Both the position numbers and the translations under genes were made by a program. Positions 1-64,000 of a stretch of 64,000 nucleotides of DNA are shown here, one piece after another (the first letter of the stretch is position 1; each line of letters begins with the position of its first letter). The stretch is taken from assembly GCA_030704615.1 (NCBI GenBank), contig CM060731.1, positions 90,458,001-90,522,000 on the forward strand, in the 5' to 3' direction. Below the pieces are notes generated by a model. It made no database searches. It worked only from the letters and a program-made list of their open reading frames with translations, and was not told the origin of the DNA. Origin of the DNA: Takakia lepidozioides. Its lineage: Eukaryota > Plantae > Bryophyta.

Positions 1-7
1 ACAGTCT

Positions 8-567
8 TTGGCACAATATTACCAGATCATGCGCATTTGGTTGCCAGTGGCAACTCGGACTAAGGTTCTTCCGAACAATCGACCCATTGAGGATCATCAT
101 TTTGCAAGGTACTGGTCTGAGGCAGGCACCATGTTGAAGGAATTAATTGCCTTCCAGGTTGTTCATGGGTACATCTACAACAAGACCAAGGAAGTATCTA
201 GTATTGTCATGGGCTGTGGATTATACCATGCTGCTTGTTTCATTGCACGTTATCACATTGAGCAGCAGAAGATGCAATCACGATTTCTGAGTTATTCCAG
301 TGGGGATCATTGGGTCTTACCTTCAGTTCTACCCCATATGTATCTGTATGATGCGAAAGTCATGATGCAGAAGGATTCCCAGCTTCGTTCATGGTTTAAT
401 TTGGCTTGGAACAACTTGGCCAAAGAGAAATTGGGCCCTGATGATATTTTCTATAAGGGACATGAAGCCTGGAAATACTTACACTGTTCCAAAGTCATTG
501 GCACACCTCTTATCTATACAGCCAAGGAGTTCAGGGAGTTCACTCATTTTGCTTGTAAGCAATTAAA
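8..567 (+). other. Unidentified ORF fragment, truncated by the MULE-A left terminus at ~568
   Basis: About 187 stop-free codons of protein-like composition run into the TE terminus; the remainder of ORF 8..754 is read-through into TE sequence. No family recognised. Confidence 0.3.
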
Positions 568-625
568 GGGCTGCTATTTCATGAGCGGCATGAGCATGAG
601 CGGAAAAAAAGAAAGCATGAGCGGG
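568..625 (+). repeat. Left terminal inverted repeat of MULE-A (CATGAG-rich)
   Basis: GCTATTTCATGAGC recurs at 23725, in reverse complement at 29975-29988, and at 52351. Confidence 0.85.
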
Positions 626-1489
626 CCGAATTGTGTCCACGGAAATAGGGTTAGGAGGCACGGAAATAGGGTCATGTGGACTTGTCATAGCAATGAAATG
701 CAATATTTTATTGCAAATTTGGTGGCAAGCCACGTCTATACAAGTGTGTCCTAACTGTCATAGCAGGAATGGGAACTACTCTCCTACACCTTCCGAGGAA
801 CTTGGCCCTCCTTCTTCCTCATCCCCCTCATCCCCCCCATCCTCCGAGCTCTGTGATGCATCGGTTGCAGTATGCCTCTCAAAAATGCCGTCCTCTCCTT
901 GGGGGACTGTCCACCTCACCTCCTGGGAATCTTCTGCCTCTTCTCCCCCACTTTCCTCAGCAGAATCCAACACAAATCTACGAGCCCGACGGGCTCTAAT
1001 AGCTGTTGCCTCCTCCCTCATCTTCATTTTCTTGAGGCTTGCCTCGTCTAAAATTTGCTGTACACGACTAGGTTCGGAACACCTCCTAATGGACACCGAA
1101 GCAAGCCGGGCAGCATAGGTAGGAAGGATGTAGTCCCTTTCTGGACTAGGCATGAAATCCCCCCTGGCACAAAAAGGCACGTTGCTCTTGCCCATGAACT
1201 CCGGTGTAGACGTCCCTCCTGCCGTACTTGGCATCCTACAGTAAGAACAAATCCACTTCAAGAATGTCAATACCAGCAGAAGCAGAAAGGGTTTTCAATG
1301 AAATAAGAGAGCGAAGGGAGGTGCCTCACGAAATCTGGAGGCAACTTACAATGCAACCACTCACTCGTACACCGGGGGCTCCTCGGCCTCGATCCCAACT
1401 TGTTCCTCCCCCTGCTCCTTCTCGGATTTTTCCTCATCCTCCAAGGATGCCTCTTCCTCTTTTGGCAGACGTTCAGCCGCTACAAGTTC

Positions 1490-2290
1490 CGAGTTGTGGA
1501 GGGCAGTATCTGGCTCGAAGGCAAACACATGCCTGTCGGACAACGTCCCTGCCCACATTGAAGCACCTGAGGAACAAAGCGGGCGGTTAATAGCTTGCGG
1601 CATGCAATTGCAATCGGGCCAGGGGACAAACTGAGCACGTGAAGGCTTACCCGTGCCGCATGTGAGGTCCAGAATCCGCCCTTGGACATCCGAGCACGTC
1701 TCCATGAGGGTTTGGATGAAAGCAGGGCTCCGGGTCCGGCTGTACCGCCACGGTTTGCCTGTCTTTGTGTCCTTCGGCATACTGGAGTGGGGCACATAGT
1801 TGTAGAGGACATCGTAGGTAACAGGGTCCACAGCGGCATCAACAAGACGACCGTCGTTGCGGAATTTGAACGTAGACCCTCTCTTCACAAAGCAATATGC
1901 CTCAAACACCAATGTCTGCACATCCAACAAAAGAGGGATCAACTCCGGGATCTTGTTTAGATACACCACAATATGAGGTGAATGCAATAGATTGATAACT
2001 TACACTTTGGCCCTCTGTTCGCAACCCCTGTGTATTGATGCAGAACCATTTTCTGAGGAGGACCGGGGTGACATTTTTCGGTGTCCACCTTGCCACCGCA
2101 TTCTCTGTGGTCTTCCCTCTTGTGGCAAGGACAACCACACATCCACCGTCATCCAGAAGCATCCCCGCCAGCCCAAACCCGGCTTTCCAGTAGTCCTTAG
2201 TAAACCTGTTCCAGGTGGGCACACCATCCAGGCCCTCCAGCAGCTCCCCATCTGGAATGTCGAGGAGAATCATGTCGCAAGCTCTCTCCA
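1490..2290 (-). pseudogene. Beta-class N4/N6 amino-methyltransferase-like domain (family A)
   Basis: Order is motif IV-like DMILLDIPD, then AGMLLDDGGCVVV, then motif X/I-like RSPAFIQTLMETCSDVQGRILDLTCGTG|ASMWAGTLSDRHVFAFE. This matches the K/P..L..I...S..GD.VLDPF.GSGTT..A....R...G.E pattern of N6_N4_Mtase enzymes. Confidence 0.7.
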
Positions 2291-3164
2291 CCTCAACCCC
2301 CCCCCCCCCCCCCGAGTGCTCTTGCAATCCGTGCTCACAGCCGTGAAGAATTCCATCATGGCTTCAAAACCAGGGGTGTCTTTAGGCTCTGTACCGGCAG
2401 CCCTCTTCTTGGCTTTCCCCTTCTGCTCCGCCAGAGACTTGTTGTGTGCCACCTTCTTCGCCCTGGCAGCGAGAGCGTCAAGGAAGCTCTCATTGACGCA
2501 TTGGATGATTGTTGGAGGTTCTAGCTTTGGCCTGTGCGTAAACGTCACCGCCGAATACCGCCGTGTAGGCTCGCCCTCAAATGCCAACTTCTTGGCAGAG
2601 CCAGTCCCACTCCGAACTGACTTGGGAACCCGGACGACCGGTGACTGGGTAGCAGCAACAACAGTCGCAGGACCTTGAACAAAGTCGTCGTCCGAGTCAC
2701 TCTCTTGGGTCCCCTCCTGCGCCTCCTCCGATGCCCCGATGGTTTTCTGTTTTTTGGGTGTTACTGTACTCACCTGTTTCCTTGTCCTTTTCCTTTGGCC
2801 TTTACTCTTCTCATTCAATTTCTCCTGAATTCCTGCCTGAGCAAGCTCTGCCGCTTTCCTGGAGTTCGCAAGCGCTTTTGCCTCTTTTGCACCCAGCGGA
2901 GGCAGCGGTGGGGCCCTCGCATGGGCCTCAGCATCCAGCTTCAATTGAAACTCGGCGGGGTCGAGCGAGCCGGGCGGAAGGTCCACATACCAAGGGCAAT
3001 CACGAAATGTTCCAGATGCCACTCCTTCACAATATCGTCTGTGTACATGGAGTCAGCCCCAGGGTTCCTCCATGCCAGGAAGAATGGTGGCTCGAAAGAC
3101 AAATGACCTTTCTCCAAAAGGGAGAACTTGCAGTACCTGCATTCATGAAAAACACAATGAGTCC

Positions 3165-3740
3165 CTGAACTGCAAATTCGGCACCATTTTCCCAGGTTGG
3201 GGCGGATCTGAGTGGCCTAGAAATGGAAAAATGGCGCCGAATTTCGGTTTTCGGTGACTGCCACCCTAGGGACTTAGCCATGGGAGCCCTGAACTGGAAA
3301 TTTGGCGCCATTTTTTCCGGTTTGGCCCGAAGATGGCTAAGTCCCAGAACGGCAATAGGGCCTAGAACTGGAAAAATGGCGCCGAATTTCCAGTTCAGGG
3401 CCAGCCACCCTAGGGACTTAGCCATTTTCGGAGCCCTGACTGGAAATTCGGCGCCATTTTCCCAGGTCCGGCCCGAAAATGGCTAAGTCCCAAAACGGCA
3501 ATAGGGCCCAGAACTGGAAAAATGGCGCCGAATTTCCAGTTCAGGGCCAGCCACCCTTGGGACTTAGCCATTTTCGGAGCCCTGACTGGAAATTCGGCGC
3601 CATTTTCCCAGGTCCGGCCCGAAATGGCTAAGTCCCATATGGCCTTGGACCTGGAAAAATGGCGCCGAATTTCCAGTTCAGGGCCAGCCACCTAGGGACT
3701 TAGCCTTTTCGGAGCCCTGATCTGGAAATTCGGCGAAAAA
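3165..3740. repeat. Tandem array of ~146-bp units made of two inverted half-units, each with a GGAAATTCGGCGCCATTTT motif; lies in a cargo-gene intron
   Basis: About 4 units; the same peptide (ALNWKFGAIF) is read on both strands. Confidence 0.9.
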
Positions 3741-4979
3741 TGCAAGGACTGAAAGGAAGGCATCGCGTATGTACCTGTACAGAAGGCGCATTGCTGCTTT
3801 TCCGCGTTCGGCTGGTCGGTGAACTCGTGGCTCCGGCGGGCATGTGGTATCTCCCGAAAGAATAGGTCGGTTTTGTAGAGCAGAAAGTACCTCGTCACAT
3901 AGTCGCGTAGGCTCTCTGCTGCAGGAGAAATCTCCATCTTGAACTGATGTGCTTGTGTGTCCAGCTGCTCTTGCGCATTCATCGTCACTTGTGGAGATTC
4001 CATCAGATCGCATTGCTGAAAAAATACAATGAATCCACCCCCTACAAGAGTAGAAGCGCCAAACGAAGCGTGGGGAAGTACCTGAAACCACCATGACATG
4101 CGGTTCATCCACATGTCGAATGTGGGGTCAGACAATTTGTCCGGTTTGGGGAAGCCCACATTTCCCTTGTACTTTGGGAAACCATTCTAGATTTGGAGCA
4201 CCGGGTGTGTCCAACCACCCAGCATATTTGTAAGCGCCAAACACCACAAAAACGAGTTGTTGCCACCACAATTTGGTTAAAAATGTATCACCTTTTCAGC
4301 ACCATCCACACAAGATGTGGCTAGACGATGGAGCTTCTCCAATGTCATCGTGGGCTTCAGAGCGCGGGAGTAGTGCTTCCCCACCTCCACCAAAAAGTCG
4401 GCACCAAGGGCGGGATCAGCTATGGCCACGTACTTTACCATCCGCGACTTGTACTTTATGCGGGCCCTCACCCTCCGCAGCTTTGAGATACGATTCGAGT
4501 GCCGGAGGGTTAGATTTCTTCTCCTTGACTCCATGTAGAACCTCCGCGCATGTGCCAAATCCTGCTGAATTTTGGTCTGTCAAGAATGCGCACATAAGAT
4601 TAGAGATCCTGCTCAACATTTTTTCTTCTATTGGGGGAGGAGAGACAGATAAGCTCAACAAAATGTCAGGAGCGTTACCCGAAATATGTAGTCCACCATG
4701 GCGTCCATGCTCAGCCTATACCAGGTTCTGTCTGCCTTTGCTTCCGACTTGCGCAGAGGTCGGCACTGAGCGAATTGGCAAACTCTTGCACCCCCTGCTT
4801 CCCGACATCCTTCACCCGGAAGAGCATATGGGACAAGTTGGTGGCAATGAAGGCATTCTCAATCACCCTGCAATGCCACATTTCCATCAAACAATTTTGA
4901 AATGGAATTTATAACAAATATGAGGATTCGCAATGAAATGAAATGACTTACAATCGGATGGGTCCAAAAGCAGTAACTT

Positions 4980-5383
4980 ACGAGTTGATGTCCGCCATTG
5001 CAGCTTTGAGAAGACTGCGATCTTTGGGCCCCGCAACCTTCAGCACAACACACTCCACGGCGAAATGCCAATCGAGGTCGTTGGGGTGGGCTTCGGCTAT
5101 GTGCTCCATCCATGCCAGGAGGCGATGATTGCCGTCCCACACGTAAAACATCTTTCCGGACAAGTGCTGGAAAAGAGGATCAGTAGCAATCGATCTCTCG
5201 AACTCCTCATTTCGCCTTTGCCAATGGGGACCTCATTTGTCCACCTCATCGGAAGTGTGGGCACGGGAAGCTCCGTGGTCGTTCTCAATGGAAACGTAAA
5301 ACGCGGCAGCACCCCATTCGATATCCATCCCGGAAAGAGAATTTCAGCTTGTCGATATCGCCTGGGAGGGCAGGTCTCACCAC
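4980..5383 (-). pseudogene. ParB/Sulfiredoxin-like (DGxHR) domain exon
   Basis: Manual translation: VVRPALPGDIDKLKFSFRDGYRM(fs)GAAAFYVSIEN...SGKMFYVWDGNHRLLAWMEHI. Bounded by ttgcag| and |gtaagt splice sites. Copy 2 reads WDDNHRL. Confidence 0.65.
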
Positions 5384-7329
5384 CTGCAAAGACACCAAGC
5401 GGCAAAGGGGAATTCGAAGCTTGGCCGGGTACACCATGCCCCCCAGCACCTGCCAATGTTGCTGTGGGTTGCCTCCAACATCTTGGCAGCGGCCAACTTC
5501 ATATCCGCCTCCGACATGACGTCTGCTGCAGAGGGGTTCTCCGGCAGCCCACCAGGACCGCCAAATCCAGCCTGTATGCTGCGGGTTTGGGGCCTGGGGA
5601 TGTCCGGGAGGATGTCCTGGTCAGAAAGCTCGGTGTCATCCTCCTCAACATGGTCAACCACCGGCGAACCACCTCGAGCACTCTCCCGTCTCTACTGCCA
5701 TCTCCCCGGCTTCACCTCGAACTTGCACAATCCGTGCTCTTTGTGGTGTTCTTTCCTCTCCTCCACTCTCCACCGTATGGGTAATTGCGGGGGCTGCTCT
5801 GTCCGCGATGGTGTAACCGGTGTGTTACTGCCTCTTTGTGGTGTCTTGGAGGGATCCACCGTCTCTGTGCGTCCCTCGCTTACATTGGCATCTGTCATTT
5901 GGGCACCCCTGGCCTCTTCAGTGGCCTTTTCTCTTTCCTCCTGGCTAGCCTTCTGTCTCACTTGTTTTGCCTCTCTTTTGCCCTCTCACGGGCTTTCTGT
6001 TTCTTACTAGGGCTAGCAGCAGGGGAGCCCTGGACGACCACCTTTGATTGAGGAGAACTGACACCCTCGCGCGCACTGCTCACTCCCCCCTCCGCAGCCC
6101 GTGACGGCTCTCTCGCGGGATTGCATGTGCTTAGCTTTCTTCTTCTTCTTTGCATGGGCGGGCCCTACTGCATGTGCATCAACAACCTCCATTGCCGGAT
6201 CTGCTGTCCTCACGTCCTCACGCCCTTCACCTGCCATGCCGCCTGCACCAACCTCCCCAATGCCTATTTGTCGTACCTCGCTTCAGGTCCTCCCGTCCAC
6301 CAACAAAAGGTTGAAGTTGCCCTCTCGCCCCAAGTTGGGCGATTCAAACATGCGATGAGTTGGAGCGGTCGATGATACCACCAGCGTGCCGGGCTCGTCG
6401 TCACTCTGTCATTCCCAAAATCGTCAGAACCAACATCGGTGCCAAAACCAGCATCGCAACGAGCAGCGCAACCACCATAGCAACAATCGTGGAACAACAA
6501 TGAAAACAAAACAAGTTTAGGAAGTATGGAGTGCCATGGAACAACAATGAAAACAAATCCAACCAATGCCTAAGAATGACATACACAAGCAGCCTTCTCC
6601 AGAGCTGCCGGCTTTGCACACGCATTGCAAACTATTTAAGGTTCACTCAACCGGTAATATGAAACACGATGAACAAATGATCAGGAATTCCATAAGATGG
6701 GAAAACAGGGTGAAATGTTTTGAAGGCACTTCATCTTTTCAGCTCAGCATGGATTTCCTTAATTTTTAACAACTCAGACCTTGATCATTCTTTGCAACAA
6801 CTGCTGCTTTTGCGATGCAGCCATACGCTTCCAGCGATGCCAGGATGAAGATGCAAAAACAAAGCGAAACAACAAAGCGAAAGCGAAAGCGAAAGAAAAA
6901 GCGAAAGTGAACAAAGTGAAAGCAGAAGTGGCTTGCCTGAGAGTACTCGGCTTCAGTTGGCGCGGGTTGTGAACAAGACACTGGAATCTCCTGCTGGAGC
7001 TTAAGTTTGGCCATGCGAGAGATTGGCCGTCGTCCGTAGTACAAAGCTTTAAACTTCCGCCGCAGTCTGGATGTGAGGTCTCTCTCAGGAGAGCCACGCC
7101 CTTCAGGCGGCATAAGTCCCAGCCAAAATGGAAAAAGATCTCAGTTTTTTGGGGTACATGCCTCGAATAGAAGTTCATCCAAGATTAGCATCAGATTTAG
7201 GGTACGTATCGATGAAGCCATGTGTCGCCAGCCCGAATAAAAACGGACGGCCGTGGACATTTAATGCCCAACTACGCAATTAAATGTCAGATGAAGCCCT
7301 CCCTGTCGGATGAAATATGATGCAACTCG

Positions 7330-8830
7330 GCCCGGAATTTCCAACATAGAGGTAATTTGGAGCGCAGCAGAAAAGAATTCCGGCGCCGGATTTCCATCCT
7401 GCAGGTAATTCGGAGCGCGGATGGATTGAAATCTGGCGCCGGATTTCCATCCGCCAGGTACGGCGGCGCGCAAAATTTCCGTCATGCAGGTAATTCGGAG
7501 CGCAGCAGGATGGAAATTCAGCGCCGAATTTCCATCCTGCAAGGTAGGGCGGCGCGCGAAATTTCCGTCACGCAGGTAATTCGGAGCCGGATGGATGGAA
7601 ATCCGGCGCCGGATTTCCATCCTGCCAGGTAGGGCGGCGCGCGAAATTTCCGTCACGCAGGTAATTCGGAGCCAGATGGATGGAAATCCGGCACCGGATT
7701 TCCATCCTGCCAAGTGGCGGCGGGCGAAATTTTTGCCACGTAGGTAATTCGGAGCCGGATGGATGGAAATCCGGCGCCGCATTTCCATCCTGCGAGGTAG
7801 GGCGGCGCGAATTTTCCGTCACGCAGGTAATTCGGAGCCGGATGGATGGAAATCTGGCGCCGCATTTCCATCCTGCCAGGTAGGGCGGCGCGCGAAATTT
7901 CCGCCACGCAGGTAATTCGGAGCGGATGGATGGAAATACGGCGCCGGATTTCCATCCGCCAGGTTGGTCGGAGAGCGGATGGATGGAAATTCGGCGCAAG
8001 ATTTCCATCCTGCCAAGTGGGGCGGCGCGCGAAATTTCCGCCACGCACTGGATGGAAATCCGCGCCGGATTTCCATCCTATATAGGGCAGAAATCCGCCA
8101 CGCGTAATTCGAGCGGAGGATGGAAATCCGCGCCGGATTTCCATCCTGTCAGGTAGGGCGGCGCGGGAAATTTCCGCCACGCAGGTAATTCGGAGCGGAT
8201 GGATGGAAATCCGGCGCCGGATTTCCATCCTGCCAGGTAGGGCCGCGCGCGAAATTTCCGCCACGCTCCGGATGGATGGAAATTCGGCGCGGATCCTGCC
8301 AGGTAAGGCGGCGCGAAATTTTAGCACGCAGGTAATTCGAAGCGGATGGATGGAAATCCGGCGCCGGATTTCCATCCTGTCAGGTAGGGCGGCGCGCGAA
8401 ATTTCCGCCACGCAAGTAATTCGGGGCGGATGGATGGAAATCCGGCGCCGGATTTCCATCTGCCAGGTTGGTCGGAGAGCGGATGGATGGAAATTCGGCG
8501 CCGGATTTCCATCCTGCCAGGTAGGGCGGCGCACGAAATTTCCGCCACGCAGGTAATTCGGAGCGGATGGATGGAAATCCGGCGCCGAATTTCCATGGCA
8601 GGTAGGCGGCGCGCAAAATTTCCGTCATGCAGGTAATTCGGAGCGGATCAGGATGGAAATTCGGCGCCGAATTTCCATCCTGCAGGTAATTCGAAGCCCG
8701 GATGGATGGAAATCGGGCGCCGTTCCATCCAGCAGGTAACTCGGATCGCTTGCGGATGGGAATTCGGCGCCGAATTTCTATTCGCCAGGTAAGTCGAAGC
8801 GCCGAATTGCCTTCCTGCAGGTAATTCTGA
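7330..8830. repeat. Tandem array, ~85-bp unit, ~17 copies, each with palindrome ATGGAAAT(C/T)CGGCGCCG(G/A)ATTTCCAT
   Basis: Unit starts at 7572 and 7657 (85 bp apart). A perfect 34-bp palindrome lies at 8649-8682. Confidence 0.95.
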
Positions 8831-8924
8831 GCGTGGCCGCTTGGTTTTTCGGAAAACAAACTAAACTGTTAGTTTTGTGGCTGAAGTCCACTTTTAGACG
8901 TTTTTCATGGAATCCTTGACTGCT

Positions 8925-10060
8925 AGCGGGAAATCCGAACGGCCCGGACGGAAATTCGGCGCCGTTTTTCCATCCTGGGAGATTTTTATATTGTCCAGTT
9001 TTGGGCCTCACCACCCGACCGGACTTCCTTTGAGGGGGCCCGGATGGAAATTTGGCGCCGAATTTCCATCCGGGGGATGGTCTCTGTCGGACAGGTGCCG
9101 GCCTCTCCGCCCGAGGCGACTTCATCCGGGCGTCCTCTGTTGGATATTCGGTGCCGAATTTCCGTCCGGGGGTTGAAATGTGATGGCCAGGTGCCGGCCT
9201 CTCCCCCCTCCCCGACTGCATCCGAACCGCCCCGCACGGAAATTCGGCGCCGTTTTTCCATCCTGGGAAGTTTTTATATCGTCCAGTTTTGGGCCTCACC
9301 ACCCGACCAGACTTCCTTTGAGGGGGCCCGGATGGAAATTCGGCGGCGAATTTCCATCCGGGGATGGTCTCTGTCGGACAGGTGCCGGCCTCTCCGCCCG
9401 AGGCGACTTCGTCTGAGCGTCCCCTGTTGGATATTGGTGCCGAATTTCCGTCCGGGGGTTGTAATGTGACGGCCTCTCCCCCCTCCCCGACTGCATCCGA
9501 ACGGCCCTAGATGGAAATTCGGCGCCGTTTTCCCATCTGGGGAGGTTTTTATGTCGGCCAGTTTTCGGCCTGCCCCCCCGACACAACTTCCTTTGGGGGG
9601 GCCCGGATGGAAATTCGGCACCGAATCTCCATCCAGGGGATGCTCTCTGTCGAACACGCGCCGACCTCTACGCCCGAGGCAACTTCATTCGGGCTTCCCC
9701 CATTGGATATTCGGTGCCGAATTTCCGTCCGGGGGTTGTAATGTGAGGGCCAGGTGGCGGCCTTTCCCCCGAGCCGACTGCATCCAAACGGCCTCGGATG
9801 GAAATTCGGCGCCGTTTTTCCATCCGGGGAGGTTTTTATGTCGGCCAGTTTTTGGCCTGACCCCCCGACACAACTTCCTATGGGGGGATCCAAATTGAAA
9901 TTCGGCGCTGAATTTCCATCCGGGGGTTTTTCTCTGTCGGACAAGTTCCGGCCTCTCTGCCCGAGGCGACTTCAAACGTGCGGCCCCTGCTGGATATTCG
10001 GTGCCGAATTTTCATCCGGGGGTAGTAATGTGACGGCACGGTGCCGGCTTCTCCCCTTCA
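8925..10060. repeat. Tandem array, ~280-bp unit, ~4 copies, three GGAAATTCGG(C/T)GCCG-type palindromic sites per unit
   Basis: GGAAATTCGGCGCCGTTTT recurs at ~8950, 9238, 9513 and 9800. Confidence 0.9.
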
Positions 10061-10277
10061 GCCGACATCATCTGGACGGCCCCCCACTTTCTGACTGCAT
10101 ACCGTTGGCAGTTATTGCGCAAAGACCAAGGGCCGCATTCCTGAGACAAGGTTTATTAACACTTTGACTGTGGATTTTTGAGATAGTTGGCTCCCTGGAT
10201 TTGGATGAGGCTTCGTCGCTCGGACAAATCGGCACCGCATTCCTTCCCATCGCTGCATCCCCCTTCTACCAGGGAGC

Positions 10278-11375
10278 TTGCCCGCACGCCATCCTGGGAG
10301 TCTTGTGTGCACATCTCCCATGGCGGAAAACCCGAGCGCTACAGTGTACTGCCCTCCTCACGAGCATAGAGCTTCATTTCCGTGCAGAGGGGACATCTGC
10401 CGGGTGATGGAGAAATATCTGTGCATTCGATACCACCTGAAACCGGGGTCGGTTTTTTTGGAGGAGGAAAGGAAGGACTCAAACGGCGCTGTTGTTGAGA
10501 GTATTGTTGTGCTCCACGATGATTTCGGCGATGGCAGGGAATGGCGAGTTCCACCATCAGACAGCGTCATATACAGGGCTGTTGGGGACTTCATTTGCCC
10601 GCCAAATGCACCTTCTATCCTGGCGCCTTCCACAAAACAATCCGCGAATCAGAGAGTGGGTACCTAGAAGTCCGCAACGAAGTAAATCCAGAGCCGAACC
10701 CATCCATGAAGACGAGCGAGAACCGGGTTGTTCACAACCTGTCCGACTCAGACAAGGTCATGGAAGTTCCGAGGTCGTCCTGGAGATCAGACAAGTCCTC
10801 AATGGACGTCAGTGGACGAGGGAGTCATATTCCCAGCACGAGCACCGCAGTTCGATCTATTCTTGAAATTCTGTGAGGGCTTCACATGGAGGGACACCGC
10901 TCGGAGCTGGCCGGGCTGGACTACAGCAAGTTCGTAATTAAATCGGTTACATGCCTTCCCGCAGACGTTGACGGTAATATCTTCTTTGAGTTCCCTCCTC
11001 GGACGGACTACTCGAGGGCGTCCGGAATGTTGACAGATATGGATAGAAAACATGATGGTCATCCTTGGTGCGTCACCAAAACCACCAGCATGAAGATGCT
11101 CGATGGTGTGCGGATGCGCTACGTTGTTTGTGCAGGCACGTTGCGGTGTTTCTCCCCAGCTTGCTTCCATTTTAAATCCAGAGGTCACAGGAACGAGACC
11201 GATTGGACAGGCACAGCTCATCAACCATTTTGAGCTCAGGAGAAGGTTCCGAACTCCACATTTAAGTGTGCGCATTGCAAAGAACCATCACATTGCATGT
11301 CTGTTTGTAATGCCAAGCAGTTCTATGTGTTGCACCGTTTCCCTGACCTCACCCGAGCTTGCATACACGTTGGGA
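10278..11375 (+). pseudogene. MULE-A transposase N-terminal part with GCM/WRKY-like Zn DNA-binding domain
   Basis: DRKHDGHPWCVTKTT...RYVVCAGTLRCFSPAC...RNETDW...FKCAHCKEPSHCMSVCNAKQF...TRACIHVG. Overlaps the 52245 copy, which continues into the DDE core. Stops and frameshifts present. Confidence 0.7.
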
Positions 11376-11895
11376 GCTAAAGTAAAAAATTCAATATGCA
11401 TCTCAGGGCCAAGTCTTATGAGAGGGAAAAACAGGCTGAAATAGGTCAAAGAAGAAGCTGCCCTCACCACATTGTCCTTGACCTTGTGTGATGATCCATG
11501 GAGGATTTGACCGACCATCACCTCTTGTGTGTGCTACTTGTGTACCCTCCCAAGAACCTGGTAAACATCAGGAAGAATACGCACAGGAGCCAAGAGCGCG
11601 TAGCAAAAGTGGGAGCGGCAGCGAGTACCAACAGGAGCCAAGAGCACGCAACAGAAGTGGTAGAAGGTGCGCGCAACGGATGATAGGGCTTAGTGAGGCG
11701 GAAAAAAAATCGACGCAAAAGGATTTGAGCACGCGATGTCGCGGCGGGTAAGTAGAGACCTTACCAGTACGCTACATACAAACATATGTAGCTTGCCCCC
11801 AAATATATATATATATATATATATATTACGAATTCTTCAGCCCCTTTCTATATACATAGTCTGTATGTGGGGGTATTAAATTACCCCCCTTCTGT

Positions 11896-14800
11896 TCACG
11901 CACGTGATAGGTACATTAAACCTTGGTGCACCCCCCCAGGAGGAGAGAGGGGGGTGTCCGGAGGGGGACGCCCATGAGAGTTATGGGAGGCTTTGATCTG
12001 TTGGAGTATTGAGGGAGTTGGGGCTGTTCTAAATTCAGGGAGGAGGTCTTGCTGGTTATGTAGGAAGAGTGAGCATGGGAAGTCGCAGTTAAGAGTACAA
12101 GAGGCTGTTGGGTGACAGAAGAGGGAGCGGAGGTGTATCAGATACCTACATGTTTTGATAGTGGCACGTGAATGTTTCAAGGTGAATTGACTTGGAGTTA
12201 AAAACCGAACACCGGTGGCTGTGGTGAGTTGGGTGAGGCTAGATATATGACGTGCTTTGAAGTAGGCGAGGATGAGTTTCTTTTGTCGTGGGTGTGAGGT
12301 TTCAAATTGTGAGAGAAATGGGCTGTTGAGCCAAGCACGTTCAAGTGGTGAAATAGTGTTTGGGTAACCTGGTAAGTCAGTTTGTACGCTAATCTTCATT
12401 TGGCGTAGGATGAACAGTGTACGGGCGGTGGGGGAGTGGAGGCAGGATTGGGGCTGGAGAGTGGGGAGGGAGTAGAATCCATTATATTTAGCAGCCAGGT
12501 GCTTAAGGAGCCCTCTGAAAATTAGTCCTAGGCGACCAGGGTCGTTGAGGGCTTCTTGAAGTTGTGAGCCTAGGGTGCGGGCATATGAGATAATCAGGGG
12601 GCTAGATCCGATTCCATAGCTATCTTGGGGAAGCTGAGTGAGGACGTTTGGGGTGCTAGTGGTTAGACCACATATTCATTTGGTGAGTTGGATAATCTTT
12701 TTGTCGAGTTGTTTGATGTCGGGTAGAGAGAAGGGAGCTGCGTGAAAGGCGTATTGGACTTGTGGATTTTCAACTTTTTGGATGATAGCTAGTTTGGGGC
12801 AGATGGAGACTGGGATTTGAGCAAGGCTATGCTTTTGTCGGTTAATTTAGAAAATGTGGTGCTTTTCTGTATATGCCAGGTGAAGGAGGGGACCAGTTGT
12901 ATGCCCAGATAAGTGTAAGGCTCATCTGGGCCTAGGAAATGGAAGGGTTTTTGTTGGTAATGTATGTGGAGTTTACAGTGTGATGCAATCGTGGATTTTG
13001 TGAGCTTATTGTGGTGAGTGGCAGCAGTGACTGCGCATTTGTGAAAGCTTAGCTCCGTACCCGCCCACTGGTTAAAGCGGGATAGCTTGTCCACCTGTCA
13101 GTTGAGATGTTGAGGTTTGTGTGCAAGAATGGCAAGGTCATCAGCGGAAAATTGCTGGAAGATGTTTTGTATTGATAGCCAAGGTTACCACGGGCCAGCC
13201 AACGCAACAAGGGTTCAAGGAAGATGATAAAGAGGTAGGGGCTCAGTGTGTCACCTTGAATGGTGCCACGTTGTATAGGGATAGGAGGGGGTGGAGCCAT
13301 AGTATGATCCGGAGTATTCGGTGATACTGTTGGTGTAGATGTTACCAATGAGTTGAATAGCATCTATAGGGTATCCTAGATCCGCCATTATAGCCAGCAA
13401 GCGGGGATGGTCCACGGATCCGAAAGCATTTTTGAAGTCGCGGATAGTATGGTAAATATTGAGATGGGAGGTCCATTCACGTTTCTTGGTCCTGGTGAGG
13501 TACCCCCCGTTTTGTTTTGAGCGTGCGGTTTGGGGGAGGTAAGGAGAGGTGGAGCACGTGGCTAATACACTTTTAGTCATTTCTTGTATTGTAGATGTGA
13601 GTGTGATCTTTGCTTCAATCCATGTAGCATCGGGGGATATCTGTAGGTTGGTATCACAGAGTATGTGGGATAGTTTATGTATGAAGTGTGCGGAGACTGG
13701 GTGGAAATGCTTTTGGAATGTCTGAATGTTACAGTAAGATATAAGTGAGAGAATTCTTGGGTGAGGGGGAGGGGAATGTACATCGGGGATGGACGGAAGG
13801 GAATAAGGGAGGACGAGAGAGAGACAGAGATCGGATAGTGGTCCGAGTTGCATAGACTATTGATGTGAACGTAACTACGAAGGTATGTCGGGGTTACGTT
13901 ACAGGTTTTGAGGTAGAATCCGTCCAATAGGCTTAAGGAGGAGTAGTTAAGACCACCTTGTCTGGAGTAATGGTAGTCCGCATGGATGTATTGGAATTGC
14001 AAGTGCTGGATGAATCGGGCCCATTCGTGGTCCACTGAGGATGGGGGTTTGTGGGTACCGTTGTGTGAGTGGCCTAGCAAAGCAATGTCCCTGTTAAAAT
14101 CCCCTGCCAATATGATATGATGATGTTGGTTATCTGGGTGCAGGGTGGTTGTTTGAGAGATAGTGTTTAATATGTCGGGTATGAGGGGTAGGTCATCTGT
14201 ATGTGACGACATATAGAGATGTATGAGGGTGATAGGGCATAGTGCTGGAGGATGTAGTTGGATAATTTGGAGGTGAGATTGGAGAGGAATGGGTACAGTT
14301 ATTTTTGTGATGGTGCTGGGAGAGTGATGTGTATGGAGAATACCTAGTGCAACCCCCCCCCCCCCCCTAGTGGATTTGTATGGTGCCGAGTGGCGTAAGG
14401 GGCATTGCTGGGCAGTCAGGGGGTTGCCATATAAGAGGTAGTAATCGGGTAATAGTTTATTTATGTAAGAACTGCTAGTATTACTGTTGTGTAATTTGGT
14501 TTCTTGGAGGAGGAATATATGTGGTTGTGAAGAGTTGGTGAAAAGATGTAGTAGGCTTTGTATACTAGTAGCCAATGACCCCACATTCCAAGAAGTGATG
14601 GTGAGTGCGCCGTTGTGGGTGTCGGGGGTGGTGGGGGGTGTGGTGGAAGAGGGGGCGGGTGGGGGTTCCGCAATTTGGGGTGCTATGGTAGGGGGATCAT
14701 ACCCGGGTATCGGGGTGACTGCTTTGAGTGTGGCAGAGAGGCTGTCAATAGAGAGGAAGGGGAATTTATTGGTAAATGAGGTGGTGGTCCTGATCCGTCG

Positions 14801-15500
14801 TGGTTAAAGTTGCTAGATGGTCTCCAAGGACCTTGTGTATAACCCCAGTTTTGGAATTTAGGAGATTGAGGGAGTTGTGGATCTCTGATAAGTAGTGGGG
14901 AGGGGCCAAGTAATTGTGGGCGAGTGGAGGCAGCTTTTGTAATTGGCGGAGGAGGGAGCGGACTCGGGAGGTGGAGTGGGAGTAGAGATACCCATTGCAT
15001 GTCTCTGGGAGAGGGCCGGAAATGAGGATGATAAGGGAGAAGAGAAGGTGTGATGTGGGAAAAGTTTTGAGGTTCTGGAGGGTTTTAGAGAGAGCTAGGT
15101 AGCAGTTGGAAGGAAGTCCAAATGTCGTGATTTGTTGTGTGGGTATATGGTCAGTGGGTTGGTCGCGTGGAAAAAAGGGGGTGAAGTGGTCTTTGAGATG
15201 GCGGTAGTAGTGTGTGAGTGACAAAGTGTCCGGCTGGAAGTATAGAGAGTATCTTTCTTGGGAGTTCGTGGAGAGTTCCATGATAATATTGCTAATAGTG
15301 ATAGGCCATGGGTTTGGATGTATATCGCCACATCGTAGCAATATTAGGTTTAAGCATGCATTGTTGTATGCGATATCTGGTGTGGGGGGGTGATGGTAGT
15401 AGTGTTTGGATTTGTTTAATGATAGATGGTATCGGCCATGAGGCCTGTGGGTGAGGGGTTGGTGGTTTCTATAGGCGAGTATCAAAGGTCTACATGGCAA
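11896..15500 (-). mobile_element. Non-LTR retrotransposon copy A (Dualen/RandI-like): APE endonuclease, internally deleted RT, 3' truncated
   Basis: APE motifs SWNV, LLQETKL, GGVAL, LAGDFN, LDGF, SDHYPI at 14600-13830. A deletion junction at ~13440 joins the linker to DFKNAFGS. RT motifs RGTIQGDTLSPYLF and YTYLGI. Homologous to 15530-18050. Confidence 0.9.
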
Positions 15501-16126
15501 ATAAGGTGTAGCGGGGTGCCGCTCCCCTGGACCTGCCCCAAACCTCCCGCTCTAAACAAAACGGGGGATATCTTACCCGTTCACAAAAGCGGGCCTGGAC
15601 CTCCCACCTAAGCACCTATCACACTATCCACAGAGCTCTCACCGTTATTCCTAACTCTTCCACCCTCCCACTACACAGAGACTGGCGTTCGATCCCCGTA
15701 TCTCATGCCTAAACCCCCTGTCTGTCTGCAGCCCGATCATGCCCCCTCCCAACGACCCCTCCAACCTTCCTAGCTGGATTGCTGCCCTCTCCAAGCTGGG
15801 GATCAGAGACACTAAAAAAGCCGCCTACGTTATTACTAAACAAAAAGCCACGGCTGATTAAAAAAAAAAAAAAAAAAAGTTTCATCCTTTGGCCAATTAC
15901 TACATGACCACCCCAAAAAAGCCCATAAAGCTATTTTCAACCCTGCTCTAAACCCACCCATTGACTAACTGCTTTCCACCCCTCATGACATAAACAATGA
16001 AATATGGATTCAAGCCTCATCCTCCTATACTCCCACACTACGAACTGCCTGCACCCTATCGTATACACCCCTGACTACGTATGTAAAGTCCGCCACTACC
16101 CCTAGCACGATTTAGACAGCTTTTCA

Positions 16127-17713
16127 TTGGAGAACTGTGGTTCTCCATCAGACCTCATCCATGACGCCTTCACTCTTGATATCTTTGAATCCTGCCTCAA
16201 AGCCCTTCCCAAAGCTAAAGCCCCTGGCCCTGATTTGATTCCAAATGCTATTCTACAAGCTCTCGACCCTGTACTTCACTTCCTCCTCTTCAAATTCTTT
16301 ACACTTTGCTACCAACTCCACCGGATCCCACACACATGGAAGCATAGCCGCACCATTCTCCTCTTCGAGAAAGGCGACCCTACGGGTCTTAGCAACTACA
16401 GACCCATTGCTCTCGCTAACACTATCTATAAACTATTTACCAGCACCCTTACCAAGATGTTGTCCAACTATGGTGAACACCACCGCATTCGTAGCGACCC
16501 GCAAGAAGGCTTCCGCGCCACGCGTAGCACTACCAGACAAATACAATATGTGTTATCCGCCCTAGAGGACGCCAAACTCACAAAACAAGATATATATCTC
16601 CTATATATCGACTTCAAAAATATTTTCGGCTCCTTAGACCACCCGCGTCTACTCGCCATTATGACAAACCTAGGTTACCCATCAGATGCGATACAACTTA
16701 TCGACAATATTTACACTAACAACTCCACGGAATATACAGGCTCATATTATGGTTCCACCCCTCCCATCCCGATTCTACGAGGTACTATCCAAGGCGACAC
16801 CCTTACTCCTTATCTCTTTATCATCTTCCTTGAACCTTTGCTCAGATGGATTGCACACGGCAAACTTGGATACCAATACAAAACTTCCTCAAACGAAATT
16901 TCTACTGCCGCTTACGCGGATGACCTTGCCATCCTTGCGCACAAACCCCAACACCTCAACCGGCAAGTTGAAAAACTATCACGCTTTAACCAATGGTCTG
17001 GAATGGAATTAAGTCTTCATAAATGCGCCGTCACCGCAGCTACCCACCGCAGTAAGCTTACCAAATCTTTTATTGCGTCAAACTGCAAACTATACATCCA
17101 ATACCAGATCAATCCATTTCCCTTCCTAGGCCCGGATGAACCCTACACATACTTAGGTATTCAACTTGTCCCCTCGCTCACATGGCACATGCAGAAAATT
17201 GCCACACTCATCAAACTAACTAATAAAAGTTTGGCTCTCCTCAAAGCCCCCATAGCCATCAGGCCCAAACTCTCCCTCATAGAATCCGTCCTAAAACCAC
17301 AGGTCCAATACTCCTTCCATGCGGCTCCTTTCTCCCTTCCTGACATCATCCAAATCGACAGACAAATCATCCAACTCACTAAGCGCATTTGTGGTCTCCC
17401 AACTAGCTCTCCCAATGCCCTCACTCAACTCCCCACGGACAGCTATGGCATCGGTACTAGTCCCTTAATAATATCATACTCGCGCACTCTTGGCTCTCAA
17501 CTACTCGAAGCCCTCAACGACCCGGGTCGTCTAGGTCTCATCTACCGTGGGCTACTCAAACACCTGGCCTCCAAGTATAATGGACTCCACTCACAATCTT
17601 GCCTTCATTCCCCTACCGTCCGCTCCCTATTCATACTCCGCCAGATGAAGACCAGTGTGCAAACCGATCTCCCTGATTACCCCAAATCCATATGTCCCCT
17701 CGAACAGGCCTGA
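16127..17713 (+). pseudogene. Non-LTR reverse transcriptase domain
   Basis: KAPGPD, NYRPIAL, QEGFR, LYIDFKNIFGS, RGTIQGDTLTPYLF, AYADDL, YTYLGI. Confidence 0.97.
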
Positions 17714-18282
17714 CATACTAGCCCTTTTCTCTCCCAATTCGAACGCAAGTTCCCCCGCCAAAAGATACTTATCATCAAATATTTCAAAGGATGACTCATC
17801 ACGACCCTCACCCAACTCACCACCGCCACCGGCAACCGCCTCTTGACCCCCCCAGAATTCACCCTTAAATACTCTAGAGCCACTGCCAAAACCTGCAGAT
17901 TCCTTAACCACCTCTGTAGCCTATTCTGTGACCTATCGGCCTCATGCACCCTTGAGTGTGACCTACCCTGTCTTCTTTTCCCCCACAGTCCACAGGATCT
18001 ACTTCCCGCTTTTCGTACCGCCCATGCCCCCTCTATCCTACAAATGCTTAAATCCTCTCATGCCGAGGATACTGGTACCATCGACACCCTCCCCTGTGCC
18101 ACATCCCACTCCCCCTCCTACTCCTCATCGCATACCCAGACCCCTAGTCGCCCATCACCCCTTCACTTGCACACTCAACCCCCCCCACCCTCTCCCTACT
18201 TCTTACAGCACCGAGGATAACATAATTCCCCCCTCCCCCCCGTCGTGTTCTCCCACTCTCAATGCCGCTCCTAACAACTCCA

Positions 18283-18435
18283 TTACCTTCATCATTGAAG
18301 ACATTCTCGGGGTCAGAACCCAGACATCAACTGACGCGTTTGGCGCTTCATGTCTGGATACGTACTACCTTTGCAAATGGGGCAGTTTTTCCTCAGATGA
18401 CAACACTTGGCAAATTGAGGACGACCTCTTTGGTT
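18283..18435 (+). pseudogene. Chromodomain-like segment in the LINE ORF
   Basis: FIIEDILGVR...YYLCKWGSFSSDDNTWQIEDDL fits Y.VE.IL..R...YLVKW.GY....NTWEPE..L. Confidence 0.75.
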
Positions 18436-18919
18436 CACACGATGATTGTGACCCCATCCACAACCTCACCCTCCTTACTGCGTTCCATAAACGTACCAAC
18501 ATTAACTACCTGGTCAACACACACTCACCAACAACTTGTCTCCCAGGCACAACTCACAAATGCCCGCAACATTCCCTACCCGCTCGTCAATCCTTACATC
18601 CACATCAACACTACCGAATGTAACCCTGATAAAGACATTGCCCACGACTCCCCCTTAATCTGTCAGGGCCCTCAATGGTAAAAAATCTACGCCCATAACG
18701 GCCGATACATTGGCAAAATCCCCAATGATCGGTTAGCGTGGCTCTGGCATAAATACTCTACATACCAGATACTGCCACCCAGAGAAGATTTCGCTACTGA
18801 AATCTGCTGGATATTAGACCGCTACCTTAAGGACATCCCCTCCAAAAACCCCGCGTCCAATCCAAACTAATTCAAGCGCACACTCATAGTACTATCCCCA
18901 GAGAATTATCTAGCCTTCT

Positions 18920-19170
18920 AATATCCTTCTTCCAACTTACTCACTCCTAATACTCTAGCCCACTCACGTGCCCCATGGAACTTACCTCATATGCTAGCCC
19001 ACACCATAGAGACTACATCTTTGGCGCCACTGGTCTTGCCACCCAGCATAGGTGGTCCGATCGCGGCTTTGCTCACCCTCCTGACTCCCAAATACAAGAA
19101 GCCCTCCAATGGGTTCGTACCGCTGCCCACTCCTCCCCTTCTGCCTGTATCATTCTCCTACTTACACAAC
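18920..19170 (+). pseudogene. PCIF1/CAPAM-like adenine methyltransferase-fold segment in the LINE ORF
   Basis: LISFFQLTHS*YSSPLTCPMELTSYASPHHRDYIFGATG...GFAHPPD...SACIILLL aligns by eye with the PCIF1 pattern FASPLNC..YCS..D..FGS.G...ANPPF...FIVFIP. Confidence 0.6.
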
Positions 19171-19599
19171 AAAGGCCTCCAGACAACCCCACCCCTCTTC
19201 TACAACTCCCCCCTAGCGTCACCCTTCTAGCCACCTTTGAACCAAACCAACTACTATATGAACCAGCCCTCCCCTCCCCTAAATACCTCCGACGCTTAGA
19301 ACCCACCACTACATCACTACTATTTGTCCAACACACCCATCCCACCTCCACGCCCATTACCCTCCCCTCTACCTTACACCACTTACTCGTATGCACATGG
19401 GGGCTGAAAGACTCCATTACCCCCAACACACATCCTCTTCCCTCTACATCTTGCTCCTTACCCATCATGTTTCCCAGAGTCAACCCAAGCAAGGCCTGGA
19501 TAAGGGCGTTACCGCGCCCTCCTCCTGCCCCCCTCCCGCCCCCTACTGACCCACCGGTCTCACACCTACGTCTGCCGCTCAAATTCTCTCTTTCACACT

Positions 19600-19990
19600 C
19601 CCACTATACAGATGGCTCCCAATCCGGCTCTAACGCTGGCTATGGTGTTTTTCACGCTGCTAATAACCGTGGGGTAGCTCTTAGACTTCCAGGCCCAGCC
19701 ACTATATTACGCGCTGAGCTTATGGCAATCTTTGAAGCACTCTCCCAGCTGCCCTCCTTCTCCCCCCCCATACTACACTTTCACAGACAGCCTTATCTCA
19801 CTATTTCTTCTTCGCAACCACCTCTCCAGCCCCTCATGCCACCTCCACCACCCAGACCGGAACCTCATTGCAGCTATCATTAACCGTGCGGCTTCCATTA
19901 ATCAACCCATACACTTTCTCAAAGTTCGCTCCCGCACTGGTATCACCGGTAACGAAAATGCAGATCTCCTCACCCAGGCGGGGGCCGCCC
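19600..19990 (+). pseudogene. RNase H domain
   Basis: YTDGS, RAELMAI, (fs) FTDSL, KVRSRTGITGNENADL. Confidence 0.92.
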
Positions 19991-20205
19991 AACCCCCACT
20001 GGATCCCACGGCCGACCCCATCCATATTGCTCACACTCACCCATTCTGGCTAATTCACCCAGTACTAGGACCCCCTACTACCAAGCCCATACGTAACCTC
20101 AAATCCACTCTCACACGCGAAGCACACAAACAAGCCTCAAGCTCTACCAGCCATACCAAAGCCCATATCCAAAAATAGACACAATCTACAGTTCTTCACC
20201 ACAAA

Positions 20206-21036
20206 TTGTCAAACTACTTTTGGCACACCAAGACTGTCACCGACGCGCAAATCCGCCAAACACTCCAATTTTGTTACGCCCAATACATGGGACACCAACG
20301 CAAGCACACTTTCTGGCCACGCCTATTCCCATCCCCCAACTGCCCATTATGCTCACACACACATACACTACGTGACACCTGGCCCCACCTCCTCAGTCAG
20401 TGTACTCACCCTGTTATACATGGTCTCCACGTCACTCGCCACAATCACACAGTTTGGCACATCCATAAACTTCTCATGTCCAGATCAGAAACCAGATGGT
20501 TCTCACTCATCAATGCTGGCACCTACCAAGGCCGACCCCCTGACCACATTGTCCCTTGTTGGATATTTCTGTGTACTTGTCATCACTCACCCTGTACCTG
20601 TCCCTCTCAACTCTGTCTGGATACCCTACTTGTCCAAGGCTTACCCATCAATGCCCCGCTACCCACTTCCTCTTCCCCGGAACTAACCATTCACTTCGTT
20701 GAATTCATATACTGTCATGACCGATACCCAGCCCCTTTCACCCTAGAGAAACGACAAAAATATGCCTCCCTCATCCTCGCCATCTGCCAACGTGGGTGGC
20801 GCACCGGGCCCCTATCAGTTATCACAGTCGATACTAGAGGTGGGATTCATACCGCCAGTATAAACGCGTTACACAACAATCTTAAAATCCCTATCCCCCC
20901 GATCTACAAATGCTTTAAAACCATCCACCTCATTGTGCTTCGATCCCTCACTGCCATCATCACCAATAAGCGACAACTCAAGTCCAACCCCTCTATGGTA
21001 CCTCAGGGTACCCTGGGGTACCCCCGGGTATCCTAG
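20206..21036 (+). pseudogene. CCHC Zn knuckle plus restriction-like (PD-(D/E)xK) endonuclease
   Basis: CPLC..DTWPHLLSQC, RHN, (P>L)DTLLV, IHFVEFIYCHD, EKRQKYASL, GW, ITVDTRGGIH: the R2/CRE/Dualen-type RLE pattern. Confidence 0.8.
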
Positions 21037-21109
21037 GCACCGCTACCCTACTTACTACCTCCCCCTGGTTACTCGGTGTCCCCTGGACACCTGTTTTATT
21101 TATAGGGCC

Positions 21110-22380
21110 CACCCCCGATAGGGGGCAGTAGCCGTGAGGCGAAGTGGCTCTTTGTTACGCCGGCTTTTGGCCGGAGTCTTCTCTCTAGCGAGGTGCTAAG
21201 GGTGAAGAATTTAAGATGAGATATGGTATGGCTTGTAGAAATTGAGTGGGTAGGGGAGATATATTGGGCATATAGCGGTTGGTGGGTTTGATAGTCATAC
21301 CATGATTGAGAAGTGGGTTGGGGTAGATGGGGTGACAGCCGCGGATGAATAAATGTAGATTGAAGTAGATGGGGTGGCAACCACAGATGAATAATTGTAG
21401 ATTGGGGTAGATGGGGTGGCAGCTGCGGATGAATATTTGTGGATGAGAGTGTGGGTGGGGGTATCAGTGTAGGGATGGAGAGGGGGTTAGCTATGGCCAG
21501 GAGATGGCCACTGGGCGGTCTGGGTAGGAGAGTGTCTTTGAGTTTGACATATGGAGTGGGGTTCAAGAAAAAGTTGATTGTTCTCCTATAGAGCGAGTTA
21601 AACAGTCTGTTAGCTGGGTGAGTGGATGAGTGTCTGGCTGGCTGGATGAACATCCCCGTTCAATCGACGAGCGTGGGTTTTCGTAGAGGGAGTACTGTTG
21701 TATTATTATAGATAGGTGGCTGTGAACAGGTATTAACAGGTATGGGGTGTGGGGGTTTATGTGAGAGAGACCGTTGGATGTGCATGGGTGCATGTGTAGT
21801 TTGGCAAAATTATGCTGTGTCATCGTGGAAATGTGTGAACAAATGAATCAAGGTGGGAGAGATAAGTGTCGGTGGGGAATGGGAGCAGAGTCCCAAGGCA
21901 GCCCCCTGACTGGAGTATCATGAATAAGAGGTCTACATATAAAATGATTGGACCTCAGTGTGGGGAGGGGGAATGAACGTATGAGTGGCAGTGGACAGAG
22001 AGAGCATTGGGACAGAGAAAAATTGGAGATCATAATTGGATCCTAGCTTTGAAGTGTTTTATATATAAAAGCTGAAGAGCCCTGACTGCCAGTCATTGGA
22101 ATGATATAGTGTAAGATTCCAATGAGGGCAAGCCAGAGAATCATGAAGTGGGGTGCCAACACATGGAAGTGTGGCATAGTGTATCATGGTAGCAGGGTAA
22201 TGAAATAGCATTGGTGAGTGATACATGGGCTGTTTGATGTTGGTAGCCTGGGAGTGGGCAATCCAACATCCCATGGTATTAACCAGATAGCGTGTAGAAG
22301 GGCATATAGTTTGACAAAGCAAAGAGTATAGTTTATGAATCCAAAGTGATGGTGGGGGGCTGCATTTTAATCACGCCTAT
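21110..22380 (-). mobile_element. Probable 5' portion of LINE copy A, displaced by insertion of copy B
   Basis: Same C/A-rich minus-strand bias and H/P/T/S-rich ORFs as 15500-11900. No diagnostic domain and no TSD found. Confidence 0.4.
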
Positions 22381-23249
22381 GCGCGGAAGGCAGCGGGTTG
22401 TTGTAACAACTTTGGTGTGATACCCCGCTCTCCTCGGTAATTGTGGCTACATGAACAAGAAGCAAACGAGGCGTGGCGAGTAAGTGAGAGAGGGTGAGAG
22501 CCTATTTCCATGTAGACCCGACCCATTCCAATGACATCATCGTTGGAATGGGCTTGATCAAGGGCCTGACCGTTGACTTGGACGGGTCCGTCCATGTAGC
22601 CACCCGATCTCCCAAGAGGAGCCGGTTGCCTTGCCCGGTCTCCTTCTTTCACGCGTGTGTGCTTCACCCGTTCCAAGCGTGCTTCAAACACAAGAGAGAC
22701 CTGCTCGGCAAGTGACCGACATGCTATAACAGGTGAAAGTCAAAGATCGGGACCCGATCTCCTAACTTCCAGCTTTTCACGGAGAGTTGGGAGATCGGAC
22801 CCGAGATAGGGTTTGGGTCCGAGTTTTGCACATAGAAGTGCCCGGCGGACGTTCAAAACCCGATCATGACATCATCTTTTGGTCGGGTTTGACCACATGG
22901 AAGGACACCCTGAGAAGCAGCGGGGAGGAAGAGAGCATCCGGATGGCAGTGTTGGGAAGAGAACTCGTCGCTGGCGAGTTAGTCGTGGAAAGAATAGCGG
23001 CGGCACTAAACTGCGAGGTAATGAAGACAAGAAAACTAAAGTATTGGCGGAACGCTGGGAGGATAGTCATAACTAAAATCGTAGCTAGAACCCTCAAAGA
23101 TGTGGCAAGAGGGGCGGAGCTCTGCCCCATCGCGCAGGACATTAACTCTCATGTCGTGGCAAGACATCTCTCTATTGAGATAGATAGAATTCGTGAGACG
23201 AAGGGCTATGGATGGGCGTACAACCGGTTTGGTAGCCGGGCCAGACCCC

Positions 23250-23716
23250 ACCACCAGTATCGACATCTCGGTCTCCTGGCCTTGTACCTGATCCACCACC
23301 GGCCGACGTTCCTACATGTCCTCCCGAGCTTGTACCTGCTGCACCATCTCTTGCTCCATGTCCACCATCTGCTCTCCTTCTATCTGATTGACCACCCGCC
23401 GATGTTCCCACATCTCCTCCTGGCCTTGTACTTGCTCCACCATCTCTTTTCTTGTACCTGATCCACCACCGTCGAACGTTCCCACATCTCATCCGGGCCT
23501 TGTATTTGCTCTACCATCTGATCCTGATCCATGTCCACGTTCTCTGTGTGCCTGATCCAGTACTACCAGTGGTAGTCAACGCTCCCACATCTCTTCCCCT
23601 TGTACTTTCTTCCACACCTCCTGATCCATTCCCACCATCTCTTCCCATTCCACCACCTCCAATTGTAGCTGCAACACCCCCACCTTCTGTAGCATCCCAC
23701 CCTCCCCTCCCGCTCC
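23250..23716 (+). repeat. Degenerate Pro-rich coding repeats (VPDPPP.DVPT..P.LV), upstream part of the SET-domain gene interrupted by MULE-A copy 2
   Basis: Repeated gtacctgatccaccacc and ccttgtac units. The second SET gene has a similar Pro-rich upstream region (34600-34200). Confidence 0.55.
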
Positions 23717-23928
23717 TGGGGGTTGCTATTTCATGAGCGGCATGAGCATGAGCGGAAAAAAAAAAAAGCATGAGCGGGCCGAATTGTGTCCACGGAAATA
23801 GGGTTAGGAGGCACGGAAATAGGGTCATGTGGACTCGTCATAGCAATGAAATGCAACATTTTATTGCAAATTTGGTGGCAAGCCACATCTATACAAGTGT
23901 GTCCTAACTGTCATAGCAGGAATGGGAA

Positions 23929-26900
23929 CTACTCTCCTACACCTTCCGAGGAACTTGGCCCTCCTTCTTCCTCATCCCCCTCATCCCCCCCATCCTCCGA
24001 GCTCTGTGATGCATCGGTTGCAGTATGCCTCTCAAAAATGTCGTCCTCTCCTTGGGGGACTGTCCACCTCACCTCCTGGGAATCTTCTGCCTCTTCTCCC
24101 CCACTTTCCTCAGCAGAATCCAACACAAATCTACGAGCCCGACGGGCTCTAATAGCTGCTGCCTCCTCCCTCATCTTCATTTTCTTGAGGCTTGCCTCGT
24201 CTAAAATCTGCTGTACACGACTAGGTTCGGAACACCTCCTAATGGACACCGAAGCAAGCCGGGCAGCATAAGTAGGAAGGATGTAGTCCCTTTCTGGACT
24301 AGGCATGAAATCCCCCCTGCCAAAAAAAGGCACGTTCCTCCTGCCCATGAACTCCGGTGTAGATGTCCCTCCTGCCGTACTTGGCATCCTATAGTAAGAA
24401 CAAATCCACTTCAAGAATGTCAATACCAGCAGAAGCAGAAAGGGTTTTCAATGAAATAAGAGAGCGAAGGGAGGTGCCTCATGAAATCTGGAGGCAACTT
24501 ACAATGCGACCACTCACTCGTACATCGGGGGCTCCTCGGCCTCGATCCCAACTTGTTCCCCCTGCTCCTTCTCGGATTTTTCCTCATCCTCCGAGGATGC
24601 CTCTTCCTCTTTTGGCAGACGTTCAGCCGCTGCAAGTTCCGAGTTGTGGAGGGTAGTATCTGGCTCGAAGGCGAACACATGCCTGTCGGACAACGTCCCT
24701 GCCCACATTGAAGCACCTGAGGAACAAAGCGGGCGGTTAATAGCTTGCGGCATGCAATTGCAATCGGGCCAGGGGACAAACTGAGCACGTGAAGGCTTAC
24801 CCGTGCCGCATGTGAGGTCCAGAATCCGCCCTTGGACATCCGAGCACGTCTCCATGAGGGTTTGGATGAAAGCAGGGCTCCGGGTCCGGCTGTACCGCCA
24901 CGGTTTGCCTGTCTTTGTGTCCTTCGGCATACTGGAGTGGGGCACATAGTTGTAGAGGACATGTAACAGGGTCCACAACGGCATCAACAAGACGACCGTC
25001 GTTGCGGAATTTGAACGTAGACCCTCTCTTCACAAAGCAATATGCCTCAAACACCAATGTCTGCACATCCAACAAAAGAGGGATCAACTCCGGGATCTTG
25101 TTTAGATACACTACAATATGAGGTGAATGCAATAGATTGATAACTTACACTTTGGCCCTCTGTTCGCAACCCCTGTGTATTGATGCAGAACCATTTTCTG
25201 AGGAGGACCGGGGTGACACTTTTCGGTGTCCACCTTGCCACCGCATTCTCTGTGGTCTTCCCTCTTGTGGCAAGGACAACCACACATCCACCGTCATCTA
25301 GAAGCATCCCCGCCAGCCCAAACCCGGCTTTCCAGTAGTTCGAGGTGGGCACACCATCCAGGCCCTCCAGCAGCTCCCCATCTGGAATGTCGAGGAGAAT
25401 CATGTCGCAAGCTCTCTCCACCTCAACCCCCCCCCCCCCCCCCGAGTGCTCTTGCAATCTGTGCTCATAGCCGTCAAGAATTCCATCATGGCTTCAAAAC
25501 CAGGGGTGTCTTTAGGCTCTGTACCGGCAGCCCTCTTCTTGGCTTTCCCCTTCTGCTCCGCCAGAGACTTGCTGTGTGCCACCTTCTTCGCCCTGGCAGC
25601 GAGAGCGTCAAAGAAGCTCTCATTGACGCATTGGATGATGGTTGGAGGTTCTAGCTTTGGCCTGTGCGTAAACGTCACCGCCGAATACCGCCGTGTAGGC
25701 TCGCCCTCAAATGCCAACTTCTTGGCAGAGCCAGTCCCACTCCGAACTGACTTGGGAACCCGGACGACCGGTGACTGGGTAGCAGCAACAGCAGTCGCAG
25801 GACCTTGAACAAAGTCGTCGTCCGAGTCACTCTCTTGGGTCCCCTCCTGCGCCTCCTCCGATGCCCCGATGGTTTTCTGTTTTTTGGGTGTTACTGCACT
25901 CACCTGTTTCATTGTCCTTTTCCTTTGGCCTTTACTCTTCTCATTCAATTTCTCCTGAATTCCTGCCTGAGCAAGCTCTGCCGCTTTCCTGGAGTTCGCA
26001 AGCGCTTTTGCCTCTTTTGCAACCAGCGGGGCAGCAGAGCCCGGTTTCGTCGGGCCTCAGCATCCAGCTTCAATTGAAACTCAGATGGGTCGAGCGAGCC
26101 GGGCGGAAGGTCCACATACCAAGGGCAATCACGCAAATGTTCCAGATGCCACTCCTTCACAATATCGTCTGTGTACATGGAGTCAGCCCCAGGGTTCCTC
26201 CATGCCAGGAAGAATGGTGGCTCGAAAGACAAATGACCTTTCTCCAAAAAGGAGAACTTGCAGTACCTGCATTCATGAAAAACACAATGAGGTCCCTGAA
26301 CTGCAAATTCGGCACCCTTTTCCCAGGTTGGGGCTGAGTGGGCCTAGAAATGGAAAAATGGCGCCGAATTTCGGTTTTCGGTGACTGCCACCCTAGGGAC
26401 TTAGCCATCTTGGGAGCCCTGAACTGGAAATTTGGCGCCATTTTTCCCGGTTTGGCCCGAAGATGGCTAAGTCCCAGAACGGCAATAGGGCCTAGAACTG
26501 GAAAAATGGCGCCAAATTTCCAATTCAGGGCCAGCCACCCTAGGGACTTAGCCATTTTCGGAGCCCTGACTGGAAATTCGGCGCCAATTTCCCAGGTCCG
26601 GCCTGAAAATGGCTATGTCCCAGAACGGCAATAGGGCCCAGAACTGGAAAAATGGCGCCGAATTTCCAGTTCAGGGCCAGCCACCCTAGGGACTTAGCCA
26701 TTTTTGGAGCCCTGACTAGAAATTCGGCGCCATTTTCCCAGGTCAGGCCCGAAAATGGCTAAGTCCCAGAACGGCAATAGGGCCCAGAACTGGAAAAATG
26801 GCGCCGAATTTTCCAGTTCAGGGCCAGCCACCCTAGGGACTTAGCCATTTTCGGAGCCCTGACTGGAAATTCGGCGCCATTTTCCCAGGTCCGGCCCAAA

Positions 26901-28488
26901 AATGGCTAAGTCCCATATGGCCTTGACCTGGAAAAATGGCGCCGAATTTCCAGTTCTGGGCCAGCCACCCTAGGGACTTAGCCATTTTCGGAGCCTTGAT
27001 CTGGAAATTCGGCGAAAAATGCAAGGACTGAAAGGAAGGCATCGCGTATGTACTTGTACAGAAGGCGCATTGCTGCTTTGTCCGCATTCGGCTGGTCGGT
27101 GAACGTGGCTCGGCGGGCATGTGGTATCTCCCGAAAGAATAGGTCGGTTTTGTAGAGCAGAAAGTACCTCGTCACATAGTCGCGTAGGCTCTCTGCTGCA
27201 GGAGAAATCTCCATCTTGAATTGATGTGCTTGTGTGTCTAGCTGCTCTTGCGCATTCGTCGTCACCTGTGGAGACTCTCCATCAGATCGCATTGCTGAAA
27301 AAATACAATGAATCCACCCCCTACAAGAGTAGAAGCGCCAAACGAAGCGTGGGGAAGTACCTGAAACCACCATGTCATGCGGTTCATCCACATGTCGAAT
27401 GTGGGGTCAGACAGTTTGTCCGGTTTGGGGAAGCTCAACATGTCCCTTGTACTTTGGGAACCATTCCAGATTTGGAGCCACCGGGTCTGTCCAACCACCC
27501 AGCATATTCGTAAGCGCCAAACACCACAAAAATGACTTGTTGCCACCACAATTTGGTTAAGAATGTATCACCTTTTCTGAACCATCCACACATGATGTGG
27601 CTAGACGATGGAGCTTCTCCAATGTCATCGTGGGCTTCAGAGCGCGGAAGTAGTGCTTCCCCACCTCCACCAGAAAGTCGGCACCAAGGGCGGGATCAGC
27701 TATGGCCACGTACTTTACCATCCGCGACTTGTACTTTATGCGGGCCCTCACCTCCGCAGCTTTGAGATACGATTTGAGTGCCGGGAGGGTTAGATTCTTC
27801 TCCTTTGACTCCATGTAGAACCTCCGCGCATGTGCCAAATCCTGCTGAATTTTCGTCTGTCAAGAATGCGCACATAAGATTAGAGATCCTGCTCAACATT
27901 TTTTCTTCTATTGGGGGAGGAGAGACAGATTAGCTCAACAAAACAGTCAGGAGCTTTACCCGAAATATGTAGTCCACCATGGCGTCCATGCTCAGCCTAT
28001 ACCAGGTTCTGTCTGCCTTTGCCTCCGACTTGCGCAAGAGGTCGGCACTGAGCGAATTGGCAAACTCTTGCACCCCCTGCTTCCCGACATCCTTCACTTG
28101 GAAGAGCATATGGGACAAGTTGGTGGCAATGAAGGCATTCTCAGTCACCCTGCAATGCCACATTTCCATCAAACAATTCTGAAATGGGAATTTACAACAA
28201 ATATGAGGATTCGCAATGAAATGACTTACAATCGGATGGGTCCAAAAGCAAGAGGCGTTGTAACTTACGAGTTGATGTCCGCCATTGCAGCTTTGAGAAG
28301 ACTGCAATCTTTGGGCCCCGCAACCTTCAGCACAACACACTCCACGGCGAAATGCCAATCGAGGTCGTTGGGGTGGGCTTCGGCTATGTGCTCCATCCAT
28401 GCCATGAGGCGATGATTGTCGTCCCACACGTAAAACATCTTTCCGGACAAGTGATGGAAAAGAGGATCAGTAATAATCGATCTCTCGA
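23929..28488 (-). pseudogene. Second copy of the ParB-like / amino-MTase-like cargo gene (5' deleted)
   Basis: Near-identical to 776-5200, with small indels. Confidence 0.75.
26300..27020. repeat. Intronic ~146-bp palindrome array, about one unit longer than in copy 1
   Basis: Same unit as 3165-3740. Confidence 0.9.
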
Positions 28489-28489
28489 A

Positions 28490-29284
28490 GTGCTGCCCCA
28501 TTCGGGTGGATACGAGAGCACGCTGTGGTGAGATGATTCGGAGGAACCCACACGGTGCTGTACCTGCACCTTGTTTCAGCGGCAGATTTTTGACTCTCAC
28601 ATTTGCTCACGCCACAACGCAGACGTTTTGGTTCTGTAGGCACGACATAATGACCTGTGTATTTGGCAAGCCCAAATACGGGATTCAGGGAATACCGGAG
28701 CCTCCGGGCGTCTGGCCTGTTGCACCGGGTTGCAGCCTCTCTTAGAATGAGGCGGATGCTCTATCTGCAGCAGGATTTCGAATGGTGCAATGCACAGACG
28801 TCCCGGCCCACGCATTTCCAGTTCCTCAGACCCAGCCATTGCAGACTGCTCGGTCCAGTAGAGACGGATTGGACAATTCTGCACATCCCACAATGCGATT
28901 CGGAAGAGTGAAGAGACGACACCCTCCCAACAAGTTGAATGAGACTCGGATTGCCAATGCTCTTGGGATGGCTTGCACTATTTAGAGCTCCGTGGACGTA
29001 CCTCCACTTGCCTTGGGCGTGTTTATTGGATGGCAACGGCCGGCTCGGCTGTACGCGACGATGTATACATAATTACGATTGGAGTGGAGCCGACTTGCAA
29101 TTGTACGGACTTCTCGTTGATGGAAGCAAAGAAGGGTTCAAAGTATTATCCGTGCAAGCATCTGTATTACATTTACCTGAAGAGGTTGAGGATGAACGTG
29201 ACTATTGATGACTTTATTCATGCACCGGCGTTGAGCGTGAACGAGCTGCACAAACTCCTCCTTAGGGATTCCAGAAATCATTGA
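28490..29284 (+). pseudogene. MULE transposase C-terminal region with SWIM Zn finger
   Basis: YIITIGVEPTCNCTDF...YYPCKHLYYIY (CxC..CxH). Homologous to 50850-50060 (-) and 42560-43280. Confidence 0.85.
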
Positions 29285-30199
29285 TGGGGCAAAGGGAATC
29301 CTCCATATGGATATTTTCAATTGCATTTTCATGTATCAGACTTTTTTTTGTAGTGTAATGAAATGCACCCCAAAACTCCTGGAATGAGGCAATATTCCAT
29401 TCAAACTGAGATCCAACAGAAGCAGTTGTGGGGCCATTTATGGAAAAATAGCGCCGAATTTCTCTATTTTGGGCCGAAAACTGGCTAAGTCCCAACATGC
29501 ACTGGTACCCCTGTGTCTGGAAAAATGGCGCCGAATTTCCAGTTACATGGCCCAGAACTGCCCAACATCTGTGCAATCCCCGGCACCATGTACCGAAATT
29601 CGGCGCCACATTTCCAAATTTTGGGCTTACACACCTGTCATGAGGGGACCTATAGCCGCGGAATTTGGCACCATTTTTCGCCAGAGAGACCTATTACCGC
29701 GAAATACGTCGCGATTCTTTCCGGTTACGGACCCTATTACCGCGAAATTTGGCGCCATTTTTGCACATGTCGCTGGGAATTGGCATGAGCGGAAGATGAA
29801 ATATCATGAGCACAACTCTCAAAACTACAATTTTCCCTTCAAGGTGCCGAATAATATATTTGTTTTTTTCTGACACATTGCATTAAATTAATTTTTTATA
29901 ATTTTTTTATTTTCGAAATTTGTACTTCTGCTCATGAAAACCGATTGTCTTGCTACTCCGCTCATGCCGCTCATGCTCATGAAATAGCTAACCTCCCGCT
30001 CCGCCATGCTGAGACTACAGGACATCATGCACCTCGTACTCCCCGACAATGTAGGGCCCGTCCTACACTTTAGCTTCATCCAAACATCCGGGACTAGAAC
30101 AAATATCCTAAAGAAATATCCCTCATGAGATCGGTCAAGCCCTATTGTTGGATGACCAACCTTCACCCTCCTACTCCTATTCCTTAGAATGAGCCATTC

Positions 30200-30733
30200 A
30201 CTTATTGGGGTAGGTGCTATTGTGTAAGACCCGCAACTAACCCGGCCATGGGTCGTGGGCTCTTTGCGGTGGATGAAATCCCAGTTCCCCGTGGAAGAGA
30301 TCGGACAATGGACTTGTTTCCCTATTTTGGTCCCTACTACACCTCAGCCGAGTGGGGCATATTGCGTCGGGTGGCCCCTTACATACGGCCTTTTGTTCTA
30401 TGCGTGAACAATATTGACATACGAGAGCGGATGTTGAGTCCCTCGGAGAGAATTTTTTGTGATGGCGACCCCGATGTCTTTGGCAATGTTGCAGGGCTCA
30501 TCAATAGTTCCATTGGTGACTCCAGACGAACCAATGTAGTATGGGATGAGCGACATGATGGGGATAGGAGACTAGTGCCGGCAATATCCACATTTGTCAT
30601 GACATGTGTATGTAAGACAATTAGGGTTGGATCCGAGTTGTTTGCCTCATATGATTTCTCTGAGGAGGCATGGCGACGTAGGGAGTCCCATCAGTGGGAT
30701 GTGTTCTGGAGACATGTTAGAAACAATCGGTAG
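30200..30733 (+). CDS. SET-domain protein (domain ORF intact; upstream part disrupted)
   Basis: GRGLFA, YFGPYY, DGDPDVFGNVAGLINSS, TNV, KTIRVGSELFASY correspond to SET motifs GxG, Y.G, GN..RFINHS and I..GEEL..DY. Confidence 0.8.
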   Translation, partial: TYWGRCYCVRPATNPAMGRGLFAVDEIPVPRGRDRTMDLFPYFGPYYTSAEWGILRRVAPYIRPFVLCVNNIDIRERMLSPSERIFCDGDPDVFGNVAGLINSSIGDSRRTNVVWDERHDGDRRLVPAISTFVMTCVCKTIRVGSELFASYDFSEEAWRRRESHQWDVFWRHVRNNR

Positions 30734-30878
30734 GGATTCACAATCAACCATGTTGGGTTGTTTGCAACTTGTCATGTGTTTGTGTACATATTTCTTACAA
30801 GCGACATGTCATTGCTTGAGCATTCCGTATTTACTTTCATCCTAAAAAATAAATAAAATCTTGGGCCTAACCTTTTAA

Positions 30879-32930
30879 ATGGCTGAAAGAAAAGTACCAA
30901 CACCACTAAGAATATGAAACATGCCGACGTGAATAGAACATTGTATGTACTGAAATATTGTTTTGGTCAACATTCTCTGCCTCAATGCCGGTATGAGATG
31001 GCCGGTGCCACGATGCATACTCTTCACTGCGTGCACCGGAGGACCATGAGATGAATGAGGGTGCGCGCCACCTGAATATTCCCAAAGACGTTGCAAGGGA
31101 TGTTCCCATTAATGATGAGCATGGTTTGGACATTGATGAGGTCAGAGCCCTGGAGGATCTTTTAATGAACCATTTGGGTGTCGAGGGACAACACGTTGGG
31201 GACCATCACGATACGGCCACGGTGGATGGAGAAGATCCGGGTCCAAGTGCAATGGAGGATGAGGCCAACACGCCGTTGTACAAAGGGGCCAAAGTGAGCA
31301 GGCTATCCACCATATTGTTATTGCTTAATTTGCAAATCAGGTTTGGCATAAGCAATGTTGGTATGTCTGCAATCATGCGTACTATTGGAGACTACATCCT
31401 CGCCCCCCATTTAGAGTAAAAAATGCCGCGCTCGAGAAAAGAGGCAAGACAAGTCATTGACTCGGTGGGAATGGGTTACAAAATTATCCATGCATGTCCT
31501 TGTGATCGGACCTTGTGCTATGGAGAGCATGCGCTTGCTACCACGTGTCCCCGGTGCAAAGGATCTAGATACCAAGATGATGTCCAAGGAAAGAAGATCC
31601 CACGAAAGGTAAATTATCTAATTTCCATTGTATAACTTGGTAGGGTTTTGGGTTTTGAAGGTCTGATATTGCCCGAATAATTTTGCGTTTCATAAATGTT
31701 AGTACATACAGAAGAATAAATATATGATGCATGAAATATGCAGGGAATAGGCAAATCAAATATTCATTGACATTGTTATAGGTGATGTCAGTGTAATTTA
31801 GGGTTTAGGGTCCCCCCGGGAAAGGTGTGTGGCCCCCATGATTCTCAAGCATGGAAACACACCGAGGAGAAATGGCATTTTCTGAAGGAAGATCCTATAC
31901 ATGTTAGCAGATTGTTCTCAATTCGAGAGTATATGAGAGTATAGTTGATTTTGTCATATTGCTTGTGGGTGGGGTTAGAAAATGCATTATTTTCCAATCA
32001 TCCCACGCTTGAAAGCACAATTTCAGAGTCCATCCTTTGCACAACTCATGAAGTGGCATGCGACACATCTAAGCCCCCCGGGAAAGGTGTGTGGCCCCCA
32101 TGATTCTCAAGCATGGAAACACATCGAGGAGAAATGACCTTTTCTGAAGGAAGATCCTAGACATGTCCGTCTCGGCTTGTCTATGGCTGGTGTCAATCCA
32201 TTCTCAGTCCAGTCCAGTAGCCATTCAGCTTGGCCTTTGACACTGGTTAATTACAACATCCCTCCCTATCTTGCTATCAAGAAGGGCCATATTATGTTGG
32301 CTATCATTGTTCCGGGTGAAGAACACAACTCTTTCTTGTTGCTTTACGATGTACGTGGTAGTACAATGTCGAATATATATGTAACTAAGATGATTTGTTT
32401 TGTTTTGTATCTAAAACGATATGATATGTATTGTAAATAACTTGTGTTGTAGGGAAAAAACAAGTGAAGGACATGGATGTGTATATGCGTCCATTGGTTG
32501 ACAAACTGAAGCTTTTATGGAATGGAGTTCCAGCTTATGATGCATCGGCACCCACTGGCCAACGTTCTTTTCTCTTGCGAGGGCTTTTGCTATGGACAAT
32601 GCATGACTATCCAGGTATAACTTAATTTGATATTATCTATAGTATTAATATTTCTTCTATATACCATGTGTTTGTATGTACTCGTCATGATTTTCCTTTA
32701 GTAGTTCATGTTTACAAGGTTTATTGAAATACGAGGCGCATAATGTTAAATCCCAACTAAATTCATGGTTTTGTGCAGGGCTTTCAGTTTTTCGGGACTA
32801 AGCACAAAGGGATACGCATGAGTTCATGTTGTGGGCCGGATAACCTTGATGCAAAGCATTCGGAGAATGTCGGGAAAATGATCTATCCCAACTACCGGAA
32901 ATTTCTACCTCTCTACTTTGCATGCGCAAC
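30879..32930 (+). pseudogene. CACTA/EnSpm (Tnp2/Transposase_21) transposase, multi-exon, 3' truncated
   Basis: IHACPCD..CPRC..SRY; HDSQAWKH; DPRHVRLGLSMAGVNPF..HSAWP..NYNIPP; DMDVYMRPLVD.L.LLW; WTMHDYPG. A ~90-bp segment is duplicated at 31812 and 32074. Confidence 0.92.
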
Positions 32931-33699
32931 GTCACGCATGCAAAGTTTCAAACCCAAACAAAATCATTTGCCCCCCCAAGGACGCGTTCACCCTATCAAC
33001 CAATTTTTGTTTATTAATGTGAAAGAAAATCCTCTCATGTCATTGCACCCATCAAACGGATGTGGCTCAAGCTTCACTTTTTTTCACATGTGCTTGAATA
33101 TGTGTACAACACCTGTGCAAAGATCCAGCAGAAAAAAAAAAAAAAAAAAAAAAAAACATTTGCCTCCCCAACGACGCACTCACCCTTGTACCAATTTTGA
33201 ATTTAATCGAATTTAAAATAAATATTTGCATTTATAAAATATATGATTGCCGGTTTTGAGAGGCGTAATGATTTTATTTTTGGCTCTATTTTGTTCTGTG
33301 ACATCGGGGTTTGCACCACTACATCCATGCAAAACATTGGACCAAAAAAAAAAAAAAAAAAAGAAAGAAAAAAAAGAAACACGTTTCTAGGGTCACTTTT
33401 GCAAAACTCTCTATAAAGAGTGCATGAAGTTGAAGATAACTCAACTTTAGAGTGCAAATGAGAGAACAAATATGGTTCTGGGTCCAAATGACTTTTGTTT
33501 ACTCCCAAATTTTGCAGGCACATTGTATATACTATCATTAAGCATATGGCTTGAAAATGGAATTAAAAAAAAAATCATGTGCAGGCGAAACGTAATTTTT
33601 CGTCTCTACGACACGTAGCTGCGTTCAACACTAGAATGACCCATTGAATGAACTTGGTTCAAGCTCATATTTGGTCCACATGTGCATAAGTATGTCTAG

Positions 33700-34112
33700 A
33701 TCATTAATTCAAAGTTGTAACCCACACGAGCAACAAGAAAATTATTTACATCAATCGATTAACTACATTGGTTCTCCTAGGATGACCAAAAAAACTGTTG
33801 ATGAGCCCAACAACATTTGCCGAAGATATCGGGGTCACCATCACAAAATCTGATCTCAATGGGAGACAACCCCCGTCTACGTACATCCTGTCTGTTGACA
33901 CACAAAATGCATGATAGGATGTATGGGGCTTCGAGGCGTAATATACGGAACTCCCCGGAGGGGTAGTATGGACCGTAGTAGGGAAACAAGTCCACCATGC
34001 TATTTCTCCGAGGAGGAACCACGATATCATTGACCGTGAATAAACCCCGACCCATAGCAGGGTCTGTAGCGGCTCTCACAACATACTGTCTCCCCCAATA
34101 CTCGAACTCCAC
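33700..34112 (-). pseudogene. Second SET-domain gene (paralog, frameshifted and truncated)
   Basis: YWGRQYVVRAATDPAMGRGLF...PYYGPYY...FCDGDPDIFG(fs)NVVGLINSF..RRTNVV. Confidence 0.8.
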
Positions 34113-35854
34113 ATTCTTTCGGATGGGGGTAGGAGGGTCGAGATGATTCCCCCAATAGGCTAGTGGTCCTCAGTAACATAGTCATATGCGTTTCCCATCG
34201 GGGGCGAGGATCCGGCTCAGGCCGGCCAAGCCGAAGGGGAGGAAACCTAGGGCGAAGCCGACCCCTCCTAGGGGTTCGGGGGGCACATGCACGTGGAGGT
34301 GGAGGTGGTACTGCTGGCGGAGGAGATGAAAGTGGAGGTGGTTAAGGATGTAATGTCGGAGGTGCAGCCGGGGGTACAACGTCCGGATCAGGTACTACCG
34401 GAGGTGGAACAGGCAAAGAAAGAAACAGACGGGGGGGGGGGGGGCACAATCAGCCTGCAAGCTGCTACTGCATGTACGGTGCGGATAATCATCAGATGAG
34501 GACACTGGATCAAGGGGACTGCCTGAGGAAACCGGAAGGGGGGGGTGGGCCTGCTCGTCGCCGGCCATAACGCCTACGACACCTACGATACCCCTCGACC
34601 CTACGCATCTCATCTACGTGGTGTTGGGGGAACCAACTAGTCACATTGGGCACATGCTCTGGCACAAATTCTGCAAGCAGACCGGCGCGAAATTCCTCTT
34701 GTGCAATGTGATTGCGAGCTTAGGGCATCAAGTCGTGGCTGCAATATGCGTAGTGTACGACGCATCAATACTTATGTCGTAATTCGGATTCATGTATGCT
34801 TACCAATTATACTATATTATTAGATAAACCAAATGTATTATAAATGAATGTTCATGAGAGGGGTGGGAAAAACACTCACCTTTGCCGCATCCGAAATCTT
34901 GTTCTTCTTGTAATGTTTTTCGACAATATGTGCGGGTCGCCGCTCGGTGGTCTGGTGCCGCCCGACGGTATCCGTTCCCAACACTTAGTGCACCAACACT
35001 CAATCAGGTCGGGGGGATCAAAGGTGGACGGGGTGGCCCGCGAAGGGGCAACCCGCGGCGCGCCCGACTCGATCCCGGAGGTCAAACATCCTCCGCATCA
35101 CCTAAAATTTGGCCCCGGTCCCTTCTACGATTGTGTCAGGCAGCCTATATTGGATCAAGTGCAATGGGTGGCTCCTCGCCACGAAAAACAGTCGCTCTAG
35201 GGCCACAATCGATATGTGGTACTACCTCCCCATCCTCGAGGGAGAGGGGTCGATGTTTCCTCACCATCGCATCCTAATTAACACACACCACCATCACTTT
35301 CTTTTCTCAAAAACCGTTGGCGAAAAACCCTATGTCCCTTTTCCACCCTACGACAGCAAGGGTTGCTATGCCCCAACGCCGGGAGGCCGTACCGACCCTG
35401 CAAAATATAAACTCCAAAACCCAGTATCAAAAAAATCCTATAAAGGAAAAAACAAATCCCAAAAAGACCAGTCCCACATTGCCTAAGGGCATGGGCCTTT
35501 GCCTCAGCCTCGGGACTTTCAAAATTGGTAAACAAAGGCTAAGCATCCCTATGGTGCTAGAGAGCCCAAGACAATAAATCCTTCCTCGCGTTCTATCTTT
35601 AGGATGCCCACACCATGGAAAATTTTACTGAGACCCAGCGTTTTGCGTTTATCAGATTGAACCACATTTTGGATATGTGAATCCTAATTACACCGTTTAT
35701 CCTTTCAACCCCAAGACCCACAACCAAAACCGCCAATCTAAAACCCAGCACCATAAAGAAAAACAAACACCCTAACCCAGTACCATATAAAAAAAACAAA
35801 AATGAAGAACCCCAAAAGGCCCTAAACCCTAAACCCAAAAAGGCCAGCCATCGC

Positions 35855-36100
35855 AGCCTACGACACCCCCGCGTCGCATTTTGCGATGCGTTTTTTCAAT
35901 TTTTCAGGCCGGGGGTCGCACACCACGACGGAAAGCCGTCGCGGGCGGCGACGTGTTTTTTTTAATTTGTGAGGCCGGGGGTCGCAAGCAGCGACGTCCC
36001 GCTGTCATAAATACCATGTTTACATTTCAAGAAAAAAAACGGGGTGCAGGCGTGCGACGGCCGATCGTCGCACGTAGGCCCCGCGCCTTTTTTTTTTTCT
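35855..36100. repeat. Short CGAC/GTCG-rich direct and inverted repeats, resembling CACTA subterminal repeats
   Basis: aggccgggggtcgca occurs twice; many cgac..gtcg pairs. Confidence 0.4.
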
Positions 36101-36579
36101 TAAGTGCTTGAAGCACCTCCTTCCCCCCCCGTTTTCGTTTGTTTTTTGGAAGAGAGGGAGTTCAGAGAGTGGGGTTTAGGGTGGAGGAGAAACGCACCTG
36201 CTGTTGAGCCCGAGGTGGTCGCACGGTGGAGAGGAGTTCGCCCCAACGTCGCTCCAACGCCCAAGGTAAGCACCGCCTCCTCCCTCACTTTCTCTCTTGC
36301 TCTCTTGCCCTAAGCACGGGCTGACCTCTCTCCCCCCTGTGTGGTAGAAACGCCGCACAGAGGCGAGATCTAAACAAGCTGAAGAGAGAGAGAGAGAGCC
36401 GTGGTGAGCGAGGCCCTGCAGCGGCGGGGACCCGCGCCGTTGGCAGCCGCGACAGCATGGCAGCCGCAGCAGCAGAGGTAGGTCAGGGTGGGGAGATGGT
36501 CTATGGCTTTGTCTTGTCATGTGGGATCAAGGGAAAGATGTCGAGAGTTGTCCATAAAAAAGAAGTATGACACCTCCCG

Positions 36580-37300
36580 AAGGGAGCGTAACTTATGGTG
36601 TCTCTTCACCACAAGGGCTACTGCCTTCCAGCTGAAAGGTGGACACCTTCATGACACACCAGACCGTGGTTTGAACCCACAACCACATCCAACGTGGTAT
36701 GAGCCCATTACCACTGCCATATTACAGATTCAAGATATGGACACACAAACACTTTGAGTGCCCGAGACCAAGCCCACTTGGCCAAAAAATAATCATACAT
36801 TGCAGGTGCCTGGTCAAAATAAGGCAAATAATCTTTGGAAAAGGTCCAGTAGAGCTTACCAACACTGTTTTCCAGGAGGTTTATGCCAGGTTTTGCAAAT
36901 AAAACCTCACTATGCTCCATTCCACACCAAATCCAGGCCTGAAAGAGGCCTGTCATCGCCTTATCAGGCTGCCATCTTTAAAAACAGGGCCTCCTCTTCC
37001 TTAGAACCTAACAGCCATTTGATGCCTCACCATAAACCATAACTCCTCTTTAAGGCCAAAACAGTACCTAGCTTAATAATCCACAGGCAATGCTGTCAAA
37101 TATTCAAGACAAGGTAAGGTCCAAATGTTGGGTTTCAAGAGACAAGCCTGTCAGGCCGAAGTGCTCCATCAAAGGCAGCAAAACATAAGTCAAAAGTAAG
37201 CATCAGCATGCCAAACCAGGAGCAAGTGGGCCGAAATCGGGCTACAGGCAACAGCCAAGTCAAGACGCCATACACACAAGGTTCCCTTTGCCCACATCCT
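36580..37300 (-). repeat. Dispersed repeat, possibly a decayed LINE 3' end
   Basis: 36580-36710 resembles 55517-55650, and 36900-36990 resembles 63860-63955. Confidence 0.45.
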
Positions 37301-37989
37301 TATCTGCAAGCTCAAGAAAATTCAAAGCAAATAGGGATCCTCACCTGGTCCCATCACAAGCCCCCACAAAAACCAACAGGTTAGTGAGGATTGTGGAACC
37401 CCAGGTGAATCACAGACCCCTGATACCATCCTACAACTACATTATCACGAACCCACTTTCCAATGCAGCCATGGGATTATAAAGTTGCCTAGGGACACAA
37501 AACGTGTCACACTCGCGGCTCGCCACATCACCACAATATAAAAATATGAAGTTTGCATTTCAGTCACTACAACTATCCCCCGAAACTTGGGCACTCTCAT
37601 CGACAAAAACCCGAGCTCCGAGGTCCCTGTTGGGCTTCCGAGCAGGCCGACAGGCAGTTGGGGGAGACATTGTGACACTGTACTGACAAGCAATGGCCTC
37701 CGCGTAGATGTATGAACAAAGAGGGCTACACCACAAGTCACTATGAAGAACAGAGACGTCGTGCAAAGGAATAGCTTACAATATCCTGCCACCCAAATTA
37801 CATGTACTACATTAGCTAATGTGAAAGACAAGGGGGAAGGGGGGGGGCTGCAACATGCTATAACTGGGAAGTGAACACCAAACAAACTTACTCACATGTG
37901 AAATCGTCGTTGAGGTCATTGTCATCTCCCTCGTTGATATCAACATGCACTACAACCTCCTGCTATTCGGCGGCAGGCATTGGCCCTTG

Positions 37990-38725
37990 CAACTCTTGGA
38001 GGAGGTCAGTAAAAATAGCCGCATCCCCTTCCATACCCAACAAATGTCGGCCCACTGCATTGCAAGCATGGTACGAAGCTCATGCAAGACACAGTTGTGT
38101 TACTAAGATGTTACAAATTGTGTATCAAGGGAAAAAAGACCACAGAATGAGAGATGTCAAACATGTTCCAAGATTCAGGTCGACGATGCGCGCCCCCGGA
38201 TGGGAACATGTCTCAATAATAGTTTGAATAAAAGTTGGGCTCTTCTCCTTGGCCCCTCTCCATGGTGTTCCATTTGACTTTCTCAAATAGACATTCGAAT
38301 CCACGTTATTGTAGTGCATATCGTCGACCACTGGATCAAACTTCTCATTCATGAAACAAGCTCCCCCATGAAGCCTGAACTCCTTCACTGCAACAGGAGT
38401 CAAAGAAGGGTGCACCTTGACGAGGCACATGGCTTCAAAAAGGCAGGTCTGCATGGAAGCCAACACGAAGCACAAATGAGCGAATGCATAAAAAAGGACA
38501 AAAAAATAGTGCAGTTTCACCCCTTCAGAATTGAGTGCGTTGACGCACTCAATTCTGGAGGGTCAATAGAAAAATGAAATGAAGCAAACAAGAGAAGAAT
38601 GCTACCATTTATCGGAGTGGATGATTACCATTTGTCCCGGACAGTCCCCCTTCGTCAAGTATAAGCTGTTGACACCATTCCACCATTCTTGGCTGCAAAC
38701 AGGCATGTCCATACAGACACTAAAA
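37990..38725 (-). pseudogene. Beta-class amino-MTase-like domain (family C)
   Basis: VCMDMPV..WWN ... TCLFEAMCLVK ... FDPVVDDMHYN ... PWRGAKEKSPTFIQTIIETCSHPGARIVDLNLGT|intron|ASYHACNAVGRHLLGMEGD. Confidence 0.75.
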
Positions 38726-39781
38726 GAGGAATCCCCCCCCCCCCCCCCAAACCGGAAGCTAATCTCAATGGAAAGACAGACAAAAATACAGGTATCAGAC
38801 CCTTTGAAACTGAGTGCGTCAACGCACTCAGTTCTGAAGGGTTTTGATTTGCCCAGTGGAAGTAAGCATGCCCAGACAGGCAGCAAACATGAACTACCAT
38901 CCAAAACGGTGACTCAAGGGGACGAACCAGAGGCTGTGCTTGTGTGCGTGAACTCAGTCACTCAGTTTTGGAGGCCCACAAGTGGGAAAAAATAAAAATA
39001 AAAATAAAAATAATCTCCCTCCTTTCCTACCTAGAACTGAGTGCGTCAACGCACCCAATTTCTTCACTCATAAAGGAGCTCCGTAAACGCACTCAATTTC
39101 TCGACACTGTGTGAAGGGTTCTCTTCAAGTTCCTCTTTGTGCACAAGGGGGTTGTTTCTTCATGAGCGATGAGCAGATGAGCCATGAGCCATGAGCAGAG
39201 TTGCCGAACCTCTTCCATAGCAAAATCCGAAAGGAATGCAGGCTTGGATCCGGTTCGGGAATTGTGCGAAGCTGATATGGGCACATACTTAATGTCTAGG
39301 ATGTATAAATGCACGGTATTATAAGGTGTACCACCTAATTCCGCGCGTCACATACACTACCAGAGTTAACCGAGGGCGGAGGAAAACGAGAAGTCGGCAA
39401 CGACTTCTGGTGCATGGTGATCAGGAAAGTCTGTGCCGACTTCTAGAACAGAAGGTGATATGGGGAAATGTAACATAAAAAGGGTTGGCGGAAGTCTGTG
39501 CCAATTTCTCCTAAAAACAGATCGTGTGCTTCAGTAAATAGGAAAAAACAAGTAGGGACCGGGAAGTCTGTGCCGACTTCTGGCCCGCAATGAAATGACA
39601 TTAATTCGGAAAAAGGCAGGGACTGTGAATATTGCTTAGAATGCAGATGTACTCCAACATATTCCATGCTTCAAGAAAATCAGTCATACTATTTTTTTGC
39701 TCCATCCGTTGCATGGAGCTGCACAGAAAATAAACATGAAACAAATTTTTGAATTTACATAAATGTTTAAGGGTAACAAGG

Positions 39782-40840
39782 TTAAGGAGTGCCCTCATTG
39801 ATAGCGTCCCCATATTCCATCTCCACATCGTCCACTACTTTCTCGATGATTTCATTGACATCATCATCGCCCTCTTTTTCTGTCGATGGGTCACAGCTCT
39901 CACTACGTAGCACAACACTATATTCTACCAGATGTTGAACCTTCCTAAACCTTTTAACCGCTCGTGCCTCACCTGGCCACATTGGCCTCTTCGACAATTT
40001 GGGGGATTCCTGCTGAGCTAGCCTTTCTGCCATCTTTGCTGCATAGTCAGGAAGACACAGAGGTTTGGGTGGGGTGAAGAGAACAACAACTGCTTTTCGA
40101 TGAAGCTCTGCCCTCTTCTCGGCAATCTGTGCCTTCCTATTTTCCCTCTCCTGACGTGCAGCCATTAAGGAGGCTCCACGGCGATGAGCTGGCGTTGTTG
40201 GAGCTGGCCTCCTTGTGCAAATTGAGTAAACATCACTGCAGTAGGAAAAAAAACCATGGTCAGCCTTGCAAAGGGAACGTGTTGGCCGAGCCATGGCAAG
40301 CAAGACATCACAACAAAATTGAGAAATCTGCCCCGACTATCCTGTTTTGAAGAAGAAAGAGAGAGAACAACAAACTTACTCACTCCAGTACATGGACATG
40401 CACAGGTTGATCACTAGAATCCCGGAACCACTCATCAGGTGTCAAGTCCATTGCGGCCACGGGGTCAGGGGTAGCAGGCATCTCACATTGCAGGCCCTGC
40501 AGTTTCTCTCTTACAAGCTCTCCATCACCTTCCAAGGCCAGCAAGTGGCGACCACAAACCCGTGCAGCCACCATCGATGTGCCACAGTTTGCAGTGAGGT
40601 CGACAATCTTGCCCCCAATGTCAGTCAACATCTCCATAAAAGTCTGTAGGAACATTGGGTTTTTTTCTCTGGCACCTCTCAACCAGTTCCCATCAGCTCT
40701 TGTGTACAACCTGTCTTTGGTGACACAATTGTGCACAATGTCGTGTCAACCATGAAGTCGAAATCCAATTTCTTGGCATCCCGCCAAAATCACAAGCGTA
40801 TGTCGGGCTCTTCAACATCAAGAGGCACTTCCCACTATGT
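39782..40840 (-). pseudogene. Family B cargo gene 3' part: amino-MTase SAM-binding half plus acidic last exon
   Basis: WLRGAREKNPMFLQTFMEMLTDIGGKIVDLTANCGTSMVAARVCGRHLLALEGD. Last-exon LCLPDYAAKMA matches family A YILPTYAARLA. Confidence 0.8.
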
Positions 40841-40844
40841 AGGC

Positions 40845-42445
40845 CCCAATGGGTGCCTACGCGACACGTGCTTCGCCTGAAAATGGCACACGCAGTGCCT
40901 GAAAACGGATAATTCCGGGAGGTCTGTGCAGACTTCCCGGCTGATCTACCCCCAACGGGTGCCTACGCGACACGTGCATCGCTTGAAAATGGCACACGCA
41001 GTGCTTGAAAATGGATAACTCCGGGGAAGTCTCTGCAGACTTCTCGGCTGATCTAACCCCAACGGGTGCATCATCGCCTGGAAATGGCACACGCAGTGCC
41101 TAAAAACGGATAATTCTGGGAAGTCTATGCAGACTTTTCGGCTGATCTACCCCCAACGCGTGCCTACGCGACACGTGCATCGCCTGAAAATGGCACACGT
41201 AGTGCCTGAAAGCGGATAATTTCGGGGAAGTCTGTGCAGACTTCTCGGCTGATCGAACCCCAACGGGTGCATACGCGACACGTGCATCGCCTGAAAATGA
41301 CACACGCAGTGCCTGAAAATGGATAATTCCCGGGAAGTCTGTGGAGACTTCCCGGCTGATCTAACCCCAACAGGTGCCTACACGACACATGCATCGCCTG
41401 AAAATGACACACGCAGTGCCTGAAAATGGATCATTCCGGGGAAGTCTGTGTAGACTTCCCGGCTGATCTACCCCCAACAGGTACCTACGCGACACGTGCA
41501 TCGCCTGAAAATGGCACACGCAGTGCCTGAAAATGGATAATTCCGGGAAGTCTGTGCAGACTTCTCGGCTGATCTACCCCCAACGGGTGCAGCATCGCCT
41601 GAAAATGGCACATGCAGTGTCTGAAAACGGATAATTCCGGGAAGTCTATGCAGACTTCTCGGCTGATCTATTCCCAACGGGTGCAGAAGCGCCTAAAAAT
41701 GGCACATGCAGTGCCTGAAAACGGATAATTCCGGGAAATCTGTGCAGACTTCCCGGCTGATCTACCCCCAACGGGTGCCTACGTGACATATGCATCGCCT
41801 AAAAATGGCACACGCAGTGCCTGAAAACGGATAATTCCGGGAAGTCTGTGCAAACTTCCCGGCTGATCTACCCCCATCGGGTGCCTACGCGACACGTGCA
41901 TCACCTGAAAATGGCACGCGCAGTGCCTGGAAATGGATAATTCCGAAAATTTGTGCAGACTTCCCGGCTGATCTACCCCCAACAGGTGCCTACGCGACAC
42001 GTGCTTCGCCTGAAAATGGCACACACAGTGCCTGGAAACGGATAATTCCGGGAAGTCTGTGCAGACTTCCCGGCTAATCTACCTTCAATGCGTGCCTACG
42101 CGACACGTGCATCGCCTGAAAATGGCACACGCAGTGCTGAAAACGGATAATTCCGGGGAAGTCTGTGCAGACTTCTCGGCTGATCTACTCCCAACGGGTG
42201 CAACATCGCCTGAAAATGGCACACGCAATGCCTAAAAACGGATAATTTTGGGAAGTCTATGCAGACTTCCCGACTGATCTACCCCCAACGGGTGCCTACA
42301 TGACACGTGCATCGCCTGAAAATGGCACACGCAGTGCCTGAAAATAGATAATTCCGGAAGTCCGTGCAGACTTCCGGCTGATCTACCCCCAATGGGTGCC
42401 TACGCGACACGTGCATTGCTTGAGAAAGACACAATGCCTGCGTGA
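40845..42445. repeat. Tandem array, ~106-bp (and ~92-bp) units, ~15 copies, core palindrome CCGGGAAGTCTG-TG-CAGACTTCCCGG
   Basis: Unit starts at 40851 and 40957. Short units lack ctacgcgacacgtg. Confidence 0.95.
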
Positions 42446-42464
42446 AAATGGATAATTCCTGTGC

Positions 42465-43280
42465 AGGTGGCTCCCGAGTGCATGTGGAGCACCTGGATGA
42501 GGATGACGACATGGCACCGACCAACTACAACAGTATTCCAAAGCAGTACAAAAAACCAGTGTTGGAGACCTCAGTGTCCACTGCAAATTGGCATATTGCA
42601 AGAACAACGGACTTGTCACGCGCCCAATGTTGGGGTATTCGTGTTGACAGTGGGCAACCCTATAAGCAGCAGATTCGTCCTTTGAAATCGTCTGGCATTC
42701 CAGCTCTGAAGTACATCGGAGTATGCCACAACCCAGTTTTTCCAAAAAAGAAATTGCATGAGTTCTGGTTTTGTCCTCATGACATTCAACAGTGTGTTCA
42801 TGGGGGAGTCCACCGAGATGCAAAGGACAAACCAGAGCCACCACAGGTATGGCCTCTGATGCAGCCAGGAACTTATTTGACTCAGGGAAGTTAACTCATT
42901 GGATGCAGCCGGTTTTTGCCTGATCCCAAGGGATGATATCCCATGTTTTCACATGGAGGAGGACGTTGGTGCCCAACAACCCGGAGTTCATCAGAATCGT
43001 TCAGAACTTCCGTGATGTTCCTCGACCAGGGATGGGAAGAGTGTACACCATCAGTACTTCACGCTCAACAACCAATGGGATGGTTTATTACGTCTCAATT
43101 GGCATTTACCCGGAGTGCACATGTCCCGACTTTGTGAAGATGCGTAATCTGCAAGGAAGGGTACACCCACTGCAATCACATATACTGGATTTTTCTTTGG
43201 CATCCGCTGTTGCTGACTTAATTATCCTACTTTGAGTATGAATGAGGTCAGTGAAATCCTTCGCAATGATCCCTGCGTAT
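42465..43280 (+). pseudogene. Family B transposase C-terminus with SWIM finger
   Basis: WHIART..QCW..FWFCPHDIQQCV..PQVWP..GRVYTI..YYVSIGIYPECTCPDF; frameshifted C.H. Confidence 0.8.
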
Positions 43281-46200
43281 GGTTGGAATAACATGATCAG
43301 AGGCGTCCTTCTGCGAGGGAAGATGAGGAGCATTTGCCTGCGATATCACCTTATGTTCTGGATGCACCGCTTTTCGTTCCACTATCATTCTTTAAAAAAC
43401 AGTAAAATTCATTCCATACGTTTATTGCCACTTGTCAGAAAGGATCTTGTACTATTTTGCAAGTTTGTGCCGACTTACCGATGAGCGGTCACTGACTTTC
43501 CAAATGTTCTTCTAGTTTGTTTTTGCTCATTGTTCAGAAATTGCAAGACCAATTTTTTTTTTGGTATTTTCCTATTTGATGACGTTCACCGAGGTGGTGT
43601 GCTTGAAGCTGGAAAGTCATGCCGAACGGATTTCATGGTGGGATGGGAATCGGTAAGTCTGTGCAGACTTATAGTATATAACAGGACGACATCCGACAAG
43701 TCTGTGCAGACTTCTCAACTACAACTTCTGGAAAATTAAAAAGTTCATAACATTAAATACATACATATTAAACTTACATAATAGATAGCAGGTATAAAAT
43801 AGGCAGCCGAAGTCTGTGCCAACTTCTCGAAAATGGACTGTCCGTCATCATGAAATGGTCAAATTTGTCCGCGGTTATACAAGGAAGGCCTATTCTTGTG
43901 GTAGCCCCATGACTTGTTTGGAAGACCAGAGTATTGTGGAAGTCGACACCGACTTCCAGATTTAGGAGAACCCCCAAACCTACGTATGCATCCGAACCTG
44001 CCTCCAATATCCTGTTATCTGGGGACATCTTGGATATTTTAACCGCAAAAAATGCCGAAATGCAGCTCCACAGGGTCTGAAATGAGGGAATATTCCCCCA
44101 AATATGCTTTGCTCATGTTTACTTTTGCTTCTGCTCATGCTTAAATGTGCTCATGGCTCATAGAAAATACAGACCTGTGCACAATGGATACACACAAAGA
44201 CTTCATGGTGTAGAATCACCCCCACAAACTGAATGCATTGCTGCACTCAATTTTTGGGGTTTTTTCCAATAGTATTCTCTTCCATCTCCTCTCTCTCTCA
44301 ATGATGTTCTGTCTGCTGACCTATTTCGATAAATGGAGTGAGAGCACCCCCAGAAACTGTGTGCGTCGACGCACTCAATTTCTGGAGGTCTTGAGTTGTC
44401 TCCAATTTTTGAAGTCCTCACATGATGGTTCTATTTCTATCCGTGATTTCGGAAAGGAGAATAAAATAACACTCTTGAAAATTGAGTGCGTCAACACACT
44501 CAGTTTTCGTAACCTCTCCACAGCCAAAAATCAAACAAGCACAGACAGATTACCTTCGGTCATTTGTTAGGAGCACTCCCCGATGCATCTCCTTCTTCTC
44601 TTTCTTCTCGAAAGAGGCAGATGACAATGGTTTTGCAGTTGTGCAAGAACATGTCCTAGCAACACGCTTTCAGCTCGACAATGGCACTATCTTCCTCGAG
44701 AGAGGTGTGTACGGTGTCGACGGGAAGTTGGTCAAATATACATTCCAAAAACCTGATGAAACTGCGCATATTGTCGACGGAGCTCCCCGCCGGCAGTCCT
44801 GGGGCTCATCTCCCCGCCGGCAGTCCTGGGGCTCATCACAGGGAATGCAGCTTTGATGGTTCAAGACAAAAAGATGTGTGGTGGAAAATGGAGACAACAA
44901 CCTCCACCCAATCATTGAGCTCTCGGACTCGTCGGAGGAGGACGTCTTTGAATTTCCATCTGCGGTGCATCCACCGTTAGTTGTAGAAATGGAAGTTAAA
45001 GACATCTACAGTATCATTTCAAAGCTGAAGTCAATGGGAGGGATGGCCGGTTTCAAGAGTGAGTTATGGGGAATGACTGGGACACTTTCAATATTGAACG
45101 TGTTGAGTTCCTGCCGGAGACATTTGATGGGGATATCCTCTTTGAGCTGCCTCCACCTGGGCGAGTTGGAGCTACTTCAAGTCTAATGCGAGGCCCATGG
45201 ACACCCAGGGTGTAGAACAAAACATTCAATATTCAAAATCATGACAACCTCGTATTCAGGAGAATGGTTTGCAATGGGCACCTGAGGTGCGAGAATTTGA
45301 ATGGCAGGCATTTCCTTTTCCCTAGAGTTCAGAACTAGAGCAAATGGGAGTGTGTCACGGACAACCCATTCAAGCCTGGGGAAAGACCTCCAAGCACCAA
45401 CCCATTCTGCAGATCAACATGTCCATTGAGGAGATGGCGGACATGATGGTTACTGTGAATACCTAGTGTGTTACAGAGTTCATACATTGTGCATACAACA
45501 TGTTTTAGATCTCTGCAATACCGTCACTGTTTGAGATTCAGTGTGTAGGATGTGCATATAAGATGTCGGTCTCTGATGTCGACATCCGTTGTATCCGGAA
45601 CCATGACAATGAATTTAAACTTCGGGGTTTCAATATGGAATTTGAAAAATCATTGCTCAACCTTCAGCAAGGTGGTTCTTTAATCAGGTTCTAAACAATA
45701 TCTCGTTCGCTATTCTGCGAGATCGTGAAGGCAAGTATCTCATCGAGCGTCACACCATCTACCATTCCAAATCCATTGGGAGGTCCTGTCAATATGGAAT
45801 ATGAAAAATCATTGCTATACCTCCTCACCCCATCCACCATTCCAAGTTCGTTGTTCAGTCTCGATATGGTTTCATCCAACCCCAGTGGACGGAAACTCGG
45901 CGCCGAGTTTCCATCCATGTTGGTCTCATCCAACCCCGCTGAATGGAAATGCGGCGCCGCATTTACACCCAGAGGGTTGATAAAGTGCGGCCTGCTATCT
46001 AATTCTCCTTCCGAGAAGGTTTTATGGAGCTGACCACAAAGTAAATGCGGCGCCAAATTCCCAGGTAAGGGGATATTAAATGTTGTTTTTTGTTTGCCAC
46101 TTGTCCAAATTTCCCCCCCTACACCCACTCCGTTTCAAATCTGGCCAGCAGGACTAGTCCTCTCCTCCCATACTCCCAGGTCTGCAAGTCTTCTTCCCTG

Positions 46201-46795
46201 CCTCTTACTCTGCTTCCTAACAACTCTCCTTCACTGTTTGGCGTGGTCCGATGGCATGTCAGGATCCCAGCAATTGCCCCTATTGGGGTCAATCCGCATG
46301 GAACTTTGTAGAATAATAAGAATTTTTGGTTGAGATTTACTTTTAAGACTATTTAGTGCATTTCCTACTCTATATACTCTGTGGTACTATCGATACTGGT
46401 TCGATATAGTGACATTACTCGATATTTTGTGATGGTCGATAGTCTGACTTTAATCGATAATGAAGAAGATGGATGAATGGCTATTGTGGATGAATAGAAG
46501 AGGTTAGGCGGTTATAGAAGTTGTTGAGGCAGCTTGCTATAATTGAGCTGCGAGACAATAGATCATTGTCAGTTGAGCCAGAGAGCAGTGACCAGATTAG
46601 AGAGCAGAGTGCTTGTGTAGGAGTTGTAGAAGTAGGAAGATAGAATCTTTTGACAGTGGTAGTTTAGCTCTGTGTTTCGCAATGCAAGGAGAAGAAGGAA
46701 ATTCAGTTTGATTTACTTTGTATTGAAGAATGGAATGATGAAGTGTGAATCTGATTCTGAATGCAATGATTGAAGAATTATAATTATGTGAGATA

Positions 46796-47730
46796 GTGAG
46801 AATGCGTACAAATGGAGAAGATAATAACTCTAAGCAAGAATTAATTCCTGGTTTACCCAGAGAAATATCGATACGGATCTTTAAGAGTCTATCCTGTAAT
46901 AAGGCAGAGTTGGTTCGAATAGAAAGTGTGAGCAAAGCCTGGAGAAATGAATTATCAATTCTATATAAACATCGTCGATTGGGGCATGAGTGGATCAATA
47001 TGTGGTGCTGTCCTTTGGATGGATATCCAGAGTTCATGAAAGAACAGATTAAGGACTTGAAGATAGAAAGTCTTCGATTGGATTAATTGGAAGAGAATAA
47101 CGGTGAAGTAAAAAACCATTTGCATGGCAGAGAGCAATGATGAGGGAATAAAAGGATTATCGGAGTTGATCACTGGTTTACCAGCCCATTTATCGATAGG
47201 AATCTTTCAGAAGCTTTGTTGCAGCGATAAAGAGAGATTTTTATTACAACTAGTGAATAGAGGATGGTACAAAGAGTTATCAGCTCTATACAAAAATTGT
47301 TATTAGAAGCACAGTTGGTTGCAGATATGGTATCGACCTTTTGAAGGCTATCCTGAACTTATGAGAGAATGGAATAAAACCTTTGGTGAGGGAAAGTCCT
47401 TGGAGGAACTGAAGAAGCAAGATTGGTGGTGAAGAGCAATCGATAGTGATGTGTGGAGAAGAAGGAGCTAAAGATCCTCTAGAATTAATTACTGGATTAC
47501 CTGATAGTCTGTCGATAGATATCTTTAAAAGGCTGCGATGCAGTGATATAGAGATAATAATCTACAGCTTGTGAGTAAAGGATGGTGTAAAGAAATATTG
47601 ACTCTATATCGAGCAGATTACTGGAGGAGAGAATTAGATGAACAATGGTATTTAATTTCAGCCGATGGTGTTGAGTTGATAGATGAGGATGGGAATATTA
47701 TCGAGACTGGAAGGACATTAATCGCGTTAG
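46796..47730 (+). CDS. Three tandem short F-box-like ORFs (second and third disrupted)
   Basis: ELIPGLPREISIRIFKSL..VSKAW (46796-47086); ELITGLPAHLSIGIFQKL..LVNRGW (47124-47430); ELITGLPDSLSIDIFKRL..LVSKGW (~47480-47730). Matches the plant F-box LIPGLP pattern. Confidence 0.65.
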
Positions 47731-48234
47731 ATTGAAGATGTCTGGTGTAGAAATTGATCTACTGAGGGGTTAGAGAGAGATAGATTAGTCGAGCATCATT
47801 ATTTTGCAATCGCATAGGGCTTTCCCTGCGACAAAACCTTGCAACTGATTGGACTTTTGCCTGAGAGAGTGCAGTATTCAATCTCCCATCCATCATTTCC
47901 CCTGTCCATGTGCAAGGTGCTCACTGCTGGCACGGTCGCCCCCCCACGCATCCAGTACTCAGTCTTGTACTCAGACCGGAACGAACCCTGTGGAAGGCCA
48001 CATCTCCTGTTTCATGGGGAAGATGCTGGCAATTTTGTGCAATGTTGAATTTTGTTGAATGTTGATTTTTGCCTGACAAGGCCCAATACTCAATCTTGTA
48101 CTCAGACTGGAATAAACCTTGTAGAATGCCACCTCCTTTTTCAATTCCCTCTATCTATGGGGAAAGTGCTGGCGCGCTCGCCCCCCCACACCTCTTGTCA
48201 GACGCCACAATTTTTAGTTTTCACAGGGCACTTG

Positions 48235-49525
48235 CACAAGTCTGCAGCCTTCTGACTGCATACCGTTGGCAATTATTGCGCAAAAACCAGGGGCCGCATG
48301 TCGGAGACCAGGTTCATGAAAACTCTGACAGTGGATTTTTGGGAGTGTGGGCTCGCCAAATTCGTGAATATGCTTCCTCGCTCGGAAAGTTCGGCCTTGC
48401 ATTGCCTTGCCTTACTACCTCCCCGCTTCTCCCAGGGCGCTTGACCGAACGCCGTGCTCGCAGTCTTCTGTGCACATCTCCCATGGCTGCAAACTCGAGC
48501 GCTATAGTGTACTGCCCTCCTCACACGCACAAAGCTACATTTCTGTGCAGAGGGGGAATCTGTCGGGTTGCCGAGAAATATCTTTGTGTCCGATACCACC
48601 TGAAACCCGAGTCAGTGTTCCTGGAGGAGGAAAGGAAGGATTCAAATGTTCAGTTGTTGTCGAAAGTATTGTTGTGCTCCACAATGATTTGGCGATGGCA
48701 GGGAAAGGCGAGTTCCACCATCGGACAACGTCATAGACAAGGCTGTTGGGGACTTCATGTTGCCGCCAAATGTGGTTTCTCTCCAACCGCCTTCCATGAA
48801 AGAATCTGCAAGTCTGAGAGTTGGAACCTCAAAGAGAGAGTTCTACAACAAATTTAATCTAAAGCCTCCGCCATCAAGAAAGATGTGCGAGAACAAGGTT
48901 GTTCACAACCTGTCTGACGAAGATGAGGTCATGGAAGTTCCAAGATCATCTTGGAGATAGGCAAGTCCAAAATGGACATCAGCGGAGGAGGGAGTCATAT
49001 TCCCTGTACGAGCTCAACAACTCAATCCATTCTTGATATTTTGCGAGGGCTGCAGATGGAGGGACACCGCTCCGAGCTGGCTGAGCTGGACTACAACAAG
49101 TTCACAAGCAAATCCGTCACACATCTTTCCCCAGACGCTGACAACAATTTCATTTTTGGGTTCCCTCCTCTGTCGGAGAATTCCGGAGCGTCCGGAATGT
49201 TGACAGATATGGACAGAAAACATGACGGTCACCATTGGTGCGTCACAAGAACCACCAACATGAAGATTGCCGACGGTGTGCGGGTTGAACTGGCAACCAA
49301 ATAGCACGATTTCATGAAGTTCACTTTTTGAGAAGTTTTTCTGGCTCTGATCCTCAGTAGGTACATTACATTCTATGTGCCAGCTCGCTGCGGTTTTTCT
49401 CCGCGATTGCTTCCACTATAAATCCAAAGGCCACAGGAACAAGATGGATTGGATAGGCACAGCTCCTCAACCCTTTTGAGCTTAGGAAAAGGTTCCGCAC
49501 ACATTTAAATGCGCGCATTGCAGCG
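48235..49525 (+). pseudogene. Diverged third copy of the MULE-A-type transposase N-terminus
   Basis: Collinear with 10090-11280 (EGHRSELA.LDY, MLTDMDRKHDGH.WCVT), with a ~90-bp insertion near 49290. Confidence 0.85.
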
Positions 49526-50049
49526 CTGAATTTCCGGACATGCTGGGACTTAGCCAATTTTTGGCCCCAAATCTGGAATCGAATTTCCAGAAATGGTCCC
49601 CACAACTGCTAGTATTTGAACTCATTTTTATTGAAAGATTTGCGATTCATCTTGACGCTAATTGAACTGCCAGTGAACCTCAATCGCCAGACTTTGTGAG
49701 CAATAATCCACAAGAGAGTGCATAAAAAAATTGCATAATGGATTTCCAGAAGACCATAATGTGTTTGAATGAGACATTACTTTTATTTTGCAAGTCTCAT
49801 TCTAGGAGTATTGTGCTAATGAAGGTACCTTCTTCAATACATTTCACCCTGTTTTGCCCTGTTATCAGAGTCGTCCCTAAATTTCATGTAGAATTCTGCA
49901 AGTTAGCTCGGTCATGATGCGAGCTGGCATGAGTTTTATAAAGATCCTTCACGATGGTGGGACAACCGCAATCACAAGGTGTGGCTTTTCTTAATGACTG
50001 CAAAACAAAGTCTACTGCATAAAAATGCAATTGAAAAAATCCAAATGGT

Positions 50050-52245
50050 GGATTCCCTTTGCCCCGTCAATGATTTCCCGAATCCTTGCTGAGGAGTTTG
50101 TGCATTGCATTCGGGCTCAACGTTGGTCATCAATAGTCAAGTTACACCGAGCAGCCTCTTTAGGTAAACGTAATACAGATGCTTGCATGGATAATACTTC
50201 CCTTTCTTTGATGCCATCAACGAAAAGTCCGTACAATTGCAGGTTGGCTCCACTCCAATTGTAATGGTGTATACGTCATCACGCATAGCTGAGCCGGCCG
50301 TTGCCATTCGATAAACACGCCCAAGGCCGGGTGCGGGTACGTCCCGGGAGCTCTGAATAGTACATGTCGTCCCAAGAGCATTGGCAATCCGAGTCTCATT
50401 CATCTTGTTGGGAGGGTGTCGTCCCTTCACTTTTCCGAATTGCGTGGTGGGATATGCAGAATTGTCCACTCCGTCTCTCCTGGACCTCGCAGTCTGCAAT
50501 GGCTGGGTCTGAGAAACTGGAAATGGGTGGCCCGGGATGTCTGTGCGTTGTACCATTCGAAATCCCGTTGCAGAAAGAGCATCCGCCTCATTCTGAGAGA
50601 GGTTGCAACCCGGTGCAACAGGCCAGACGACGGGAAGCTCCGGCATTCTCTGAATCCTGTACTTGGGCTTGCCAAATACACAAGTCATTATGTCATGCTA
50701 TAGAACCAGAACGTCTGCGTTGTGGCTGCAACAAATCTAGCAGTCAGAAAATCTGCCGCTGAAACAAGGTGCAGGTACAGCACCGTGTGGGTTCCTCCTA
50801 ATCATCTCTCCGTAGCATGCTCTCGTATCCACCTGGATGGCGCAACACTTCCCTCGAAATGCAAGCATTGTCTTGGCAATTCTCCACTGTGACTCCGACA
50901 CTCTTGAATGTTTATTGTCGGCATGTTGGTGTCGGAGTCCAGACACATATCCTACAGTTACACATTCTCAGGTTAGAAGCAAGTTACAAAGCATTGGCAT
51001 CCATAATATTGTTGGGGACGTAAAATCGTTCAACTCACCTCCCGCATATACTCGCCAAACTGGAGGAAACGATAATGTCACCAAGCAAGCCAACTGACCA
51101 TTGCTCCCTTGTCTTCTTTCTTTACAACACCTGAAGTTGTCCACCAAGCCCGTATACATGCAAACTTTGTCTCTGCATCATCCAAAGTGGGAGCATTCTT
51201 CCATGCAAGACACATGGAACGGTGGTCCTCTCTGAAAGCTAGCGCCACGAGTTTGGTTGTGTATTGCAACAAGCTCTGTAGAAAATAGAACCCACAAGAT
51301 CTCTCTTTTCCTTCCATTGAAACATTCGGGCCTTCCCTGTACACCTTTTGGACTGCAGCCCAATTTGCTTGTGCGTTGTCTGCCGTGAAACCACGAAAAT
51401 TCGGCGGGGGCAACCCCGCCCTGACCATCAACTTTATTCCCTGCCAAAGGTGCATCTACGATTGTGTGTCCTCCCTTTTCATCTCACAAATAGCAATGGT
51501 CATTAGCATTCTGCAGTGGGGGTCATAGACATGTGCAACCATTGTCACCCACTCGTGATTTGTAATACGCTTTATATGGTCGAACATGACCCAATTGTTT
51601 GACAAGTCTCCACTCGTCATCCGGCGGGCCAGATCCACGCCGCTGCCAGGACCACACGTTGACATTTTGAATATGAAACAACAATCTGCCTCACTCCCTT
51701 GTCTTGGAAACCGACTTCCATGAATGAAGTCATATCCACATCGTCGCTTCACCTCCAGAATGGACTGCATATCCGAGCCCTCGCCCAATTTTCTGTTTGC
51801 AGGAGACAATGTGATTTCTAACATTCGGGGAACAGACGTGGGACACTGATTCCAGGAATGCGTCCATTTCATTCTCATCGAGAATAACTCTGTTGGAGCC
51901 ATCTTCCGACATTATTCTACCCAATGCCATCTTGTGGGCGGCCTGCAGCTGTATCTGTTTCGGTTTGGCACCAGGTCTGAACTTCACCTCCTCCTGTATG
52001 AGGTGCTCTGCTTCCTAGGCAACCTCTCGCGAGTTCCCCCTCACCAATTTGTGACAGTGCACACCAATGTATATGCAAGCTCGCATGAGGTCTGGCAAAA
52101 GGCTACACACACAATACTGCTTGGCATTACAAACATACATGCAAACGGGTGGTACTTTGCATGCCATGAAAACCATCTCAGATTGTCCTCCTCTCTTAGA
52201 ACTCTTGTTAAACAAACATGCCAACTCAGTGCCAACCGTCACTAA
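50050..52245 (-). pseudogene. MULE transposase DDE core plus SWIM (family A type)
   Basis: VMFDHIKR..WVTMVAHVYD..IAICEMKRED, FRGFTADNAQANW, RSCGFY (Cx2H position), then the SWIM PTCNCTDF..PCKH. Stops present. Confidence 0.8.
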
Positions 52246-52343
52246 GAGTCATGATCCCAAAGTCGTCAAGCAGTCCTACGCTAAGTTCAAAGTAGGCGAT
52301 GATTTTGATAATTTCTTGAGATTCTTTAAACTAAGTATGAAAC

Positions 52344-52812
52344 GAGGTTAGCTATTTCATGAGCATGAGCGGCATGAGCGGAGAAATAAGACAATCAGTT
52401 TTCATGAGCAGAAATCTAAAATTTGGGAATGCGGTAGGATTAAAATATTAAAAATAATATTTTAATGGAATGTATCAGAAAAATAATGATGTAATATTCA
52501 TTATGTGAAACTGAAAATGTCATTTTGAGAGCCGTGCTCATGAAAAAAAATTTGCGCTCATGGCAAATGCAGTTGAGATCTGGAAAAATAGTGCCGAATT
52601 GCGCGGTAATAGGTTCCAGAACCCTGGAAAGTGACAACGCATTTTGCGGTAATAGGTGCCTCCCCGGAAAAATGGTGCCAAATTTCGCGGCAATAGGTCC
52701 CTGCCATTCAAGTAGTTTGGCCCCAAAATTGGAAATGCGGCGCCGAAATTCCAGAGATGGTGCCTAGAACTGCACCAAACTTGGGCACTTTTTGGCCACA
52801 TAACTGGAAATG
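52344..52812 (-). repeat. Displaced right terminus and subterminal region of a MULE-A-type element
   Basis: GAGGTTAGCTATTTCATGAGCATGAGCGGCATGAGCGGAG is the reverse complement of 29956-29995; similarity extends to ~29535. Confidence 0.85.
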
Positions 52813-53153
52813 CTCCAAATGCTCCTATGAAAAGACCCAAGTACATTACATCAAAAGGTTGAACAAAAGTGGGAAAATGCAGCAACATATCACAAAGATC
52901 TTGCAGATCCAAACCGTTAGGGTGATTGATCCCTCTTGATGTAGTACCAGGTTGTGTTTCTGGGCTAGGCATTGAGTCATCACCAAATATCTCCTCAATG
53001 CCTTCCTTCCACTCAAACATTTTGGCGTTCTCAATTTTCAGCAGTTTCTCTATCTCACGTTCTCTCTACACAGAAGTACTGGGAAACCATTGCTTTACTT
53101 CAGAGTCATTGTATCATAACACAAGTACACATTGGATCACTCTGATCACACAC

Positions 53154-53571
53154 TGATACCTCCTAAGTTGCTCAAAAGAGCCGTTTACAGCCTACGGTCG
53201 TTAATGACCGTTACCTAATTGCCTACGCAACCTGAAAGGGTTGTAAAAAAAGTGGCCCGTGGTAGTGTCCCATGGTCATGTGTCATAGTGGCACATGACC
53301 CACGACCACTCACTACTTAGCCTAGAAAAGCCTATGCATCCCTGCTGGACCGTGGTCGCATGATATCATGGTTCACGGCCCACGGTTACTACACTACGCA
53401 CTTCTGCCCGTCGTGGTAGCATTGTTCCCATCTACTCCGTTGCTAAGTGGCGAGCACTTAGCCGTTCCTCCATTGTGGCCGTGGTAGTGTGAAGTCGATC
53501 ACTACCCCCCCACTGACCTGCCGTGGCTCGAGCTGCCATGCTCTCGCAACATTGACACTTAGTCGTTATCA
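53154..53571 (-). repeat. LTR (418 bp, TGATA...TATCA) with adjacent polypurine tract
   Basis: 5-bp inverted ends; a minus-strand G-rich PPT (GAGG...GGATAAA) abuts at 53572-53587. Confidence 0.7.
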
Positions 53572-54830
53572 TTTATCCCCCCCCCTCATTTGAAATTGTG
53601 TCCACACAATTTTGTCAGTACTTGTTCTTGTTCTGTCTCCTTGGGGGGATGTATGGTGGTGGCATGCCCGTTTGCTGGTTGGGAGGTAAGTCCCAAGTCG
53701 GTTTTGGTGGCAACTTCTTGTTGCGGTTGTCGTCACTAATTTCCTGTGTCATTGCCGTCTTCTTGGTGGGGATGAAATGGGCCATTTTACTGAACCTATC
53801 CATCGCCACCATGATTGTATCAAATCCTTTTGACAATGGCAAGCTCGTCATGAAATCCAGTGAGACACTCTCCCAAGGCTCTTCTGGAATCGGCAAAGGT
53901 TGTAACAGCCCCGCTTGCTTTTTGTACTCACTCCGGTTTTGTTGACATGTGGTGCATGTCTTAACATACTCCGCGGTCTCCTCCCTTAGTTTGGGTCAGA
54001 AATACTTCTTCTTCAACAGTGCCACTGTGTGCTTGGTCCCGCCATGGCCCACAAGCCGACCATCATGACACTCCCTCAAAAGACTTTCTCCTGAGCCCTC
54101 CCTTCGGCACATAGAGACGCTTTTGTTTGTACCGGAGCAGTCCATTCTGCAATTGGAACTGCGCCTTAACCCCTAGCCTCAAGTCCTGCATCACGGACTT
54201 AGCCCACTCGTCCTTTCGATGAGCGCTCCGTATCCTCCTCCTTTGCAATTGTGTCCCATCCTTGTACACCAACATGAGCTGTTGCTTCCTACTCAAAGCA
54301 TCGACCACCACGTTGTCCCGTTCCGACTTGTACTGGATATCCATGTCAAACAATGCCAAAGTATCTTGCCGGGGGGCACGGCGCCCTAAATCCAAGGGCT
54401 GGCGCCTCATCGCGCCGGGGCCAGCCAGATTTCGCCATGTGCACCACCCTCCACCGTCAGATCGTCAGACAGAGCGGGATGGACCTTATTTGTTTTGGGG
54501 ACAACTTAGGTTGCATGACAAAATACTTCACCGTGACATTGTCCGTGAACACCTTCACCGGGTTGGAACCAACATAGTGGCGCCAAAGCTCAAGGCAGTG
54601 CACCACCGCCTTCATCTCCTTTTCATGCGTAGGCCACCGCCTCTCCACCTCATTCAATTTCTTACTTTCATAAGCCACTGGGTGCCCATCCTGCATGAGA
54701 ACACCCCCAATTGCGAAGTCCGATGCGTCTATGTGAATCTCAAATAGACGGTCGAACTTCGAGATCTTCAAGACTGGAGCTTCCGCCATCCTCTGCTTCA
54801 ACTCGGCAAATTCTTGGCCACAAAAAGTGT
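53572..54830 (-). mobile_element. Ty3/gypsy pol remnant: RNase H and truncated integrase
   Basis: DASDFAIGGVLMQ..AYESKKL..EKEMKAVV..FTD; DALSR; GHGG..CTTCQ; PWESVSLDF..DRFSKMAHF. A ~110-bp insert lies at 54371-54482. Confidence 0.95.
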
Positions 54831-57027
54831 TCCACACCCACACCTTGACGACGAAACGTGACAACGATGACGTGGCACAAAGACACCATATTCCTGCTCT
54901 ACGCTAAAACTAGTCTTCGACCTTTGATCATCACTAGAATACCTAAAAATGGACTTCAGACCCGCGTGGGGCCAACCAATACATGGGCGTCTTCACGGAG
55001 ACTGCGCGGATGTGAGGCGCTAGACTAGGGGGCGCGGCTGCAGGTGGGTGGTGGGCCACGTAGGCGTACATGGCCCGGGCGCATTCAACTCCCCGACCTC
55101 TTCTATACCTCTTCTATTACTTCCCGAGTGGCCAAGTGATGGTATGGTGTCCTCAAGGGTCATGGCCAAGTGATGGTATGGTGTCCTCAAGGGTCATTGA
55201 ATGAGCGTGCACTTCTAATGGCGCCACACTTGTGGACCCCCACAGCTGAGCCGTCACTCCCTACCTACCTATCTACCTACCTACGGCGCAGTCTGTTGTG
55301 TAGGTAGGTAGGGCCCAAAATAGTGACAGAAAGTGGTCGCGGGTTCAAAGCCTCGAGGTGGTGCGTTTGGTGCGCTTTCTTGGGTGCAGCAGGCGGAGGC
55401 AGCGGCAGTGTGGCTCGCGTTAAATGTGAACAAGTGAGGTCAGTGAATCGCACTCGACGATTCGCAAGGAAGGCACAATGATTACCCATATATATATATA
55501 TATGTAGTCTCCCCAAGGAAGCGTAAATTATGATGTCTCTTGACCCGGAAGGGCTACTGCCTTCCGGCAGGAAGGTGGACACTGGACACCTTTGGGACAC
55601 CAATAGATGGATTGAACCCAAAACCACTTCCGAGGTGGTATGCGCCCTACAACTTGGTACCCACACTGTGTACCAGACTGAAGGCTTCAGCTACTGTTCT
55701 GCGGGAAAGGTTCTCTCACACACAGCCGAGGCCGAGTTGGGAAACTGAACACGAATCACGAACGTGTGATGTGTTGCCTGAGTGAGGGACGAGCAAAAGC
55801 AGCGAAAAAGTGGTGGTGGGAAAAGGGTCGGCACACTCCTCTCTTTCTCTCTCTTTCCGACCTGTCTCTCAGGACTCTATTTCCCTGTCGGCGTAAGTCT
55901 ACTTTCTACTTTCTCGTGGACTGCTGTCTCTTGCTCTGGGTGGGGTGGTAATTTTGTTCCCGGATGTTTAACATTTGAGACTGAACTTTTTCCTTCTTCC
56001 CCGACTTTCTCCCAGCTCCCTGAAAGCTCTGCTGCTCTGAACTTTTTTCCTGATCTCTGGTATGCAGCATGGAAGACATGAAACATTGAATCCACCCCCC
56101 TCGTTTGACTCACGGTGCTGGAACCTCTCTTCTTCGCTATGTCTTAGTTGTGTCTAGCGTAGCTCACGTTGAGTCCTGTGTCCCGCTCCAGCTCTTGTAC
56201 AGGTCAGTAGCCGTAGCGTGCGAGTTCTCAGCTGAGGTACCTTTCCTTTGCCTAGCCTATCGCTTTCAGAATAATATTTCGGTATTCGTCACTAATCTGG
56301 CTATTGTTTGCTTCTTATACGCCCAATTGTTGGCCTCATCACCCTCGTCGGATGCGTGAACCATACTGTTTTCTCTGGATAATGATTTGTACGAGAGGTC
56401 AGACAGTGCGTTCCAGTGACATGTATGAGTTTGACCGCTCGTTTGTGGCTCATCGATGTAGAGTTTATCGTGAGAGACTGGAAGCTGAAGTTGAGTGCCA
56501 CGTTTTGTGCTTAAAATCTGTAGTCAGGTCACTGTAGTCAGCTTGGAGTTCGTAGAACTAGAGGTGGCATGGTCGCTTTGAATCCTCTCCATTCACCAGA
56601 GCTTAGAAGCAGAGAAACTTGCGGGAGATGGGCGACCTTCAAGTGGTACAATCTCAACAAAAGGAGTCTCGGTGATTGAGAAGGCAGATGCTCCGAATGC
56701 TTTTAAAGTTCGCAGGGTCAGTGTATGTGCGAAACGGGCAATCTTGTGATCCAACTCTGCTAAGAAACACCCCAAATGGTGGCGGCTGATCCCTTCTCTC
56801 ATTGGCGATCTCCCCTGCCAGTTGCCTCGTCTGGCTCTTTCTCATCTCCAAGTGCCAGCTTTCCAAACTGGCGATAGTCGCAGCCTTAGAAGGACTATTT
56901 CAAGCTTCCACAGTGGACTGCATGGTTCCTTCTCCGAAAGCTGCCTATAGTGATTACTTCCCAGGAAAACTGGCTTGCATTCTCCTCGGAGGACTTCCTA
57001 CAGTAGAAAGAGGACGTGAAGGCATAA

Positions 57028-60000
57028 ATGGCTAAGAAAGAAGGGAGTTTTAATGCATGGCTACAACGAGTGAGGCGAACTGGCGAGTTTAGCGACGTCC
57101 ACGTTCGTGTGAATGGGGAGGAATTCCATCTTCATATGCTACCCCTTCTGAATGCAAGCGCATATTTTCGTAATCTACCCAGCAGCTCAAATGGATCACC
57201 CCATCCATGCGAGGATGGTTACAGAATAGTCACCATCCTCGATTTACCAGGTGAAATTTACTTGTGCTCTCATGTTCTGTGGATATCACGGACTGGGCAT
57301 GATCATGCCAACTGTAAGCTGCTAGTTGATGGCCAGCCACAGTTTGTCTCATTGGCAGCCCTCTGCAGATATCTGTGTCTGTCTCTCTTTGATCTTTCCT
57401 CTTGTTGATAGCCGATTCTGCTCTCTCCCGCTGCTTGTCTCTGTCGTCCAGTTCACTCCAAGCAGGCTGACTGCTGTCAAATCTGAAGACAACATAATCA
57501 TTCTCATCTAAGCTTGCTACCGCCCAGGACCTACAAGTAATCCTCTTTCTTTTTCTTCTTGCTACAACAACTGGCTTCCTTCATCGCTCTTAGATGCATT
57601 TGTCAGGTTTGTTGTTGGGGATGTTCATAACCTCATGTGTTGGAACTTCAGGTGGAGTAGAAGGGTTTTCTGTGGCAGCTGACTTTTGCTACCTTATTAA
57701 ACCCAGCTACACGGTGCAAAGCATCGCACACATTCGCGCGGCAGCAGAGTTCTTAGGGATGACAGAAGTTCTGGAAAGTACTAAAAGGTTCCTGTATGCC
57801 AACGTTTTTGCTCACTGGCGAGCAAGTATATCCTTCCTTCAGCAATATCAGCAGTTGGGTTCTCCAGTTGATGAGTATGTGGAGTCCCGGTGCCTGAAAG
57901 TTATTGTGGGTGCATGCTCAAAGGCCTTTGGAGAAACAAAGTATCTATCAGCCCCTATGGCCCTGACATCTGTGACTTCGGGAACCTGGCAAAGCTCCCC
58001 TTGCCAGGCTCTAACAGAGATTCTTGTGCGAACTGCATCCTTACCAGATGCCTACGTGTCAGAGGCTGTTAATTCTCTGGTGGATTCAGAGGTGAATCTG
58101 AACTTGAAATGCAGGCAGGGAAGAAATGTCCGGAGCTGGTTGAACAGTGTGATTTCTGATGATTGCCAGACGGATGGGGCGCAGTGCTGGGTGCTACTCT
58201 GCTTGTCAAGGATGCTTCTGAAAGGGGCTCCTGAGACTCGGCCATGGATGGAGCTTTCTTCACAGTATTGGTGCAGTCTGCTGGAACATGTTGATCATAT
58301 GGTGGATCTGGTAGATGAGGCTATGCAGGTAGCATCTTTTGGAACCTGTTGTTTTTGGACTACCTGCTCCTTTCCCTTTTCAAGAAGGGTAGCGTGTTTC
58401 AAAACTATTATTACAAGGATGAGACAAGCCCTTGTGCTGTAGGGATCAGTCCATCAGTATGTCTATCTTCAAAATGTGTGGAAAACGTTAATCACTTCTC
58501 ATTCGTAAGTTCCAAATTGGGTGAGAGCCTTCTGCAGTAGTAGTAACCCTCATTCTCAGTCCAGCTTTTCCTTGAACTTCCGGGGCATGTTGTCTACGAG
58601 TACACACTCTCTTTCTTTTCATGGCTGCTATGACTCCCTTTCTTTCTGTCTCCCTTCCAGCACCATCAAGTAGCCAAATTTGGAGGTTCTGTCGCATCTC
58701 AGCACAGTGACAGGTTTTTAGGCACCATGTGTGCCTCAGAATGTAATCAATGTTTACTGAGTCTGGTCTGATGTACAGTTGTCAATCTTCTCATGTGCTA
58801 AAGTAGGTTAGTCACTACTGGAACATTGGGATACCTCTTGGTTGTTGCAACGCTCTCGGCAGGACAAGTTTGTTGAAAAAGGCTTAGGAAGAAAGGTGGA
58901 GAAAATGGAGAAGTTTGGGTTGGTTGGGGGGTAGGGGGGAGGGGGGGAGGGGGTGCTGGAGAAAGAAATTAGCCAGCTGACATACTTGATGAATGCAGGT
59001 GAGACTGAGGGGAGTGAAGACAGTACTGGAACAGAGAATAGGGGCGAGCTTGGATGAGCTGGATGAATATTTGCATGTATACAAATTTGGGCCTGAGACA
59101 CTGATGTCCATGGTGGGACACTTTGTGGATGAGGGCGGGCCCAGTGATCAATCTCTTGAAGAGATTGCTGGTGAGGTTGATGGATTCCTGTGGACATATG
59201 CTGAGACCGGGTCCATATGTTTAGACACCTTTCTCTCCCTATTCAAGGTAAAATGCACGACACCTACCTGCAAAACTGATGAGAAATCACATTTAAACTG
59301 TCAGGGTTCTGACAAGGTCCCCTGTTTGGTCGTTGGTGCAAAGAGTCCTCTCACTCTCTCCCGAGTCCTCTGGGCCTCCTCTCTATCTCTCTCTCCATCT
59401 CATGGGTGCATTATCTCTCTCATGGGCCTCCTGTGGATATTCATTTTACAATGGTTCCTGTGTCTTGTTCATGTCACTGTTAAAAAGAACACTGTCCTCA
59501 GGGGTGCTATGACAAGCTTATTCCAGTAGCATAATCTCCAGCTCTCACTACAACCAATCTCAGGTAGAAGCTTTAATGATCCAGTTAATTAAAACTGAGT
59601 TGAAAGGGTAGTGAGGCAAGCTAGCTGACTAGTCCAATCCTGTTCAAATTAGGGTTTCCTGAGACTTCTGAACAATACTGAAGTAGTTTAGACAGCAAGC
59701 TGTCGATAAAAACAATATGGTTTGTGCACTGATTTTGTGGGCCATTGTCATGGAGTGTCCAGGCATTTCCGTGTGACTCGCGCCGCTCCCATGACACAGT
59801 CTATGGCGCAATTGAAAAACTACTTGCAAAGAAGCTAGATTGCTCACCTGAGGAAAGGCAGCGGCTATGGAGGATGGTGGACCATTCCAAGCTCAGCCCG
59901 GCCATGAATGAAAAAGCATTGAACAACCCAGTGTTTCTCAGCCAGCCACACATACTGGAGAGTGTGCTGCAGCATCACAGTGAAGAGCTCTCAAAGGTGG

Positions 60001-60305
60001 CTGATACTGATGGGCAAAACCTGCGTCACATAATGCAGAAAGTGATAAATGCTAGCCTAAAGCTACTTGAAGAGAATTCACGCCGGTCAAGAGAGATAGT
60101 TGAGTTGCAGAGACAATATGCTGCTCTGCTAGGGGGCAAGATCTGCCACCTGCGGGACAGCTGCGATAACAGTCCTGACATGTTTCAAAAATCAAACGGT
60201 GAGTTGGGCCTCAGATCACTCATGCGTGAGAGCGAGACAGAGGGATCAGAGATCTCTGAAACACCATCTATTGCTACCGTCAGCTCGATAGGTGCGCCCT
60301 TTTAG
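57028..60305 (+). CDS. BTB/POZ-NPH3 (NRL-like) protein; exons 57028-57250, 57652-58328, 58999-59247, 59763-60305
   Basis: SDVHVRVNGEEFHLHMLPL; DLPG|GVEGFSVAADFCY; RAAAEFLGMTE; RRSHDTVYGAIEKLL..ERQRLW..VDHSKLS; C-terminal coiled coil. All introns are GT-AG and the frame is preserved. Confidence 0.9.
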
Positions 60306-61532
60306 CAAAGAATACTGAAGAATAGTCTTCTAACAAGCCCACCCCACATCTGCTCTGGGCTGAAGGCAGCTACGACTCTTGCTGCAGCTTCTTCAGCATA
60401 TGACAAGTCTCTCTGTAATGGTAGACACCTGGCTGGGTGAACATGATTGGGCAAGTTCACTATGCTGGGTAACACATTGGGAGTTGACTCTTTAATACGT
60501 GACAGGTTCATGGAGGGCAGGGTGTCCCATGATTAACGGTCATTTTGCAGTGTTTGAGTGGACATCCTGCGCATACAAACAATCTTTCCAAGTGGCAAAG
60601 CTGGACAGACCTCGGGAAACTGCTTGACCTGCATCAATGTGGGAACTTTAGTCTCCTCTCTCTTCTGGACTCGCCGACTCTACCTTATGGAAAGGAGGGA
60701 ATGGATAAACATTACAGCAGCAGTAAAGCAGAGAAGAAAAGGTGGTGGCCTGGCCTTGGTCTTCCTTAAGCTTATTGAACGGGTCCTGTGCTACACCATT
60801 TCAGTCATGCCCACTAGTCTTATAACAGTTTATGGGTCAAGTGTAGATGGGAGACAAAAGGGTATTTTCAAACGGGTTGGCCGGGGGGTGGGTGGGTGGG
60901 AGAGGATGGTGTATTGGTGTGTGGATTCGATAGTGTTTCTCTTTTGACAGACTTGACCACCGCGTATGCCAAGTTTGAGTTTGTAGTGAATTGATATAAT
61001 GTGTATACAAAGGAAGATTGTGTCCCAACGAACGAAGCCTCATTGAGTTTGTAACATTGTAAAAGATTTCTTCGGATTATCTGTCACGGTTCATCGCTTG
61101 TGTTGGCCTTATGGCGGCCTATGGCCTTTAAGGGTTTTAATTTTTTTTCCCTTTAATAATCTTCTTAATAAAGTTTACCCAGGGCACCGCTCCCTGTTTC
61201 ATTATTTATTTTATTTTATTTTTTAAAAAAAGATGTTAGAAAACTTAAGCAGCTGCTCTTTCAAATATTGAAGTTTTGAAATTACCCCATGTTGATTCTG
61301 TTTGTTGGTAAGGGTAGAGCTTCTTAGATTGGGATGAAGATGGGGAGGTAATTCCGTTGGGTTTATTCGCTCCTCCTTGAGCACCTTGTCCATCAGTGCT
61401 CGGGAGTGACTGCTCAGGCCCTTGAGGAGGGGGGAAATTTTAACCCCCTTTCATATGAGTCAAGAGGAAACGTCACCCAAGACCGACCTCTCACAAAACA
61501 AAGCACACCGGCAGTTTTCTTCTTTTTCTTTT

Positions 61533-61845
61533 TGGGCTGGAAAACAAGTGCGCCTCAACACACACTTGTTTTGCAGCAACCCCAACCCTCTCATATAGTC
61601 TCTGCTATCTATTGTACTGTTGAGCTCTCTGTCATGTTGTAGCACAGACGATATAAAACGTGTAGGTTGTTGGAAAAAATGCATGCGTTGACCGCATACC
61701 TATTTTCCAGCCCAAAAACAAATCTCTCGTCTCTGTTGCCTATTGTATTGTTGAGCTCCTATTATGTTGTAGCAGAGACGACATAAAACGTTTGGGTTGC
61801 TGGAAAAAATGTGTGCGTTGAAGCACGCTTGTTTTCCAGCCCCTA
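61533..61845. repeat. MITE-like short element(s) with GGGCTGGAAAA...TTTTCCAGCCC inverted ends
   Basis: Inverted ends at ~61533 and ~61713; a partial second copy ends at ~61842. Confidence 0.5.
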
Positions 61846-63009
61846 TATATATAACAAGTGTGTGTCAATGCACACTTGTTTTTGCAGGACCTACATTGAA
61901 TGCTTTTGACGAGCAATATTGGCGTTGCCATGTTTTCCTTTTGTAACTTCTTCCTTTGAAATGTCGAGGTTTGTGGAACAAAAGAGGGGTACCTGCTTCA
62001 GGCACTTCAGCTGACAATTCTGGTCAGTCCCGTAACATAGACAATGCTGCAGTGGAAGAAGAAAACACTGCCTACATTACATATTTTCAGAAAGCATGGG
62101 ACTTCATTTCTAGTAATAGATATACCTAAACCTCCATTCATTTAGCTTTATCCATCCACATGGAAGGGAATATCAGCGCTGATATCTGATCCTTCAGTCT
62201 TGTATGGTACACCTATCTAGAAGGTTCATCACTCCATTCTCATGACTGCCCGGTGAAGTGCTCAAGTGGATTTGTCTCATGAATGTGTTGCATCACTTTG
62301 CTCCATTTCATTGCTCAAAACATGTTGCAGCCACTAAAACATGAATGACAAATGCTCAAACAAGTTCTCAGGAAAGTGACAAAAATGTACTCTCAAGAAT
62401 GTGCTTTTACTTCACATGCAACCCCAATGCTTCACCCAAGGTCTTCCTCCTCACTACCTCTTCCTCATCTGCTCCTCACATCCTCCATATCCTTACTCAC
62501 AACTCCAAAAAGCAAAATAATTGTTCCTTCTTCTTTGCTACCTAAATCCTCCAAGGCCAAGCTTATCTCCCCTGTCGTGCGCATACACATCGCTACACAA
62601 CTACAACGCTGTCCAAACCACACAATACATGCATACCACAAACCAGTCTGCCAACTAAACTCACACTGTCATGATACACAAACACAAAATACAATCACTC
62701 ATTAAAATAGGCAGTCGAGCCAGGGGCACCCCAAGCTCTGGGGACTCCACCCCACGACATCCTACTCTCCCTCCACAACTACACTCACACACTCACATGC
62801 TAAGCAGCGAGGGAGCTCTCGGTCGTGCAAGCTCAACTTGAGAGAGAGATGAGCCGCACAACTGACGAGCACGAGGATAAGATCTTCCAAATATCAAGTT
62901 TATTAACTGAGCAGCAGCAGTAGCTGCTGAGCACCACCTTCTCAGTCAACCCCCCCCCCCCCCCACCATTTTTTTTTTTTTTGGTTTGTTTTCTGATCTC
63001 TCCCTCTCA

Positions 63010-63040
<31 letters not shown>

Positions 63041-64000
63041 CCCTTTTTTTTTGCTGCTCACAAAAATAAACAAACCACAAGGGAGAGAGGGTGCAGAAAA
63101 AGTTAAAAAGAGAGAGGGAGAGGGAGAGAGACAAAAGAGATGGAGGGAGTGGGAAGAAATTCACGTCATGTCAAGACATGGACAAGACCCATAAGGGTCA
63201 TTGTCAATTAAAGACATGCCCAAGTAGGACTGCTTGGTGGCATATTGTGATTCTGACAAACTGCAGGCTAGTCCTTATGCCTTGGCTGATGCATGATTTG
63301 TCATAATTAATGGCTGAAAAGGTAAGTTGCTGCAACCCGTGGGTCATGTCCAAGATGTATCTATGAAAACGTGTCTTGAAATGGTAATAGGGCAAGCTGG
63401 ACCATGGTACTTTGCCCTTTGCATAACCTCAACACTTTTGTGCTCCTTCAATACATGACCTGCTAGTAAGGTTTGTGTGCAGGCTGAACCAAGAAGCCTT
63501 ACAGCTTGCACAGGGGCAGCAATATCTTATCTTGTCCCACACAAGAACAAACCCCGCCCTCCCACCCTGTTTTGTCTTAGATGATTGGGTGTTGTCATTT
63601 GGGATGATTTGACAAGACTGGAAGTGTGAGATAGTGCCCTATCATGTCAAGGGAATGTGAATTCAGCCTGTCAAATTGCAAGTTCAAGACTTATACATAC
63701 AAGCAACTTGAACAACCGAGATCCAACCTCTTTTGCATATAAAAAAACCAGATTGCAGGTCATAGGCCTGACGTCATGACAAAACCAAAACTATAGGTAG
63801 GATCCCATTGCAGCTTACCATCCTCATCCTTCAAGAGTTCCATGCTAAAGCATGCAAAGAACACCTCACTATGATCCAGTACTCATCAGAAACAGGCCCG
63901 AAAAGGAGCAGGTCGGTGCCTTATCAGGCTGCTGCCATAACATTCAAGGCCACCATGTCCATAGAGACCCAAAACCGCCAAAAACATACCACCTAAAACC

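Follow-up and report, generated by a model that had tools for sequence, protein, structure and literature searches.

A damaged Mutator-like transposon of bryophyte type with a ParB-like and methyltransferase-like accessory gene and its own palindromes

The region at 568–11375 raises the question of whether a gene that combines a ParB-like part with a bacterial-type methyltransferase part serves the transposon in which it lies or was captured by chance. Based on our comparisons, the region represents one copy, now damaged, of a large bryophyte-type transposon of the cut-and-paste class, and the window, that is, the whole 64,000-nt stretch of DNA analyzed, contains several decayed members of one lineage of large Mutator-like DNA transposons from bryophytes. 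In intact members, a transposase gene and an accessory gene diverge from each other. Palindromes of 22–30 bp, specific to each lineage and present in 6 to 50 copies, lie between both genes, inside an intron, and adjoining the element ends. The accessory gene with its palindromes very probably is a transposon accessory module.

Copies of the transposon in the window

The first-pass annotation had noted a terminal inverted repeat in this region. Indeed, the left end of copy 1 lies at ~566–570, its terminal repeat extends over ~45 nt, and the same end is found again at 23717, in a second copy, and in inverted orientation at 29993 and 52344. The repeat aligns with 23717–23780, the reverse complement of 29925–29993, and 52344–52410. 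Position 11375, which had been taken as the end of the element, is not a terminus, and no right terminal repeat for copy 1 is present in the 64,000-nt window. The transposase of copy 1 is truncated, with no continuation past its N-terminal part found in the window, and a LINE begins at ~11896. This N-terminal part is 80% identical to 48250–49522, and its protein shares 30–46% identity with the transposase starts of Ceratodon purpureus and genome L012. Of the divergent MULE/SWIM transposase proposed within 568–11375, the divergent N-terminal start stands, while the MULE-like core (51081–51902, minus strand) and the SWIM fingers (28.6–29.2 kb, 50.1–50.7 kb, and 42.9–43.2 kb) belong to other copies. 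The label "GCM-like" found no support in Pfam and Atlas searches, which returned nothing.

The transposase at 49997–52242 is matched by Pfam SWIM at 20.3 bits (cut-off 19.6), the Atlas clusters nearest to it all belong to MULE (score 0.90), and it is 41–50% identical to the Ceratodon and L012 transposases. The transposase of intact members is ~1000 aa long; its N-terminus is rich in Cys and His, and its C-terminus carries a SWIM finger. What remains of copy 2 is the leftmost 4.7 kb, the SWIM end of the transposase, and the right terminal repeat; a perfect direct repeat of 9 bp, TCCCGCTCC, borders it on both sides and represents the target duplication.

A recurrence of the layout in two further families (37890–45420 and 39147–44175) had also been proposed. 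This holds for the C-terminal methyltransferase half and the palindromes and fails for the N-terminal half and the ParB part, the latter being undetectable in families B and C by profile search. In family B, the methyltransferase half was found by tblastn (32% identity, E=1e-18) and HMM A2 (E=2e-19 and 1e-9). Three further copies of the family B palindrome lie at 44226–44506, and a nested family C element separates the two groups.

Table 1. Features of the window.
Feature	Position	Strand	Evidence
Left terminal inverted repeat, copy 1 (GGGCTGCTATTTCATGAGCGG..., then CATGAGCGG repeats)	566..612	+	alignment with other copies
Final coding exon, including the stop codon; portion of methyltransferase-like domain that follows motif I (ASMWAG...HVFAFEPD)	1361..1564	-	X1 spliced contig, spliced translation
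Intron, 84 nt, GT..AG, directly after motif I "TG"	1565..1648	-	X1 contigs, spliced translation
Exon, middle of methyltransferase-like domain to motif I (KPWRY...ILDLTCGTG)	1649..1915	-	X1 contigs, translation, HMM A2
Intron, 88 nt, GT..AG	1916..2003	-	X1 contigs, spliced translation
Large exon: Lys/Glu-rich linker ORF (ATG at 3022) and N-terminal half of methyltransferase-like domain	2004..3136	-	X1 contigs, HMM A2
G17 homopolymer, codes for poly-Gly	2297..2313	-	sequence, run contigs
Intron, 638 nt, with 146-bp-period array (3214–3735), 7 palindrome cores	3137..3774	-	X1 contigs, repeats, motif count
Partial exon upstream of array-bearing intron	3775..3833	-	X1 contig record 3
Conserved middle-region exon (VAIADPALG...LTLEKLHRLAT)	4280..4579	-	alignment A5
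ParB/Srx-like domain (PAKLRIPLCRL ... YVWDGNHRLLAW ... AAMADIN), broken by indel and TGA	4984..5428	-	HMM A3, Ceratodon identity, contigs
Two tandem arrays (periods about 84/137 and 96/287), 26x GGATGGAAATyCGGCGCCGrATTTCCATCC	7330..10060	.	repeats, motif count
Divergent transposase, N-terminal part, Cys/His-rich	10089..11440	+	identity to 48250–49522, Ceratodon, L012
Copy 2, internally deleted non-autonomous derivative	23717..29993	+	alignments, flanks
Family B, C-terminal half of methyltransferase-like domain, two exons	37969..38514	-	tblastn, HMM A2
Family B palindrome AATTGAGTGCGTyGACGCACTCAATT, 3 copies	38529..39062	.	motif count
Family C, C-terminal half of methyltransferase-like domain, intronless	40404..40745	-	tblastn 29% identity, E=2e-8
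Family C array, period 106, ~15 copies, palindrome CCGGGAAGTCTGTGCAGACTTCCCGG	40863..42459	.	repeats, motif count
Transposase of related copy: core 51081–51902, SWIM finger 50140–50688	49997..52242	-	Pfam, Atlas, homology
Terminal and subterminal region of another copy; palindrome cores 52666–52752	52344..52811	+	alignments, motif count

The accessory gene and its product

The spliced accessory gene occupies 1361–5428 on the minus strand. Contigs of run X1, which is putative RNA (labelled RNA by the tool's guess), skip 1565–1648, 1916–2003, and 3137–3774, all GT..AG on the minus strand, and so bear out the multi-exon gene first noticed; contigs of runs X3 and X4 read through all three introns unspliced. 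X1 contigs cover 2004–2302 and 2347–3132 of the large exon, and RNA-like contigs lie on 5117–5428. The position of the 1565–1648 intron is common across the family, with many relatives reading into the intron at that point; family C has no equivalent intron. The copy 1 gene is defective. Its ParB exon carries a 1-nt indel near 5313 and a TGG>TGA change at 5233–5235, and the G17 tract leaves the linker and methyltransferase ORFs in different frames; a tract of G9, G12, G15, or G18 would join them. This tract is shorter by 8 letters in X4 contigs and by 7 in X3 contigs.

The encoded product comprises, in order, a ParB/Srx-fold domain with [D/E]GNHR, a conserved middle region to which no fold was assigned, a charged linker, and a domain of the beta-class amino-methyltransferase fold with the catalytic motif D-x-P-[D/E]. 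The middle-region exon is homologous to the start of annotated Ceratodon proteins. We infer that the ParB and methyltransferase domains lie on one polypeptide, and go no further because no transcript bridging the two parts was seen and the Ceratodon gene models begin after the ParB exon. In two lineages, the sequence would allow an in-frame GT..AG join immediately behind the ParB exon.

The DGNHR motif (5122–5136), read as ParB-like from the start, lies within a family for which a model and structural alignment support the ParB/Srx fold. HMM A3 matches 5312–5425 at E=3e-9; its match on 4984–5232 is circular, as this ORF is itself a row of alignment A3, and independent support for it comes from 43% identity over 82 aa to Ceratodon. 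The model of the domain (pLDDT 82) aligns in VIA-align with Caulobacter ParB at Z 9.6 and rmsd 1.8 Å over 93 residues, followed by Myxococcus ParB, Bacillus ParB, Noc, and KorB; the domain has no sequence match in Pfam or PDB. Overall, the fold matches the N-terminal (CTPase) domain of ParB/Noc/KorB (Z 8–9.6, rmsd 1.8–2.9 Å), and the bryophyte gene shares with these proteins a GxxR-type motif and a position beside clustered palindromes. In contrast to them, the bryophyte domain has an insertion of ~45 residues and no detected adjoining helix-turn-helix, nor was another DNA-binding domain detected past it. In bacterial ParB, parS is read by the helix-turn-helix domain, not the N-terminal domain.

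The methyltransferase motifs follow the beta-class order, with DIPD (motif IV) at the expected DPPY site in the N-terminal half (2019–2303), then DLTCGTG/ASMWAG...FEPD. HMM A2 matches the exons at E=4e-25 over 1424–1918 and E=2e-11 over 2019–2303. Against PDB sequences, this profile found beta-class enzymes only (M1.HpyAVI, E=1.7e-6; CcrM, E=0.009), colinear across both domain halves, and phage DNA methyltransferase families were matched at E=7.5e-6. Similarly, for the AlphaFold model of a relative (P0049:266–570; pLDDT 83, pTM 0.86), the ~40 best Foldseek hits consist entirely of DNA methyltransferases of the beta class or of related N6A/N4C type, headed by CcrM (E=7e-14). Profile and structure searches, the kinds of check proposed at first, both lead to beta-class enzymes. 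The domain shares its permuted fold and its order of motifs (IV ... X, I, II) with CcrM, M1.HpyAVI, M.RsrI, M.PvuII, Pfam N6_N4_Mtase, and bdelloid N4CMT, and bacterial and phage beta-class amino-methyltransferases are the closest matches in sequence and structure. The bryophyte domain differs from these enzymes in scoring below the Pfam N6_N4_Mtase cut-off (20.8 vs 26.7 bits), in having introns, and in lying within a eukaryotic multi-domain protein. Moreover, the beta-class reading holds for motif order, profile, and fold but not for the catalytic motif: D-x-P-[D/E] replaces (D/N/S)PP(Y/F/W) across the whole family, and both the second proline and the aromatic residue are missing. The catalytic motif normally includes this proline and an aromatic residue for stacking against the flipped base (PMC4738411). 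The elements on the SAM side, the motif I glycine and the acidic residue in ...ALE.D, are kept. The non-canonical motif makes ordinary amino-methylation uncertain, and true DNA methylation by this protein is doubtful.

Palindromes, conservation, and known systems

The 22-bp palindrome core GGAAAnnnGGCGCCnnnTTTCC has 51 matches in the window against 0.03 expected, located in a 2.7-kb intergenic array, in the intron, and adjoining element ends. The palindrome arrays of about 3 kb described at first were confirmed at 7330–10060, with a related array inside the 638-nt intron. Subterminal cores lie at 29442–29764 and 52666–52752, and the left subterminal region has none.

At three Ceratodon loci and in genome L012, a divergent transposase is followed by lineage-specific palindromes and then by ParB and methyltransferase parts on one strand; the ParB-methyltransferase gene pair also occurs in the same order and orientation in a Logan contig. 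The layout is conserved in five lineages from at least three genomes, and the five lineages carry five different palindromes. The Ceratodon elements have a common terminus and differing flanks, and their palindromes vary symmetrically on both half-sites (CTACGTTAACGTAG vs CTGCGTTAACGCAG), as expected of a dimeric binder. The dN/dS comparison suggested at the outset gave, in Ceratodon, 0.06–0.10 for the ParB domain and 0.08–0.11 for the methyltransferase domain, at dS 0.5–1.1; purifying selection on the accessory gene is strong there. Because of this selection and the same layout in other elements and genomes, the ParB-methyltransferase gene is a conserved module and not a captured decaying gene.

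The first-pass annotation knew of no description of such a system, a claim of novelty that finds no support: accessory genes with ParB-like and methyltransferase domains were published in 2025 for giant transposons of brown and red algae. Sola1-1_Ec32 of Ectocarpus encodes a 1104-aa protein with ParB-like and N4C/N6A-type DNA methyltransferase domains, transcribed opposite the transposase; Dinatale et al. (Genome Biol 2025, PMC12477816) suggest that this protein attaches to the element encoding it and modifies it epigenetically. The accessory protein, its strand, and the giant DNA transposon resemble those here; the host is a brown alga, the superfamily is Sola1, the comparison is by description and not by sequence, and the text on Sola1-1_Ec32 mentions no palindrome arrays, which the bryophyte elements have. 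In red algae, the PAG2/PAG3 cassette of giant Plavaka, Mutator, and Zisupton DNA transposons pairs a ParB-domain gene, adjoined by inverted-repeat tandem arrays, with an N6-adenine-methylase-domain gene, moves between transposon superfamilies, and has likewise been proposed to let the transposon bind and modify itself (Petroll et al. 2025, bioRxiv 10.1101/2025.02.11.637652). Giant transposons, both domains, and inverted-repeat arrays are shared, but in red algae each domain has a protein of its own (ParB combined with a 2OG oxygenase, the methylase with SET), whereas the bryophyte element apparently has one gene, no oxygenase or SET part, and a land-plant host. VANC of Arabidopsis VANDAL Mutator-like elements is an anti-silencing protein that acts on short motifs in the elements' own non-coding tandem repeats, and proteins and motifs co-diversify by family (PMC10398659). 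It resembles the bryophyte system in proposed function only, as a Mutator-like accessory protein with amplified motifs; no homology between VANC and the bryophyte protein is known, VANC lacks a ParB or methyltransferase fold, and the motifs it acts on are short without being palindromic. Given the similar algal genes, the bryophyte element extends a known ParB-methyltransferase transposon system to land plants.

Proposed function and alternatives

By analogy with ParB at parS, there is an even chance that the accessory protein binds the palindromes, presumably as a dimer. Such binding would bring the methyltransferase-like domain onto the element's own DNA, which it could mark or shield in cis, so that the element stays transcribed or mobile despite host silencing; we put forward this full sequence of steps tentatively, as falling just short of an even chance. 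It is highly improbable that the gene, of host or horizontal origin, was captured in the Pack-MULE manner and is decaying neutrally next to satellite repeats unrelated to it. In favor of this reading, both copies in the window have disabling changes, and families B and C retain half of the methyltransferase-like domain only. It is, however, already contradicted by the dN/dS values and by the shared order and orientation across lineages; spliced transcripts in putative RNA and palindromes that change by lineage while keeping position and symmetry also speak against it, and the first-pass annotation had likewise preferred a conserved module to a one-off capture.

Alternatively, the palindromes, subterminal and internal, could be sites for the Cys/His-rich transposase N-terminus, for synapsis or as a transposase sink, with the accessory protein aimed elsewhere, e.g., at DNA processing, NTP-dependent clamping in transposition, or interference with host factors. 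Subterminal regions are the usual place of transposase-binding sites, and cores do adjoin the terminal repeats. Copy 2 and family C, both deletion derivatives, still have palindromes, termini, and the SWIM end although much of the accessory gene or transposase is gone, and the accessory protein lacks a detected DNA-binding domain. Nevertheless, most palindromes of every lineage are remote from the ends and sit inside the ParB gene or immediately upstream of it, the left subterminal region is without them, and ParB-family proteins classically act on clustered palindromes. Moreover, red algal elements with an unrelated transposase pair a ParB-domain gene with inverted-repeat arrays (10.1101/2025.02.11.637652). 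We therefore consider transposase sites rather unlikely. A pseudo-enzyme is also conceivable and somewhat less probable still: the protein would bind or clamp DNA in a purely structural role, coating or bridging the arrays without adding a covalent mark, and would shield them from silencing factors or tether the excised element. The family-wide D-x-P-[D/E] motif and the retained GxxR-type motif fit this picture, and the superfamily includes inactive paralogues with degenerate motifs (METTL14; PMC4738411). In contrast, the altered motif is itself strongly conserved, with dN/dS of ~0.1 for the whole domain, and the retained SAM-side elements fit a dead enzyme and a cofactor binder of changed chemistry equally well.

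Predicted fold of the two domains encoded by the accessory gene

Pfam gave nothing on the raw window ORFs, phmmer of single ORFs against the PDB returned only noise (histone H2A, sucrose hydrolase), and a word-indexed protein search with the methyltransferase ORF yielded no match. Starting from the three window paralogues of the methyltransferase-like (METHYLTRANSFERASE-like) domain, an exhaustive profile search gathered 148 relatives, mostly short fragments, some of which are long proteins that include hypothetical proteins of the moss Ceratodon purpureus. Compared with all PDB sequences, the profile of this family (A2) matched only beta-class enzymes, with M1.HpyAVI at E=1.7e-6 and CcrM at E=0.009, in an alignment that is colinear over both halves, from the DPPY region through motifs X, I, and II. 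Among the relatives, Pfam N6_N4_Mtase was the only recurrent match; the best score, 20.8 bits (E=4e-4), was on the relative P0049, the others were lower, and no family member reached the gathering cut-off of 26.7 bits. Phage DNA methyltransferase families matched at E=7.5e-6, and NCBIfam gave only a CcrM match far below threshold. A word-indexed search with another relative, P0149, found only the Ceratodon paralogues and no longer model containing the ParB part. For the AlphaFold model of P0049:266-570 (pLDDT 83, pTM 0.86), the best ~40 Foldseek matches were all beta-class or related N6A/N4C DNA methyltransferases, led by CcrM (E=7e-14). These fold tests were run on relatives and are tied to the window by profile matches, its exons matching A2 at E=4e-25 in the C-terminal half and E=2e-11 in the N-terminal half. 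Collectively, the domain is predicted to have a permuted Rossmann fold with the beta-class motif order IV ... X, I, II, in agreement with the methyltransferase call of the first-pass annotation.

The catalytic motif departs from that class. The canonical catalytic motif, (D/N/S)-P-P-(Y/F/W), which positions the target amino group (PMC4738411), is absent from the whole family: aligned with the DPPY of M1.HpyAVI and CcrM, motif IV is D-I-P-D in the window, and every relative has D-[LIVA]-P-[D/E]. Motif I reads D-L-T-C-G-T-G in the window and D-x-x-A-x-T-G in relatives, against a reference pattern of F-x-G-x-G, and the glutamate of ...ALE.D falls opposite the E of ...GIE, the position of the acidic residue that follows strand 2. 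The altered catalytic motif makes any methylation by the domain uncertain, and its family-wide occurrence raises the question of what the fold does with an acidic residue in place of the base-stacking residue.

For the ParB-like domain, Pfam (ParBc), phmmer, and a profile search against the PDB gave no match, and the sole sequence trace was phrog_1033, 'ParB-like partition protein', at E=0.1. The 36 family members gathered share near-invariant columns (...PLCRL..VRP...DV..L...F..GY..G...YV..., later ...F.V.[D/E]GNHR..AW....), in which G-N-H-R, of the type of the GxxR nucleotide-binding motif, is invariant or nearly so. With the ParB-like model (pLDDT 82), the top Foldseek ranks held only ParB/Srx-fold proteins, at weak E-values of 0.03-0.3. 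VIA-align superposed the model on Caulobacter ParB (7bm8) with Z 9.6 and an rmsd of 1.8 Å over 93 residues, and the 19 chains with Z >= 8 were all of the ParB/Noc/KorB/PadC type. These superpositions bear out the earlier ParB-like call at the fold level, and the model argues for a ParB/Srx fold. In the window, the piece 5312-5425 matches the ParB-like family profile with E=3e-9; since the piece 4984-5232 is itself part of the alignment, its independent support is its 43% identity to Ceratodon over 82 aa. Downstream of the ParB-like domain, the searches detected neither a helix-turn-helix, the part that reads parS in bacterial ParB, nor any other known domain, and the middle region of the accessory protein has no sequence match to any solved structure.

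Transcripts and integrity of the accessory gene

Contigs of sequencing run X1, whose RNA label is a guess by the tool, cover 1358-1564, 1649-1915, and 2004-2302 in one record and 2347-3132 and 3771-3833 in another. They omit 1565-1648, 1916-2003, and 3137-3774, each of which has GT..AG ends when read on the minus strand; contigs of runs X3 and X4 continue through these stretches unbroken. The accessory gene is therefore spliced, as had been proposed, and when spliced it reads through the methyltransferase-like domain without interruption, up to the end of the domain at 1364. One palindrome array sits in the 638-nt intron. A separate RNA-like contig spans 5117-5428, the first part of the ParB-like exon. 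When the loose ends of the RNA-like contigs were searched in the window, none was found, which indicates that these transcripts derive from other copies and are uninformative about the surroundings of 5117-5428 and the region upstream of 3833.

Copy 1 is both truncated and disrupted. Relative to the ParB-like family alignment (A3), the ParB exon of copy 1 has a 1-nt indel near 5313 and a TGA at a Trp position of the relatives. At a G17 homopolymer (2297-2313), the linker ORF and the methyltransferase ORF are out of frame; in other copies in the DNA runs, the G tract is 7 or 8 letters shorter, and the tract reflects either true length variation or misassembly. The same tract is seen in copy 2, near 25430. 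It sits precisely where the linker ORF meets the methyltransferase-domain ORF, and whether these two share a frame depends on the tract length. The conserved exons are all colinear, and in two lineages the ...DIN codon is immediately followed by a possible in-frame GT..AG join; judged from the sequence, the ParB-like and methyltransferase-like parts are likely carried on a single polypeptide.

Elements, termini, and palindromes

The window looks plant-like and is rich in transposons, with a GC content of ~49%. The stretch 568-5202 is repeated at 23720-28489 with 95-96% identity, and copies 1 and 2 open with the same terminal sequence, GG(G/T)(C/T)TGCTATTTCATGAGCGG..., after which CATGAGCGG repeats follow. 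The inverted counterpart of this terminus is at 29993, and another end lies at 52344. A perfect 9-bp direct repeat, TCCCGCTCC, brackets copy 2 (23708-23716 and 29994-30002), whose terminal repeats are ~45 nt; the 9 bp fall within the 8-11 bp of the target-site duplications that, with long terminal inverted repeats, characterize MULEs, a result from this one copy only. Pfam MULE (PF10551) matched neither the window ORFs nor the intact ORFs of L012, a related locus from another genome, even at E up to 10. The SWIM finger of the transposase exceeds the Pfam cut-off, the nearest Atlas clusters to the transposase are all MULE (0.90), and a D ... D ... CxxH pattern is seen by eye in the L012 transposase. 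For the transposase N-terminus, labeled 'GCM-like' in the first-pass annotation, and for 51459-51902, Atlas returned nothing. Together, the 9-bp duplication, the terminal repeats, the SWIM finger, the Atlas clusters, and the D ... D ... CxxH pattern point to the Mutator-like superfamily. This assignment needs caution because red algal Plavaka elements were initially misclassified as MULEs owing to shared accessory genes (Petroll et al., 10.1101/2025.02.11.637652).

Copy 1 had been described as an element spanning 568-11375 with MULE and SWIM parts. Those parts are absent from that interval, and 11375 is not an element boundary, since the plus-strand transposase is no longer recognisable past ~11440, LINE sequence begins at ~11896, and the rest of the transposase has no match further downstream in the window. 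No right end of copy 1 was found within the window.

The palindrome core GGAAAnnnGGCGCCnnnTTTCC has 51 occurrences where 0.03 would be expected, and other families and lineages carry palindromes of their own (see the table). The position of the palindromes is kept while their sequence is replaced and their symmetry preserved, a signature of co-evolution with a putative dimeric DNA-binding protein. In two distant lineages, some palindrome copies sit within accessory-gene introns on the downstream side of the ParB exon (8257-9088 of locus L009; 3214-3735 of the window), in addition to the intergenic-spacer copies.

Copy 2 and palindromes of the elements
Feature	Location	Description
Copy 2	23717-29993	Internally deleted derivative: left 4.7 kb, SWIM end of transposase, right terminal repeat
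GGAAAnnnGGCGCCnnnTTTCC core	7374-9917	26 copies in intergenic arrays
GGAAAnnnGGCGCCnnnTTTCC core	Intron arrays of copies 1 and 2	7 and 9 copies
GGAAAnnnGGCGCCnnnTTTCC core	Just inside right end of copy 2	4 copies; a few more near other ends
Family B palindrome, GAGTGCGTyGACGCACTC		Six copies, flanking nested family C element
Family C palindrome, GGGAAGTCTGTGCAGACTTCCC		~15 copies
Ceratodon palindrome, CAGnCTACGTTAACGTAGnCTG		Copy-specific variants alter both half-sites together
L012 palindrome, TACCTCCTCGTTTGACGAGGAGGTA

The layout was also said to recur in two diverged families of the window. The recurrence is real, but both are remnants: in families B and C, all that is left of the methyltransferase-like domain is its C-terminal half (37969-38514 and 40404-40745; tblastn E=1e-18 and 2e-8, respectively), and neither a ParB part nor the motif IV region was detectable in them. 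Each has its own palindromes and transposase fragments (45063-45371; 42568-43175). The family C remnant (39147-44175) is nested in the palindrome cluster of family B (37890-45420), with three family B palindromes to its left (38529-39062) and three to its right (44226-44506).

Conservation in bryophytes and relation to algal systems

Three paralogous Ceratodon purpureus loci on different chromosomes have the same plan as the window: a divergent transposase (30-50% identity to the window pieces), a several-kb spacer with 9-17 copies of a 22-bp palindrome, and an intact ParB ORF, after which the middle region and then the methyltransferase exons follow on the ParB strand. The loci are alike until a common terminus 1.2-1.5 kb past the methyltransferase stop, preceded by short TCTACGC repeats that resemble the CATGAGCGG repeats of the window. 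Because similarity ends at this terminus, the loci are transposon copies rather than host genes; domestication is rejected, since none of the three has lost the divergent transposase or the palindromes and all share one terminus set in different flanking DNA. Comparison of the Ceratodon paralogues gives dN/dS values of 0.06-0.10 (ParB) and 0.08-0.11 (methyltransferase domain) at dS 0.5-1.1, which exclude a captured gene decaying neutrally. L012 repeats the plan: its transposase ORFs are long and intact, with a SWIM-like C-terminus, and it has a palindrome of its own. The Logan contig L002 holds ParB, middle region, and methyltransferase in that order. The shared plan of the Ceratodon loci and L012, together with these dN/dS values, upholds the view of a conserved module rather than a one-off capture, and the feature is real and conserved. 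Window and Ceratodon share no nucleotide similarity, and their GC contents are 49% and 41-43%, respectively; the possibility that the window is Ceratodon DNA is rejected on these grounds. In the subterminal regions, 16020-16095 of locus L001 and 580-625 of the window hold short tandem repeats ending in GAGCG (TAGAGCG versus CATGAGCGG); the remaining DNA of the Ceratodon and window elements is not alignable.

The first-pass annotation knew of no description of such a system; ParB/methyltransferase accessory genes were published for algal transposons in 2025 (PMC12477816; 10.1101/2025.02.11.637652). Dinatale et al. (2025) reported a 1104-aa protein with ParB-like and N4C/N6A methyltransferase parts, opposite the transposase in a 21.5-kb Ectocarpus Sola1 element (PMC12477816). 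Petroll et al. (2025) described PAG2 (N6A methylase and SET) and PAG3 (ParB and 2OG oxygenase) in Plavaka, Mutator, and Zisupton elements, the SET domain belonging to the PAG2 accessory protein of red algal Plavaka (CACTA-superfamily) elements; they found tandem inverted-repeat arrays beside PAG3 and proposed self-binding and self-modification (10.1101/2025.02.11.637652). As published, the algal proteins share with the bryophyte gene a ParB-like part and an N4C/N6A methyltransferase part, carried in a giant DNA transposon opposite the transposase; the likeness is one of architecture per the published description, with the single bryophyte polypeptide being a probable arrangement. Iyer et al. 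list no such land-plant clade (PMC4738411), and our literature searches found no bryophyte or land-plant report of such a system. The window feature is a land-plant member of this recently recognised kind of transposon accessory system, a type now shown in bryophytes as multi-copy, spliced and transcribed, under strong purifying selection, and with a lineage-specific palindrome.

The accessory protein would use the palindromes to recognise its own element and would influence silencing in cis, a scenario that we place just short of an even chance. To our knowledge, self-recognising, self-modifying transposon accessory proteins are experimentally known only from VANDAL/VANC. We regard as unlikely the more specific case of a self-targeting epigenetic writer with unusual chemistry, in which a predicted ParB-like clamp would sit on private palindromes and the methyltransferase-fold domain, its active site altered from DPPY to D-x-P-[D/E], would place a non-canonical mark, or flip and hold a base, and so block host silencing. 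If true, such a writer would be a transposon-encoded counter-silencing system of prokaryotic parts active in land plants. The apparently intact copies in the laboratory moss Ceratodon purpureus make DAP-seq, methylation calling, and transgene tests practical in that species.

Elsewhere in the window, two diverged non-LTR retrotransposon copies in opposite orientation adjoin the truncated copy 1 transposase (11896-21100); they are 70% identical (11983-13440 versus 18061-16609), with strong and opposite GC skew. The sole apparent non-transposon gene noticed in the window consists of plus-strand ORFs at 57594-60305 that resemble an ordinary plant host gene, by eye of the NPH3/RPT2 family.
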